Shown in pieces: positions 1-64,000 of a stretch of DNA of 64,000 nucleotides. The notes below the pieces were generated by a model. The model had not been told where the DNA came from and did no database searches. It was given only the letters and a program-made list of their open reading frames with translations. The translations under genes and the position numbers were made by a program. The first letter of the stretch is position 1; every line of letters begins with the position of its first letter. Source of the stretch: an uncultured Pseudomonadota bacterium (GTDB lineage: Bacteria; Myxococcota_A; Polyangia; Fen-1088); assembly GCA_963847705.1 (NCBI GenBank), contig CAWKBC010000010.1:1-64000 (forward strand), in the 5' to 3' direction.

Positions 1-74
1 GTCGGTGACGGCGCGGATTGGCCCGTCTTGTGCGAAGGTAGAGGGGCCCCCGATCCTAGAACCATGGAGGACCC

Positions 75-710
75 ATGCGCTTGACCTCTCCCGTCCGCGT
101 TCTTCCCCGCGCCTCTCTCGGCCTCGCTCTCGGCTTGGCCCTCGCCAGCGCACCCGGCGCCGCCCGGGGCCAGGAGCTGGCGCCGCCGACCGCCGCGACC
201 AGCGCGCCGAGCGGTGGCTCCGTGTCGGCGTCGGCGCCCGCCAGCAACTTCGGCGTCGCGGGCGCCTGGGTCATCTCGGTGCAGAGCTTCAACGCCGGCA
301 GCGCCACCCCGTCGTTCTTCTTCGCCAAGCAGGCGAGCGGGGGTTCGACCGTCTTCGTCCAACCGGGCTTGGACTACTTCATCGGCAACGGCATCTCCGT
401 GGGCGGCCACGTCGGGCTCGGGTATACGTCGGGGAGCCCGGCCACGACCGTCGTCAACCTCGGCGCCCGCGCCGGGTTCAATCAGGGGCTCACCGAGCAC
501 GTCAGCTTCTGGCCGACCATCGGAGTCGATGGCTCGTACATCCACAACACCGGGTCGAGCAGCACCGCGGCGCTGGAGGTCTTCGCGCCGTTTCTCTATC
601 ACGTGGCGCCGCACTTCTTCCTGGGCGCCGGCCCGTTCCTCAGCTACCTCGTGAAGGGCGGCCCGGACACGCAGTACGGGCTCGACCTCGTCATCGGCGG
701 CTGGCTCTGA
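75..710 (+). CDS. Outer-membrane beta-barrel domain protein
   Basis: GGAGG RBS; signal peptide; alternating amphipathic strands; C-terminal YGLDLVIGGWL resembles a beta-signal. Confidence 0.7.
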   Translation: MRLTSPVRVLPRASLGLALGLALASAPGAARGQELAPPTAATSAPSGGSVSASAPASNFGVAGAWVISVQSFNAGSATPSFFFAKQASGGSTVFVQPGLDYFIGNGISVGGHVGLGYTSGSPATTVVNLGARAGFNQGLTEHVSFWPTIGVDGSYIHNTGSSSTAALEVFAPFLYHVAPHFFLGAGPFLSYLVKGGPDTQYGLDLVIGGWL

Positions 711-2961
711 GTCGCGCCGCCAGGCCCGACGCGCGCGCGGCGACGTCGGCGTTGCGCACGGCCAGCGCCAGCGCCTTGCGGGTGCCGACCAGCACGACCA
801 GGCGCTTGCCGCGCGTGACGGCCGTGTAGAGCAGGTTGCGCTGCAGCATCACGTAGTGCTGGGTGTGCACCGGGATCACCACCGCCGGGTACTCCGACCC
901 CTGTGACTTGTGGACGGTGGCCGCGTAGGCCAGCACCAGCGTGTCCAGCTCGTCCAGGGTGTATTCGACCAGACGATCGTCGAAGCGGACGGCCAGCGTC
1001 TCGTCCCCCACCCCCTCGATGGTGCCGCTGTCGCCGTTCCAGACCTCTTTGTCGTAGTCGTTCTTCACCTGCATCACCCTGTCGCCGACGCGCAACGTCC
1101 GCTGGCCGCGCTCGATGCCGGCAGCCCCCGCGGTCAGGGTCTCCTGCAAGAGGCGATTGAGGTTGCCGGCCCCCAGCTCCCCCCGGTGCATCGGTGACAG
1201 CACCTGGATCTCCTGCGGCGAAAAGCCGTAGCGGCGCGGCAACCGGACGGCCACCAGGTCGCGAATCAGCGTCGCCGCCGCGGCGGGATCTTCTTCTTCC
1301 AGGAAAAAGAAGTCGCGCCGATCGGACCCGCGATCGGTGGCCGCGGCGCCCAGCTCCGGCTCGGCCCCCTCCTGAATCCGGTGCGCGTTGACGACGATGA
1401 GGCTCTCCGCCGCCTGGCGAAAGATCTCGGTGAGGCGCACCGTCGGGACGGCGCCACTGCTGATCACGTCACCCAGCACCGACCCCGGCCCGACCGAGGG
1501 GAGCTGATCGACGTCGCCCACCAGCACCAGGCGCGCCGACGACGCCAGGGCGGCCACCAGATCGGCCCCCAGACGGACATCCAGCATCGACGCCTCATCA
1601 ACAATCAGAACGTCGGCCTCGAGCGGGTTCGAGGGGCAGCGGCCGAAGGTCGCGCTGGCGGGCCGCCACTCGAGCAGCCTGTGCAGCGTGGAGGCCGGCG
1701 CGCCGGTGGCGTCGGTGAGCCGCTTGGCCGCGCGTCCCGTCGGCGCCGCCAGCGCCACGGTCAGCCCCTTGCGCTTCAGGATCGAAACGATCCCCCGCAC
1801 GATGGTGGTCTTGCCGACGCCGGGTCCGCCGGTGATGACGGCCACCTTGGCGCCGAGCGCCAGCTTGACCGCCTCGGCCTGCTGGCGCGCCAGCGCAATC
1901 CCCGCCTCGCGCTCGTACCAGGCGATCGCCTTGTCGACCTCCACGGACAGCGCCGGCGCCGGCGTGTCGAGGAGGCGCGCGAGCCCCGCGGCCAGCGCCG
2001 TCTCCGCGCGGTAGAGCAGTGTCTCGTAGATCGCCGGATCCTTCGGCTCCTCCACCACGGTGGCGTCGATCGCCACCTCGCCGGCGCGGGCCAGCCGATC
2101 GATCGCCGCGGCCAGGGCGTCTTCAGGCTGAGCGAGCAGCGCGGCGGCTTTCTGGCAGAGGCGCGCGCGCGGCACGAAGACGTGCCCGTTGCCCGACTCG
2201 TCGTCGAGCACGTGACGAACGCCGGCCTCGAGCCGCGCCGGCGCATCGCGCGCCACGCCGAGCGCCCCGGCCAGCTTGTCGGCCGAGAGAAACCCGATCC
2301 CCCATATGTCGAAAGCCAGCCGGTAGGGATTCTCGCGCACGCGCGCGATCGAGGCCGCGCCGTAGCGCTTGTAGATGCGCGCCGCGAAGGCGGGCGAGAC
2401 GCCGTACCCCTGCAGGAAGACCATCACCTCGCGCACCTGCCGCTGCGCGGCCCAGGCGTCGCGCACGGCGCGCGCCCGCGACTGGCCGATGCCGGCGACC
2501 TCGCCGATGCGCGCCGGCTCGCGGTCGAGGATCTCCAGCGTCTCGATCCCGAAACGGTCGACGATGCGCGAGGCCAGCTCGGGGCCGATCCCCTTGATGA
2601 GCCCCGAGCCGAGGTAGCGGCGCAGCCCCTCCAGGGTCGCGGGCGCGACCTCGGTGTAGTGCTCGATCCGGAACTGCGCGCCGTAGCGGGCCGTGGTCTC
2701 GAAGCGGCCGATCACGCGCAGCGACGCGCCCGCCGGGACGCCGACCAGGCCGCCCACCACGGTGATCACCTCGCCGTCGCGCTCGAGCTTCAGCCGGGCG
2801 ACCGTGAACGACCCGTCGCCGCCCGAATAGACGACCCGCTCGACCGTGCCGAGCAGCGTTTCGTCCTCGCCGGCGCGGGAGGCCCCGCCGGGCGCGGGCG
2901 CGCGACGTCGGTCGAACAAATCCACGGCCTCATGGGACCACACGGATTCCGCGCCAGCCAT
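691..2961 (-). CDS. recD2: ATP-dependent RecD-like DNA helicase (RecD2, SF1B)
   Basis: N-terminal OB/HhH region (LIKGIGP, ENPYRL), Walker A TGGPGVGKTT, IVDEASM, VGDVDQL, TVHKSQGSE, YTAVTRGK; start set at ATG 2961 (uncertain). Confidence 0.93.
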   Translation of the reverse strand: MAGAESVWSHEAVDLFDRRRAPAPGGASRAGEDETLLGTVERVVYSGGDGSFTVARLKLERDGEVITVVGGLVGVPAGASLRVIGRFETTARYGAQFRIEHYTEVAPATLEGLRRYLGSGLIKGIGPELASRIVDRFGIETLEILDREPARIGEVAGIGQSRARAVRDAWAAQRQVREVMVFLQGYGVSPAFAARIYKRYGAASIARVRENPYRLAFDIWGIGFLSADKLAGALGVARDAPARLEAGVRHVLDDESGNGHVFVPRARLCQKAAALLAQPEDALAAAIDRLARAGEVAIDATVVEEPKDPAIYETLLYRAETALAAGLARLLDTPAPALSVEVDKAIAWYEREAGIALARQQAEAVKLALGAKVAVITGGPGVGKTTIVRGIVSILKRKGLTVALAAPTGRAAKRLTDATGAPASTLHRLLEWRPASATFGRCPSNPLEADVLIVDEASMLDVRLGADLVAALASSARLVLVGDVDQLPSVGPGSVLGDVISSGAVPTVRLTEIFRQAAESLIVVNAHRIQEGAEPELGAAATDRGSDRRDFFFLEEEDPAAAATLIRDLVAVRLPRRYGFSPQEIQVLSPMHRGELGAGNLNRLLQETLTAGAAGIERGQRTLRVGDRVMQVKNDYDKEVWNGDSGTIEGVGDETLAVRFDDRLVEYTLDELDTLVLAYAATVHKSQGSEYPAVVIPVHTQHYVMLQRNLLYTAVTRGKRLVVLVGTRKALALAVRNADVAARASGLAARLRASRR

Positions 2962-2977
2962 GCTAATTTTGTCGGCG

Positions 2978-5707
2978 ATGGCGTTGCCGCCGCCCCTGCC
3001 GCCCGACGCCCGCCGGCCGCCAAGATCTCCCCCGTCCCCGCCGGCCGCGCCGCCGCCTCCCCCCGCACCACCGCCGCCCGCGGTCCCGCCGCCGTCCGCG
3101 CCGCCGGGGCCACCGCCCGGGGAGCCCGAGGCGCTCTCCGTCGAGGTGACCAACCCCTCCGACGGCGGGTTCTTCTACTGGCTGCTGCGCTTCTACGCCT
3201 TCGGCCTCTGCTGCGTGCTGGGGCTCGCCTTCCTGGGCGGCATCGGCGTCTACCTCCACTTCGCCGGCTCGCTGCCGCCCATCCCGAACCTGGCCACCTA
3301 CCACGAGGTCGCCGCCACCACGACGGTGATGCGCGGGTGGGACGGCACACCCCTGGCCGAGCTGGCCACGGAGCGGCGCGAGATCCTCCCGTTCGACAGA
3401 TTTCCGCCGCAGCTCGTGCATGCGTTTCTCGCCGCCGAGGACCGCCGGTTCTACGAGCACCAGGGACTCGACTACCGCGGGATCGCCCGCGCGCTCGGCG
3501 CCAACCTGCGCGCCGGCGAGGTGGCGCAGGGTGGCTCCACCATCACGCAGCAGGTGGCCAAGTCGTTTCTCTCCTCGGAGCGGACCATCCAGCGAAAGAT
3601 CCGCGAGGCGATCCTGGCCCGCCGCCTGGAGCGCCAGTATTCGAAGCGCGAGATCCTGACGCTCTACCTCAACCAGGTCTTCCTGGGCCACGGCGCCTAC
3701 GGCGTGGCGGCGGCGGCGCGCATCTACTTCGACAAGCCGATCGAGGATCTCGATCTCGGGGAGATGGCGCTGCTGGCCGGCCTGGTCCGCGCCCCCTCGC
3801 GCTTCTCGCCGCTCACCAGCCTCGACGCCGCGCGCACGCGCCGCGATCAGGTGCTGGCGGCGATGGTCGCCTCCGGCTATCTCACCGACGACGAGGCCAA
3901 CCGCTGGCGCGCGCGCCCGGTGATCATCCGCCAGCGCCCCGACTTCTTTCACACCGTCACCCCCTATTTCGCCGAGCAGGTCCGGCGCGACATCATCCGC
4001 CGCTACGGCGAGAAGAAGCTCTACGAAGGGGGTCTCGACATCGAGACCTCCGTGCTCCCCTGGGTCGACATCGCCGGGCAGGAGAACGTCGACTTCTCGC
4101 TGCGCAAGCTGGACAAGCGGCAAGGGTGGCGGGGGCCGGTGGTGCACCTCACCGGTGCGGCCGCCGACGAGCTCCGCCGCCGCGTCGCCGCCCACTACGG
4201 CGGCGAGCCGCCCACCGAGGGGCACCTCTACCTGGGCCTCGTCGAGGGGGCGACCGCCGACGGCAGCTACCGCGTGCGCGTCGGCAGCGGCGTCTACCTC
4301 CTGCCGTCGGCCAACATGCTGTGGGCCGTCCCCTGGAGCGCCAAGGACGCCGTCAACGACCGCAAGCTCGATTCGACGGTCGGCGTGCTGCGCACCGGGG
4401 ACGTCATCTGGGTGAAGAACGCGCACCAGTCGAAGCGCGCGCGGTTCTCCGACTGGACCTACGACAACAAGAGCGAGGTGCAGTGGCTGCCCGCCTACGA
4501 CGAGACGGCGCCGGGCAAGACGCCCAAGCGCCCGCGCACGGTCGAGCTGACCCTGGAGCAGACGCCGCGCGTGCAGGGGACGATCTTCAGCTACGACCAC
4601 AGCTCGGGCTACGTGCTGGCGATGGTGGGGGGTGACGACTACGACCGCTCGGAGTTCAACCGCGTCTCGCAGGCCTGCCGCCAGCCCGGCTCGGTCTACA
4701 AGCCGATTTACTATTCGCTGGCGCTCGATCGCGGCTACGGGTTCTCCTCGCTCTTGAACGACGTGCCGCGCGCCGAGGTCGATCCGGTGACCGGCGAGGT
4801 CTGGACGCCGACCAACCTCAACAACACCGTCGACTACCAGGTGACGCTGGAGTACGCGCTCATCTGGTCGAAGAACGTCCCCTCGGTGCAGCTGTTCAAG
4901 CTGATGGGCGGCAAGGACGTCGAGGCCTGGGCGCGCCGGCTCGGCATCACCACGCCGATCATCCCGGACCAGGCGCTGGCGCTCGGCGCGTCGTGCACGC
5001 GGATCGACGAGCTGACCCGCGCCTTCTCGGCCTTCGCGAAGGAGGGGCAGGTCATCGATCCGATCTACGTCCGCCGCGTCCGCAACCGCATCGGCGCCGT
5101 CATCGAGGACCACACCTCGATCGGCGATCCGTTCGGCACGCCGTCCGAGCGGCTCGATCGCCTGATGGTGCTGGCCGCGGCGCGCACGCCGGCGCCGGCC
5201 ATCCCGCCCCGCACCGCCTGGCTCACCTCGACGCTGCTCCGCCACGTCGTCACCCGCGGCCACGCGCCGGCGATCCGGACCGCCAACCTCCCCGCGGCCG
5301 GAAAGACGGGCACCTCGAGCGCCACGATGGACACCTGGTTCATCGGCTACACCTCACGCTGGATGACCTCGACCTGGATCGGCGACGACCTGCGCGAGCG
5401 CTCGCTCGGCCAGAAGGACGCGGCGTTCATGCTGACCGTCCCGATGTTCGCCCGCTATCTGACCGAGGTGGCGGCCAAGCAGCCGCTGGTCGATGTCCCC
5501 TGGCAGCGCCCGGCCGGCGTCAAATCCGACGACACGGGCGGCAAGCTGCGCACGACGATGGAGGAGGTCCTGGCCGACGGACAGACCGACGCCGCCACCG
5601 CCGCGCACAAGCCGCTGCGGGTGGCGCCCCGCGCCCCGACGCCGATTCCGCCCACAGCTGCAGCGCCGCGGGCGCACCTGCAGGAACCAAACAAGGCACC
5701 CCAGTAA
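2978..5707 (+). CDS. mrcA: Class A penicillin-binding protein (PBP1A family)
   Basis: TM anchor; transglycosylase motifs EDRRFYEHQG, QGGSTITQQ, RKIRE; transpeptidase SVYK, SKN, KTGT; start at ATG 2978. Confidence 0.92.
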   Translation: MALPPPLPPDARRPPRSPPSPPAAPPPPPAPPPPAVPPPSAPPGPPPGEPEALSVEVTNPSDGGFFYWLLRFYAFGLCCVLGLAFLGGIGVYLHFAGSLPPIPNLATYHEVAATTTVMRGWDGTPLAELATERREILPFDRFPPQLVHAFLAAEDRRFYEHQGLDYRGIARALGANLRAGEVAQGGSTITQQVAKSFLSSERTIQRKIREAILARRLERQYSKREILTLYLNQVFLGHGAYGVAAAARIYFDKPIEDLDLGEMALLAGLVRAPSRFSPLTSLDAARTRRDQVLAAMVASGYLTDDEANRWRARPVIIRQRPDFFHTVTPYFAEQVRRDIIRRYGEKKLYEGGLDIETSVLPWVDIAGQENVDFSLRKLDKRQGWRGPVVHLTGAAADELRRRVAAHYGGEPPTEGHLYLGLVEGATADGSYRVRVGSGVYLLPSANMLWAVPWSAKDAVNDRKLDSTVGVLRTGDVIWVKNAHQSKRARFSDWTYDNKSEVQWLPAYDETAPGKTPKRPRTVELTLEQTPRVQGTIFSYDHSSGYVLAMVGGDDYDRSEFNRVSQACRQPGSVYKPIYYSLALDRGYGFSSLLNDVPRAEVDPVTGEVWTPTNLNNTVDYQVTLEYALIWSKNVPSVQLFKLMGGKDVEAWARRLGITTPIIPDQALALGASCTRIDELTRAFSAFAKEGQVIDPIYVRRVRNRIGAVIEDHTSIGDPFGTPSERLDRLMVLAAARTPAPAIPPRTAWLTSTLLRHVVTRGHAPAIRTANLPAAGKTGTSSATMDTWFIGYTSRWMTSTWIGDDLRERSLGQKDAAFMLTVPMFARYLTEVAAKQPLVDVPWQRPAGVKSDDTGGKLRTTMEEVLADGQTDAATAAHKPLRVAPRAPTPIPPTAAAPRAHLQEPNKAPQ

Positions 5708-5740
5708 GCGCCAGCCAGCGGGCGAGCGGCGAGCGCGCCG

Positions 5741-6742
5741 CTAGCGAGAGAGGGCAATCGACGGGTCGGTGGTCGCCGGCTCGTCGCCGCCCACCACCAG
5801 ATTCGCCAGCGGCTCGTGCCCGTTGCGACCGGTCCGCGGCGCCCAGGCCGCGGCATACTGCCCGAGCCGCTCGAGGAACTCGCGCGTGCTCTTCGGCATC
5901 GGCACACGGGCGCGCGTCACGTGGGTCACCAGCGCCTTGGCCGCGGCGATCAGCTCCAGCCCCTGTGAGATCCGGAGCCGCTCGTCGACCGGGGAGCGCT
6001 GCGACCCCACCGGCTGAAACGCCAGCATCCGCTCGCCCGCGGTCACGAACATCGACCAGGCCTCGAAGATGGTCGGATCGGTGTGCAGCGTCTCGCACTT
6101 GACCTTCGCCGCACGGGCGAACTCCCCGATGGCCGGGACGATGCCGGCGAAGGCGCGGGTGCCGCCGAAGGTCTCGCAGAGCGCGTCGGCGATCCGGTCG
6201 ATGTCCCGCATGGTGACGGAGATCTTGAGGTAGCGGCTCTTGTAGAAGTCCTCGATCGGAAAGGCGAACGCCTTGAGCGGCTCGCCCCACAGCTCGTCGA
6301 TCCCCTCGTCGCCGCTGCGGTGAAGCACCAGGCGCCCCAGCGCCAGCGCCTCCTGCAGGTGATCACCGCACTCGCGCATCAGCGCGTTGTCGGGATCGAT
6401 CGCGATCCCCAGCGCCTGCAGCTCGACCGCCTTGGTCAACAGATCGCCGGCGCGGTTGAAGAGCGCCCCGGCCAGCATCGCCCCTTTGACCCGCTGCTTG
6501 GCGCGATCGGTCTCTGCGTTGAAGGCTTGCCGTGCCTCGGCCAGGCGCCGCCCGGGAATGTTGAGCCCGTGCTCGACGTGATTGAAGAGCCGCCGGGTGA
6601 GCGCCTCGATCAGCGTCTTCTTGGCGAGCAAGGTGTCGGCGGGCGCTTCATACGCCTTGATCCAGTATCCCCCGTAGAAAACCCGCCACTCCCCGTCGAT
6701 GGCCCGCTTCGCACCGTCCCGGATGCCCGCCTCGTCGTCCAT
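5741..6742 (-). CDS. Conserved-looking hypothetical cytoplasmic protein (~333 aa)
   Basis: Normal protein composition, GAGG upstream of ATG 6742; no family motif recognised. Confidence 0.7.
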   Translation of the reverse strand: MDDEAGIRDGAKRAIDGEWRVFYGGYWIKAYEAPADTLLAKKTLIEALTRRLFNHVEHGLNIPGRRLAEARQAFNAETDRAKQRVKGAMLAGALFNRAGDLLTKAVELQALGIAIDPDNALMRECGDHLQEALALGRLVLHRSGDEGIDELWGEPLKAFAFPIEDFYKSRYLKISVTMRDIDRIADALCETFGGTRAFAGIVPAIGEFARAAKVKCETLHTDPTIFEAWSMFVTAGERMLAFQPVGSQRSPVDERLRISQGLELIAAAKALVTHVTRARVPMPKSTREFLERLGQYAAAWAPRTGRNGHEPLANLVVGGDEPATTDPSIALSR

Positions 6743-6896
6743 GCCTGATCGCCTCTGGACCAAAACTGTACGCCGGGTTTTATCAAGCAGATCACCCACG
6801 TGGACAGTTGGTGAACTATTTACCTGTCTGAAATCTGGACGTAACGAAAGGCCGACGAATCGAAGCGTCGAGGTGCTCTCATGTAGGGAGATCACC

Positions 6897-9281
6897 ATGC
6901 CTTCCCTTTCGCGTTCCCATTCGCTTTCGTCTTCCCTTTGCTCACTTTATTTCGTCGCCTCCTTCGTCGCCCTCTTCGGCACCTCGTGCCTGAAGCCGGT
7001 CCAGGATCCCAACCCGGGGGGCACCGGCGGTGCTGGCCAGGCGGGCGGCACGAACGGAACCGGTTGGGGCGTCGGCTCTGGCGGCAACAACGGAACCGGC
7101 GGTGGCGGGACGACGAGCACCGGCGGTGCGACGAGCACAGGTGGCGCGACGAGCACCGGCGGCGCGACGAGCACCGGCGGCGCGACGAGCACAGGTGGTG
7201 CGACGGGCACCGGCGGCAGCGGGACCGGCGGCGGTGGCAGCGGCGGCGCGATGACCGGCGCCTGCGACGCGACCTCCTGTCCGAGCGGTTGCTGCGACGC
7301 CAGCGGCGGCTGCGTGACGGAGCAGTCGACGTCGGTGTGCGGGCGCAACGGCGCCGCCTGCGTCACCTGCGCCGACGGCCAGGCCTGCAGCGGCGGCGCC
7401 TGTGTCTGCAACGCCGGCTCCTGCGCGTCGGGATGCTGCGATTCAAACGGCCAGTGCGCGACGCCGACCAGCGCCGCGTGCGGGAAGAGCGGCGGCAGCT
7501 GCACCCCCTGCGGCGACGGACAGACCTGCGACGGGTCGGGGACCTGCGTCTGCAATGCCACCTCCTGCTCCACCGGCTGCTGCGACACGACCGGCAAGTG
7601 CGTCCGCTACGCCAGCCAGTCGACGCCCAGCTGTGGCGCGGGCGGCGCCACCTGCGCCCCTTGCGCGACCGGCCAGGCCTGCGGCGCCGCCGGCCTCTGC
7701 ACCTGCACGTCTGCCTCCTGCGCGGGCGGCTGCTGCGATGCGACCGGCAAGTGCGTCCTCACCGCGGCGCAGAGCACCAGCGCCTGCGGCGCCAACGGCG
7801 CCGCTTGCGGCACCTGCGCCTCGGGGCAGGCCTGCAGCGGCGGCGCCTGCAGCTGCGGCGGCGCGAGCTGCGCGGGCTGCTGCTCGAACGGCGCCTGCGT
7901 GACGGCCTCGAAGACCGCCTGTGGCGCCAACGGGGGCGCGTGCACGCCCTGTGGCAACCAGCAGGAGTGCAGTCCGCAAGAGCAGTGCGTGTGCGACGCC
8001 ACCTCGTGCCCGAGCGGCTGCTGCGACAAGAACGGCCAGTGCCAGACCTCCGGCACCACGACCTGTGGCATCGGCGGCGCCGCTTGCACCGCCTGCGCCA
8101 CCGGTCAGGCCTGCGGCGGCAACGGCCAGTGCGTCTGCAACGCCAGCTCCTGCAGCGGCGGCTGTTGCAACGGCACCGCCTGCGTCGCGCAGAGCGCGGA
8201 GAGCATGGGCGCCTGCGGCACCGGCGGCGCGAGTTGCGCCCCCTGCGCCACCGGCCAGGCCTGCAGCGGCGGCAAGTGCGTCTGCAACGCCAGCTCCTGC
8301 CCGAACGGCTGCTGTGATTCGAGCGGCAAGTGCCAGACCTCGAGCAACCCGACCTGCGGCACCGGCGGTGTCGCCTGCGCCGCCTGCGGGACCGGCACCA
8401 CCTGCTCGTCGGGCACGTGCGCCTGCAACGCCAGCTCCTGCGGCGGCGGCTGCTGCAACGGCACGACCTGTCTCGCCTACGCCAGCGAGTCGAACACCCT
8501 CTGCGGCAGCGGCGGCGCGACCTGCGCCCCCTGCAGCAGCGGCACGACCTGCAGCGCCGCCAACGGCACCTGCGGCTCGACCAGCGCCGGGCCTTGCACC
8601 TGGAACGGCGGCCCGTCGTCGACCAACGGAGAGATCACCTGCTACTGGTTCGGACAGGGGACGGCCAAGGGGGGCGGCTGCGGGAGCTTCAAGACCTACT
8701 GCGGCTACTGCGGGACGGAGTCGGGCAGCAACAACGGCGGGACCTGCCCCACCGGGATCACCGACGGCGTCCCCAACACCGGGACCTCGTACTTCGCCGC
8801 CTTCCCGGTCGGGACCTTCGGCCAGGGGACCTATTGCGGCATGTGCGTCGACGTCACCTGGATGGGAAAAACGATCACCGCCACCATCGTCGACGAATGC
8901 GCGACCTGCCCGACCTCCTCGCACATCGACCTGAGCCTGTCGGCGGCGGCGGCGCTGGGGCTCGGCCAGGGGACCGCCACCGGCGACGCCAAGAGCGGCG
9001 TGACCTGGAAGGCGGTCGACTGCCCGGTGACCGGCAACATCGTCGGCGTGTTCAACGGCTCGTCGCAGCAGGTCTACTTCCAGAACGTCACCTTCCCGGT
9101 GGCAAAGGCGGTCGCCGGCGGGCACACCGCCACGCAGGCGTTCGGCTACTGGGACTTCGGCAGCGCCGTGGGCGGGATGTCGGTGACCCTCACCGACAGC
9201 GTCGGGCACGTCGTCACGGGGACCATCCCTTCGTCGAGCGGGGGCAGCGTGGGCGCGCAGTTCCCCATGACTTGCCAGTGA
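6897..9281 (+). CDS. Lipoprotein: Gly/Thr linker + nine Cys-rich repeats + C-terminal expansin-like module (DPBB + CBM63-like)
   Basis: AGGGAG RBS; lipobox-like GTSC; CGMCVDV...IVDECATC...HIDLS DPBB motifs, VTWKAVDCP linker, D2 with GYWDF and VTLTD. Confidence 0.82.
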   Translation: MPSLSRSHSLSSSLCSLYFVASFVALFGTSCLKPVQDPNPGGTGGAGQAGGTNGTGWGVGSGGNNGTGGGGTTSTGGATSTGGATSTGGATSTGGATSTGGATGTGGSGTGGGGSGGAMTGACDATSCPSGCCDASGGCVTEQSTSVCGRNGAACVTCADGQACSGGACVCNAGSCASGCCDSNGQCATPTSAACGKSGGSCTPCGDGQTCDGSGTCVCNATSCSTGCCDTTGKCVRYASQSTPSCGAGGATCAPCATGQACGAAGLCTCTSASCAGGCCDATGKCVLTAAQSTSACGANGAACGTCASGQACSGGACSCGGASCAGCCSNGACVTASKTACGANGGACTPCGNQQECSPQEQCVCDATSCPSGCCDKNGQCQTSGTTTCGIGGAACTACATGQACGGNGQCVCNASSCSGGCCNGTACVAQSAESMGACGTGGASCAPCATGQACSGGKCVCNASSCPNGCCDSSGKCQTSSNPTCGTGGVACAACGTGTTCSSGTCACNASSCGGGCCNGTTCLAYASESNTLCGSGGATCAPCSSGTTCSAANGTCGSTSAGPCTWNGGPSSTNGEITCYWFGQGTAKGGGCGSFKTYCGYCGTESGSNNGGTCPTGITDGVPNTGTSYFAAFPVGTFGQGTYCGMCVDVTWMGKTITATIVDECATCPTSSHIDLSLSAAAALGLGQGTATGDAKSGVTWKAVDCPVTGNIVGVFNGSSQQVYFQNVTFPVAKAVAGGHTATQAFGYWDFGSAVGGMSVTLTDSVGHVVTGTIPSSSGGSVGAQFPMTCQ
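7111..7212 (+). repeat. 18-bp coding tandem repeat (TSTGGA, about 5 copies)
   Basis: acgagcaccggcggcgcg units. Confidence 0.85.
7263..8575 (+). repeat. Nine ~48-aa Cys-rich coding repeats, 10 Cys each
   Basis: CxxxSCxxGCC...C...CGxxGxxCxxC...C...C unit counted nine times in the translation. Confidence 0.9.
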
Positions 9282-9312
9282 CCGGTTAGTGACCGCTTCG
9301 GATCGGTGAGCC

Positions 9313-10611
9313 CTAACCGCCGATCATGTGGAGCGCCAGCGCGAGCAGGCGCTGCGTCTCCTCGTGCGTGGCGGAGAGGTGCAGGTGCACGACGTGCCCT
9401 TCGCGGGTCAGCGTCGCGTGAGAGACCAGGGGAGAAAACCCGCCCAGCAGAACGAGCGGGTTGCTGCTCAGCTTGTGCTGCACCGTCGGCCACTCGGTCT
9501 CCCAGTGCTGCGCCGGCTGGTCGGCGAGGAAGGTCCCCTCGACGTCGAGGGAGACGTCGTCCCCGTCGAGGCCGATGACCGCGCTGACGGCGTTGGGGAC
9601 CTCCATCCCGTAGAGCACCGGCGGCAGCCCCCCCGCGCCGTTCGCCGTCTTGAAGATATCGACCGCGCTCACCATGAGGGCGCCGCCGGGCGGCATCAGC
9701 CCCTCCTCGGCGCCGATGCGCGAGAGCATCGAGGCCCAGTCGATCGCGCCGGGCGCGCCGGCGTCGGCGTGGGCGCTGGCGCCGCCGTCCGGCGCGGCCC
9801 CCGCGTCGGCCTCCGCTGCCGGGAGGCGCGGCGCCATCAACAGCGCGCGGTAGGAGGGCGGCGTGACGATCGCCAGCCCGGGCGCTGCCAGGACGATGAT
9901 CCGATCGTCGCGCGAGGGCGCCGTCCCGGGCGGCAGCCCGCGCCGCGGGTGACGTTCTCCGACCGGGCGCCCGCCTTCGGTGCGCCAGGCGATCACCCGA
10001 TCCGTCGCCTTGGCGCCCCGGCTGAGCGCGGCCCGCAGCCCGCTGTCGTCGAGGTGATGGCGAGCGGCCAGAAACGTCACGCTGGGATCGAGCGGGTGCG
10101 GGGTGGCGATGAGGAGCGCGTCGAACGACTGGAACAGATCGAGCTCCGTCCCTTCCATCAGGTCGCGCCGGTCGGGCAGCCGCGCCAGCAGCGCATCGAC
10201 GGGAGCAACGAAGTCGGTGCCCCGCAGGCGATCGAGACGCAGGAGCACCGTCAGACGCGACCCCTTCGGTCCATACGCCGACAGATCGTTGGTCGGCGCG
10301 GGCGCGTCCGGGTCCTCGAACGGCGAGGCCTGTCCCGCCCGCTCGCGCGGATCGGCCTTCGCGGCCAGCGTCCCCTCGGCGGCGGCGGTCCGCGGCGCGC
10401 GGCGATGGGCGCGACGCGGGGCCTGCCCCGGGCCGTGGCCTGCGGCGGGCCCGCCGAGCGGCAGATCCTTCAGCTCGTCGAGCCGCATGCCGGTGAGCTC
10501 GATGTCGACCCGACCGGTGAACGGACGCGCCCCCAGGCCGAGGCCCATGGCGATCAGCGCCAGGTGAACCAGCACCGACAGCCCGAGAGCTAGGCTCCAC
10601 CGCCGCGACAT
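9313..10611 (-). CDS. Membrane-anchored hypothetical protein
   Basis: N-terminal TM (LSVLVHLALIAMGL), low-complexity linker, globular C-terminal part; TATAAT 8 nt upstream of ATG. Confidence 0.7.
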   Translation of the reverse strand: MSRRWSLALGLSVLVHLALIAMGLGLGARPFTGRVDIELTGMRLDELKDLPLGGPAAGHGPGQAPRRAHRRAPRTAAAEGTLAAKADPRERAGQASPFEDPDAPAPTNDLSAYGPKGSRLTVLLRLDRLRGTDFVAPVDALLARLPDRRDLMEGTELDLFQSFDALLIATPHPLDPSVTFLAARHHLDDSGLRAALSRGAKATDRVIAWRTEGGRPVGERHPRRGLPPGTAPSRDDRIIVLAAPGLAIVTPPSYRALLMAPRLPAAEADAGAAPDGGASAHADAGAPGAIDWASMLSRIGAEEGLMPPGGALMVSAVDIFKTANGAGGLPPVLYGMEVPNAVSAVIGLDGDDVSLDVEGTFLADQPAQHWETEWPTVQHKLSSNPLVLLGGFSPLVSHATLTREGHVVHLHLSATHEETQRLLALALHMIGG

Positions 10612-10736
10612 CCAGGATCATTATACGGGCGCTTGCGATCCCCACGGCTTGCGCGTGTCACGGCTCGCGCGCGACACCGTCGCGCACGGCGCCTGCGCGC
10701 GGCGCGTTTGCGCTACGCTGAGCGCGTGAGCACGGG

Positions 10737-11345
10737 TCAGACGGGAAAGTCGAAGCGGGCGGCGGTGACGGAGGCCGGCGGGGCGATGCCGACGGTGAGG
10801 ACGGCCCCCTCGCGCGGCCACTCCTGGACGATCTCGAGCAGCGCGGCCGCGAGAAACGCGCCGGCCACCCGCGCGGCGGCCTCGTCGCTGGAGGTGGCGT
10901 CGGCGGCGATCAGGCGCCCGCCCGGGCGCAGGAGCGGCATCAGCGCGGCGATCCAGCGCTCCCCCTCGGCGGGCGGCAGCCCGGCCACGTTCTCGACCAC
11001 CAGCGCCGACAGCGTGCCGCGCCCGAACGGGAGCTCGGCCGCCGCCAGCGCCACGTCGAGCGGCCGGGCTTCTTTCTTGGCGCGCCGGTGCGTGCGCAGC
11101 GCTTGGGGCCGCAGCTCGCTCTCGACCAGCAGCAGCGTCCGCCCCCCACGCGCGAGCGCCGCGCCCAGCCAGGGGGGACCAAGCACGACCACCGGCGGGC
11201 GCGCCGGGTCGGCCGCGGTCGCGACCTTGGTCGAGACCTCGCTCGAGACCTTGGTGGGGACTTCGCCCGGGATCTGGGTCCAGCGCAGCAACGCCTCCAG
11301 CGTCGGCTGGCTGCCGAGAGGACCCGAGAGCAACGGACCGCGCAT
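10737..11345 (-). CDS. SAM-dependent methyltransferase-like fold protein (degenerate)
   Basis: ELPFGRGTLSALV and LLRPGGRLIAAD resemble class I MTase motifs II/III; glycine-rich motif I is weak. Confidence 0.55.
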   Translation of the reverse strand: MRGPLLSGPLGSQPTLEALLRWTQIPGEVPTKVSSEVSTKVATAADPARPPVVVLGPPWLGAALARGGRTLLLVESELRPQALRTHRRAKKEARPLDVALAAAELPFGRGTLSALVVENVAGLPPAEGERWIAALMPLLRPGGRLIAADATSSDEAAARVAGAFLAAALLEIVQEWPREGAVLTVGIAPPASVTAARFDFPV

Positions 11346-11381
11346 CTGCCGGCGGAAGCTACCACGGCCCTGTGACCGATC

Positions 11382-13493
11382 ATGAGCTTCATCGTGCAGC
11401 TCGACCGCGACGCGCCCGCCGAGAAGATCGGCGGCAAGGCGCGCTCGCTGGTGAAGCTCGCCGCTGCGGGGCTGCCGGTCCCACCGGCCTTCGCGCTCTC
11501 CACCGAGCTCTTCTCGGCTTTGCGCGCGGGCGGACCACCGCTGCCAGCAACGCTGGCGGCTCCCGGCGCGCTGGCGGCGATCGCATCGGCCGCCCGGGCG
11601 CTGCGCGAAGCGCCGTGGCCAGCGGGGTTCGCCGAGACGCTCGCAGGGGCGCTGGCCGCGCTCGACGGCCGAGCTCAGGCCCGGTTCGTGGTCCGCTCGT
11701 CGGCGGCCATCGAGGATCGGCCCGACGCGCTCGGGGCCGGGCTGTTTCTTTCGCGGCTCGATCTTCGAGCGGCCGAGGTCGAGCCGGCGCTGCGCGAGGT
11801 GCTGGCGTCGGCCCTGGCGCCGGGCGTGGTGGCCTACTTTGCACGCCGGAGCCTGTCGTCTGACCGACCCGGCTTCGCGGCGCTGATTCATCCGTTCGTC
11901 ACCGGGGACGCCGCCGGCTCTGCCGCCCTCGATTCCTCGCACGGGGCCCCGGTCATCGACGCGCACCACGGCGACGCGACCCGCGCCCGCGCGCGGATCC
12001 AGGACGCGCTCACGCGATTGACCGTCACGCACGGCCCGGTCGAGATCGAATGGGCGGCGAGCGGCTACCAGGTGACCTTCTTGCAGATGCGTCCCTACCG
12101 GCGCCCCACCCGCGTGCGGCTCGCGGCGGTCGGTCAAAGCGGTTTGCACTTCGGCCTGCACCTCGGGTGGCACTGGGATGCCGCCCACAATCCTCTCCCC
12201 TTGTCGCCCGCGCAGGCCGGGCTGGTGGCGCTGGTCGATCGGGTGTGCGACACGGGGCTGCGCCAGCAGACGCTGCGCGGATATCTCTTCTATTCCCACG
12301 CGCCGCGGCCCGCCGGGACCACCAGGCGCACCGCCACCTCGGTGACCGCGGCGCTGGCCGCGCTGCGGGCGCTGGCCGACGCGCGCCTCCCCCGCGCCGG
12401 GAGCGACGGCTCGGTCTCGCTCGATGAGGCGCTGGACGACTTCGTGGCGATCTACCAGCCTCTCTTCGGCGTGGTCCAACCGGCGGCCCGCGCCGCGCGC
12501 AAGGCGCTGAGCGATTTCTTGCAAGGCCAGGGGCTCGATCCGACGCCGCTCCTTCCGCGACTTCTGGCCGCCGTCCCGTCGGCGGCCCGGGAGCGGGTCG
12601 AGCTGGCCCGGGCGTTCGCGCGGGCCGCCGAGCCCGTCGCGCGGGCGGCCGCGCGCGCCGCCTATCTCGAGCGCTTCGGCGACGAATCGCCCTGCTGGGA
12701 CGTGGCGGTGCCGACCTGGCGCGAGACCTCCGTCGAGCCGGCAGGCAGATTGGCACAATCCCCTGACGAGGACTGGCGGGCCGCCGCCGACTCCGTTGGC
12801 GCCGCCTTGCCCCCCTCGGTACGCCCGGCGTGGAGTGACCTCCTGACCGAAGCGCGCTCGGGGGTGGCCGCCGGCGAGGACGACGATGCCCTCTACGCGC
12901 GGGCGCAGGCGCACGTGCGCCGCGCGCTCCTCCGCGAAGGGGCCCGCCTCGCCGCGCGCGGCCTGCTCGGCGGCGCCGACGAGATCTTCTGGCTCCCGCT
13001 CGATCTGGTCCGCCAGCACGCGCGCGGCGAAGCGCGAGCTGAAACGACGCTCACCCGCGCGGAGGCCACCCGGCTGGTCGACGACGCCCGACGCGCCGAC
13101 GCCGACGCGCGCAAGGCGCCCCCGTCGCTCGCCGACGCCGGCCGAGCGGCCGACCTGCCAGGACTCGTCCGTGGACGCTCGGGCGCGGGCGGCGTCTGCA
13201 TCGGCCGCGTCAAGCTCTGGAACGAGGCCGGCGGCGACGCCGCTGGCGGCGCCGAGCGCGGCGTCGAGCCGACCGTGATCGTGGCGAGGACGATCCTTCC
13301 GACCGAGCTGCCGCTCATCGCGGCCGCCGCGCTGGTCGTCGAGACCGGCGGACCGCTCGATCACGTCGCCGCGCAGGCCCGAGAGCGCGGGATCCCTGCC
13401 GTGGTCGGCGCGCCCGGCGCACTGGCGGCCTTCGCCGAGGGCGATCGCGTCCTCGTCGACGGCGACGCCGGGCTGGTGGCGCGCGTCGATTAG
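11382..13493 (+). CDS. PEP-utilizing enzyme family protein (ATP-grasp + middle domain + phospho-His swivel)
   Basis: IGGKA, VVRSSAAIED, IEWA..FLQMRP; C-terminal VVETGGPLDHVAAQARERGIPAVVG, VLVDG. Confidence 0.85.
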   Translation: MSFIVQLDRDAPAEKIGGKARSLVKLAAAGLPVPPAFALSTELFSALRAGGPPLPATLAAPGALAAIASAARALREAPWPAGFAETLAGALAALDGRAQARFVVRSSAAIEDRPDALGAGLFLSRLDLRAAEVEPALREVLASALAPGVVAYFARRSLSSDRPGFAALIHPFVTGDAAGSAALDSSHGAPVIDAHHGDATRARARIQDALTRLTVTHGPVEIEWAASGYQVTFLQMRPYRRPTRVRLAAVGQSGLHFGLHLGWHWDAAHNPLPLSPAQAGLVALVDRVCDTGLRQQTLRGYLFYSHAPRPAGTTRRTATSVTAALAALRALADARLPRAGSDGSVSLDEALDDFVAIYQPLFGVVQPAARAARKALSDFLQGQGLDPTPLLPRLLAAVPSAARERVELARAFARAAEPVARAAARAAYLERFGDESPCWDVAVPTWRETSVEPAGRLAQSPDEDWRAAADSVGAALPPSVRPAWSDLLTEARSGVAAGEDDDALYARAQAHVRRALLREGARLAARGLLGGADEIFWLPLDLVRQHARGEARAETTLTRAEATRLVDDARRADADARKAPPSLADAGRAADLPGLVRGRSGAGGVCIGRVKLWNEAGGDAAGGAERGVEPTVIVARTILPTELPLIAAAALVVETGGPLDHVAAQARERGIPAVVGAPGALAAFAEGDRVLVDGDAGLVARVD

Positions 13494-13536
13494 GATAAGG
13501 ACCGGTCAGCGATCGTCGGCGGACGTCGATTGACCT

Positions 13537-14532
13537 TCAACGCTCTTCGGTCTCGCCGTCGTCGGCGAGGTACTCGAGGATCACCTCGTCGAGACTCTTG
13601 TCGCTGACCAGACCGCCGGAGAACGCCTCGCCGCTGGCGGGCGCGGGCGGATCCCAGGGCATCCGGATCTTGCCGGAGCTGCCAGAGACCGGCGCCTCGG
13701 CGATCGGCTGGGCGCCGGCGGGGACCGCGACCGGCTGAGACATCCGCGTCGGCCCGGGGGTCTCCCAGGGCATCCGGATCTCGCGCGACGAGGCCAGCGG
13801 CTGCGACTGGCCGTCCGCCGCGCGCGCCCGGTTGCCCGCCACGAATCCGCCGCCGTCCCGAACCGCGTAGTGCGCGCCGGCGCGCGGGCGCGTCGGCGGC
13901 GCCGCCGCGGGCGAACCGCCGGGGTTGATCGTCCCTTTGACCTGGGGTTGCCCGGCGCCGACGTTGATCACCACGTTGCGCCGCACCACCACGCCGTCGG
14001 CGGGGTTGGAGACCTGCACCGGCGAGCGCTTGAGCGCCGTCGGCTGGACGACCACCACCGGCTTGGGCGTCATCTTCGGGGGCGTGGGCGGCGGCAGGGC
14101 CTGCCCGACCGAAGCGGGATCGAAGACGAGCGGCTCGGTCGCCATCGGTGGTGCGACCGGATCGATCGGCACGGGTGCCACCGGCACCGGCGCCGCCAGC
14201 TCGACGAGCACCGGTGCCGTCGGGCTCGCCAACATCGCGGGCTCGCCGCGCGCGATGAAGAAGGCGGAGATGCGCGCGTCGTGCTCCTGATGCGTCAGCT
14301 CCCGGATCATCGCCTTGTGGAGCTTCTGCATCGCCGCGCGGACGGAATCCTCCGGCGCCGCGGGATCGTATTCCTCCTTCTTCGAAGAGAGGATCGTCCC
14401 CTGATAGAAGAGATGCGTGTAGACCCGCGCGTACCCCTGCCCCGAGTCCTCCGTCTGGACGTGGAAGGTGCGCCCGCCGTACCGGAGGTTGTGGTTGTAC
14501 CCCAGGACGGGGCTGCGACCGGGCTTCGTCAA
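13537..14532 (-). CDS. Hypothetical protein with GYNHN...FHVQTEDSG N-terminal domain and Pro-rich linker
   Basis: Globular N-terminus, Pro/Ala-rich middle, C-terminal SLDEVILEYL; start TTG 14532 or ATG 14601. Confidence 0.7.
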   Translation of the reverse strand: MTKPGRSPVLGYNHNLRYGGRTFHVQTEDSGQGYARVYTHLFYQGTILSSKKEEYDPAAPEDSVRAAMQKLHKAMIRELTHQEHDARISAFFIARGEPAMLASPTAPVLVELAAPVPVAPVPIDPVAPPMATEPLVFDPASVGQALPPPTPPKMTPKPVVVVQPTALKRSPVQVSNPADGVVVRRNVVINVGAGQPQVKGTINPGGSPAAAPPTRPRAGAHYAVRDGGGFVAGNRARAADGQSQPLASSREIRMPWETPGPTRMSQPVAVPAGAQPIAEAPVSGSSGKIRMPWDPPAPASGEAFSGGLVSDKSLDEVILEYLADDGETEER

Positions 14533-14697
14533 GGGGGGTCTTCGAGTATATCGCTGGGCGTCCAATATTCCTTGAAGATCTCGCGTCTTGCTGGCTTCCA
14601 TCCGCTCTCTTGCCTGGCACGTTCGCCGCCTCTTCGCCGGCTGTGAGGGTCCTGCGGCTGTTGCGCCCCACCCCCTCCGGGGTAAGATTTCGCGCCC

Positions 14698-15294
14698 ATG
14701 ACGCGGCGAGCGACGATCAAGCGCAAGACCTCGGAGACGAACATCGAGCTGACCCTGGCCCTCGACGGCTCGGGCCAGCGGCGGATCGCGACGCCGGTGC
14801 CGTTCTTCAACCACATGCTCGAGGCGGTCGCGCGCCACGGCCTCTACGACCTCGAGGTCAACGCCACCGGCGACGTGGAGGTCGATCCCCACCACCTGGT
14901 GGAGGATGTGGGAATCTGTCTGGGGCAGGCCTTTCGCGAGGCGCTGGGCGATCGGAGCGGCATCTCCCGCTTCGGCGAGGCGACCGTCCCCATGGATGAG
15001 ACGCTGGTGGCGGCCGCCGTCGACTTCAGCGGCCGCGCCGCCTTCGTCTACCGCGCCGACCAGCTCAAGGGGCGGGTGGTGGGGACGTTCGACGTCGAGC
15101 TCGGCCGTGAGTTCTTCGGCGGGTTCGTGGCCGCCGCCCTCTGCAACCTGCACCTCGAGATCCGCTACGGCGAGAACGCCCACCACATGATCGAGGCGCT
15201 GTTCAAGGCGTTCGCCCGCGCCACCTCGGCGGCGGTGCGGATCGATCCGCGGGTGGTCGGCGTGCCGTCGACCAAGGGGACGCTCACCGCGTGA
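14698..15294 (+). CDS. hisB: Imidazoleglycerol-phosphate dehydratase
   Basis: [30 protein letters not shown]. Confidence 0.97.
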
Positions 15295-15917
15295 GCAGCG
15301 TGAACGCCGGGAAGATCGTGGTCGCCGATCTCGGCAGCGGCAACCTCCGCAGCGTGGAGAAGGCGTTGACCAGCGTGGGGGCGGAGGCGGTCGTCAGCGC
15401 CGACCCCGACGTTCTGGCGCGGGCCGACAAGCTGGTGGTCCCCGGTCAGGGGGCGTTCGGCGCCTGCGCGGCCGCGCTCGATCAGGGCGGCGGCGCGATC
15501 CGGCAGGGTGTGCTCGCCTTCATCGACAGCGGAAGGCCGTTCTTCGGGATCTGCATCGGCATGCAGCTCCTGTTCGAGCGCAGCGACGAGAACCCCGAGG
15601 CGCTCGGCTTCGGGATCCTCCCCGGTCGGGTCCGGCGCTTCGTCGACCGCCCCGGGCTGAAGATCCCGCACATGGGGTGGAACCAGACGCGGCGCGGCCC
15701 GGCGGCCGGCGCCGGCGTCGCCGAGGGCGCCTTCTTCTACTTCGTGCACAGCTACTTTCCCGATCCCGAGCGGCCCGAGGACGTGGCGCTGACCAGCGAG
15801 CACGGCGCGCCCTTCTGCGCTGCCGTCCGCCGCGGCAACGTCTTCGGCACCCAGTTTCACCCGGAAAAAAGCCAGGCCGCCGGTTTGGCCCTTCTCCGCG
15901 GCTTCGCCTCCGCGTAG
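15291..15917 (+). CDS. hisH: Imidazole glycerol phosphate synthase glutaminase subunit
   Basis: GNLRS, PGQG, GICIGMQ, PHMGWN, YFVHSY, QFHPEKS; GTGA overlap with hisB. Confidence 0.97.
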
Positions 15918-15934
15918 AACGTCAGCGCGAAAAC

Positions 15935-16681
15935 ATGCAGGTCTTTCCGGCCATCGATCTACTGGGCGGCGCGGCGGTGCGCCTCGAGCAGGGGCGACGC
16001 GAGAGCGCCAAGATCTACGACCGCGCCCCCTGGGAGGTCGCGGCGCGCTTCGCGGCCGCGGGCGCGACGCGGATTCATGTCGTCGATCTCGACGCCGCCT
16101 TCACGCGCGGCACCGACACCCGCGTCGACAACCGAGCGACGCTGAAGAAGATCGTCGACGCGGCGGGCGTTCCGGTCGAGACCGGCGGCGGCGTGCGGAC
16201 GCTCGACGACTGCGCGCGTCTGTTCGAGCTGGGCGTGGGCTACGTCGTCCTCGGCACCGCGGCGGTGAAGGACCCGGCCATGGTCGAGGCGGCCTGCGCG
16301 CACTGGCCGCAGCGGCTGGTGATCGCCGTCGACGCGCGCGCCGGCAAGATCTCCGTCGAGGGATGGACCGAACAGACCACGGCCGACGCCACCGAGGTCG
16401 GCCTGGCGGTCGCCCGCGCCGGCGCCGGCGCGGTGCTCTACACCGACATCGGACGGGACGGGATGCGCTCGGGACCGAACCTCGAAGCGACGGCGCGGCT
16501 GGCGCGGGCGCTCCACCCCTGCCCGGTGATCGCCTCGGGCGGCGTGTCGCGGCTGGAGGATCTCGACGCGCTGGTCCCGACCGGCGCCACGGCCGTGGTG
16601 GTCGGCAAGGCGCTCTATGAGGGCGTGTTCACGGTCGAGCAGGCGCTGGCCAGGGCTCGCATCCTGCCAGGTGGCGCCTAA
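15935..16681 (+). CDS. hisA: ProFAR isomerase
   Basis: [35 protein letters not shown]. Confidence 0.96.
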
Positions 16682-16743
16682 AGTCCGCTGAGCTTTGCCC
16701 GCGGCCTTCGGGCGTGGGAGATTGGGAGGCTCGAGCTTCAAGC

Positions 16744-17552
<809 letters not shown>

Positions 17553-17556
<4 letters not shown>

Positions 17557-18245
17557 CCGACACGACGAAACCCCTCCTCGACGCGGTGACCTTCGACGAA
17601 AGCGGTCTCTGCCCGGTGATCGCCCAGGAGGCGCGCACCGGGATGATCCGCATGGTGGCCTGGGCGAACCGCGAAGCGCTGGCGCTGACCGCGGAAACCC
17701 GGGCGGCGCACTTCTGGAGCCGCTCGCGCAGGGCGCTCTGGCGCAAGGGCGAGAGCTCCGGGCACACGCTGGCGGTGCGCGAGATGCGCATCGACTGCGA
17801 CGGCGACGTGGTCCTCTATCTGGTCGAGGCCGAGGGTCCCTCCTGCCACACCGGCGCGACGTCCTGCTTCTATCGAAAGGCCGGCGACGACGGCACCCTC
17901 GTCGAGGACGACGGTCCGCCCGATCCGCCGGCGCTGGTGCTGGCGCGCGTGGCCGAGGTGATCGCCGAGCGCAAGCGCACCCGCCCCGAGAAGTCGTACG
18001 TCGTATCGCTGCTCGACGCCGGGCTGCCCAAGATCAACGGCAAGATCGCCGAGGAGTCGCGCGAGCTCATCGAGGCGCTGCCCGAGAACGACGCGGCGCA
18101 CACCGCGCACGAGGCGGCCGATCTGATCTTCCACACCCTGGTGGGTCTGGAAGCGGCCGGCGTGCCGCTCGACGACGTCTTCGCTCAGCTGCGCAAACGC
18201 TTCGGGATCTCCGGCCTCGACGAAAAAGCGAGCCGCAGGAAATGA
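17553..18245 (+). CDS. hisIE: Bifunctional PR-AMP cyclohydrolase / PR-ATP pyrophosphatase
   Basis: [26 protein letters not shown]; HisE part SY...KIAEE...EAADLIFH. Confidence 0.95.
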
Positions 18246-20322
18246 TCAGTGGATCGTCGTCGGCGCGCGACGCGATCCGGAGCGAGGTTCGACGCAACAT
18301 TCGACTCTTGCTGGGGCCGGGGGGGGCGGCGGCTCACGTTCTCCCCGGCTACGAGGCGCGCGCCGGACAGCTGGCGATGGCCGAACGGATCGCCGACGCC
18401 ATCGACGGTGACGAGCGCCTCCTGGTCGAGGCCGGGACCGGCACCGGCAAGACGCTGGCCTATCTGGTCCCCGCGCTGCTCTCCGGCCGGAAGGTGGTGG
18501 TCAGCACCGGGACCAAGACGCTGCAAGACCAGATCGCCACCGTCGATCTGCCGCGGCTGCGGACCATCTTCGCCGCCGCCGGGATCGGCGACGAGAACCT
18601 CGACTGGGCGGTGATGAAGGGGCTCGGCAACTACGTCTGCCGGCGCCGGCTGGCCGAGCGCGAGCGCCAGCAGAGCCTGGTCGCCGATCCCGCCTTCGAC
18701 CGCCTGCTGGCCTTCGCCGCCTATTCGTCGACCGGCGACCGCGCCGAGCTCGCCGAGCTGGCCGACGAGGCGCCGCTCTGGAACGAGATCGCCGCCACCC
18801 CCGAGACCCGCATCGGCCCCCGCTGCAGCTTCTTCGAGAGCTGCTTCGTGACGTCGATGCGCCGCCGGGCCGCCGCGGCGCCGCTGGTGATCGTCAACCA
18901 CCACCTCTTCTTCGCCGATCTGGCGCTGCGCGCCCGCTGGCCCGAGGCGCAGGTGCTGCCGCCTTACGAGGTGGTCATCTTCGACGAGGCCCACCAGATC
19001 GAGGACGTGGCGACCGAGTTCTTCGGCGTCCACGCCTCGACCCAGCGGCTGTTCGCGCTGGCCCGCGATCTCGGGCGCGAGACCGGCGTGCCGCTCGCCC
19101 GCGCGCAGTCGGCGTCGGGGCGGCTGACGGTGGCAGCCGGGGCGCTGGCCGACGCGCTCCGCAGGCTGGTCCCGGCGCCGCGCGCGGGCGCCGACGAGAC
19201 GCGCGCCCCCTTCCCCGTCGACCTCGGCACCGGCCCGGCGCGCGCCGCCTACCATCAGCTCGACGGGCTGCTCGAGGAGATCGCCGCCTGGCTGGATCCC
19301 GACGGCAGCGCGGTGGCCGAATCGCGGCGCCCGGCGGAGGTGGCGGCGCTGGGCCGGCGCGCCACCGCCGTGCAGACCGATCTGTCGGTGCTGATCGACG
19401 GCCGGGGGCGCGAGCACGTCCGCTGGCTGGGCGCCTCGCCGCGCAACGTCGCCCTCCACGCGTCGCCGGTCGAGGTGGGTCCGCTGCTGGGACGCGCGCT
19501 CGACGCCTGCCCGGGGCCGATCATCCTCACCTCGGCGACGCTGACCGTCGCCGGCTCGTTCGACTACCTGCGCACCCGCGTCGGCCTCGGCGACACCGCC
19601 GCCGAGGCGACCTTTCCCTCGCCGTTCAGCTATGCCCGCCAGGCGCTCCTCTACCTGGCGCCCGATCTCCCGGAGCCGAATCAGGACGGCTTCGCCACCG
19701 CCGCCGCCGCGCGGATGGGGGAGCTCTGCGCCATCACCGGGGGGCGCGCGTTGCTGCTCTTCACCAGCTTCAAGAACCTGCGCGTCGCCGAGGCCCACCT
19801 GCGCGGCAACCCCAACTTTCCCTTTCCGCTCCTGGTCCAGGGGGAGCGCCCGCGAAACTTCCTGCTGGCGGCCCTGCGCTCCCGGATCGGCTCTGTGCTG
19901 CTGGCGACGCAGAGCTTCTGGGAGGGGGTCGACGTTCCGGGCGAGGCGCTGTCGCTGGTGGTGATCGACAAGATCCCCTTCGCCGTCCCCGACGACCCGC
20001 TCACCGCCGCCCGCATCGATCGCATACGCGACGAGGGGGGCGATCCGTTCGGGTCGTACCAGCTGCCGCGCGCGGCGCTGTCGCTCAAGCAGGGGTTCGG
20101 CCGCCTCATTCGCCACCGCGGCGACCACGGCATCGTCGGCATCCTCGACGGTCGGGTCGGGCGCAAGAGCTACGGCGCCACCCTGCGGGCCAGCCTGCCG
20201 CCCGACTGCCCGCGCACCGAATCGCTGGAGGACGTGGCGGCCTTCTGGGCGCGGGTGCGCCCGTCCCCGGCGGCCCCCCTGGCGGCCGCCCCCACGCCGG
20301 GCGCGCCTGGCTCGTCATCGTC

Positions 20323-20326
<4 letters not shown>
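18242..20326 (+). CDS. yoaA: DinG/YoaA-family ATP-dependent DNA helicase
   Basis: EAGTGTGKTLAY, VSTGTKTLQDQ, VNHHLF, FDEAH, TSATL, FWEGVDVPG, QGFGRLIR. Confidence 0.92.
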
Positions 20327-20913
<587 letters not shown>

Positions 20914-21112
20914 GGGGCGCTGGCCGGACCGGCACTAATCCTGGCGGGCAGCTCAAGCGACGCGACGAAGCGCCGATGTAGGTGCCGGTTGCTTGAGCCC
21001 CGGCCTGTCTCGACTCCCGCTCGGTCGGTCCTGACATTGCGTCAGACCCTTCATCACGTGGATCCGACGGGCTCCGAGACTCGTTCAAGGTTCCTTTTCC
21101 AGGAGATTCAGC

Positions 21113-23443
21113 ATGAAGCTCAAGAGAGCACTGTTGTTGGTCCAAGCTTGTTCGTTGCTGGCGTTCGGTTGCGGCGGCGGCGGTCCGGCGGACGGGACGG
21201 GCGGCGGTTCGGCGGGGAGTGGCGGCGGGGGAAGTGGCCTCGCGGGACACGGCAGCGGTGGCAGCACCGGTAACGCGGGCGCCTCCGGCAACGCCGGTGC
21301 CTCCGGCAACGCGGGCAGCTCCGGCGACGCCGGCGCCCCCGGCAACGCCGGCGCCCCCGGCAACGCAGGCGCCTCCGGCAACGCCGGTGCCTCCGGCAAC
21401 GCGGGCAGCTCCGGCAACGCCGGCGCCCCAGGCAACGCGGGCGCTTCCGGCAACGCGGGCAACTCCGGCGCCGCGGGCGCCTCCGGCAACGCCGGCGCCT
21501 CCGGCAGCGCGGGCGACTCCGGCAACGCCGGCAGCTCCGGCAGCGCGGGCAACTCCGGCGCCGCCGGGACCAACGTTCCCCCGACCAAGTACACCGTCGG
21601 CGGAAGCATCTCGGGGCTGACCGGCGGCGGACTGGTGCTGCAGAACAACAGCGGCGACAACCTGACGGTCGCCGCCAACAGCACCTCATTCGTCTTCGCC
21701 ACTTCGATCGCCTCGGGCTCCGGTTACCAGGTCGCCGTGCTCACGCAGCCGAGCGGGCCCAGCCAGAGTTGCACCGTGACCGATGGCTCAGGCAACGTGG
21801 CCGGCGGCAACGTCACCAGCGTCTCGATCGTCTGCTCGACCACCTCGTTCGCCGTCGGCGGCTCGGTCGCCGGCCTCACCGGCTCGGGGCTGGTCCTTCG
21901 CGACAACGGCGGAGACGATCTGGCGGTGCCAGCCAATGCGACCTCGTTCACCTTCCCGACCAAGGTGGCAAGCGGCGCTCCGTTCGCGGTCACCATCCCC
22001 AGCCAACCCTCGTCGCCCTCGCAAGCCTGCATGGTGGCGGGCGGCAGCGGCAACGTCGGCGCCGGTGACGTCAGCAGCATCACCATCAACTGTATGACCA
22101 GTTCGTTCACCGTCGGCGGCGACGTCAGCGGCCTCGCGGGGACGGTCGTGCTGGAGGACGACGGCGGAGACGACGTCACCGTGTCGACGAACGGCTCGTT
22201 CGCCTTCGCGACGCCCGTCGCCAGCGGCCAGCCCTACGCGGTCACGGTTCTGACCCAACCGCTGAGCCCGATCAGCCAGACCTGCTCCGTCACCTCGGGC
22301 GCGGGAACGATCGCCGGCGCCCCGATCACGGCGCAGATCGCCTGCGTCACCAACAGCTACAACGTCCTGGCGTCGGTGAACGGGTTGACGCAGCCCGGCC
22401 TCACGCTGACCAACGGGACCGACTCGGTCTCCGTCACCGCCAGCGGAACGGTGACCGTCTCCGCCGCGGTCCTGAGCGGCACGGGCTACACGCTCGCCGT
22501 CGCCGCCCAGCCCGCCACGCAGACCTGCCTCCTCGTCTCCCCCAGCGGGACCGTGGGCGCCACCGACGCGACGGTGACCGTCAACTGCACCGACAACCTC
22601 TACAACGTGGCCGGCACGCTTTCCGGCGTGGTGGGAACCGTGTCATTGCACAACGGCGCTGACGACATCACGGTGGCCAACGGGAACTTTGCCTTCCCGA
22701 CCCAGCTGACCAGCGGGACGGCGTATGACGTCTCGGTCACCACGCCGCTCAGCGACTGCACCATCACCAACGGAAGCGGAGCGATCGCCGCCGCCGACAC
22801 AGCGATCACGATCGTCTGCAACCCGCCGCTGGTCTATTACTACCCGTTCGACGGCGACGCGACCGACAAGAGCGGCAACGGGCATGACGGTATGGTCAAC
22901 GGCGCCACCTTGGTGACTGACCGCAACGGGACGGCCAACAGCGCCTATGCGTTCGACGGATCGTCATGGATCGAGGCGGTGGGCGACTCCCTCCCGATCG
23001 GAAACGCCAGCCGCACGCTGACCATGTGGCTCAACCCCAACCCGGGGAACGCGCTGTGGGGGATCGTCTACTGGGGAAAGAATGACTGCACCGGAAACAT
23101 GTGGGGGCTCGGGTACCAGGGCTCGGCCACCTTCTGGGGCGGCTGCAACGACTTCGGAAGCGGGCTCACCATCCCCAGTGACGGAACCACCTGGACCTTC
23201 GTGGCCGTGAGCTTCACCGCGCCGAACCACATTCACGTCCGCGTGAACGGCGCGTACGCGGACCAGGACCTGGGGACCAACCCCATGACCCAGGCCAGCG
23301 AGCTCTGGATTGGCGGCGAGACCACCACCAACGATGACACCAACTTCCGCAACCACTACAACGGCGCCATCGACTCGATCCGCGTCTACAACCGCGCCCT
23401 CACCGACGCGGAGATCGACACGGTCGAGAACACGCTCCCGTAA
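21113..23443 (+). CDS. Surface lipoprotein: Gly/Ala linker, five ~85-aa beta-rich repeats, C-terminal LamG-like domain
   Basis: AGGAG RBS; lipobox AFGC; YTVGG.VSGL..GLVL repeats; YYPFDG...WTFVAV...IDSIRVYNRALTDAEI. Confidence 0.85.
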   Translation: MKLKRALLLVQACSLLAFGCGGGGPADGTGGGSAGSGGGGSGLAGHGSGGSTGNAGASGNAGASGNAGSSGDAGAPGNAGAPGNAGASGNAGASGNAGSSGNAGAPGNAGASGNAGNSGAAGASGNAGASGSAGDSGNAGSSGSAGNSGAAGTNVPPTKYTVGGSISGLTGGGLVLQNNSGDNLTVAANSTSFVFATSIASGSGYQVAVLTQPSGPSQSCTVTDGSGNVAGGNVTSVSIVCSTTSFAVGGSVAGLTGSGLVLRDNGGDDLAVPANATSFTFPTKVASGAPFAVTIPSQPSSPSQACMVAGGSGNVGAGDVSSITINCMTSSFTVGGDVSGLAGTVVLEDDGGDDVTVSTNGSFAFATPVASGQPYAVTVLTQPLSPISQTCSVTSGAGTIAGAPITAQIACVTNSYNVLASVNGLTQPGLTLTNGTDSVSVTASGTVTVSAAVLSGTGYTLAVAAQPATQTCLLVSPSGTVGATDATVTVNCTDNLYNVAGTLSGVVGTVSLHNGADDITVANGNFAFPTQLTSGTAYDVSVTTPLSDCTITNGSGAIAAADTAITIVCNPPLVYYYPFDGDATDKSGNGHDGMVNGATLVTDRNGTANSAYAFDGSSWIEAVGDSLPIGNASRTLTMWLNPNPGNALWGIVYWGKNDCTGNMWGLGYQGSATFWGGCNDFGSGLTIPSDGTTWTFVAVSFTAPNHIHVRVNGAYADQDLGTNPMTQASELWIGGETTTNDDTNFRNHYNGAIDSIRVYNRALTDAEIDTVENTLP
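21268..21565 (+). repeat. Coding tandem repeat, mostly 18-bp units (GNAGAS-like, about 16 copies)
   Basis: ggcaacgcsggcgcctcc-type units. Confidence 0.85.
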
Positions 23444-23465
23444 CCGTCCTCGGACCGCGAGCGCC

Positions 23466-23505
23466 ACGCGGGGTTCGGCCAGCCGGCTGAGCCCCGCGTT
23501 CTTGT
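23466..23505 (+). terminator. Probable intrinsic terminator
   Basis: 15-bp stem acgcggggttcggcc/ggctgagccccgcgt (two G-U pairs) followed by TCTTGT, between convergent genes. Confidence 0.6.
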
Positions 23506-23550
23506 ATCTGGCGCCCGGCGGCCGGCGCCTGCGCGGCGGGCGCCCGCCCT

Positions 23551-24897
23551 TCAGCGCGGTGGAAAGGTGCCGGCGCTCCGGCGCAGGGCCAGATCGGCGA
23601 TCGCCGCGTTGAAGCGAGCCTCGGCCAGCGACTCCTGGGCGATGACCAGGTTGTCCTGCGCATTGAGCAGATCGATCTGGGCCACGGTCCCCGCTTCGTA
23701 CTGCGAACGGACGAGCTCCAACGTCTCCTGGGCCAGCTCGTCGCCCCGCTGCGCGGCCTTGATCCCCTCCCGCCTGGTCTCGAGCAAGCTGCGGTTGTTG
23801 GCCAGATCGTCGCGGATGGAGTCGGTGAGCACGGCGGCCTGCGCCGCCGCCTGCGCCGCCTGCGCCGCCGCCAGGTGGCGCTGCGCGTCCCGCGTGCCGC
23901 CGTCGAACAATGTCCAGTCGAGCTCCGCTCCCACCGACCAGGCGTAGTTGTCGCCGGTGAAGCCGACGTAATTGCCGATGTTGGCCTTGGCGAAGGCCGA
24001 CAGCGTGGGCGCCCACTGCCAGGCGTGGGCGCGGCGCTGAGCATCGAACGCTTCCTGCGAGAGGATGACGCTGCGGAACTCGGGCCGCAGGTGCAGGGCC
24101 AGGTCGAGATCGGTCTCTCCGGGCGGTGGCAGCGCCTCGGGTGGCACCGCCTTCAGCGGTCCGTCGGCCTGGATCAACGTGGCGAGCGCCCGGTACGACT
24201 GCTCCTGCGCGTAGCGCGCGTCGAGCTCCCCCTGTTTGGCGCGCACCAGCGCCAGCTCGGCGCGGTCGACGTCGACCTTGGTGACGGTGCCGGCGGAAAA
24301 CCGGCTCTGCGCGTTGTCCAGCGTCGCCTGGGCGACCTTGATCGCCGAGTCCCGGACCAGCAACACCTCGTCGGAGACGGCCGCCGCGTAGAACGTCTGG
24401 GCCACCGAGTAGAGGACGGTGTCCTCCGAGGCCTGGAAGTCCGCCTCCGATGAACCGTAGCCCTTCTTCACCGCGTCGAGCGCCGGGTAGGCGGCGGGCG
24501 CGATGAGCGGCATGGTGGCGCTGATGTTGGCGTCGAACTGGTCCTGCTTGAGGATCGTGACGTTGTAACTGCCGTTCGAGGCCCCTGGCATCGGCGTGAA
24601 GCCGAGACCCATGAGCAACGCCCCGAAGTCGAGCGTGGCGTTCTTGTAGTTGCGGGTGAACCTTCCCTGCGCGGCAACCACCGGGAACAGCGCCGACCAG
24701 GCCTGCTCGATGTTGGTGTGCGCCGCGGCCAGCCGCGCGCGCTCGACGACCAGGTTCTTGTTGGCGCGCTTGGCCATCGCCAGCGCTTGCTCCATGGTCA
24801 GCTCGCGTGGGGCAGGGGCCGCCGTCTGGGCGCGCGTGACCACCGGGGCCAACGCCAGCAGCGCCACGGTCGCGGAAACAACGGCTGCTCTTCTCAT
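23551..24897 (-). CDS. TolC-family outer-membrane efflux protein
   Basis: Signal peptide MRRAAVV..., two OEP repeats (RFSAGTVTKVDV; QYEAGTVAQIDLLNAQ); alternative in-frame starts up to 24942. Confidence 0.9.
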   Translation of the reverse strand: MRRAAVVSATVALLALAPVVTRAQTAAPAPRELTMEQALAMAKRANKNLVVERARLAAAHTNIEQAWSALFPVVAAQGRFTRNYKNATLDFGALLMGLGFTPMPGASNGSYNVTILKQDQFDANISATMPLIAPAAYPALDAVKKGYGSSEADFQASEDTVLYSVAQTFYAAAVSDEVLLVRDSAIKVAQATLDNAQSRFSAGTVTKVDVDRAELALVRAKQGELDARYAQEQSYRALATLIQADGPLKAVPPEALPPPGETDLDLALHLRPEFRSVILSQEAFDAQRRAHAWQWAPTLSAFAKANIGNYVGFTGDNYAWSVGAELDWTLFDGGTRDAQRHLAAAQAAQAAAQAAVLTDSIRDDLANNRSLLETRREGIKAAQRGDELAQETLELVRSQYEAGTVAQIDLLNAQDNLVIAQESLAEARFNAAIADLALRRSAGTFPPR

Positions 24898-24953
24898 CGT
24901 CGAATCTCTCATCATCGGATCTCTCACTGTCGGATCTCTCACTGTCGGATCTC
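24894..24953 (-). repeat. Four 15-bp tandem units at the RND-stop / TolC-start junction
   Basis: + strand tcatcgtcgaatctc, tcatcatcggatctc, then tcactgtcggatctc twice. Confidence 0.9.
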
Positions 24954-27900
24954 CACCACCGGCGGTGGGCCGTGCCCGTTGGCGGCCGCCAGCTGTTCGG
25001 GCTTGGGCATGATCTCGTCGGCGCCGGTCTCGGAGTCGGGGCGCGTCTTCAGCCGCAGCACGCGGCGGGTCCAGTTGGCCAGATCGTCGAACAGCGAGTA
25101 GGCGACCGGCGTCGCCAGCAGCGTGAGCAGCAGCGACAGGATCTGACCGCCGACCACCGGGCCGGCGGTGGCGCGGTTGAACTCGGCGCCGATCCCCTTG
25201 GAGGTGAGCAGCGGGAGCATGCCGGCCACGAACGCCATGGTGGTCATCAAGATGGGGCGCAGACGGTCGCGGTTTCCGTGCAGGATGGCGTCGAGCCGCG
25301 AGTGCCCCTCGGCGCGCAGCTGGTTGATGTGGTCGATCTGGAGGATGGAGTTCTTCTTCACCACGCCGAACAGCACCAGGACACCGAGCATGGTGAAGAT
25401 GTCCAGCGACTGCCCCAGGACGAGGAGCGAGATCAACGCGAACGGCACCGTCAGCGGCAGCGCCAGCAGGATGGTGATCGGGTGCAGCCAGGACTCGAAC
25501 TGCGCCGCCAGGATGAGGTACATGAAGATGAACGACATCCCGAAGGCCAGGAGGAAGGCCTTGCCGGTGCGGGCGATCTCCTTGGACTGCCCGAACGGCA
25601 CGAAGCGGAACTGCGACGGGAGGTTCAGCTGCTTGACCGCCTTTTCGAGCGCCGCCCCCACCTCGCCCGAGCCGACGCCGGGCGACGTGTTGGCCAGGAA
25701 GGTCACCTGCACCTGGCGCGCGTAGCGGTCGATCTTCGAGGGGCCCTCGGCGCGCTTCATCTCCACGACGTCGAGGAGGGGCACCGAGCCCAGCCGCGAG
25801 GAGGGGACGGTGAGCTGCGCCAGCGCGTCGGGGCTGTTGCGGAAGGACTCGTCGGCGCGCACCAGGATGTCGTACTCCCGTCCCGCCTCCTCGTAGCGAG
25901 AGACCTTCACCCCGCCGATCAAGAGCTGCGACGCGGTCGCCACGTCGGCGACGTTGACGCCCAGATCGGCCGCCTTGCGCCGGCTGACGGTGGCCACCAG
26001 CTCGGGGTTGCCGGTGACCAGCGTGGTGTCGACGTCGACCGCGCCGGGGATCGCCTTCATCTTGTCGACGATCTTCTGGGAGTAATTGATGACGCCGTTC
26101 AGGTCGGGCCCGGTCAGGATGTACTGCACCGTCGCCGTGCTGAAGGTGCCGCCGCCGAAGGCCGCCACCGCGGAGGCGCTGATGCGGAATTCCTTGGGCT
26201 GCTTGGGGACGATCTGGGTGCGCACCCGGGCCTGCAGCTCGTCCTGCGACACCTTGCGCTTGTCGGGCGGCAAGAGGCGCACGAAGATGGAGGCCAGGTT
26301 GGGCGTCTGCTGGCTGTTGTCGCCGATGGTGACCAGCGTGGTCGAGACCTCCGGCCAGCCGCGCACCTCGCGGGCGATCCGCTCGGCGGAGAGCGCGGTG
26401 GCCGCCAGGCTGCTCCCCTCCGGCGTCCGCAGGCTGATCTCGAACTGCGCCTCGTCGTTCTTCGGCAAGAAGCCCTTGGGAACCGCCTTGGCCAGGGGGC
26501 CGATGGCGACGATGGCGCCGACCGCGGCGATCACCACGATCCAGCGGTGCCGCATCACGAAGGCCAGCACCTTCATGTAGAAGCGCTCGATCGGCAGGTA
26601 GAACCCGTCGACCAGCCGCTCGAGGAACGACTTGCGCCGCTCGCTGTCCGGGCGCAGGTCGAGCCGCAGCCAGCGCGACGCCAGCATCGGCGTCAGGGTG
26701 AAGCTGACGAACAGCGAGATGGCGATGGCGGCGCCCATCGTCAGGCCGAAGCTGCGCAGGAAGCGCCCCGGGATGCTGTTCATGAAGGCGACCGGAAGGA
26801 AGACGGCCAGCAGCGACAGCGTCGTCGCCAGCACGGCCAGGCCGATCTCCTTGGTGGCGTAGATCGCCGCCGGCATCGGCCGGATCTTCTTCTCGTTGAC
26901 GAAGCGAAAGATGTTCTCCAGCACGACGATGGCGTCGTCGATGACGATGCCGACCGCCAGCGCCAGCGCCAGCAGCGAGATGGTGTTCAGCGTGAACCCC
27001 ATCAGCCACATCAGCAGGAAGGTCCCCACGATGGACGTCGGAATCGCCAGCGCCGCGATGATGGTGCTGCGAAAGTTTCCCAGAAAAAGCAGCACCACCA
27101 GCGAGGCCAGGATCGACCCCAGCACCAGGTGCTCCTTGACCGCGTCGACGCTGGTGCGGGTGGTCTCCGTGTTGTCGCGGATGACCTCCAGCTTGTAGCC
27201 CGAGGGCATCGAGGGGGCCAGCTCCTTCATGCGCTCGCGCAGCGCGTCGACCACCGCCACGCTGTTCTCGCCGGACTGCTTGCGGATGGAGAGCACGACG
27301 GCCTCTTTGCCGGCGATGCTGGCGGCGGTGGCGGCCTCTTCTTGACCGTCGATCACCTGCCCGACGTCGCGGATCATGATCGGGTGATTCTCGACGTTGC
27401 GGATGACGATCTCCCCCACCGCCTCCGCGCTCGGCACGCGGCCGCTCACCCGGAAGGTGAGCAACGACGGGCCGGTGTCGACCGTTCCGCCGGGCGTGCT
27501 GACGTTCTGACTGACGATGGCCCGCTGCACGTCGACCGCGGTCAGCGAGGCCGCGCGCAGCCGCTCGGGATCGAGCACCACCTGGATCTGGCGCTTGCGC
27601 CCGCCGACGATCGACACCTGGCCGACGCCGGAGACGTTCTCCAGCGCCTCGCGGATCTCGTGGTCGGCGTACTCGGTCACCTCCCGGATGGGACGGGTCG
27701 ACTGCAAGGCCAGAAAAAGCACCGGCGCGGCGTCGGGATCCAGCTTGCTGATCTCCGGGCTCTTGGTCCCCTCGGGCAGATCGTTCAGGATCGTGGAGAC
27801 GTGCTCGCGCACCTCCTGCGCCGCGACGTTGACGTCCTTGTCGAGCTTGAAGCTGACGATGACCTGGGAGACGCCCTCGGTCGAGATCGAGCGCAGCTCG

Positions 27901-28136
27901 TCGATGCCGTTGATGGTGTTGATCGCCTCCTCGATCTTGTCGGAGAGCTCGGTGGCGATCTCCTCCGGCGCGGCACCGGGCAGGGTGGTGATCACCTGGA
28001 CGACCGGCAGATCGACGTTGGGGAAGCGATCGACGTTGAGCTGCTTGTAGCCGACGATGCCGACCACCACGATGAACAGGATGAGCACGGTCGCGAAGAC
28101 CGGGCGGCGAACGCAGATACTGGCCAGCCACTGCAT
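24939..28136 (-). CDS. RND efflux permease (AcrB/MdtBC-like)
   Basis: RRPVFA, GIVIDDAIVVLEN, KKNSIL, RLRPILMTT; 1065 aa. Confidence 0.95.
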   Translation of the reverse strand: MQWLASICVRRPVFATVLILFIVVVGIVGYKQLNVDRFPNVDLPVVQVITTLPGAAPEEIATELSDKIEEAINTINGIDELRSISTEGVSQVIVSFKLDKDVNVAAQEVREHVSTILNDLPEGTKSPEISKLDPDAAPVLFLALQSTRPIREVTEYADHEIREALENVSGVGQVSIVGGRKRQIQVVLDPERLRAASLTAVDVQRAIVSQNVSTPGGTVDTGPSLLTFRVSGRVPSAEAVGEIVIRNVENHPIMIRDVGQVIDGQEEAATAASIAGKEAVVLSIRKQSGENSVAVVDALRERMKELAPSMPSGYKLEVIRDNTETTRTSVDAVKEHLVLGSILASLVVLLFLGNFRSTIIAALAIPTSIVGTFLLMWLMGFTLNTISLLALALAVGIVIDDAIVVLENIFRFVNEKKIRPMPAAIYATKEIGLAVLATTLSLLAVFLPVAFMNSIPGRFLRSFGLTMGAAIAISLFVSFTLTPMLASRWLRLDLRPDSERRKSFLERLVDGFYLPIERFYMKVLAFVMRHRWIVVIAAVGAIVAIGPLAKAVPKGFLPKNDEAQFEISLRTPEGSSLAATALSAERIAREVRGWPEVSTTLVTIGDNSQQTPNLASIFVRLLPPDKRKVSQDELQARVRTQIVPKQPKEFRISASAVAAFGGGTFSTATVQYILTGPDLNGVINYSQKIVDKMKAIPGAVDVDTTLVTGNPELVATVSRRKAADLGVNVADVATASQLLIGGVKVSRYEEAGREYDILVRADESFRNSPDALAQLTVPSSRLGSVPLLDVVEMKRAEGPSKIDRYARQVQVTFLANTSPGVGSGEVGAALEKAVKQLNLPSQFRFVPFGQSKEIARTGKAFLLAFGMSFIFMYLILAAQFESWLHPITILLALPLTVPFALISLLVLGQSLDIFTMLGVLVLFGVVKKNSILQIDHINQLRAEGHSRLDAILHGNRDRLRPILMTTMAFVAGMLPLLTSKGIGAEFNRATAGPVVGGQILSLLLTLLATPVAYSLFDDLANWTRRVLRLKTRPDSETGADEIMPKPEQLAAANGHGPPPVVEIRQ

Positions 28137-28145
28137 GACGGTCCC

Positions 28146-29234
28146 CTACTTCACGCGCGCGCCGTCGCGCACGTCCGGAGTGAGCTCTGCGACCACCTGC
28201 TCGCCGGCCTTGAGGCCGCTGACGATGGGGACCTGGCTCCCCAGCTTGTCACCCGCCTGGACCAGGCGATCCTCGAGGCGCCCGCTCACGGCGACGTAGA
28301 CGTGGCGGAGGGTGCCGTCGCTCCGCACCGCCGTGGCCGGAATGGCCGGCAGGTCCTGCTCGCCGACGGCGAGCCGCGCGGTGACGAACATGCCCGGCCG
28401 CAGCTCGTGCGTGTCGTTGGCGAACACCGCCTCCACCACCGCGTCGCGGCTCTGCTTGCGCACCGACGGTCCGACATAGCGGATCTTGCCGTTGTAGACC
28501 CGCCCGCCGCTTTCGCCGGCCGTGCGGAAGCTGACCTCCATCCCCTGGCGCACCAGCGCCACATCGGACTCGGGGACGGTGATCTCCACCCGCAGCGCGT
28601 CGGTGTTGACCAGCGTGACCACGCGCGAGTCGACCCGCACGTACTCCCCCGCGGTGACCGCGCGCTCTTCGACCATCCCGGAAAACGGCGCGCGGATCTC
28701 GGTGTCGCGCAGCGCCTCGGCGGTCAGCGTCTTCCTGGCCTCCGCCGCCTCGACCGACCACTTGGTGGTCTGGCACTGGGTGCGCGCCTTGTCGTAGTCG
28801 GACTGGGAGATGGCCCCCTTGGCGTTGAGGCGCTCGACGCGGCCGCAGTCGAGCGCGGCCCCGGCTGCCTGCGCCTTCATCGACTCCGCGTCGGCCGCGG
28901 CTTGCGCTGCCTGGGCGCTGACCGCCCGAGAATCGAGGCGCGCCAGGATGGCCCCTTTCTTCACGATCGACCCGCGCTCGACGTAGGTGGCGATCACCTT
29001 GCCGGCGGCGCCGGCGGCCACCTGCGCCTCTTCGGAGCCGATGAGCGACCCCGAGAGCGTCACCACCCGCGGCGTCTTCATCACCTCGGCGGCGACCAGC
29101 TTCACGGCGATGGGCGCCGCCTCCGTGTCGGTGCTGGGTGCCGCCTCCGCCCCCGACCGCCCGCAACCGGCGGCGCCGGCCAGCGCGATCGGCAGCACAA
29201 TCAAGGACCAACGGCTCCAAGCCTCGATTCGCAT
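28146..29234 (-). CDS. RND periplasmic adaptor (MFP), probable lipoprotein
   Basis: Lipobox AAGC, IRAPFSG, LRPGMF, GLKAGEQVV; start ATG 29234 or 29258. Confidence 0.92.
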   Translation of the reverse strand: MRIEAWSRWSLIVLPIALAGAAGCGRSGAEAAPSTDTEAAPIAVKLVAAEVMKTPRVVTLSGSLIGSEEAQVAAGAAGKVIATYVERGSIVKKGAILARLDSRAVSAQAAQAAADAESMKAQAAGAALDCGRVERLNAKGAISQSDYDKARTQCQTTKWSVEAAEARKTLTAEALRDTEIRAPFSGMVEERAVTAGEYVRVDSRVVTLVNTDALRVEITVPESDVALVRQGMEVSFRTAGESGGRVYNGKIRYVGPSVRKQSRDAVVEAVFANDTHELRPGMFVTARLAVGEQDLPAIPATAVRSDGTLRHVYVAVSGRLEDRLVQAGDKLGSQVPIVSGLKAGEQVVAELTPDVRDGARVK

Positions 29235-29357
29235 GACCCTTTTCGTCTCGTCTTTCATGGATTCTCTCGTCGCGAAGGGGTGGTCGGGTTCAGGGTGTAG
29301 TCGTATACGACGATATTTGACCTTGTCAATCATCAAAAGTGTGGACAATATACATTC

Positions 29358-29894
29358 ATGACCTTGAGGGGAGCTCCACCGCCGGATGGCCTGCCAGGCC
29401 ACCCCGAGCCGGATTCGGGCGGGCCGCCTCACGTCCAGGCGGACGACGCCTGGGCCACGGTCATCTCGCTCTGCTTCAGCGTCCGGGACTGGTGGAGCGC
29501 GCTCTGCGAGGAGCTCGACCTCACGCCATCGCAAGGGATGGCGCTCAAGAACCTCGATCGCCCGCTGCCGATGAGCACGCTCGCCGACGTGCTGGCCTGC
29601 GACGCCTCCAACGTCACCGGGATCGTCGACAAGCTGGAGTCGCGCGGCCTCATCGCCCGCCGCGGCGCCGATCATGACCGGCGGGTGAAGATGCTCTGCG
29701 TGACCGACCTCGGACGCTCGTTGCGGGACCGGCTGGTCAAGCGGCTGCTCGAGCCCCCGGCCGCGCTGGCGGCGCTCCCGCTCGACCTCAAGACCCGCCT
29801 GACCGCCACCCTGCGCAAGGTGATCGGCGAGCTGTCTGACCCGGCTGCCGTCGAAGAGCAGCGCCGGCGCTCCCTCCCCGTCGCCCGCGGCTGA
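29358..29894 (+). CDS. MarR-family transcriptional regulator, divergent from the efflux operon
   Basis: LTPSQ, CDASNVTGIVDKLESRGLI, DRRVK..TDLG. Confidence 0.92.
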   Translation: MTLRGAPPPDGLPGHPEPDSGGPPHVQADDAWATVISLCFSVRDWWSALCEELDLTPSQGMALKNLDRPLPMSTLADVLACDASNVTGIVDKLESRGLIARRGADHDRRVKMLCVTDLGRSLRDRLVKRLLEPPAALAALPLDLKTRLTATLRKVIGELSDPAAVEEQRRRSLPVARG

Positions 29895-29921
29895 TCCGGC
29901 CTGGCTGCCTGCAGCAGCGGA

Positions 29922-29985
29922 AATTTCGGTAGTGGGTCAGTTTGAAAGCTTGCCGCCTTTTTCAAACTGACCCACTACCGAAATT
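29922..29985. repeat. Perfect 26-bp inverted repeat with 12-nt spacer (REP/REPIN-like hairpin)
   Basis: AATTTCGGTAGTGGGTCAGTTTGAAA (29922-29947) and its exact reverse complement (29960-29985). Confidence 0.9.
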
Positions 29986-30176
29986 CCGCGGAGCTGCGTC
30001 GCAGCCCCCGCTGCGGCCGGTGGCGTCCTTCGTCGCCCGGTGACCTCTCCGACAGCGGGTCGGACACCGCAGCGATCGGGGAAATGCTTGTTCCCGCAGG
30101 CAATCTGCTAGCATGAGCCGCTCATTTGTCTTCAGGGCGTTGGGGCAGGCTCCCGGATAGACCAAAGGAGGCGACG

Positions 30177-31676
30177 GTGGGTCCGGAACGCAGCGGGGTC
30201 TGCTTCACGATTGGCGGCTGGCTCTCGACGCTGCTCATAGTTTCAGTTCTTCCGTCTTCGGCGCACGCGGCGCCGGTCGTTTCGCCGGTCGGGGGTGCCC
30301 CGGCGGCACCCCCAGCGCCGCCGCTGAGTCTGGCCGCGGCAGCCCCGCCCGCGGAGCCGCTGCCCGCCGAGGCGGACCCGGCCGAGGAGGTCACGCCGTC
30401 CCCCCCCTCCAACGCCTCCCCCCTGGTCGTGACCGGCTACGTCGACGTCGGGTTCGCGAAGGCGCAGGGAGATGGCACCAGCTTCCCGGCCTCGTTCGGC
30501 CCCGGACAGCCGCCGGGGCCCGCGGACTACTACGTCGATACCTTCGCGCCCGCGGTGAACTCGCGCGGGGAGGCGGCGTCGATCGCGGCGCCTCCCGGCA
30601 CCAGCATCGCCGGTTTCTTGCCGCGCTCGGCGGGGATCGGCGGAAAACCGTCCTTCCTCATCAACACGGCGGACGTCGATCTTCGTTACACCGCGCCCGA
30701 GCTTCCCATCATGATCTTCACGCGGCTCCAGGTCCTGCCGCGGCTCTACAACCCGATTCCCATGACCACGCCGACCACGCCCGACACCAGCGAGGGGATG
30801 CCCGCCGGGGAGTACACGCGTCTCTACCTCGAGCAGGCGTTCGGCCGCATCACACCGCTCAAGAGCGCCGAGCTGGCCATCAGCCTCGGCAAGTTCGATT
30901 CCGTGTTCGGCATCGAGTACCTCGACAACGAGGCGAACTTCCGCGTCGGCGTCACGCCCTCGCTCATCGCCCGCTACACCACCGGGCAATCGACCGGCCT
31001 CAAGCTCTTCTATCGCTACCAGATCATCCCCGCCTCGTCGGCGATCAGCGTCAATGTCGCGGCGACCAACAGCGGGACGTTCGTCGAGGCGCTGCAGGGG
31101 CCGTCGCGCAGCCTGACCGGCGTCCCCATGGTCGCGGGGCGCCTGGGCTACGAGCTGAACCTGCCGCGGGTGTCGATCAAGGTCGGCGGCAGCGCGGAGT
31201 ACGGCGCGCGCAACGATCAATACCTGACGACGCAGGCCCCGGAGACGCTGCTGGGGTTCGACGTGCGGATCATCTTGCCGACGCTGGTGCTCTCCGGCGA
31301 GTACGTGCACGTCGAAGAGGAGGACGCCGGTGACTCCCTGCCCGGGGTGACGGTCCCCAAGCTGGCGGGCACCGGCAGCTACCCGGAGATCACCGAGTTC
31401 TATGCGCACGGCTTCTGGATCCAGGCGGCCGAAGAGCTGCCGCTGCCGATTGACCCGTTCCGCCTGACGCTCTACGCGCGCTACGAGCAACGGCACGGAC
31501 AGTTCCCCGACTTTGCCGGCGCGACGATCCTGGTCGCTCGAATCACCGGCGGGCTCAACGTCGGCCTCGGGGAGAACCTCCAGCTCAAGGCCGAGTACCT
31601 GGTGAACCAGGAGCTCGAAGGCGCGCCCCAGGTCGCCAACAACGTCTTCACCTCGTCGGCGGTCTGGACGTGGTGA
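30177..31676 (+). CDS. Putative outer-membrane porin / beta-barrel
   Basis: AAGGAGG RBS before GTG 30177; signal peptide, Pro-rich linker, VTGYVD, LEQAF, GKFDSVFGIE, C-terminal AVWTW. Confidence 0.75.
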   Translation: MGPERSGVCFTIGGWLSTLLIVSVLPSSAHAAPVVSPVGGAPAAPPAPPLSLAAAAPPAEPLPAEADPAEEVTPSPPSNASPLVVTGYVDVGFAKAQGDGTSFPASFGPGQPPGPADYYVDTFAPAVNSRGEAASIAAPPGTSIAGFLPRSAGIGGKPSFLINTADVDLRYTAPELPIMIFTRLQVLPRLYNPIPMTTPTTPDTSEGMPAGEYTRLYLEQAFGRITPLKSAELAISLGKFDSVFGIEYLDNEANFRVGVTPSLIARYTTGQSTGLKLFYRYQIIPASSAISVNVAATNSGTFVEALQGPSRSLTGVPMVAGRLGYELNLPRVSIKVGGSAEYGARNDQYLTTQAPETLLGFDVRIILPTLVLSGEYVHVEEEDAGDSLPGVTVPKLAGTGSYPEITEFYAHGFWIQAAEELPLPIDPFRLTLYARYEQRHGQFPDFAGATILVARITGGLNVGLGENLQLKAEYLVNQELEGAPQVANNVFTSSAVWTW

Positions 31677-31713
31677 GGGCGACCGGCAACGGAAAACGAG
31701 GACACCACACCCG

Positions 31714-32808
31714 ATGCGGATGAGGACTGAAAGCCAGCTCTTGCAGCTCTCGATCGCCGGGTCGCTCGCGCTTTGTCTGCTTGGCGCCGGGCGCGGCGCC
31801 TCCGCCGCGGGCAGCGAGGCGAAGTGGCTGGGCGACGAGCTGCCGCTGCCGCTGCCGGTGAAGACGCCGCAGGACATCGGCTTCAAGTCGGCCGCCGAGC
31901 GCCAGTACCTCATCTTCAACTTGATGGCGGGCGGCAAGCTCGCCTACCAGCGCGGCGACCACGCCGGGGCGGTCGACAAGTGGGAGACTTTGCTGCGCAT
32001 GCCGGGCCTCGATCCCCAGATCGCACGGGCGGTGGAACCTTTCCTGGATGATGCCCGCGTCCGGCTGGGACAGCCGGCGACGCCGGGGACCCACGTCGAA
32101 CCACCGCGCACCGAGCCCGAGGCCGCCGAACCGCCTCCTGTCGAGGACAAGCCGTCCGCCGAGGCGCACGGGCACGCCGGACCGACGCTCACCCACCACC
32201 CCGCCGGCACGGTGACGGTGAGCGGCACGGTGAGCGGCGGCGGACAGATCGGCCCCGGCGGCGCCGTGCTCTGGCTGCGGCGGCTGGACGGCCCCACGCC
32301 GCACGTGACCCCCGCGCAGAACCAGATCATCACCCAGCGCGACAAGACCTTCCTGCCGCACGTGCTGGCGGTCCCGCTCGGCACCTCGGTGCAGTTCCGC
32401 AACGACGACCGCATCTATCACGACATTTTTTCCATCGCCAAGCCGAACGAGTTCGACGCCGGCATCCGGGCCACCGGCGCGACGTACACCAAGACCTTCA
32501 CCCACCCGGGCGTCGTCGAGCTGCTCTGCAACATCCACTCGGCGATGAGCGCCTACGTGCTGGTGGTCGACTCGCCGCTCTACGCCAAGGCGCAGGCGTC
32601 GGGCAACTTCGTCGTTCATGGGGTGGCCCCCGGTCGCTACGAGCTGTCGGCCTGGCACGAGGCGGCCTCCACCATCACCCGCAAGCCCATCACCGTGGGA
32701 CCGGCAGGCGCCCACGACCTGGCGGTGTCGGTCGGCGGAGACAAGCGACCGAGCCCGTTCGTCCCCGACAAGTACGGGCATAAGCGCCAGCCTCAGCTAG
32801 GATACTGA
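31714..32808 (+). CDS. Exported cupredoxin-domain protein (MauL/methylamine-utilization-like) with N-terminal helical domain
   Basis: QRDKTFLPHVLAV..GTSVQFRNDD..HDIFS and CNIHSAM supply His/Cys/His/Met type-1 Cu ligands; carboxypeptidase-regulatory-like GRYELSAWH. Confidence 0.82.
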   Translation: MRMRTESQLLQLSIAGSLALCLLGAGRGASAAGSEAKWLGDELPLPLPVKTPQDIGFKSAAERQYLIFNLMAGGKLAYQRGDHAGAVDKWETLLRMPGLDPQIARAVEPFLDDARVRLGQPATPGTHVEPPRTEPEAAEPPPVEDKPSAEAHGHAGPTLTHHPAGTVTVSGTVSGGGQIGPGGAVLWLRRLDGPTPHVTPAQNQIITQRDKTFLPHVLAVPLGTSVQFRNDDRIYHDIFSIAKPNEFDAGIRATGATYTKTFTHPGVVELLCNIHSAMSAYVLVVDSPLYAKAQASGNFVVHGVAPGRYELSAWHEAASTITRKPITVGPAGAHDLAVSVGGDKRPSPFVPDKYGHKRQPQLGY

Positions 32809-32835
32809 CCGCCTTAGACCAGGGGGGCTGTGGAC

Positions 32836-32917
32836 GGATGGGACCCCGCATGGGATCCAGGATAGGACTCGCGACGGGACTCGCGACGGGGCTCGCGATG
32901 CGACCGCGACGGGACCC
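32836..32917 (+). repeat. Seven degenerate ~12-bp tandem units in the intergenic region
   Basis: ggatgggacccc / gcatgggatcca / ggataggactcg / cgacgggactcg / cgacggggctcg / cgatgcgaccg / cgacgggaccc. Confidence 0.7.
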
Positions 32918-32929
32918 GAAAGGGGAGCG

Positions 32930-34843
32930 GTGAAGAGACGCGCCAGAGCGCTCCTCGCGGCGCTGGCGATCCTCGCCCTGTCGCTGGCCGCGGCCATCGT
33001 CCTGGGGCGCCTCGAGCGCGCGCGCGTCGGCGGGCGGCTGGTCGACGAGGCGCGGGCCGCCGGGCTGCGCGCCTCCGACGGCGTGCGCACGCTGACGGCC
33101 ACCCTCGAGGCGCAGGTCGAAAACGGCACGGCCAACCCGCGCCTGGTCGCCGCGCTCGACGCCAAGGTCGACGAGGCGACGCTGCGCGATCTGCTCTACA
33201 CCGAGCCCTGGTGGGAGCCGTTCCGCCGCTCGGTCGACGGCTTCGGCGTCTACAGCGACGAGACCGCGGCGGTGGTGACCTCGCGGCTCCCTGCCCGATT
33301 CGAGGCGCGCGATCTGGTCCACGACGCGCGGCTCTCGCACCGGACAGCCTCGGGGCTGGTGGTGACCGGCGCGCAGGTGACGGCCGTTGCCGCCGCACCC
33401 GTCGCGCTCACCGATCGCTCGGATTGGCCGGTCCTGCTGGCCACGCGGGCGCTCGACGTCGGGATCCTCTCCGGGATCGCCGAGCGCGCGGGCGCCTCGG
33501 TCGCCCTCTCCGACGGCCGCCGGCTGCTGGTCGTGGCCACCGCCGCGGGTGCGACCGCCGCGCCCGACGCATCGAACGCGCCGGGCCTCGGACCGCTCGC
33601 GCAAGCGCTGGAGCTGCCGGCGCCGGGGGTCGGGACCTACGGCGGCGTGGCCGTGGCCGCGCTGCCGCTGGCCGGCGGGCTGCGCATCCTGGCCGGCGTG
33701 ACGGCGCCAGCGACCGCGCCGGGGGCGCTGCCGCTCCCCGCGGTGGTGCTGACGATCCTGGCGATTGGTCTCGCGCTGGCGATGGGGAGCTTCTTCCTGC
33801 TGGCGCGCCAGACGAAGGTGGACGGCGCTCCGTCCGTCGAGGTGACGACGGCCGGGGCGCTCTCCGTCATCGGTCGCTATACGCTGGTCGATCGCATCGG
33901 CCTGGGGGGGATGGCGGAGATCTACTCGGCCCTCACCACCGGCGAGGGGAGCTTTCGCCGCCCGGTGGTGATCAAGCGGCTGCGCCCCGAGCTGACGGCC
34001 GATCCCAACGCCGTGGCGCAGTTTTGCGACGAGGCCAACCTCCTGGCCGCCTTCCATCACCCGAACATCGTCGCGGTGCACGACTTCGGGCGCTGGGAGA
34101 ACCAGCTCTTCCTGGCCGAGGAGTACGTGCAGGGGCGCGACCTTGGCCGCCTGGTCCCCGCCAGCTTCTCGCGCGACGGCCGCCCGCCCCGGCCCGAGGT
34201 GATCGCCTACGTCGCGCACGAGATCCTGAAGGGGCTCGACTACGCGCACAGCATGGAGAACGAACGCGGTTGGATGGGGATCGTCCACCGCGACGTCTCG
34301 CCGGAGAACATCGTGGTCTCGCCGCGCGGCGAGGTGAAGCTGCTCGACTTCGGCGTGGTCAAGTCGACCGAGGGGCGGGCGGCCAAGACGGAGATCGGGG
34401 TGGTCAAGGGGAACGTGACGTACATGTCCCCCGAGCAGGCGCGGGGCCTGGAGGTCGACGCCCGCGCCGACCTCTTCTCGCTCGCGCTGGTGATGTACTT
34501 CTGCTGCACCGGCTATCCGCTCTACGCCGCCCACACGACCTACGGATTGTTGATGCAGGCGGGGGCCGGCCCGGGCGCCGACGAACGGACCGCCATCCAG
34601 ACGCTCCCCGACCCGATCGCCGCGGTGGTGCAGCGGGCCACCGACGCGGCGCTGGAGAGACGCTACGCCAACGCGCGCGAGATGGGGGCGGATCTGGAAG
34701 CGGCGGCCCGACAAGGTGGAGGCCCAGCCGCCGCGCTGGTGGCCGAGCTGTTCGGACCCGAGCTCAAGGAGGAGGCGCACCGGATGGCGAGCTTCCCGAT
34801 GGACGGAGCGCCCGTGCTGGCGGTCGACGTCTCGTCGCGCTGA
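32930..34843 (+). CDS. Membrane Ser/Thr protein kinase with periplasmic sensor domain
   Basis: TM-periplasmic-TM, then GLGGMAEIY, VIKRL, HRDVSPEN, DFG, YMSPEQ, DLFS. Confidence 0.92.
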   Translation: MKRRARALLAALAILALSLAAAIVLGRLERARVGGRLVDEARAAGLRASDGVRTLTATLEAQVENGTANPRLVAALDAKVDEATLRDLLYTEPWWEPFRRSVDGFGVYSDETAAVVTSRLPARFEARDLVHDARLSHRTASGLVVTGAQVTAVAAAPVALTDRSDWPVLLATRALDVGILSGIAERAGASVALSDGRRLLVVATAAGATAAPDASNAPGLGPLAQALELPAPGVGTYGGVAVAALPLAGGLRILAGVTAPATAPGALPLPAVVLTILAIGLALAMGSFFLLARQTKVDGAPSVEVTTAGALSVIGRYTLVDRIGLGGMAEIYSALTTGEGSFRRPVVIKRLRPELTADPNAVAQFCDEANLLAAFHHPNIVAVHDFGRWENQLFLAEEYVQGRDLGRLVPASFSRDGRPPRPEVIAYVAHEILKGLDYAHSMENERGWMGIVHRDVSPENIVVSPRGEVKLLDFGVVKSTEGRAAKTEIGVVKGNVTYMSPEQARGLEVDARADLFSLALVMYFCCTGYPLYAAHTTYGLLMQAGAGPGADERTAIQTLPDPIAAVVQRATDAALERRYANAREMGADLEAAARQGGGPAAALVAELFGPELKEEAHRMASFPMDGAPVLAVDVSSR

Positions 34844-34909
34844 GCGCCGCGCCCTGGCCGGCGGTCGGCGCGCCGAGCGCCCCGCCAGCCGAGCGGCCGG
34901 AACGCCGGC

Positions 34910-35713
34910 TCAGCGCAGAATCGCCTCGAGCGAGATCGTCAGCAGGAAGCCGGCCACCAGCCCCGCCGAGGCGACCCCTTCGTTCCCGTGGCTGTGCGAT
35001 TCGGGGATGATCTCGTTCGACGTCACGTAGGTGAGCGTCCCGCCGGCCAGCGCCAGCACGAACGGCATCGTCGCCACCGCCACGCCCGCCATCAGCTCGC
35101 CCAGGACGGCGGCGGCCGGGATGACCAGGCCGGTGAGCGCGACGATCGTGAACCCACGCCAGCGCTCCACCCCCTCGTGGCGCAGAGGGGCCGACATCAC
35201 GATCCCTTCACACACGTTCTGCACGCCGATGGCGACCGCCAGCAGGATCCCGAGGTGCATGGTGCGCGGGACCGCGAACCCCGCTCCGATCGCCAGCCCT
35301 TCGGGGATCCGGTGCAGGCTGAGCGCCCCGACGACCGCATAGGCGCGCCGCGGGGAGAGCGCCGGCTGGGGATCGTGCATGTCGTGTCCGGGCTCATGCC
35401 CCAGGTGCTCGTGGTGACCGCCGGCGTGCTGGTGCGGGATCAGGCGATCCATCGCGGCGGCGATCCCGGCGCCGACCGCGAAGCCGGAGACCACCAGCGC
35501 GAACCGCCCCAGGTGGAAGACGCCCCCGTCGTTGACGCCGCCGAGAGCCTCGGCGACGAGACCCAGCGTCGCCGCCGCCAGCATCAGCCCCGCGCCGAGG
35601 CCCAGGATTCCGTCGTAGGTTTTGCGAGGAAGCTCGCGCACGAACAGGAACGGCAGCGCCCCCAGGCTGGTGGCCAGCCCGGAGATGGCGGCGGGAAGAG
35701 TTCCGGCACCCAA
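34910..35713 (-). CDS. ZIP-family divalent metal transporter
   Basis: AAGLMLAA-like GAGLMLAA, His-rich loop HQHAGGHHEHLGH, LHRIPEGLAIG, QNVCEG, EIIPESH; start uncertain (TTG 35713). Confidence 0.9.
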   Translation of the reverse strand: MGAGTLPAAISGLATSLGALPFLFVRELPRKTYDGILGLGAGLMLAAATLGLVAEALGGVNDGGVFHLGRFALVVSGFAVGAGIAAAMDRLIPHQHAGGHHEHLGHEPGHDMHDPQPALSPRRAYAVVGALSLHRIPEGLAIGAGFAVPRTMHLGILLAVAIGVQNVCEGIVMSAPLRHEGVERWRGFTIVALTGLVIPAAAVLGELMAGVAVATMPFVLALAGGTLTYVTSNEIIPESHSHGNEGVASAGLVAGFLLTISLEAILR

Positions 35714-35738
35714 GGTCAGCTCACTATATACAGAGACG

Positions 35739-36452
35739 ATGTCGGGGCCAGGCGCGCAGACGGTAGAAAAACTGACCACGGTTTACCTCGCCTTCGGCTC
35801 GAACCTGGGCGACCGCGCGCGAACGATCGCCCGGGCGATCGAGCTGCTCGCGGCGGGCGGGGTCGTCCCCCTGGCGCGCTCGCCGCTCTATGAGACCGAT
35901 CCGGTCGCACCCGATCCACAGCCCGACTACCTGAACGCCGTGCTGCGCGCGAAGACGGCGCTGGGTCCGCACGCGTTGCTGTCGCTCGCCCTGGAGGTCG
36001 AGCGGGCGCTCGGCCGACGCCGGCCGGCCGGCCGCCCGCTGGCGCCGCGGGAGATCGACGTCGACCTCCTGCTCTATGGTGCCGAGGTGATCGCCGACCC
36101 GCCGGCGCTGATCGTCCCCCACCCGCGCCTCCTCGAGCGCCCGTTCGTGCGCATCCCCCTTCGCGACGTGGCGGCGCCGGGGCTGCGCCACCCCGTCACC
36201 GGCGAGCCCCTCGATCGCGCGGCGCCCGATCCGTCGGTCAGACCGGCGGGGGCGCGGGACCCATTCAGGGTCCCGAATGAAGCCGGATCAAACCCCGGCC
36301 AGGCGGCGCCTGAAATCCTCGATGGTCGCCGAGATGCCCTCTTCCAGGGAGATCTTGGGGCCCCAATTGTCGAGCAGCTTCTGGGCGCGGGAGATGTCGG
36401 GCTTCCGGCGGGTCGGATCGTCCTTGGGCAGCGGGGCCCTGATGATCTCTGA
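35739..36452 (+). CDS. folK: 2-amino-4-hydroxy-6-hydroxymethyldihydropteridine diphosphokinase
   Basis: [39 protein letters not shown]; C-terminal extension overlaps uxs. Confidence 0.9.
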
Positions 36453-37235
36453 CGACGATTTGGCCAGACGCTTGGTCATCTCCGCCAGCTCGAGGACCGT
36501 GGTCTCGCGCGGGTTGCCGAGGTTGACCGGATCGACGCCGTGCTCGCTGGCCATCAGCCGCACGAAACCCTCCAGCAGATCGGAGACGTAGCAGAACGAG
36601 CGGGTCTGTTGCCCCTCACCGTAGACGGTGATCGGCTCTCCGCGCAGCGCCTGCACGACGAAGTTCGACACCACCCGCCCGTCGTTCTCGTGCATGCGCG
36701 GCCCGTAGGTGTTGAAGATGCGGGCGATGCGCACCTCGACCGAATACTGCCGCGCGTACGACACGGCCAGCGACTCGGCGCAGCGCTTCCCCTCGTCGTA
36801 GCAGGCACGCGGCCCGATCGGGTTGACGTTCCCCCAGTAGCTCTCGCGCTGCGGGTGCTCGATCGGATCGCCGTAGACCTCGGAGGTCGAGGCGATGAGG
36901 ATCCGCGCCCGGACCTCGCGGGCCAGGTCCAGCATGTTGAGCGTCCCCTCGACGGCGGTGCGGATGGTGCGCACGGGGTTGCGCTGGTAGTGAATCGGCG
37001 AGGCGGGGCAGGCCAGATGGTAGACCTGATCGACCTCCATCGTGATCGGCTCCGTCACGTCGTGGCGCACCAGCTCGAAGCGGTGATGGTCCAGCAGGTG
37101 CTCGATGTTGGCACGCGAGCCGGTGAAGAAGTTGTCGAGGCAGACCACCTCGTGCCCCTCTTTGAGGAGACGATCGCAGAGGTGGGAACCGACAAATCCC
37201 GAGCCTCCACTGACCAGAATTCGTTGTCGCGACAT
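36288..37235 (-). CDS. uxs: UDP-glucuronate decarboxylase (UDP-xylose synthase) family SDR
   Basis: [47 protein letters not shown]. Confidence 0.93.
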
Positions 37236-37301
37236 CGCGCGTTCATACCTCCGATCGGTCCCGAAGTGGCGCCCCTTTTTGCCCGTGATACCATCCTTCA
37301 C

Positions 37302-37631
37302 ATGTCCGAAGTGGCCCAGGAACGTCGCGGTGGCCCGAGGATTCCGCTGGAGATGTGGGTCGAGGAGACCACCGGCTCCGAGCGCTACTTCCGGCGCGCG
37401 GGCAATCTGTCGCGGGGCGGCCTCCGCCTCGAGCACACCATTCCATTGCCCGCGGGGACCAAGGTGAACCTCACCTTCACGCTGCCGGGGGACAAGGCTC
37501 CCATCGAGGTGACCGGCGAGATCGTGTCGGCCACCGCTCCCGAGGACCTGCGGATGGGGGTGAAGTTCACCAACCTCGGCGCGGAGGCCCGCGTGCGGAT
37601 CGACGCCTTCTTGGCCCGCGCCGGCGCCTGA
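37302..37631 (+). CDS. Stand-alone PilZ-domain protein
   Basis: ERRGGPR (RxxxR) and NLSRGG ([D/N]xSxxG), MGVKF. Confidence 0.88.
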
Positions 37632-37720
37632 CCGTCGCCTCAGCTCAGATCGCCAGGGCCAAAGCCCATCCGCGAAGCCCCATTTACGAAGGCGCCGCGC
37701 TCGGTCTAAGTTAGCGGCGC

Positions 37721-38962
37721 ATGGTCCGCCGCACCTCGGGCACCGCCCTTTTGGCCCTGTTTTTGGCCCTCCCGCTGGTCGCCTCCCCGGCGTCGGCGCG
37801 CGAAAAAGATCCCAGGCCGCTCGAGCCTCTTTGGTCGATCAAGCCGCACGAGGGCACGCCGGGAGAGGGCGACGGCTACTTCGACGAGGTCTTCGGGCTC
37901 GACGACGCCGGCAAGCAGCTGGCGGTCATCCGCGGCGACGGCGCGACCTTCTCGAAGATCGAGACCTACGATCTCGAGGCCAAACCTCCGAGGTTGACCG
38001 CTTCGTTCGATCCCCCGAGCAAGAACCTGATCATCACGCGCATCGAGCTGCTGCCGGCCGGCAAGGGGATGGTCCTCATCGGGCGCGACAGGCCCGACGA
38101 CAGCGCCCCGCTCACCGCCTTCCTGGTCGACATGACCGGAAAGGTCTCCGCCAAGGTCGGCCCCGTGACGGCCTTCGAGCGGCCGCCTCAGGATGGCACG
38201 CCGCGCGCCACCCTGCTGGTCGCCTTCGACCGCAAGCTCGGCGGACGTGGGGCGGAAGCGACCTACACCGTCACCCCCTACACGCTGGCGACCCTGGCAC
38301 CGACCGGCCAGCTCGGAAAGCCACGCGCCTACAAGACCGACGTGGCAGGCGGGCTCAAGGCGCCGCCGGTCCGCCTCATCGGCTTCTACGAGGGATATAC
38401 GCGGATCCTGGGCGAGAAGCCGGGCGCCTACGACAAGGCGACCGATGTGCGTCAACCGCCCAAGAAGGTCGTCGTCGACGCGCTGACCGGCAAGACCGCC
38501 AGTGAAACCGAGATCGCCGATCCGGTCGGCTGGGCCGTCACCGGCCAGCTGCGCCGCGACCATCCCGGACAATCTCTCTTCGTCGACCTCAATCAAGACG
38601 GCTCGGGTGTCGATGTGATCGATGCGATGGGGAAAAAGGTTCCCGCCTCGCTGGAGGTCCCGTTCCATCTCTACGATCCCAAGACGCTTCTCTTCGAGGA
38701 AGGGCCGGCGCCCAACCAGCTGACGTTCGGGATCGGCGTCGATCCGCTGAACCCCGAGGCGATCAAGCGCAAGAAGGCGGAGCTGCCGATGCTCGACCTC
38801 TACGTCGCCGACACTGCCGACGGGGCGATCAAGGCGCGCGGGCGGGTCTTCACGCCACGTCCCGTGACCTATCGCGCCAGGGCCCAGACGCTGGTGGTGT
38901 TGAAGCGCTTCAAGAGCTTCGCCCGAGGGGGCGATGAGTTTCAGATCTTCGAGCTCCGTTAG
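37721..38962 (+). CDS. Exported hypothetical protein (beta-rich)
   Basis: Signal peptide ending ASA; normal composition; overlaps next gene. Confidence 0.7.
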
Positions 38963-39908
38963 CGCGGTCGCGCTGGCGCTCTGTCTTCTGTCCGCCTGCA
39001 GCCAGGTGCGCGGACGCAAGCGAATCCGCGAGGCGAACGAGCTCTACCACCGCGGCAAGTACGCCGAGGCGGTGACGCTCTACCAGGAGGCGGAGGCGAT
39101 GGTCCCGGAACTGCCCGCGCTCTGGCTGAATGAGGGCTACACCTGCCGGCAGCTGATCGCGCCCGGCGGTCACGATCCCGAGAGCCGCCGGGCCGCCGGC
39201 TGCGCGCTCGAGGCCTTCCGCCGGCTCGGCGAGGTGGCGCCCAGGGATCCGCGCGCCGGCGAGCTGACCTTGCAGACCTGGTTCGACATGCAGGATTATC
39301 CGTCGCTGGAGGCCGCGTACCTCGAGCGCCGCCGCCAGGCGCCCGACGACCTCGACGCGGTCCACGGCCTCCAGGACGTCTACTTCAAGTGGGGGAAGTG
39401 GCCGGAGGCGCTGGAGTGGTCGAAGCGGGCGGCGGCGCTGCGCGCCGACGACGCCGAGGCGCAATACGGCGTCGGCACCTTCGTCTGGCAGATCCTCTCC
39501 ACCCACGGCGGCGGCGCGCAGATGGCGGGCTACAGCCCCTGGCCCGACGTGGCCGGGGCCACGGGCTCGATGACCGTCGCGCCCCCGGCGGCCGCCAGCG
39601 GCGACATCACCGACAGCGCGCGCGTGGCGCTGGCCGATCAGGGGATCGCCTATCTGGAAAAGGCCCTCGCCCGGCGCCCCCGCTATCCGGAGGCGATGAC
39701 CTACCTGGCGCTGCTCTGGCGGCAAAAGTCGTTCGCCTTCTTCACCGATCCGATCGCCTGGCAGGGGGCCGTCGACGAGGCGGACACCTGGCAGCAGCGC
39801 GCAGCGATCTGTCGCGGGGACCCTCAAAGGGTCCCCGATCCCCCCCGCGAAGGACTTCGCCAAGCAGAGCTTGGCTCCGACGCGAACGCCCGTGCCGGAA
39901 GCTTGTGA
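38934..39908 (+). CDS. TPR-repeat lipoprotein
   Basis: Lipobox LSAC; ANELY..GKYAEA..LY; YLEKAL..P.YPEAMTYLALL. Confidence 0.8.
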   Translation: MSFRSSSSVSAVALALCLLSACSQVRGRKRIREANELYHRGKYAEAVTLYQEAEAMVPELPALWLNEGYTCRQLIAPGGHDPESRRAAGCALEAFRRLGEVAPRDPRAGELTLQTWFDMQDYPSLEAAYLERRRQAPDDLDAVHGLQDVYFKWGKWPEALEWSKRAAALRADDAEAQYGVGTFVWQILSTHGGGAQMAGYSPWPDVAGATGSMTVAPPAAASGDITDSARVALADQGIAYLEKALARRPRYPEAMTYLALLWRQKSFAFFTDPIAWQGAVDEADTWQQRAAICRGDPQRVPDPPREGLRQAELGSDANARAGSL

Positions 39909-39911
39909 TCG

Positions 39912-40688
39912 GTGGCGTTCGAGGCCTTTCGCGCGGAGTCTCGGCCACGCCCGGCGCGCGGGCGGCTCACGGTTGCGCTGTCGATCGCCTTTCACGGCGC
40001 CCTGCTGGCGGCGGGGATCGCCTATTCGTTCTGGCACGTCGACGAGCTGACGCCGCCGTCGGTGAAGGTGACCTTCCTGTCAGCCGCGCCGCCACCGCCG
40101 CCCCCTCCCCCGCCCGCCGGTGGCGGCGGAGCGGCCCGCAAGAAGGCGGTGGTCAAGCCGAAGACCGCGATCAAGCCGACCGACCTGGTCCAGCCGCGCG
40201 AGACGCCCGAGGAGAAGCCGAAGGAGAGCAAGCCCGACCCGAGCGACGGCCCCGGCGAGCGGGGCGGCGTCAAAGGGGGCGTCATCGGCGGGACCATCGG
40301 GGGCACGATCGGCGGGACCATCGGCGGCAAGATCGGTGGAGAGATCGGAGGCACCAAGGGGGGCGTCATCGGCGGGACGGTCGGCGGAACCGGGCCGGCG
40401 CGGAAGTTCCTGCCGCCGAACATGGGTGCCTTGCAGAAAGAATCGGGTGAGATGCCGGCGCTCCCTCCATCCCTGAACCGCGCCGGCGCCAGCTACGTGG
40501 TGAGCGCCAAGATCTGCGTGGCGCGCACGGGCACCGTCGAGAGCGTCACCGTCGTTCAGCGCGCCGATTCGTTGCTCGACGACGACGTCGTACGCGCCGT
40601 GAAGGGGTGGCGCTACCGCCCGCTCATGGCGGACAACCTCGCCGTCCCGTTCTGTTACTTCGGACGGTTCGAGTTCACGAGCCACTGA
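39912..40688 (+). CDS. tonB: Energy transducer TonB
   Basis: TM with SxxxH (SIAFH), poly-Pro, GGxI repeats, TonB_C-like GTVESV...AVKGWRYRP. Confidence 0.82.
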   Translation: MAFEAFRAESRPRPARGRLTVALSIAFHGALLAAGIAYSFWHVDELTPPSVKVTFLSAAPPPPPPPPPAGGGGAARKKAVVKPKTAIKPTDLVQPRETPEEKPKESKPDPSDGPGERGGVKGGVIGGTIGGTIGGTIGGKIGGEIGGTKGGVIGGTVGGTGPARKFLPPNMGALQKESGEMPALPPSLNRAGASYVVSAKICVARTGTVESVTVVQRADSLLDDDVVRAVKGWRYRPLMADNLAVPFCYFGRFEFTSH

Positions 40689-40715
40689 CAGGAAGCCGTA
40701 AAAAGGGGAGACACG

Positions 40716-41405
40716 ATGGACTTCACGCTGGTCGGACTCTGGAACGAGATGGGCTTCACCGCCCGGGCGGTCGTGGTGGTGTTGATCGTCATGTCGCTCT
40801 ACGCGCTGGCCATCGCGGGCGATCGGCTGCTCACCTTCCGCAAGGGGCGCAAGCAGTCGCGCGGCTACGTCGAGGCGCTGGCGCCGCTGGTCGAGGCGGC
40901 CGGACGGCTGCGCGAGGCGGTCGGCCTGGAGAAGCGCTTCGTCGGCAGCCCCGTGGCCAAGGTGATCGGCGCCGGGCTGCACGAGTACGCCCGCGGTCTG
41001 GACCGCCCGGCCGGGAGCGGCACGCTGCCGTCGTTCGACGTCGCCGAGATCGTCAACCGGGTGATGGAGCGGAACAAGGAGCGGGAGCTGGCCGGGTTGC
41101 GGCGCGGGATGCCGGTGCTGGCGACGGTCGCCTCGTCGGCTCCGTTCGTGGGTCTCTTCGGCACCGTGGGGGGCATCATCACCGCCTTCCAGAAGCTCTC
41201 CGACCCGACCAAGGGGGGCGGCGGCATCGGGACCGTCTCGGCCGGCATCGCCGAGGCGCTCATCACCACCGCCGTCGGGCTCGGCGTGGCCATCATCGCC
41301 GTCTGGTTCTACAACTACTTCACCGCCCGGCTCGACGACCTGACCATCGACATCGACGAGACCGCCTCCGAGCTGGTCGACACCATCCTGCGGGGCGGCG
41401 TGTGA
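40716..41405 (+). CDS. exbB: MotA/TolQ/ExbB proton-channel protein
   Basis: SAPFVGLFGTVGGI, GIAEALITTAVGL. Confidence 0.93.
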   Translation: MDFTLVGLWNEMGFTARAVVVVLIVMSLYALAIAGDRLLTFRKGRKQSRGYVEALAPLVEAAGRLREAVGLEKRFVGSPVAKVIGAGLHEYARGLDRPAGSGTLPSFDVAEIVNRVMERNKERELAGLRRGMPVLATVASSAPFVGLFGTVGGIITAFQKLSDPTKGGGGIGTVSAGIAEALITTAVGLGVAIIAVWFYNYFTARLDDLTIDIDETASELVDTILRGGV

Positions 41406-41926
41406 GCGAGCCAGCCGGACGATTACCGCCGGCTGCGCCGCCGGCTGCACCGTTGGCTGCCCCTCGCCGCCGCCGGCACCTGGCGGTCAAGCGCCACCCC
41501 AAGGGGCAGGTGCGGGCGGAGATCAACGTGACCCCGCTCGTCGACGTGACGCTGGTGCTGCTCATCATCTTCATGGTGGTCACCCCGATGATTGTCCGTG
41601 GCGTGAGCGTGGAACTGCCGCTCACCAGCCACCACGACCGGAAGAACGACGACAACAAGGATCTGATCGTGTCGATCAACGCCAGCGGCGACATTTACGT
41701 CAACGCCGACAAGGTCCCCCCCGGCGAGCTGACCGCCGCCGTGGCCGAGGAGCGGCGCCGCTACCCCGACAAGGGCGTCTTCGTCAAAGCCGACCGCCGG
41801 ATTCACTACGGCGAAGCGCGCGCGGTGATGGAGTCGATTCACCGCGCCGGCGTCGAGGACGTCCAGCTCGGCACCGAAGAGCAGAAGCCGGCTTCAGGCC
41901 AGGCCCAGGCGGAGGGCGCGCGCTAG
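41402..41926 (+). CDS. exbD: ExbD/TolR protein 1
   Basis: EINVTPLVDVTLVLLIIFMV, KAD...YG; GTGA overlap with exbB. Confidence 0.9.
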   Translation: MSEPAGRLPPAAPPAAPLAAPRRRRHLAVKRHPKGQVRAEINVTPLVDVTLVLLIIFMVVTPMIVRGVSVELPLTSHHDRKNDDNKDLIVSINASGDIYVNADKVPPGELTAAVAEERRRYPDKGVFVKADRRIHYGEARAVMESIHRAGVEDVQLGTEEQKPASGQAQAEGAR

Positions 41927-42343
41927 ATGGCCTTCTCCGTCGGCAACGGCAAGCGCGGCCCCCAGGCGGAGATCAACGTCACCCCGCTCATCGACGTGGT
42001 GCTGGTGCTGCTCATCATCTTCATGGTGATGACGCCGGTGATGCTCAAGGAGCTGGTGGCCAAGGTGCCGCAGAAGCAGACCGAGAACGTGCCGCTCCCC
42101 CCGGGGGAGACCACCATCGTGGTCGAGCTGGACGCGCACGATCAGCTGTCGCTCAACGGCGAGGGCGTCGCCCCCGAAGCGCTGGGAAGCAAGGTCGGCG
42201 ACCGGCTGGCCCACGATCGCCAGAAGGTCGTCTTCTTCAAGATCGCCGACGACGCCAACTATGGGCGCGCCGTTCGCATCATGGACATCTGCAAGGGCGC
42301 GGGCGCGAAGACACTCGGGATCGTCACCAAAGACGATCGCTGA
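41927..42343 (+). CDS. exbD: ExbD/TolR protein 2
   Basis: EINVTPLIDVVLVLLIIFMV, NYG...MD. Confidence 0.92.
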   Translation: MAFSVGNGKRGPQAEINVTPLIDVVLVLLIIFMVMTPVMLKELVAKVPQKQTENVPLPPGETTIVVELDAHDQLSLNGEGVAPEALGSKVGDRLAHDRQKVVFFKIADDANYGRAVRIMDICKGAGAKTLGIVTKDDR

Positions 42344-42370
42344 TTCCGTCAACTGCGCCGCCAGTCGAGC

Positions 42371-42436
42371 TCAAATCCGGGCCAACCGAGGCCCAAATCC
42401 CGGCCAAATCTGGTCCAAATCTCGTCCAAATCTGGC
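42371..42436 (+). repeat. Six direct repeats with exact 11-bp period (CCAAATC core)
   Basis: tcaaatccggg, ccaaccgaggc, ccaaatcccgg, ccaaatctggt, ccaaatctcgt, ccaaatctggc. Confidence 0.85.
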
Positions 42437-42596
42437 CAGTGTCCTCACGGTCCCGATCGCCGCCAAAGTCGGTGTGGGTCAAGAAACTACGAGAGCCGCC
42501 GAATTCACAGGCAGTCATATCACTGATACGATGCCCGCCGACGCGTGCCCTGTTTTGCCCCTTTACGTCGATCCCACTGGTCACAAGGAGCCTTGA

Positions 42597-43787
42597 ATGA
42601 ACCGGCCGTTCCCTCGTTCTGAGGTCTTGGGCCTCACGGCCGCGCTTGCGCTGGCTGGCGCTTGTACCCCGAACACGTCGGTCAAACCGGGCGCGCCCGT
42701 GCTGACCGAAATGAAGCTGGTCGAAAACGGCAGCTCCGTCACCACCATCCCCGCGAACGTGGCCGAATGCCCCGCCACGGCGATCGGCGGCTCGGACGCC
42801 GGGATCAACGGCGGCATGTGCGACCCCTCCGTCTCCATCTGCCGCCTCACCAGCGCCAGCAACTGGTGCCGCTGCGTCCCCAACCCCGCGCCCGCCGCCC
42901 CCACGCCGCCCGGACCAAACTGTGTCGACGGTGGGCTGGTCGACGCGGGCACCCCCACCGTTGACGCCGGCGCCGCCGCCGATGCCGGCGCGGACGCCGC
43001 CGCCACCGATGCAGCCGCGCCGCTGGGCGGCAGCTGGAACTGCGGCCCCTTCTCACCCGACACGGCCGCCCTGTTCGTGTTCGACCGCCTGCTCGATACG
43101 GCGCCGCTCGGCGACGGCGCCGCCTCCAGCGTCACGGACCTCTCGACGTTCACCACCACGCCGCCGTCGGCGGCGGCGATCGCTCTGGGCGCCACCTACA
43201 ACTCGAACGGCTCGCCCAACGAGATCCTCTTCCCGCTGCTGGGTGACTTCTTCTCGGATGGCCCCGGCCTCTTCTTCGTGGCCCAACCCGCGCTCCCGGC
43301 GAGCTCCATCATCTCGATCACGCTCGACCCCACGAAGGTGCGCGCCAAGGACGGCAAGACCCCGTTCGCGGGCAGCGGGCTCCTCGACGGCTCGCTCGCC
43401 TTCACCACCGCCCCGTTCGGCGGCGCCGTCACCGCAACGCCCACCCCGCCGCCGCCGGCCGCCGATGCCGGCGTCTGCGCGCCGCCGCCCTCGACGGTGC
43501 CGCTCGACATGACACCCATCGTCCTCACCTTCAACAACCTCGTTGATCCCGCGGCGATCGGCGCGCACGTCACGCTCACCGCCACGCCGCTGGCCGGCGG
43601 CGCGGCGACCTCGATCGCGTTCACGGCCACGTCCGGCGACGGGCTGAACGTCAGCATCACGCCGAACGCCAACTGGCCGGCGAGCTCGATCATCAACTTC
43701 GCGCTCGACCCCACCGCCGCGGATCTCCTGGGCGAGACGATCGGCGCGCCCGGGCTCTCGGCCACCTTCACCACGAGCGCGATGTGA
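42597..43787 (+). CDS. Lipoprotein with Ig-like domains
   Basis: AAGGAG RBS; lipobox AGAC; FVFDRLLD, LTFNNLVDP..ITP..W..S..AADLLG..FTT (Big_5-like). Confidence 0.72.
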   Translation: MNRPFPRSEVLGLTAALALAGACTPNTSVKPGAPVLTEMKLVENGSSVTTIPANVAECPATAIGGSDAGINGGMCDPSVSICRLTSASNWCRCVPNPAPAAPTPPGPNCVDGGLVDAGTPTVDAGAAADAGADAAATDAAAPLGGSWNCGPFSPDTAALFVFDRLLDTAPLGDGAASSVTDLSTFTTTPPSAAAIALGATYNSNGSPNEILFPLLGDFFSDGPGLFFVAQPALPASSIISITLDPTKVRAKDGKTPFAGSGLLDGSLAFTTAPFGGAVTATPTPPPPAADAGVCAPPPSTVPLDMTPIVLTFNNLVDPAAIGAHVTLTATPLAGGAATSIAFTATSGDGLNVSITPNANWPASSIINFALDPTAADLLGETIGAPGLSATFTTSAM

Positions 43788-43837
43788 CTGGCGCCTTCAA
43801 GGTCTTGGCCAACCAAACGCACCGAAAGAGAGGACTG

Positions 43838-46800
43838 ATGATCCGGATTCGAATTGGTGCCGCGGCCCTCGGACTGGCAGCAGTGATGGCCGCCGGTGCG
43901 GCCCAGGCGCAGGAGACGACCGGGCGGGTGACCGGCCGGGTGACCGATCAGGACACGGGGCTGCCGCTCGGCGGCGTCACGGTGATCGTGGTCGGTCCCC
44001 AGGGAGAAGACGCCGTCATCACCACCGACAAGGGCGAGTACAGCTTCACCACGCTCCCGGTGGGGAGCTACGTCATCCGGTTCTACGCCGCGAACACGGC
44101 GACGCAGGTGGAGCAGCCCGGCGTCATCGTCTCCGCCGAAAAGACGGTCCGGGTGAACGCCAAGATCTCCGCCGCCGCGGCGGCCGCGGCCCAGCAGACC
44201 TACGTCATCGCCTCCAAGGCGCCGACCATCGACATCGGCAGCGCCCGCATCGAGTCCAACTTCGACGAGAAGTTCATGAACAACGTCCCCCTGGGACGCA
44301 CCTACGGCGACGTCATCGAGCGGGCGCCGGGCGCGTTCGTCGACGGCAGCGGCAACGTCTCGATCGGCGGCGCGACCGGCCTGGAGAACATCTACCTCGT
44401 CAACGGCCAAAACGTGACCGGCCTGCGCTACGGCAACCTGGAGAGCGGTGCGGCCAGCATCGGCGGAGGGTCGAACCTCCCGCTGGAGTTCCTCTCCCAG
44501 GTCAGCGTCAACAGCGGCGGCTATCAGGCCGAGTACGGCGGCGCGATGGGCGGCGTCATCAACACCGTCCTCAAATCGGGCTCCAACGAGTTCCACGGCA
44601 GCGCCTTTGGCTACTGGTCCCCCTACTGGCTCTCCGGCAATCCGAACGTCGTGCAGCCGGTGAACAGCGCCCTGGCCGGCGTGCGCAAGCCCGACTACGA
44701 CGACAGCATCGGCGCGGAGGTCGGCGGCCCGCTCATCAAGGACAAGCTGTTCTTCTGGGTCGGCTTTTCCCCCCGCATCACCGACCAGCACGTCCTGCGC
44801 CTGACCTACGCGCAGCAAGAGGATCCCAACAACCCCGGCCAGCCGACGCTCGGCGCCAACGGGCTCCCCGTCACCACGCAGACCGACTGGACGGCGCGCA
44901 TCCCCGAGACGCACCGGACCTACTTCTACGCCGGGACGCTCGACTGGCTCCCGCTCCCCGACAACAAGCTGACCCTCAGCATCGTCGGCACGCCCAGCTT
45001 CAACCAGGAGCTCAAGAGCCAGTACGGGATCAACAGCTACGCCTCCGACCCGCAGTCGGCCGTCGAGTCGTTGACCCGGGCCAACACCGACGTGGTCGCG
45101 CACTGGGTCTCCAAGCTCTACGACCGCCGCTGGCAGCTCGACATCCTGGCCGGCATGCACAACGAATATCTCTACGACCGTTCGCCCTACTCCGCGCTCA
45201 ACAACCAGAACGAGGTCCAGTACGGCGGGGCGAACCTGTGGGATCTGGAGCATGCCACCGGCTGCCAGCCCACCGCCATGAACCTGGCCGACAACTTCCA
45301 GCCCTGCCCGGTGAGCCCGTTCTACCAGGCCGGCGGCTTCGGCGAGATCGACAAGTACACCGGGTACCGCTGGACGGGCGAGGTCAAGTCGACGCACATC
45401 ATCGAAGCCGGGGGCCACAACGAGCTCAAGTGGGGCTGGCACCTGGAGGTGGGGACGTTCGACCTGCAGCGCTCCTACTCGGGAACGGCTGGCAACCACG
45501 CCTTCTCGCAGATCTTCTTCCCCGGCAACGCCAGCGGCCTCCCCGGAAACCTCTACAATTCGACGACGTTCTTCGGGCTGGCGCCCGGCGAGACGCCCGC
45601 CACGCCCAACCTGGATCTGACCGGCGCGGACTACAAGGACCAGCTCGACGCCTACGTGAAGAGCATCTCCAACGCCTTCTTCGTGCAGGACAGCTACAGC
45701 CCGGACAAGCTTCGCAACCTCACGCTCAACGCCGGTGTTCGGCTGGAGCTTCAAAAGATCTACGACTCGAACGGCTCGCCGTTCCTCAGCACCGACAACC
45801 TGTCGCCTCGGCTGAGCGTCGTCTACGACCCGTTCAACGACGGGCGGTCCAAGCTGTCGGTCGCCTACGGCCGCTTCTACGAGGCGGTCCCGCTGGACAT
45901 CGCCGCCCGCTACTTCGGCGGCGAGAACACCGTGCAGCAGTATGGCTTTCTGGCCAACTGCCCCGGCAACACCTCCAACGGGTACAACTGGACCGGCGCC
46001 GGCGAGTACGCGAAGTGCGGGACTCCGCTCGGCACCGCCCCGCTCTTCAACAGCGAAACCGCCCAGGCGAACCTCCAGGGCCAGTACCACAACGAGATCG
46101 TCGCCACCGCCGAGCGCCAGATCATGGACGACATGACCCTGCGCCTCGACTACCAGCACCGCTGGCTGGGGAACATCATCGAGGACGGCTACGGCCCCGG
46201 TTACGAGAACGGCGTGCTGGCCAACCCGGGCAACATCCCCCAGTCCGCGCTCGACGCCGCCAGCCACACGCTGATGCAGGCGCAGGCGGCCGCGGCGGCG
46301 AACCCCAATGACCCCGCCGCCCAGGCGGCGGCCGCGACCGCGCAGTACAACCTCGGCACGCTGCAGAACTTTGCCAATGCCCCCAAGCCGGAGCGCAACT
46401 ACGACGCCATCACCGTCTCCTTGAACAAGCGGTTCTCCAAGGAGTGGCAGGCCCGGGCCGCTTATACCTACTCGCGGCTGATCGGGAACTATCAGGGCCT
46501 CTATCAACAGGAGACCAACTACATCGCTCCGAACGGCGGCAACGCCTACGACTTCAACGAGCTGAACGTCAACCAGAACGGCCCTCTTCCCAACGATCGG
46601 CCGCACCTCTTCAAGCTCGACGGCTTCTACCGCCACCCCCTCGGCAAGGGGATGGTGACGTTCGGCCTCTCGTTCACCGCGCAGTCGGGCACGCCGCGCA
46701 ACTACTTCGGGAACCTCCAGCCGGGCACCGCGTACCAGCTCGTCCTGTTGTTGCCGCGCGGCGACGCGGGGCGCACGCCCACCGTCACCCAGTTCAACGG

Positions 46801-47071
46801 AAAGCTCGCCTACGCGCGGCCGATCGGAACCAAGATGACGCTCGAAGGGTTCCTCGACCTCTTCAACATCTTCAACCAGCAGACGGCGATCCTGACCGAC
46901 GACAACTACACGTTCGACGCCGCCCCGCCCATCGCCAACGGCACGCAGCAGGACCTGAAGTTCGCCAAGACCGTGGGCGGTGGCCCCATCACCAAGAACC
47001 CGAACTTCGGTCAACCGCTGGCCTACCAGGATCCCTTCAGCGCCCGCCTCGGCCTGCGGCTGACGTTTTAG
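43838..47071 (+). CDS. Oar-like TonB-dependent receptor
   Basis: Signal peptide, N-terminal carboxypeptidase-regulatory-like domain, plug GGYQAEYGGAMGGVIN..KSGSNEFHG, LTLNAGVR, SPRL..YD, terminal RLGLRLTF. Confidence 0.92.
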   Translation: MIRIRIGAAALGLAAVMAAGAAQAQETTGRVTGRVTDQDTGLPLGGVTVIVVGPQGEDAVITTDKGEYSFTTLPVGSYVIRFYAANTATQVEQPGVIVSAEKTVRVNAKISAAAAAAAQQTYVIASKAPTIDIGSARIESNFDEKFMNNVPLGRTYGDVIERAPGAFVDGSGNVSIGGATGLENIYLVNGQNVTGLRYGNLESGAASIGGGSNLPLEFLSQVSVNSGGYQAEYGGAMGGVINTVLKSGSNEFHGSAFGYWSPYWLSGNPNVVQPVNSALAGVRKPDYDDSIGAEVGGPLIKDKLFFWVGFSPRITDQHVLRLTYAQQEDPNNPGQPTLGANGLPVTTQTDWTARIPETHRTYFYAGTLDWLPLPDNKLTLSIVGTPSFNQELKSQYGINSYASDPQSAVESLTRANTDVVAHWVSKLYDRRWQLDILAGMHNEYLYDRSPYSALNNQNEVQYGGANLWDLEHATGCQPTAMNLADNFQPCPVSPFYQAGGFGEIDKYTGYRWTGEVKSTHIIEAGGHNELKWGWHLEVGTFDLQRSYSGTAGNHAFSQIFFPGNASGLPGNLYNSTTFFGLAPGETPATPNLDLTGADYKDQLDAYVKSISNAFFVQDSYSPDKLRNLTLNAGVRLELQKIYDSNGSPFLSTDNLSPRLSVVYDPFNDGRSKLSVAYGRFYEAVPLDIAARYFGGENTVQQYGFLANCPGNTSNGYNWTGAGEYAKCGTPLGTAPLFNSETAQANLQGQYHNEIVATAERQIMDDMTLRLDYQHRWLGNIIEDGYGPGYENGVLANPGNIPQSALDAASHTLMQAQAAAAANPNDPAAQAAAATAQYNLGTLQNFANAPKPERNYDAITVSLNKRFSKEWQARAAYTYSRLIGNYQGLYQQETNYIAPNGGNAYDFNELNVNQNGPLPNDRPHLFKLDGFYRHPLGKGMVTFGLSFTAQSGTPRNYFGNLQPGTAYQLVLLLPRGDAGRTPTVTQFNGKLAYARPIGTKMTLEGFLDLFNIFNQQTAILTDDNYTFDAAPPIANGTQQDLKFAKTVGGGPITKNPNFGQPLAYQDPFSARLGLRLTF

Positions 47072-47153
47072 GACCCGCGGCCGAGGCCGGGACGACCTGA
47101 CCGACCGACGGCCGGGCGCCGCCGGTTGAGGGCGGGAAATCGCGGGCGGGGGC

Positions 47154-47169
47154 TGGCACTCGGCTCGCA
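47154..47169 (+). promoter_or_regulatory. Sigma54-type -24/-12 promoter candidate
   Basis: TGGCACTCGGCTCGCA: GG-N10-GC with TGGCAC head. Confidence 0.6.
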
Positions 47170-47181
47170 GTGTCTGGCGAC

Positions 47182-48684
<1,503 letters not shown>

Positions 48685-48699
<15 letters not shown>

Positions 48700-48730
48700 A
48701 CCCGCTTGAACCCGTGACCGCTTGAACCCG
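48685..48730 (+). repeat. Duplication of the comM 3' end
   Basis: cccgtgaccgcttgaacccg at 48685-48704 and 48711-48730; ccgcttgaacccg occurs three times. Confidence 0.85.
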
Positions 48731-48750
48731 ACCAATCAAAAGGAGAGACC

Positions 48751-49797
48751 ATGTCCAGCATCAAAGAGAAAATGAAGGCCGTGGCGGGCGCGATTGCCGC
48801 CATCGAAAAGCAGTTCGGCAAGGGAGCGATCATGTCCCTCGACGGCGGCGAGATCGAGGCGATCGGCGTCATCCCCACCGGCTCCGTCGGCCTCGACGTC
48901 GCGCTCGGCGTGGGCGGTCTGCCGCGCGGGCGGGTGATCGAGATCTACGGGCCCGAGTCGTCGGGGAAGACCACGCTGACGCTGCAGGCGATCGCCCAGG
49001 CCCAGCGCGCCGGCGGCGTCTGCGCCTTCATCGACGCCGAGCACGCGCTGGACGTCGGCTACGCCCGCAAGCTGGGCGTCCGCACCGAGGAGCTGCTGGT
49101 GTCGCAGCCCGACCACGGCGAGCAGGCGCTGGAGATCGCCGACAAGCTGGTGGGCACCGGCGCCGTCGATCTGATCGTGATCGACTCGGTGGCGGCGCTG
49201 GTGCCCAAGGCGGAGATCGAGGGGGAGATGGGGGACGCGCACATGGGGCTGCAGGCGCGGCTCATGAGCCAGGCGCTGCGCAAGCTGACCGCCGCGACCG
49301 CCAGGAACAACACGGCCGTCATCTTCATCAACCAGCTTCGACAGAAGATCGGCGTGGTCTACGGCAACCCGGAGACCACCACCGGCGGCAACGCGCTGAA
49401 GTTCTACGCCTCGGTGCGGCTCGACATCCGCAAGATCGGCGTGGTCAAGAACGGCGACCAGGTGGTGGGCAACCACGCCCGCGTCAAGGTGGTGAAGAAC
49501 AAGGTCGCGCCGCCCTTTCGGGAGGCCGAGTTCGACATCCTCTACGGCGTCGGCGTCAACGCCCCCGGCGAGGTCGTCGACCTGGCGTCGGCCGCCGGCC
49601 TGTTCGAGAAGGCGGGCGCCTTCTATTCGTTCCGCGGCGAGCGGATCGGCCAGGGGCGCGACAAGGCCAGCGCCTACGTCGCCGAGCACCCGGAGATCGC
49701 CGAGGAGGTCCGACGGCTCCTGCTGGAGGCCCGCAAGGCGGAGAACGCCGCCCTCGGCGCGCCGGTAGCACCGGCGGTGCAGGCGCAGGCCGCCTGA
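48751..49797 (+). CDS. recA: Recombinase A
   Basis: AGGAG RBS; [43 protein letters not shown]. Confidence 0.98.
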
Positions 49798-49825
49798 CGC
49801 CCAGGGGTCGCGCGCGCCCGTCGAG

Positions 49826-51763
49826 CTAGGCCGCGGCCGGCGCCGCGAACTGTGCGTGATAGAGGGTGTGGTACGCGCCACCGGCGCCGAGCAGCTGCTC
49901 GTGCGTGCCCTGCTCGACGATCTTGCCGTGCTCCATCACCAGGATGAGATCGGCGTCGCGAATCGTCGAGAGCCGGTGGGCGATCACGAAGCTGGTGCGG
50001 CCCTCGCGCAGCGTCGCCATCGCGCGCTGGACCAGCACGTCGGTGCGCGTGTCGACCGACGACGTCGCCTCGTCCAGGATCAGGATCGCCGGCTCCGCCA
50101 GGAACGCGCGCGCGATGGTGATCAGCTGCTTCTCGCCGGCCGACAGGTTCGAGCTCTCCTCGTCGAGCACGGTGTCGTAGCCGGCCGGCAGCGCCCGCAC
50201 GAACCTGTCGACGTAGGTCGCCTTCGCGGCCGCCAGCATGTCGTCCAGGGTCGCCGTCGGATGGCCGTACATGATGTTGTCGCGGATCGTGCCCCCGAAC
50301 AGCCAGGTGTCCTGCAGCACCATGCCGAACTGCCTGCGGACGTCGCGCCGCGGCACCGACGCGATGTCGATGCCGTCGATCCGGATGGCGCCGCCCGCGA
50401 GATCGTAGAACCGCATCAGCAGGTTCACCAGCGTGGTCTTGCCCGCGCCGGTCGGCCCGACGATGGCGATGGTCTGACCGGGCTGCGCGACCAGCGACAG
50501 GTGCTCGATGAGCGGCACCTCGGGCTTGTAGCGGAAGCTGACGTCGTCGAACCGGACTTCGCCTCGGACTTGGCCTCGGACCTCGCCGCCCGGCGACGCC
50601 GCCAGCTCCTCGGCGCTGCGATCGGGGGACTGATCGGGCTCGTCGAGGAGCTCGAACACGCGCTCCGCCGAGGCCACGCCCGATTGCAAGACGTTCGCCA
50701 CCTGCGCCAGCTGCGACAGGTTCTGGGTGAACTGGCGCGAGTACTGAATGAACGCCTGCACGCTGCCGAGCAGCATCGCGCCCGTGGCGACGCGCAGGCC
50801 GCCCACCACGGCGATCGCCACGTAGTTGAGGTTCCCCACGAAGGTGATCGCCGGCATGATCAGACTGGAGATGAACTGCGCCCTGAACCCGGCCTCGAAC
50901 AGCTCGTCGTTCTTCGCGCGGAACCGCTCCTCGACCTGGCGGCGCCGGCCGAACACCTTGACCAGCGCGTGGCCGGTGAACGCCTCCTCGATCTGGCCGT
51001 TCAGCGCGCCGACGTGCTTCCACTGCGCGATGAAGCCCTTCTGAGCGCGCTTGCCGATCTTGGCGGTGATCAGGATCGACAGCGGCACCGTGACGAGCGC
51101 GATCACCGCGAGGAGCGGCGAGATCACGACCAGCATCACCAGCACGCCGAGCACCGTCATCGTCGCCGTCACGATCTGGCTCATCGTCTGCTGCAGGCCC
51201 GCCGCAACGTTCTCGATGTCGTTGGTGACACGCGAGAGCACCTCGCCATGGGGCTGGCGATCGAAGTAGGCCAGCGGCACGCGCATCAGCTTCGCGTCGA
51301 CCTCGGCGCGCAGGCGGTTGACCACGCGCTGCACGAGGTGGTTGAGGATGTAGCCCTGCAGCCACATGAACGCGGCGGCGCCCGCGTAGAGCGCCATCAC
51401 CCGCGCGAGCACGCCGGCGAGCTCGCCGAAGTCGATGCCCTGCCCCACCCGCACGTGCATCGCCCGCACGAGGTCGGTCGAATTCGTGCCCGCCGAGCGC
51501 GATCCAAGGTAGCCCTTGAAGATGATGTCGGTGGCGTGCCCGAGCATCCTCGGGCCCGACACCATGAACGCGACCGAGACGATGCAGCAGGCCAGCACCG
51601 CGACCACCAGCCCGCGATGCGGCACCAGCAGGCCGAGAAGCCGGCGCCCGGAGCCCTTGAAGTTCTTGGCCTTCTGGGGCGGGCCCATCATGGCGCCCAT
51701 CGGACCGCGCATCGCGGGGCCGATCGGGCGTGGCGCCGGAGGCGCGGGGCGGCTGGTGCTCAC
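49826..51763 (-). CDS. ABC exporter TMD-NBD subunit (consensus site)
   Basis: GPTGAGKTT, LSAGEKQ, ILDEATS, IAHRLST; GTG start overlaps upstream stop. Confidence 0.94.
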   Translation of the reverse strand: MSTSRPAPPAPRPIGPAMRGPMGAMMGPPQKAKNFKGSGRRLLGLLVPHRGLVVAVLACCIVSVAFMVSGPRMLGHATDIIFKGYLGSRSAGTNSTDLVRAMHVRVGQGIDFGELAGVLARVMALYAGAAAFMWLQGYILNHLVQRVVNRLRAEVDAKLMRVPLAYFDRQPHGEVLSRVTNDIENVAAGLQQTMSQIVTATMTVLGVLVMLVVISPLLAVIALVTVPLSILITAKIGKRAQKGFIAQWKHVGALNGQIEEAFTGHALVKVFGRRRQVEERFRAKNDELFEAGFRAQFISSLIMPAITFVGNLNYVAIAVVGGLRVATGAMLLGSVQAFIQYSRQFTQNLSQLAQVANVLQSGVASAERVFELLDEPDQSPDRSAEELAASPGGEVRGQVRGEVRFDDVSFRYKPEVPLIEHLSLVAQPGQTIAIVGPTGAGKTTLVNLLMRFYDLAGGAIRIDGIDIASVPRRDVRRQFGMVLQDTWLFGGTIRDNIMYGHPTATLDDMLAAAKATYVDRFVRALPAGYDTVLDEESSNLSAGEKQLITIARAFLAEPAILILDEATSSVDTRTDVLVQRAMATLREGRTSFVIAHRLSTIRDADLILVMEHGKIVEQGTHEQLLGAGGAYHTLYHAQFAAPAAA

Positions 51764-53496
51764 GCCGCCGCCTCGTCCTGCTCGGTCTGCGATTCGACGA
51801 TCTCCGCATACGGCGGGCAGGTCGCGACGAGCTGCGCATGCGTGCCCTTGCCGACGAGCTTGCCGGCGTCGAGCACCAGGATCTGATGCGCGTGGCGGAT
51901 GCTCGCCACCCGCTGCGCGACGAGGATCACCGTCGCCTTGGCCAGCCGCGGTGCGATCGCCGCGCGCAACCTCGCCTCGGTCGCCAGGTCGAGCGCCGAG
52001 AACGCGTCGTCGAACAGGTACACGGCCGGCTCGCGCAAGAGGGCGCGCGCGATCGCCAGCCGCTGGCGCTGGCCGCCGGAGACGTTGGTCCCGCCCTGGG
52101 CGATCGGCGCCTCCAGCTGCTGGGGCATCGCGCGCACGAAGTCCGCACCCTGCGCGAGCTCGAGGGCGGCCCACAGCTCGTCATCGGTCGCCTCGGGGTT
52201 GCCGAACCGGAGGTTCGAAGCGACGGTGCCCGTGAACAGGTACGACCGCTGCGGCACCATCCCGATCCGCGCCCACAGCTCCTCGGGCGCGCGCTGGCGG
52301 ACGTCGACCCCGTCGAGCAGGACGGTGCCGGCCGTGGTGTCGGAGAGCCGCGGGATGAGGTCCAGCATCGTGCTCTTGCCCGCACCGGTTGCGCCGATGA
52401 TCGCGGTGACCTGGCCCGGCCTGGCGACGAACGAGATGTCGGCGAGCACCGGCACGGCGGCGCCCGGATAGCGGAACTCCACGCCGCGCAGCTCGACCAC
52501 GCGCGTGAGCTCGGCGGGCACGATCGGCGCGGCCGGCGGCGCGATCTCCGGCCTGGTGTCGAGCACCTCGACGATGCGCTCGGCGCACACGGCGGCACGC
52601 GGGATCATGATCGACATGAACGACGCCATCATCACGCCCACCAGGATCTGCATCAGATAGCCGAGGAACGCCGTGAGGGCGCCGATCTCCAGCGAGCCGG
52701 CGGCGATCCGGTGACTGCCCAACCACAAGAGCGCGACGCTCGAGGCGTTGAACACCAGCGTCATGGTCGGCCAGATCAGCGCCTGGAGCTTGCCGGCCTG
52801 CAACGCGGTCGCCGTGAGGTCGTCGTTCGCGCCCGCGAACCGGGCGGCCTCCGCCGGCTCGCGCACGAACGCCCGCACCACCCGCATACCGGTGATCTGC
52901 TCGCGCAGCACCCGGTTCACGGTGTCGATCTTCGGCTGCATGAGCCGGAACTTCGGGATCATCCGGCCGATGATGAGGCCGATGCTGCCGGCCATCGCCG
53001 GGATGCACACCAGCAGGAGCTTCGACAGCCCCAGGTTCTCGCGCAGCGCCATCACGATCCCGCCGACACACATGATCGGCGCCACCACCAGCATCGTCAT
53101 GCTCGTGAGCACCAGCGTCTGCACCTGCTGGACGTCGTTGGTCGTGCGGGTGATCAGCGACGGCGCGCCGAACTTGCCGACCTCGCGCGCCGACAGCTTG
53201 CCGACGTGATGAAAGATCCCGCCGCGCAGGTCGCGGCCGTAGGCCATGGCGACGCGTGCGCCGAGGTACACCGCGCAGAACGAGCAGGCGATCTGGCCCA
53301 TCGCGATGGCCAGCATCATCCCGCCGCGCACGAGGATGTAGGTGGTGTCGCCGGTGGCGACGCCCTTGTCGATGATGTGCCCGTTGATGCTCGGAAGGTA
53401 GAGCGACGCGATCGTGCTGGCGAGCTGGAGCAACACGACCAGCCCCAGCTGGGTATGAAACGGGGCCAGGTAGGTCCGGAGCAAGCGCCAGAGCAT
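51760..53496 (-). CDS. ABC exporter TMD-NBD subunit (degenerate site)
   Basis: GATGAGKST, VSGGQRQ, LFDD (Walker B E->D), VAQR (switch H->Q). Confidence 0.94.
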   Translation of the reverse strand: MLWRLLRTYLAPFHTQLGLVVLLQLASTIASLYLPSINGHIIDKGVATGDTTYILVRGGMMLAIAMGQIACSFCAVYLGARVAMAYGRDLRGGIFHHVGKLSAREVGKFGAPSLITRTTNDVQQVQTLVLTSMTMLVVAPIMCVGGIVMALRENLGLSKLLLVCIPAMAGSIGLIIGRMIPKFRLMQPKIDTVNRVLREQITGMRVVRAFVREPAEAARFAGANDDLTATALQAGKLQALIWPTMTLVFNASSVALLWLGSHRIAAGSLEIGALTAFLGYLMQILVGVMMASFMSIMIPRAAVCAERIVEVLDTRPEIAPPAAPIVPAELTRVVELRGVEFRYPGAAVPVLADISFVARPGQVTAIIGATGAGKSTMLDLIPRLSDTTAGTVLLDGVDVRQRAPEELWARIGMVPQRSYLFTGTVASNLRFGNPEATDDELWAALELAQGADFVRAMPQQLEAPIAQGGTNVSGGQRQRLAIARALLREPAVYLFDDAFSALDLATEARLRAAIAPRLAKATVILVAQRVASIRHAHQILVLDAGKLVGKGTHAQLVATCPPYAEIVESQTEQDEAAA

Positions 53497-53519
53497 CAGG
53501 TCTCCTTCAGGTCTCTTCG

Positions 53520-54101
53520 TCAGGCGTCTTCGTCGCGGGCGCGGATGCCGTCGAGCAGCAGCGTCACGATCTCGTGCGGGGTCATCGGTTTGTCGGTGAG
53601 CCGCGGGTGCGTGCCCGCAAACGCGGTCGCCCGCAGGAACCTCGCCGCTTCCTCGGGCGCACAGCGGATCTCGTCGCGGTGGGGCTCGAACAGCTTCGCG
53701 AGCGCGGCGCGCAGCCGCGAGTCGTCGACCTGCGGCGGTGACGGCCGGCGCGCCTCGGGCGGCGCCGTGAGACCGAGCATCGAGATCAGCTGCCAGACCT
53801 CGCCGACGCGACGCTGCAGCATCTCGATCGCGGCGATCAGCTTGTCGCGCAGCGGCAGCAGGGAATCGATCCGCGCGACCGCCGCTTCGTCCGAGGTCGG
53901 ATCGAACACGCTGGCGACCGCCGCGGAGATCAGCGCCTCCTTGTCGGGAAAGACGCGGAACAGGGTCCCCTCCGCGACGCCGGCGGCGAGCGCGATCTGC
54001 GACGTCGTGACCTCCCGCCCGTAGAGGCGCAGGAGCGGCAGCGTGGCCGCGATGATGCTCGCGCGACGCGCATCGGGAGAGAGCGGAGCCGCGCGAACCA
54101 T
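53520..54101 (-). CDS. TetR-family regulator
   Basis: TTSQIALAAGVAEGTLFRVFPDK HTH. Confidence 0.93.
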   Translation of the reverse strand: MVRAAPLSPDARRASIIAATLPLLRLYGREVTTSQIALAAGVAEGTLFRVFPDKEALISAAVASVFDPTSDEAAVARIDSLLPLRDKLIAAIEMLQRRVGEVWQLISMLGLTAPPEARRPSPPQVDDSRLRAALAKLFEPHRDEIRCAPEEAARFLRATAFAGTHPRLTDKPMTPHEIVTLLLDGIRARDEDA

Positions 54102-54117
54102 GTCGTCCTATTTAACT

Positions 54118-54133
54118 GAGTGAGCGCTCACTC
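54118..54133. promoter_or_regulatory. Perfect 16-bp palindrome, likely TetR operator
   Basis: GAGTGAGCGCTCACTC 16 nt upstream of the tetR ATG, spanning the spacer of TTGCGA-N17-TAAATA on the - strand. Confidence 0.8.
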
Positions 54134-54244
54134 GCAAGCGGCATGCGCACAACCTCCGGCATCTCCATGGGAATATCTGCCAGCGCGCACGAGCTTCTTC
54201 TGCGGCTGAGCGGCCGTGTCGCGCGGGCAGCACCGGCGAGGCGG

Positions 54245-55945
54245 CTACCCGCCCATGGCCCGCGCCGGGGGCGCCACGGCCTTCGGGGCCAGGCCCGCCC
54301 GGTTCAGCGCGCTGACGCCGGCGGTGAGAAGCGCGGCATCCTCGCCGTCGGCCAGGCCCAGAGCGAACAGGGCCGGGGCGCCGGCCAGGCGAACCTCCAC
54401 GATCGCGGCATGCGTCTGGGCGAGGCCGCGCACCGGCTGGACAACCGCCGTGACCAGCTCGACATCGGCCGCCGTCGCGGCGAACAGCGCCGCCAGCGCG
54501 TCGGCCCCCGCGGCCCGCAGCGCCTGCGTCACCCCGCCGGCGGCCAGATGGACCTCCAGGCTCACCCCCTGCGACGGACCGGCAGGCGTCACCCCATGCG
54601 CCATCAGCCGGAGCGGCTGGTCGCTCCGGTAGACGCCCTCCAACAGCGCGAACAGGTCGCGCGCGCTCAGCTCGCCACCGATCGTATCGGCTCGCTCTTG
54701 AACGACGCGCGCGAATTCGATCTGCAGGCGGCGCGGCAGCTCCAGGCCGTACTCCGCGCCGAGCAGGAAGGCGATGCCTCCCTTGCCCGACTGTCCGTTG
54801 ACCCGGACGACGGCGTCGTAGCTGCGACCGACATCCGCGGGGTCGAGCGGCAGGTAGGGGACGTCCCAGAGGGTGCTGCCCTCGGGATCGGCCGCGCGCG
54901 CCCCGAACACCTTCTTGATCGCGTCCTGGTGCGAGCCCGAAAACGAGGTGTAGACCAGGTCGCCGGCGTACGGGTGCCGCGGGTGCACCGGCAGCTGCGT
55001 GCAGTGCTCGGCGACGGAGCGGACGCCGTCGATGTCGGAGAAATCCAGCCCGGGATCGACGCCCTGCGAATAGAGGTTCAGCGCCAGGGTGACCAGATCG
55101 ACGTTGCCGGTCCGCTCGCCGCTGCCAAACAGGCAGCCCTCGACGCGATCGGCGCCGGCCATCACCGCCAGCTCGGCGGCCGCCACGGCGGTGCCCCGGT
55201 CGTTGTGCGGGTGGACGCTCAACACGATGGAGTCGCGCCGCGCCAGATTGCGGTGCATCCACTCGATCTGATCGGCGTAGACGTTCGGCGTCGAGCGCTC
55301 GACCGTGGCGGGCAGGTTGACGATCGCCTTGCGCTGCGGGCTCGCCCCCCAGGTCTCCACGACCGCGTCGCAGATCTCCTTGGAGAAGTCCAGCTCGGTG
55401 GCGCTGAACGTCTCGGGTGAGTATTCGAAGCCCCAGGCGGTCTCGGCGTTCGCCGCCGCCAGGTCGCGAATCTGGGCGGTGGCGCGGGTGGCGATCTCCA
55501 GAACCCCGGCCCGGTCCTTCTGGAAGACCAGGCGGCGAAACAGGGGCGCCGTGGCGTTGTAGACGTGGACGACCGCCCGCCGCGCGCCGCGCAGCGAGGC
55601 GAACGTCCGGGCGATCAGCTCGGGGCGGGCCTGGGTCAGCACCTGGACGGTCACGTCGGCGGGGATCCGATCCTCGTCGATCAACCGGCGGACGAAATCG
55701 AACTCGACCTGCGAGGCGGCCGGGAATCCGATCTCGATCTCCTTGAACCCGATGCGGAGCAGGGTCTCGAACATGCGCAGCTTGCGCGGCTGGTCCATCG
55801 GCTCGATCAGCGCCTGGTTTCCATCGCGGAGATCCGTGCTGCACCAGAGCGGCGGTCGGCTGATGACCTGATTCGGCCAGCCACGATCCGGCAGCGCGAC
55901 CGGCGCAGCCGCCACGTACTTCGGCCCAGGCGTCTTTCTCGTCAT
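54245..55945 (-). CDS. leuA: 2-isopropylmalate synthase (yeast/Mtb-type)
   Basis: [58 protein letters not shown]. Confidence 0.93.
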
Positions 55946-56112
55946 CCCGGCAGAGTGGCGACACGGGGGCCATTACGCAAATCAATAGTCCTTCTGGCCG
56001 CGATAAGCTCCATCAATGGCCGCGCGCGACGCCCGGGCCTCGTTGGACCCGGGCGCGGCGCCCACGGGCCTCCTCGGACGCAGCAGGACGGGTCACCGGG
56101 GCGCGGGGGCGC

Positions 56113-56847
56113 TCACCCGCGGGAGAAGCGCTGCCAGACGCCGTCCACCCGGCGTTCGTGCGGCATGAAGGCCAGCTTGTAGGCCATCGAGCGGTTCTCC
56201 CGGATGGCCAGCCCCAGGTAGAGCCAGTCGAGGTGCCAATCGCGCGCGAGCGCGACCTGGGTGAGGATCGAATACGTCCCCAGCGACAGCGCCGCGTAGG
56301 CCGGGTTCCAGAAGGTGTAGACGGCCGACAGGGAACGGGCGCCGCGATCGGTGACCGCCACGCCGCACAGCTGTCCCCCGACGAGGTACCGCACCTCGAA
56401 CCCCTCGACGCAGCTGTGGGCGAAGAAGCTCTCGTACTCGAGCGCCTCGATCGGCGGCCGCCCACCCTGGTCGAGCCCGCGCCCCTGCTCGTGCGCGCGA
56501 TAGAGCCAGAGGCGCAGATCGTCGACGACGATCGGTCCGAGCTCGACCGTGACGGCGACGTCCCCCTTGGCCTGCGCCCGCCCCTGGGAGCGCGACGGAG
56601 CGAACGCCTGCACGTCGACGCGGATGGCCTGGCAGGCCGTGCAGCTGGGGCAGGTCTGATTGTAGAGCAGAGACCCCGCGCGCCGGTCGCCCGCCGCGAG
56701 CCGCGTGTCGAACTCGGCGGCGGTCAGCCGGCGGATCGGCTGGCGCAGGGGCTGCCGCGCCCGACGCCCGGGCAGGTAGACACAGTCGTCCTCTTCGTCA
56801 CGAACGACGATCTCCGGCGGCGTGGTGGCCAGCAAACGCCCCGACAC
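56113..56847 (-). CDS. bpt: Arginyltransferase-like protein (bacterial Bpt/ATE)
   Basis: CVYLPG, GDRRAG, CPSCTAC..IR, LSAVYTFW.P....SLGTYSIL, YLG..I....MAYK; start GTG 56847 uncertain. Confidence 0.88.
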   Translation of the reverse strand: MSGRLLATTPPEIVVRDEEDDCVYLPGRRARQPLRQPIRRLTAAEFDTRLAAGDRRAGSLLYNQTCPSCTACQAIRVDVQAFAPSRSQGRAQAKGDVAVTVELGPIVVDDLRLWLYRAHEQGRGLDQGGRPPIEALEYESFFAHSCVEGFEVRYLVGGQLCGVAVTDRGARSLSAVYTFWNPAYAALSLGTYSILTQVALARDWHLDWLYLGLAIRENRSMAYKLAFMPHERRVDGVWQRFSRG

Positions 56848-57006
56848 CCCCTCAGCATGGATCCGAAACGCCCGGGCACCAACACGATCGCCGCCGTGGT
56901 GGTCGCGACGGGACCGCGGAGGATCCCCTTCGCCAGGGTTCCCGAGCCCGAGCCCGCGCTGCTGGCGGACCAGGTTGCCAGCAGCATCCACCAGTCGGAC
57001 GAGGGC

Positions 57007-58497
57007 CTAGCCGTTTTGGCCCTTGCGCCGCGCCGCCACCGCCTCGGTCAAGCGGCGTCCATACTCGGCGTCGGCCTGGCGGAAATGGTCGATCGAGCGC
57101 TCGACGACATCCGGACGGCTGACCGCGGCCAGCCCTCCGGCGATGTTGTCGATGAGGCGCGCGCGTGCGTCCTCCTTCATCAGGCGATAGAGCGCGCCGG
57201 CCTGGCGGAAGTCGTCGTCCCCGGCGTGCTTGACCAACCCCCGCGGGCCGACCGAGCCCGAGACGTCGTACCCGAGGTCGTAGCCAGCTCCCGTCTGCGC
57301 CGGCCCCTCGTGGCTGTTGGGCTCGTAATTCTTGCTGCGCCCGCCGTTGTCGTCGAAGCGCATGGCGCCGTCGCGTCCGTAGTTGCGCGCGCCGCCCGCC
57401 ACGCCTCGGGGTGCGTTGACCGGCAAGCGCGTGTGATTCACCCCCAGCCGGTAGCGATGGGCGTCCCCGTAGCCGAAGAGGCGCGCCTGCAGCATCGGAT
57501 CGGGTGAGGGTCCCACGCCGGGGACGAAGTTCGACGGATCGAAGGCCGCCTGCTCCACCTCGCCGAAGTAGTTCTCGGGGAGGCGATCGAGGACCAGCTT
57601 GCCGATGGTGATGAGCGGGTAGTCCTGGTAGAGCCAGACCTTGGTCAGGTCGAACGGGTTGAACCGGTAGGAGGCGGCGTCCTTCTCGGGCATCACCTGC
57701 ACCTTGATGGTCCACGACGGGAAATTTCCACGCGAGATTGCGTCGTAGAGGTCTTTGTGGATGAAGGCCGGATCCCGACCGCCGATCTGCGCGGCCTCGG
57801 CGCTGGTCAAGCAGCGGATCTTCTGGTCGGTCTTGAAGTGGAACTTGACCCAGAACCGCTGCCCCTCCGCGTTCACCCACTGGAAGGTGTGCGAGCCAAA
57901 GCCGTCCATCTCGCGGTACGACGCCGGGATGCCGCGATCGCCGAACAGCCAGGTGAACTGGTGCGTCGCCTCCGGTGAGTGCGAGAAGAAGTCCCAGATG
58001 TTGTCGGGCTCCTGGCGGTTGGTGAAGGGGTCGTACTTCTGCGAGTGGATGAAGTCGGGGAACTTGATCCCGTCGCGGATGAAGAAGATCGGCGTGTTGT
58101 TGCCCACCAGATCCCAGTTGCCGTCCTCACTGTAGACCTTGAGCGCGAAGCCGCGCGGATCGCGGGCGGTGTCGGGCGCACCCTTCGACCCGGCCACGGT
58201 GGAGAAGCGCAGGTAGGCCGGGGTGCGCTTGCCGGGCGCGGAGAAGATCTTCATCTTGGTCCAGCGGGCGGTCTCGGGGTTGGTCGCCTCCAGATACCCG
58301 TGGGCGCCCGAGCCGACAGCGTGCACCACCCGTTCGGGGATCCGCTCGCGGTTGAAGCGGGCCAGCTTCTCCAGGAGGTGATGGTCCTGCAACAGCGTCG
58401 GACCGCCGGGGCCCGCCAGCTGGGAGTGTTGGTTGTCGGCGACCGGCGCGCCGGCCTCTGTGGTGAGCGTGTTCGTCGTCGCGGTCTTTTCGTTCAT
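57007..58497 (-). CDS. katA: Monofunctional heme catalase (small subunit)
   Basis: FNRERIPERVVHA, RFSTVAG, RDPRGFA, VGNNTP, RLFGYGDAHRYRLG; GAGGA RBS. Confidence 0.96.
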   Translation of the reverse strand: MNEKTATTNTLTTEAGAPVADNQHSQLAGPGGPTLLQDHHLLEKLARFNRERIPERVVHAVGSGAHGYLEATNPETARWTKMKIFSAPGKRTPAYLRFSTVAGSKGAPDTARDPRGFALKVYSEDGNWDLVGNNTPIFFIRDGIKFPDFIHSQKYDPFTNRQEPDNIWDFFSHSPEATHQFTWLFGDRGIPASYREMDGFGSHTFQWVNAEGQRFWVKFHFKTDQKIRCLTSAEAAQIGGRDPAFIHKDLYDAISRGNFPSWTIKVQVMPEKDAASYRFNPFDLTKVWLYQDYPLITIGKLVLDRLPENYFGEVEQAAFDPSNFVPGVGPSPDPMLQARLFGYGDAHRYRLGVNHTRLPVNAPRGVAGGARNYGRDGAMRFDDNGGRSKNYEPNSHEGPAQTGAGYDLGYDVSGSVGPRGLVKHAGDDDFRQAGALYRLMKEDARARLIDNIAGGLAAVSRPDVVERSIDHFRQADAEYGRRLTEAVAARRKGQNG

Positions 58498-58570
58498 CGC
58501 TGTCCTCCTCGAGGATCCGACGATGAGCTTCTCCGCATGAGTGGTCCAAGATATCGTTTACATCGACGTG

Positions 58571-58585
58571 ATAGCTATGCGCTAT
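58571..58585. promoter_or_regulatory. OxyR-like binding motif upstream of catalase
   Basis: ATAG-N7-CTAT (ATAGctatgcgCTAT) in an AT-richer patch. Confidence 0.6.
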
Positions 58586-58610
58586 CCATCGAGCCCCGGC
58601 CCTGACCGCC

Positions 58611-59171
58611 TCAGTGAACGACGACCACAGTGCGACGAGAGGCGCGCCGGGCGGCGCCGGCGTACGAAACGGGGGTCAACGGCATCCCGACCACATCGAT
58701 GAAGAGAGACACCGCGTCCGCGTTGTCGGGCAGCTTCCCCTGAAGCACGCGCACGTCGTAGGTCATCTGCTCGCCGTTCAACGCGGGATTCTTCAGCTCG
58801 ACCACCACGTTGCCCACCTTGCCCTCGGGCGTGAAGGTCGACAGCGTGGCGTTGGGAGGATCTTTCAGGAAGCTGTCCTTGCCCTCTGACCACAGAGGGA
58901 TCATCTCGTGGGTCGCGATGTGCCCCGCGACCCGCGTCGGCCGGTCCGAGAAGAAGACCGTCAGCGGGCTGACCCCCTTCATGGTGAGCTTCCCGTTGAC
59001 CAGGGTGGCCCCCCTGGCTGTCTGAACGAACAGCATCGGGACCTTCTTGTCCTTGTCGGGAGTGGACAGAGTGGAATCGGCGGCGAGTCCGATGCGCGCG
59101 ATCTGCACCCCGACCAGAGCCGAAACCGCCAGGAACCCGACGAAGGCCGACAGAGGTCGTTTGCGCGTCAT
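58611..59171 (-). CDS. Exported hypothetical protein
   Basis: Signal peptide; LFVQTA...FFSDRP.R.AGH...W....DSF..DPPNATL...VSLFID. Confidence 0.75.
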   Translation of the reverse strand: MTRKRPLSAFVGFLAVSALVGVQIARIGLAADSTLSTPDKDKKVPMLFVQTARGATLVNGKLTMKGVSPLTVFFSDRPTRVAGHIATHEMIPLWSEGKDSFLKDPPNATLSTFTPEGKVGNVVVELKNPALNGEQMTYDVRVLQGKLPDNADAVSLFIDVVGMPLTPVSYAGAARRASRRTVVVVH

Positions 59172-59365
59172 GGGCTGGATGGTGGCGCCGCTCCGTGAGC
59201 GCACAAGGGCGAAGGCCGTGCGGTTCAGGCAAGGCCCGAGGTGCCTGACCGACCGCAATCAGCGAATCCCCGACTTGTCGAGGAGCGCGTCACTCACCAC
59301 CGTGTTGCGACGACGAACGGACGCCGGGAAACCCGGCTCGCGGGCGCACGAAAAGGAGAACTGGC

Positions 59366-61762
59366 ATGGCCAAGGACTTCGATCGCACCAAGCTGCCCAT
59401 CAATGATCCCAGGTTCGCGGGCAAGCGAAACCGGACGCTCGCGGGGTCGAAGCCCGATTGGGCGCTGGCGCAATCGGTGCGGCCCCCCGAGGGCGCACCG
59501 AACGTGCTCCTCGTGCTGATCGACGACGCCGGGTTCGGCAACGCATCGGCCTTCGGAGGACCGATCGCCACCCCAAACCTCACCCGCCTGGCGGAGAGTG
59601 GACTCAAGTACAACCACTTTCACGTGACCGCCCTCTGCTCCCCCACGCGCGCGGCGTTGCTGACGGGGCGCAACCACCACGCGGTCGGCTTCGGCTCGAT
59701 CGGCGAGCTGCCGGGACCGTTCCCCGGCTACTCGGCCGCTCGCCCGCTGTCCTGCGCCCCGTTCACGCAGATCCTGCAGATGAATGGCTACTGCACCTCG
59801 GCGTTCGGCAAGTGGCACATGACGCCCGACCACCAGCAGGGGCCGGCCGGTCCCTTCGATCGCTGGCCCAACGCCTGGGGCTTCGACTACTTCTGGGGCT
59901 TCCTGGGCGGCGAATCCGGTCAGTACGATCCGCTGCTCACCGAGAACAACACCACGATCGGCGTGCCCGACCAGAAGGACCATTACTTCCCCGACGCCAT
60001 GGCCGACAAGGCGATCGACTGGCTGCACGGGGTTCGCGCGCAGGATCCCGAAAAGCCGTTCTTCATGTACTTCTCCACCGGCGCCAGCCACGCGCCGCAC
60101 CAGGTCCCCGCCGAATGGAGCGCCAAGTACCAGGGCAAGTTCGACGGAGGCTGGGACAAATATCGCGAGGAGACCTTCGCCCGTCAGAAGCGCCTGGGCG
60201 TCATCCCCCCGGAGGCGAAGCTCACGCCCCGGCCCGACGCCCTGCCGGCCTGGGAGAGCCTCTCCGCTGATCTGAAGAAGCTCTACGCCCGTCAGATGGA
60301 GGTCTACGCCGGCTACCAGGAGAACGCCGACCACAACGTCGGGCGCCTGGTGGACGCCATCGACGCCATGGGCGAGCGCGACAACACGGTCGTCATCTAC
60401 ATCTGGGGCGACAACGGCGCCAGCCTGGAAGGGACGCTCACCGGCTCGTTCAACGAGCTCACCATGCAGAACGGAATTCCGCTCACCGGCGCCGAGCAGG
60501 TGCAGCTCGTCGAGCACTACGGCGGCGCCGAGGCCTGGGGGAGCGCGCTGCTGGCGCCGCACTACTCGGCGGCCTGGGCCTGGGCTGGCAACTGCCCCTT
60601 CCAGTGGGGGAAGCAGGTGGCCTCCCACCTCGGCGGCACGCGCAACGGAATGGTCGTGGCGTGGCCGGATCGGATCAAGGACGCCGGCGGGTTGCGCCAG
60701 CAGTTCACCCACGTCATCGACATCGGCCCCACCATCCTCGAGCTGGTCGGGCTGCCGGTGGCGACCGAGGTCAACGGCATCAAGCAGGAGCCGATGCACG
60801 GCACCAGCTTCCTCTACACCTTCGACGACAAGGAGGCGGCCGAGCGCCACACCCAGCAGTACTTCGAGATCTACGGCAACCGCGCCATGTACAAGGACGG
60901 CTGGTGGGCGGCGTGCAAGCTCGCGCGCATCCCCTGGGACGCCACGCCGGCCACCATCGCCAAGTTCGCGCCCGAGGTCTACGATCCCGAGAAGGATGTC
61001 TGGGAGCTGTACCACCTGCCGGACGACTTCTCGCAGGCCAACGATCTGGCGGCCCAGAATCCCAAGCAGCTCAAGGAGCTGAAGGAGCTGTTCTGGAAGG
61101 AGGCCGACAAGTACAACGTCACGCCGCTGCTCGCGGGCTTCTCATTTTATTTCGGCATCGTCCCGCCGCTGGGAAAGCAGACCAAGTTCACCTACCACGG
61201 CAAGGTCGAGAACATCGCCTCCGGCATGATCCCGCGCATCTTCAATCACTCCTACACGATCAGCGCCGATCTGGAGATCCCCCACGACGGCGTCGAGGGG
61301 GTGATCGTGGCCGAGGCCGATCACCTGGGCGGCTTCTCGCTCTTCGTCCAGGACGGAAAGCTCAAGCACACCTACAGCATGATGGGCATCCACGTTTACA
61401 AACAGGAGGCCACCGCGCCGCTGCCGAGCGGGCGGGTCAACGTACGCTTGGAGTTCGCCGCCGACGCGGCAAAGATGGGGACGGGCGGCGACGTCTCGCT
61501 CTACGTCAACGAGCACAAGGTCGGCGGGGGGCGAATGGAGCACACGGTTCCGTTCCGGTTCTCGGGCTACGCGGGGATGGACATCGGCCGCGACAACGGC
61601 TTGCCGGTCGACCGCAGCTATGCCGACAGGTCGCCCTTCGCGTTCACCGGGCAGATCCACCAGGTCTCCTTCGACCTGCAGCCCCACCTGGCGGCCGAGG
61701 ACGAGGACGCGATGCACGAAGCGCATCATCACGGCCTGGTGGCGCAGGGCCTGAGGGGCTAG
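59366..61762 (+). CDS. Arylsulfatase (Cys-type, FGly-dependent) with C-terminal extension
   Basis: AAGGAG RBS; PNVLLVLIDD, CSPTRAALLTGR, GKWH, GDNG. Confidence 0.93.
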   Translation: MAKDFDRTKLPINDPRFAGKRNRTLAGSKPDWALAQSVRPPEGAPNVLLVLIDDAGFGNASAFGGPIATPNLTRLAESGLKYNHFHVTALCSPTRAALLTGRNHHAVGFGSIGELPGPFPGYSAARPLSCAPFTQILQMNGYCTSAFGKWHMTPDHQQGPAGPFDRWPNAWGFDYFWGFLGGESGQYDPLLTENNTTIGVPDQKDHYFPDAMADKAIDWLHGVRAQDPEKPFFMYFSTGASHAPHQVPAEWSAKYQGKFDGGWDKYREETFARQKRLGVIPPEAKLTPRPDALPAWESLSADLKKLYARQMEVYAGYQENADHNVGRLVDAIDAMGERDNTVVIYIWGDNGASLEGTLTGSFNELTMQNGIPLTGAEQVQLVEHYGGAEAWGSALLAPHYSAAWAWAGNCPFQWGKQVASHLGGTRNGMVVAWPDRIKDAGGLRQQFTHVIDIGPTILELVGLPVATEVNGIKQEPMHGTSFLYTFDDKEAAERHTQQYFEIYGNRAMYKDGWWAACKLARIPWDATPATIAKFAPEVYDPEKDVWELYHLPDDFSQANDLAAQNPKQLKELKELFWKEADKYNVTPLLAGFSFYFGIVPPLGKQTKFTYHGKVENIASGMIPRIFNHSYTISADLEIPHDGVEGVIVAEADHLGGFSLFVQDGKLKHTYSMMGIHVYKQEATAPLPSGRVNVRLEFAADAAKMGTGGDVSLYVNEHKVGGGRMEHTVPFRFSGYAGMDIGRDNGLPVDRSYADRSPFAFTGQIHQVSFDLQPHLAAEDEDAMHEAHHHGLVAQGLRG

Positions 61763-61840
61763 GTCCGGGAGCCGCACTGCGGGCCGACAGGGCCGTCGAG
61801 CCCCCATCTTTCACGAACCTCCCGGTGATACAATGGCGGC

Positions 61841-63961
61841 GTGAAAGACATAGCTTGCGCGCGCGTTGCGTCTCGGGCGCTGTTCTTCTCCTTGGCCTTC
61901 GCCTCGTTGGCCCTGGCGGCCGGGTGCGGCTCCGGCGCGGGCTCCACCGGCAGCCCAGGATCGGGCGGTGGCAGCGGCGCGCCAGGAAGCGGCGGCGCGC
62001 CGGGGAGCGGCGGCGCGCCCGGAAGCGGCGGCGCGGGCACCGGTGGCGCGTCGGGCACCGGTGGGAGCTCCGGCGGAGGAACCGGCGGGACCATCGTCGC
62101 GACGCAGACCTTGAGCCCCAACATCGTGGTCGATCAGTTCGGCTACCGGCCCACGGACGAAAAGATCGCGGTCGTCCGCAACCCGCAAAAGGGATTCGAT
62201 GCGCCCGGCACCTTCACGCCGGGCACCAAGTACGCGCTCGTCGACGCGCACAGCGGCGCGAAGCTGCTGGAGGCGGCGCCGGCCCAGTGGAACGGCGGGA
62301 TGACCGACAGCTCCTCGGGCGACAAGGCCTGGTGGTTCGACTTCTCCACCGTCACCACCGCCGGTGACTACTTCGTCCTCGATGAGACGCAAAACGTCCG
62401 CTCGGACGTCTTCAGCATCTCGGGCAGCGTCTACCGGGACGTGCTGACGCAGGCCACGCGCATGCTCTTCTATCAGCGAGATGGGTTCGCCAAGGCCGCG
62501 CAGTACGCAGGCGCCGCCTGGGCCGACGGCGCCGCCCACACCGGCAAGTGCTACCTCTACAGCGATACGACCATGACGTTGAACCTGGATCTGCACGGCG
62601 GCTGGTGGGACGCCGGTGACTTCAACAAGTACACCAACTGGGGCGCCAGCGACGTCATCGAGCTGATGCACGCCTACGCCGAGACGCCGGCCGCCTTCTC
62701 CGACGCCACCAACATCCCCGAGTCGGGCAACGGCGTCGCCGATCTGCTCGACGAGGTGAAGTGGGAGCTCGACTGGCTGGGCCGCATGCAACAGAGCGAC
62801 GGCTCGGTGCTCAGCATCGTCGGCGAGGCAGCCGCCGAGGCACCCGCCTTCGGCGGCTCGCCCAACACCGCGCCCTCGACGGTGACCGACCCCTGCGCGT
62901 ACGGCCCGGCCTCGACGTCGGCCTCCCTCACCGCCGCCGCCGCTTACGCCTACGGTGCGGTGGTGTTCGGCGCGGCCCCCGGCGCCAGCACCGCCTACCC
63001 CGGCTACGCGGCCGCCCTCGCTCAGCAGGCGCAGAAGGCCTGGACCTGGGCACAGGCGAACCCGGCGGTCTTCTTCTACAACGCGTCGGCGAGCCCCACC
63101 GTCGGCGCCGGCGAGCAGGAGGTTCCGAGCGCCGCCTCCGACCGCACCTATGCGCTCCTGGTGAAGCAGCTCCAGGCCGCGCTCTACCTCTTCGAAGCGA
63201 CCGGCACCACCAGCTACCGCGACTTCTTCGACGCCCACTATTCGGGGATCAACGTCGTCGCCACCGGCTACGCCGACGGCTCGCACGGCGAGGAGCAGGA
63301 GACGCTGCTGGCCTATACGCAGGCGCCCAACGCGACTGCCTCGGTCATCTCCAAGATCAAGAGCGCCTACCTGGGCGCGGCGCAGACCAGCGCCAACCTG
63401 GGCGCCATCACCAGCAACCCCGATCCGTACCTGGCTTACCTCTCGGAGGGCTACTGGTGGGGGATCAACCAGATCAAGAGCGACCAGGGGAACCTGCTCT
63501 ACGACGTGGTCACCTTCGCGCTCGATGCGTCGAGCAGCGCCACCGCCGCCAGGGGCGCCGAGCGCTACGTCCACTGGCTGCACGGCGTGAACCCGTTGCA
63601 GCTGGTCTATCTGTCGAACATGGGGAGCTACGGCGCGCAAAAGTCGGTGACCCGCTTCTTCCACTCCTGGTACGCCAAGGGCTCGAACTGGGACGCCGCC
63701 GGCGTCTCGGAGTACGGGCCGCCCCCCGGCTACCTGACCGGCGGCCCCAACCCCAGTTACACCTGGGACAGCTGCTGCCCGAACAATTGCAGCGGCTACT
63801 CCTGCGGAGCGGCGCAGGCCTCGCCGCCCGCCGGGCAACCTGACCAGAAGTCGTACCTCGATTTCAACGACGGCTGGCCGCTCGACTCCTGGTCCGTCAC
63901 CGAGCCCGACGACGGCTATCAGGCCAAGTACATCCGCCTGCTCTCGAAGTTCGTGAACTGA
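61841..63961 (+). CDS. Glycoside hydrolase family 9 lipoprotein with N-terminal Ig-like domain
   Basis: Lipobox AAGC, GSGGAP linker, VDQFGY, FYQR.G, GGWWDAGD, LHGVNP, GGPN, YLD...W..TE. Confidence 0.9.
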   Translation: MKDIACARVASRALFFSLAFASLALAAGCGSGAGSTGSPGSGGGSGAPGSGGAPGSGGAPGSGGAGTGGASGTGGSSGGGTGGTIVATQTLSPNIVVDQFGYRPTDEKIAVVRNPQKGFDAPGTFTPGTKYALVDAHSGAKLLEAAPAQWNGGMTDSSSGDKAWWFDFSTVTTAGDYFVLDETQNVRSDVFSISGSVYRDVLTQATRMLFYQRDGFAKAAQYAGAAWADGAAHTGKCYLYSDTTMTLNLDLHGGWWDAGDFNKYTNWGASDVIELMHAYAETPAAFSDATNIPESGNGVADLLDEVKWELDWLGRMQQSDGSVLSIVGEAAAEAPAFGGSPNTAPSTVTDPCAYGPASTSASLTAAAAYAYGAVVFGAAPGASTAYPGYAAALAQQAQKAWTWAQANPAVFFYNASASPTVGAGEQEVPSAASDRTYALLVKQLQAALYLFEATGTTSYRDFFDAHYSGINVVATGYADGSHGEEQETLLAYTQAPNATASVISKIKSAYLGAAQTSANLGAITSNPDPYLAYLSEGYWWGINQIKSDQGNLLYDVVTFALDASSSATAARGAERYVHWLHGVNPLQLVYLSNMGSYGAQKSVTRFFHSWYAKGSNWDAAGVSEYGPPPGYLTGGPNPSYTWDSCCPNNCSGYSCGAAQASPPAGQPDQKSYLDFNDGWPLDSWSVTEPDDGYQAKYIRLLSKFVN

Positions 63962-64000
63962 GCGCGCCAGCTCAGCGGCTGAGCAGCCGGCCCCCAGGGC

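Follow-up and report, generated by a model that had tools for sequence, protein, structure and literature searches.

The window, the whole stretch of 64,000 nucleotides of DNA analyzed here, comes from a myxobacterium-like genome and carries a three-gene cassette encoding a porin, an exported cupredoxin, and a receptor Ser/Thr kinase. We propose that the cupredoxin acts as periplasmic receptor for the membrane kinase next to it, with redox as the switch and the porin as the route of access. We regard this explanation, taken as a whole, as modestly probable. Within it, a dedicated partnership of cupredoxin and sensor is highly probable, a functional coupling of the porin to the cupredoxin-kinase pair is likely, and redox as the read-out, given the partnership, is reasonably probable. 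In the proposed mechanism, the face of the cupredoxin that bears the copper site would dock on the tip of the kinase dCache domain, so that the invariant sensor residue E92 meets the exposed ligand H275; a redox change of the copper center would alter this contact and thereby switch the kinase. The signal would pass through TM2 to kinase dimerization, and an oxidant, reductant, or gas from outside would probably reach the cupredoxin through the porin. In amicyanin-type sites, the exposed ligand histidine is known to change state on reduction.

The open reading frames lie where the preliminary description had placed them, as three co-directional genes with a convergent ZIP transporter gene downstream (Table 1). 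The intergenic gaps measure 37 nt (porin-cupredoxin) and 121 nt (cupredoxin-kinase), and the porin begins with a GTG codon 5 nt after the ribosome-binding site AAAGGAGG at 30164-30171. A promoter and terminator scan of 29200-36000 returned no sites and is uninformative at this GC content. The nearby MarR gene, divergent from an RND efflux operon, is not favored as a regulator of the cassette. Methylamine dehydrogenase genes, which accompany MauL in the mau cluster, are absent from the locus, and PF06433 and PF02975 had no match in the 85% complete genome, for which the search control gave no signal either. No relative was found in the viral contigs searched, and NCBIfam supplied no name for the three genes beyond a generic kinase and a weak halocyanin match.

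Table 1. Coordinates of the cassette genes, their predicted functional sites, and the flanking genes.
Feature	Position	Strand	Description
MarR gene	29358-29894		Divergent from RND efflux operon
Predicted 16-stranded outer-membrane porin (BBP2 / Porin_O_P-like)	30177..31676	+	499 aa; signal peptide; Pro/Ala-rich N-terminal linker
Exported MauL-like cupredoxin	31714..32808	+	364 aa; signal peptide about 1-31, TPR-like hairpin about 60-120, Pro-rich linker, cupredoxin + CarboxypepD_reg-like beta-sandwich 165-364
Type-1 copper ligand codons	32419..32547	+	H236 (32419), C272 (32527), H275 (32536), M278 (32545)
Receptor Ser/Thr kinase	32930..34843	+	637 aa; TM1 7-25, periplasmic dCache 26-268, TM2 about 272-290, Hanks kinase about 317-590, no HAMP
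Predicted docking segment of dCache	33140..33211	+	Residues 71-94: R71 A74 A75 A78 V80 D81 A83 T84 D87 L88 E92 P93 W94
His-rich ZIP (ZupT-like) transporter	34910..35779	-	Pfam Zip 7.9e-23; convergent, 66 nt from kinase

By its ligand set and profile homology, the second gene product is a type-1 (blue) copper cupredoxin, and copper binding is predicted on this basis. Its ligand loop is of the short amicyanin-like type (C-x2-H-x2-M), and the ligands H236, C272, H275, and M278 are kept in 84, 83, 84, and 83 of 84 aligned homologs, respectively. The cupredoxin profile matches solved cupredoxins, including amicyanin (3e-8), plastocyanin (2e-7), and pseudoazurin (3.5e-7), in a range extending to 1e-5; searched against Pfam as a single sequence, the window protein matched no cupredoxin family. 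Homology to RefSeq entries named 'methylamine utilization protein' was found by tblastn (E 2e-17 to 1e-14, 29-38% identity), and MauL is the family label that we take to apply. The preliminary description was right about an exported cupredoxin with intact His/Cys/His/Met ligands and an extra N-terminal domain, but it had missed the C-terminal CarboxypepD_reg-like beta-sandwich. The helical N-terminal domain consists of one TPR-like repeat; TPR matches, all of them weak and below the cut-off, occur in 15 of 22 homologs, and a profile search with the window protein's own copy gave no TPR match. In a tree of 71 rows made by a quick method, the sequences group roughly by partner type, and we read no order of events from its deep forks. 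The known role of blue-copper proteins is electron transport.

The kinase has the topology first ascribed to it, a periplasmic domain between two transmembrane helices followed by a Hanks-type kinase domain, with hydrophobic peaks at residues 7 and 272, a Pkinase match of 5e-32, and intact catalytic motifs (K349, E368, H453-R454-D455, N460, and D473-F474-G475). The Gly loop, Lys, alphaC Glu, HRD, DFG, and SPE elements of Hanks-type Ser/Thr kinases are all present, and the enzyme is predicted to be active. The periplasmic domain is modeled as a dCache domain, with a long N-terminal helix and two PAS-like modules between the two TM helices (pLDDT 90.8), and its top Foldseek match is LuxQ (E 2.7e-7), with Mlp24, PctA, and Tlp3 also matched. 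By sequence, the window kinase falls below the cut-off of Pfam dCache_3 (PF14827), which the proteobacterial partner sensors pass, and its only match is to CHASE4 (E 0.035); a PDB sequence search with the dCache domain found no solved relative. Comparison with other sensor groups by hhalign gave E-values of 0.001, 0.001, 0.04, and 0.06 versus 0.09-0.77 for shuffles, a weak profile link.

The outer-membrane beta-barrel assigned to the first gene is consistent with an AlphaFold2 model of 16 long strands (mean pLDDT 66, a moderate confidence; pTM 0.72), for which the best Foldseek matches are the 16-stranded porins OmpT of Vibrio, chitoporin, DcaP, and OprP (E 4e-10 to 6e-9). The predicted protein combines antiparallel strands, a C-terminal aromatic residue, and a signal peptide, as do porins of this class. 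It scores 18.1 bits against Pfam BBP2 (PF07642), below the curated cut-off of 26.2, and its paralogs score 21-22 bits; the PDB sequence search gave one chance match only.

Co-folding of the cupredoxin with the kinase periplasmic domain, a check named beforehand, points to physical binding, with a score of 0.62 for the predicted complex versus 0.00 for the best control. The mark applied is reached by 116 of 157 solved pairs and 2 of 215 mismatched pairs, counts that are rough for this case. At least 89% of contacts recur between runs, and partner pLDDT is at least 88. In the model, the most conserved helices of the sensor cover the exposed copper-ligand histidine, and the patch around the copper ligands is the predicted docking face of the cupredoxin. 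Interface columns have a mean conservation of 0.94 versus 0.67 for the dCache domain, and the contacts E92:H275 and D87:K211 show no substitution in any of the 26 cupredoxin-sensor pairs. The D-x-x-T docking motif is clear in 17 of 32 sensors and ambiguous in 2; in 13 it was not found. Among 30 generic dCache_3 sensors scored with a docking-segment HMM, the 29 without a cupredoxin within 1.5 kb reached at most 1.9 bits and the one with a cupredoxin nearby scored 51 bits, a control that is partly circular because the HMM was built from cupredoxin-linked sensors. Co-variation at the interface (A53:I87 versus G:L and E58:R69 versus D/G/A/R:P, in domain numbering) reflects one paralog split and is no independent evidence.

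The three genes also occur together elsewhere, namely in 27 of 28 informative metagenomic loci; a lack of such co-occurrence had been named as one outcome that would speak against a joint system. Among close relatives, the porin lies upstream of the cupredoxin in 54 of 57 (three have no porin) and a dCache sensor downstream in 49 of 54; the other five have the cupredoxin but no kinase, and an FKBP gene often occupies the kinase position. The genome itself contains four sensor-type cupredoxins, four dCache kinases, and three porins. Only four of its 70 Ser/Thr-kinase ORFs have such a dCache domain, and because three of these four adjoin a MauL-like cupredoxin (in the window, at C32, and at C10:161-164k, where the cupredoxin is fused to a truncated hemoglobin), the adjacency exceeds chance. 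The fourth pair is a split operon, consisting of the C27 kinase and a kinase-less lipoprotein-porin-cupredoxin cassette at C29; in four other genomes (L329-L332), kinase and cassette of these types are joined in a single uninterrupted operon. Membership of the C27 kinase in an L150-type cassette was rejected in favor of this split-operon reading, as none of 15 loci of C27-type kinases has a cupredoxin within 1.5 kb. Order-wide, among 89 genomes, 67 contain the dCache domain and all 67 also the cupredoxin, 19 lack both, three have the cupredoxin only, and none the sensor only; the joint losses are mostly those of two genera and not 19 events.

The modularity foreseen in the preliminary description is apparent in gene neighborhoods, where the same cupredoxin family adjoins membrane sensors whose outputs are of six types: Ser/Thr kinase, His kinase, GGDEF-EAL, nucleotide cyclase, chemoreceptor, and PP2C. 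All six types are covered by about 25 of 40 hand-picked phylum loci with a membrane sensor beside the cupredoxin, the remaining 15 having no adjacent sensor. A related dCache_3 sensor is present in 79 of 80 GTDB loci, mostly from Proteobacteria, and at 19 of 30 loci of an even proteobacterial draw (11 without an adjacent sensor), in which the cupredoxin was found in 30 of 301 genomes. The proteobacterial operon of barrel, MauL, and GGDEF/EAL genes, already cited in the preliminary description, is real and uncharacterized; its RefSeq names are DUF3034, group 1 truncated hemoglobin, methylamine utilization protein, and EAL domain protein. It resembles the window cassette in its homologous cupredoxin (32-38% identity), in its outer-membrane barrel, and in having a dCache sensor next to the cupredoxin that shares the A-x(4-5)-D-x-x-T segment. 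The window differs by another barrel family, the added TPR-like domain, a kinase output without HAMP, and the absence of a globin from the locus, a globin being fused to the cupredoxin at a paralogous locus. Truncated globins, nearly all with export-signal-like N-termini, are the commonest partners (39 of 136 sensor-linked loci), and globin-cupredoxin fusions occur at several loci; di-heme peroxidase-type neighbors were found at L002, L049, L343, and L382. The window cassette has neither a globin nor a peroxidase gene alongside. Together, neighborhoods and co-folding support the original interpretation of a modular trans-envelope pathway with an exchangeable output.

The same complex could instead report copper availability, the porin admitting copper and the apo and holo forms of the cupredoxin binding the sensor differently, a reading that we consider unlikely. 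Because the predicted interface covers the copper site, its occupancy would be as easily readable as its redox state; moreover, porin and cupredoxin have no other obvious ligand site, and the His-rich ZIP gene adjoins the cassette in 18 of 24 long close metagenomic relatives. However, ZIP is present at only 6 of 136 sensor-linked loci and is retained where the kinase is lost; it was rejected as a system component and is probably a bystander of local synteny. No copper-efflux, chaperone, or other copper-homeostasis family is among the recurrent neighbors named for the 136 loci. Since the recurrent partners are exported globins and di-heme peroxidases, not copper-handling genes, we lean toward redox rather than copper as the signal.

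Partitioning switches are known from YfiBNR or RcsF, and a similar one, in which the porin or an upstream lipoprotein would hold the cupredoxin by its TPR-like/coiled-coil N-domain and free it under envelope stress, with copper structural or secondary, is improbable here. It would account for the porin being the more constant neighbor in the window family, for the recurrence of unrelated barrels (BBP2-like, DUF3034, alginate-export-like, and others) beside the cupredoxin, and for barrel-cupredoxin pairs without a sensor (L379-L381). Yet the extra N-terminal domain is missing from proteobacterial cupredoxins, and DUF3034 occurs in 34 of 80 proteobacterial-type loci, over half being without it; strict retention of all four ligands and the predicted docking via the copper face speak for the metal site as the carrier of the signal. 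Slightly less probable still is that the dCache domain binds a small ligand entering via the porin and signals alone, the cupredoxin being only a co-regulated electron carrier. Such domains commonly bind small molecules (Foldseek matches Mlp24, PctA, and Tlp3; accessible text of PMC8846402), stand-alone C27-type kinases and two stand-alone EAL sensors with the docking motif (L275, L276) exist, and distant cupredoxin relatives lie in respiratory clusters (Rieske, CtaA/SCO). Against this, the co-fold score exceeds the mark with the predicted interface on the most conserved surface, the stand-alone kinase still has the docking segment and forms one part of the split operon described above, and none of the 89 genomes has the sensor without the cupredoxin.

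The receptor reading has partial precedents. In YfiBNR of Pseudomonas, outer-membrane, periplasmic, and inner-membrane parts are likewise encoded in one operon; there, the lipoprotein YfiB binds peptidoglycan and YfiR is not known to have a metal site, whereas the window encodes a porin and a copper protein. In LuxP-LuxQ of Vibrio (PDB 2hj9, 3c38), a dCache/tandem-PDC sensor reads its signal via a separate periplasmic protein, according to the accessible text of PMC8534201, and LuxQ is the top structural match noted above. The partner there, as in NspS-MbaA, is a solute-binding protein and here a type-1 copper protein, with a Hanks kinase output and a porin gene, so that the window system resembles this class and is no member of it. 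In PruR-DcpA of Agrobacterium and NspS-MbaA, too, the gene directly upstream of a two-TM sensor encodes a small exported protein, which binds a cofactor and the periplasmic domain of the sensor, as is predicted here; the outputs there are GGDEF/EAL or His kinase (accessible text of PMC11194511). The same text describes PruR as binding pterin in a SUOX-like fold and the DcpA periplasmic domain as a predicted four-helix domain, folds that differ from the cupredoxin and dCache found here, as do the six output types and the barrel and globin partners. In IsmP-ImcA of P. aeruginosa, a metal-dependent protein-protein contact with a Cache-clan domain controls a signaling enzyme, but the CHASE4 domain itself binds iron (accessible text of PMC10904736), in contrast to a metal site in a separate cupredoxin. 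By analogy, the window system likely works as LuxP-LuxQ or PruR-DcpA do, with a copper center as receptor.

The literature covered yielded no description of such a system and no report of a blue-copper protein as receptor of a transmembrane sensor; subscription papers and supplements, outside this scope, could mention it. Cupredoxin does not appear as a term in the accessible text of PMC11904497, PMC13492106, and PMC8846402. The system is probably a so far unstudied means of extracytoplasmic redox sensing, and its predicted interface makes the hypothesis testable with two small soluble proteins. More tentatively, and somewhat short of probable, MauL-like cupredoxins at large may be widespread unrecognized periplasmic redox receptors, in which a copper center fed electrons by an exported globin or di-heme peroxidase and reached via a dedicated porin would have its exposed histidine read by a conserved dCache docking segment plugged into any of the bacterial outputs listed above, while co-variation of interface residues would keep paralogous pairs apart. 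If true, one class of the many orphan Ser/Thr kinases of myxobacteria would have a named input, as would a c-di-GMP enzyme that many Proteobacteria possess, thousands of 'methylamine utilization protein' genes would be reinterpreted, and exported truncated hemoglobins would gain a signaling role.

The porin, cupredoxin and kinase genes constitute a real and conserved system, apparently uncharacterised; a search of openly accessible papers found no description of it. In the source genome (6.1 Mb, 85% complete), the three co-directional genes encode what the preliminary description had read from them: a predicted outer-membrane beta-barrel (scoring under the Pfam BBP2 cut-off), an exported cupredoxin with intact copper ligands (H236/C272/H275/M278), and a kinase with TM-dCache-TM-kinase layout and complete catalytic motifs, whose periplasmic dCache domain gave a confident predicted model (pLDDT 90.8; nearest structure LuxQ). 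The cupredoxin protein comprises a signal peptide, TPR-like hairpin, Pro-rich linker, cupredoxin domain, and CarboxypepD_reg-like sandwich. The extra helical N-domain described earlier corresponds to this hairpin, a weak TPR match. Homologues of this protein are named methylamine utilization protein in RefSeq; close relatives of the cupredoxin carry the label Polyangia bacterium, and its Atlas clusters are for the most part Myxococcota. The inverted repeat ahead of the porin gene is a single copy genome-wide with AT content above its surroundings, occupies the spot of the relatives' lipoprotein gene, and could be a terminator-like hairpin or an operator.

Features of the window, source-genome contigs (C) and relatives' loci (L); unprefixed positions refer to the window
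Feature	Location	Strand	Detail
Porin ORF	30177-31676	+	16-stranded barrel model, classical-porin-like
Cupredoxin ORF	31714-32808	+	37 nt gap after porin ORF
Kinase ORF	32930-34843	+	121 nt gap after cupredoxin ORF
Inverted repeat	29922-29985		perfect, 26 bp, 12-nt spacer; between marR and porin gene
Cupredoxin C-terminal tail	32761-32805		K-x-G-x(n)-Y pattern, common to many myxococcal cupredoxins, absent in proteobacterial
Direct repeats	32858-32925		four, imperfect, 12-nt period; cupredoxin-kinase gap
RND efflux operon	23551-29894	-	MarR gene divergent; ordinary
TonB-type cluster	37721-41926		TPR protein, TonB, ExbB/TolQ, ExbD-like, unannotated exported protein (413 aa)
Pair, window cassette	30177-34843; the window is C10:1-64000		porin, cupredoxin, kinase
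Pair	C32		porin, coiled-coil cupredoxin, kinase
Pair	C10:161-164k		truncated haemoglobin (lipoprotein)-cupredoxin fusion, then kinase
FKBP-type isomerase	L115:1062-1940; also L140, L121, L123		exported; between cupredoxin and ZIP transporter genes, in kinase's position
Pre-porin lipoprotein	L001:10042-11283		conserved, unannotated, about 400 aa
ECF-type locus	L388:3952-7515		DUF3034, truncated globin, cupredoxin, then ECF sigma factor and RskA-type anti-sigma replacing dCache sensor
Second MauL-like paralogue	L047:4783-5349; L042:4529-5071; L046:4609-5145		ligand-less, ahead of barrel in MCP/His-kinase/EAL cassettes
Globin-cupredoxin fusion	L296:5356-6591; L297:5162-6370		then dCache membrane protein; no kinase domain detected on search
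Globin-cupredoxin fusion	L045:5437-9532; L051		with DUF4331 and TPR genes, without sensor

Co-occurrence of the three genes elsewhere was examined in 79 loci from metagenomes, after 95 confirmed matches had been cut to the best 80. All three stand together in 27/28 informative loci (25/28 under an earlier, stricter rule); the porin precedes the cupredoxin in 54 of the 57 with enough upstream DNA and is missing from three, and a related dCache follows in 49/54. The kinase is missing from five loci, in three of which an FKBP gene substitutes. Many relatives, but not the window copy, have an unannotated lipoprotein gene ahead of the porin, with no match in Pfam or NCBIfam.

Across bacteria the output domain is exchangeable, as had been proposed. 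The cupredoxin occurs in 114 genomes of a 401-genome phylum draw, and among 40 loci chosen from top-ranked matches and counted by hand, about 25 (two of them cut or split) have an adjoining two-TM sensor. Six output types were found: Ser/Thr kinase, hybrid or simple His kinase, GGDEF-EAL, class III cyclase, MCP, and SpoIIE. The other 15 have Rieske/cytochrome genes, azurin-like proteins, DUF4331, or nothing clear alongside. The best 80 of at least 597 GTDB loci, biased towards the Comamonas query, include a related dCache sensor (79), truncated globin (35), DUF3034 (34), and DUF4394 (18), with outputs such as His kinase (Rokubacteria), cyclase (Verrucomicrobiota), and GGDEF-EAL (Nitrospirota). 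An even draw from the phylum of these loci gave a cupredoxin match in 30/301 genomes; the 30 best loci comprise 19 with a sensor, three with barrel and cupredoxin only, one with barrel, globin and ECF sigma/anti-sigma (the last at L388 a possible seventh output), and seven with neither or distant. Porin families and cupredoxin N-domains are also swapped among versions. Related cupredoxins at L062, L069, L072 and L075, flanked by an unannotated exported one-CxxCH protein and Rieske/cytochrome-like genes, form a separate, probably respiratory module. The L165 record is titled Synechococcus, yet its cupredoxin groups with Comamonas in the cupredoxin tree; it is probably a mis-binned contig.

Co-folding of dCache (residues 26-268, 40 alignment rows) with the cupredoxin and beta-sandwich (165-364, 84 rows), one prediction with three controls, scored 0.62 vs 0.00 for the best control, with contact agreement between runs of at least 89% and partner pLDDT of at least 88. 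The score mark, reached by 116/157 solved vs 2/215 mismatched pairs, applies to this pair roughly. The model supports binding of the cupredoxin to dCache, the partnership suggested earlier. Its predicted interface places sensor residues 71-94 against cupredoxin K211, R233-D237, G250-A253 and N273-A277, a patch round the exposed ligand H275, which would contact sensor E92; the C-terminal tail falls beyond it. Sensor interface columns have mean conservation of 0.94 vs 0.67 for the domain, reached in 0/10,000 random draws (which ignore burial), and across 83 proteobacterial sensors the corresponding segment is likewise one of the best conserved. Of 32 sensors representing several output types, 17 clearly show an A-x(4-5)-D-x-x-T motif; generic dCache_3 sensors mostly have D-R at this position, and 29/30 lack a cupredoxin neighbour. 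Since overall profile similarity between the window dCache and other sensor groups is weak, we infer common origin from fold, topology, and this docking motif.

Six-frame profile searches of the source genome identified four close and three distant cupredoxins and three porins; of its 70 kinase ORFs, four are dCache kinases. Besides the three pairs tabulated, C29 carries lipoprotein, porin and cupredoxin without a kinase, and C27 a kinase without a cupredoxin, as do 15/15 orthologous loci in a 1.5 kb view. Because the C27-type upstream ABC-accessory context continues directly into kinase-lipoprotein-porin-cupredoxin in four other genomes (G480, G482, G402, G485), we read C27 and C29 as a split operon. 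Among the order's 89 genomes, 67 have cupredoxin and sensor, 19 neither (for the most part two genera), three the cupredoxin alone, and none the sensor alone, with a cupredoxin profile that also picks up distant paralogues.

With respect to the signal, 136 loci having both cupredoxin and sensor, a sample enriched in kin, have as recurrent neighbours truncated globin (39), DUF3034 (38), window-type porin (26), DUF4394 (19), lipoprotein (14), another probable barrel (9), and ZIP (6). The N-termini of these globins look like export signals, and many include a lipobox. Several loci are flanked by di-haem peroxidase-type genes; no copper exporter or chaperone is among the 29 of the top 45 neighbour clusters given Pfam names. 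This gene content suggests that the copper site receives electrons or a gas as its input. Copper occupancy of the cupredoxin as the signal and a porin-tethering switch both stay live, because the window cassette has no globin or di-haem peroxidase-type gene adjacent.

Exported proteins govern adjacent two-TM sensors in LuxP-LuxQ (PMC8534201) and, with an exported cofactor protein, PruR-DcpA (PMC11194511). The window system probably shares this way of working with both but is a member of neither. As modelled, it would represent accessory-protein-controlled sensing with a receptor of the type-1 copper kind, and this receptor is what it would add to the known examples.
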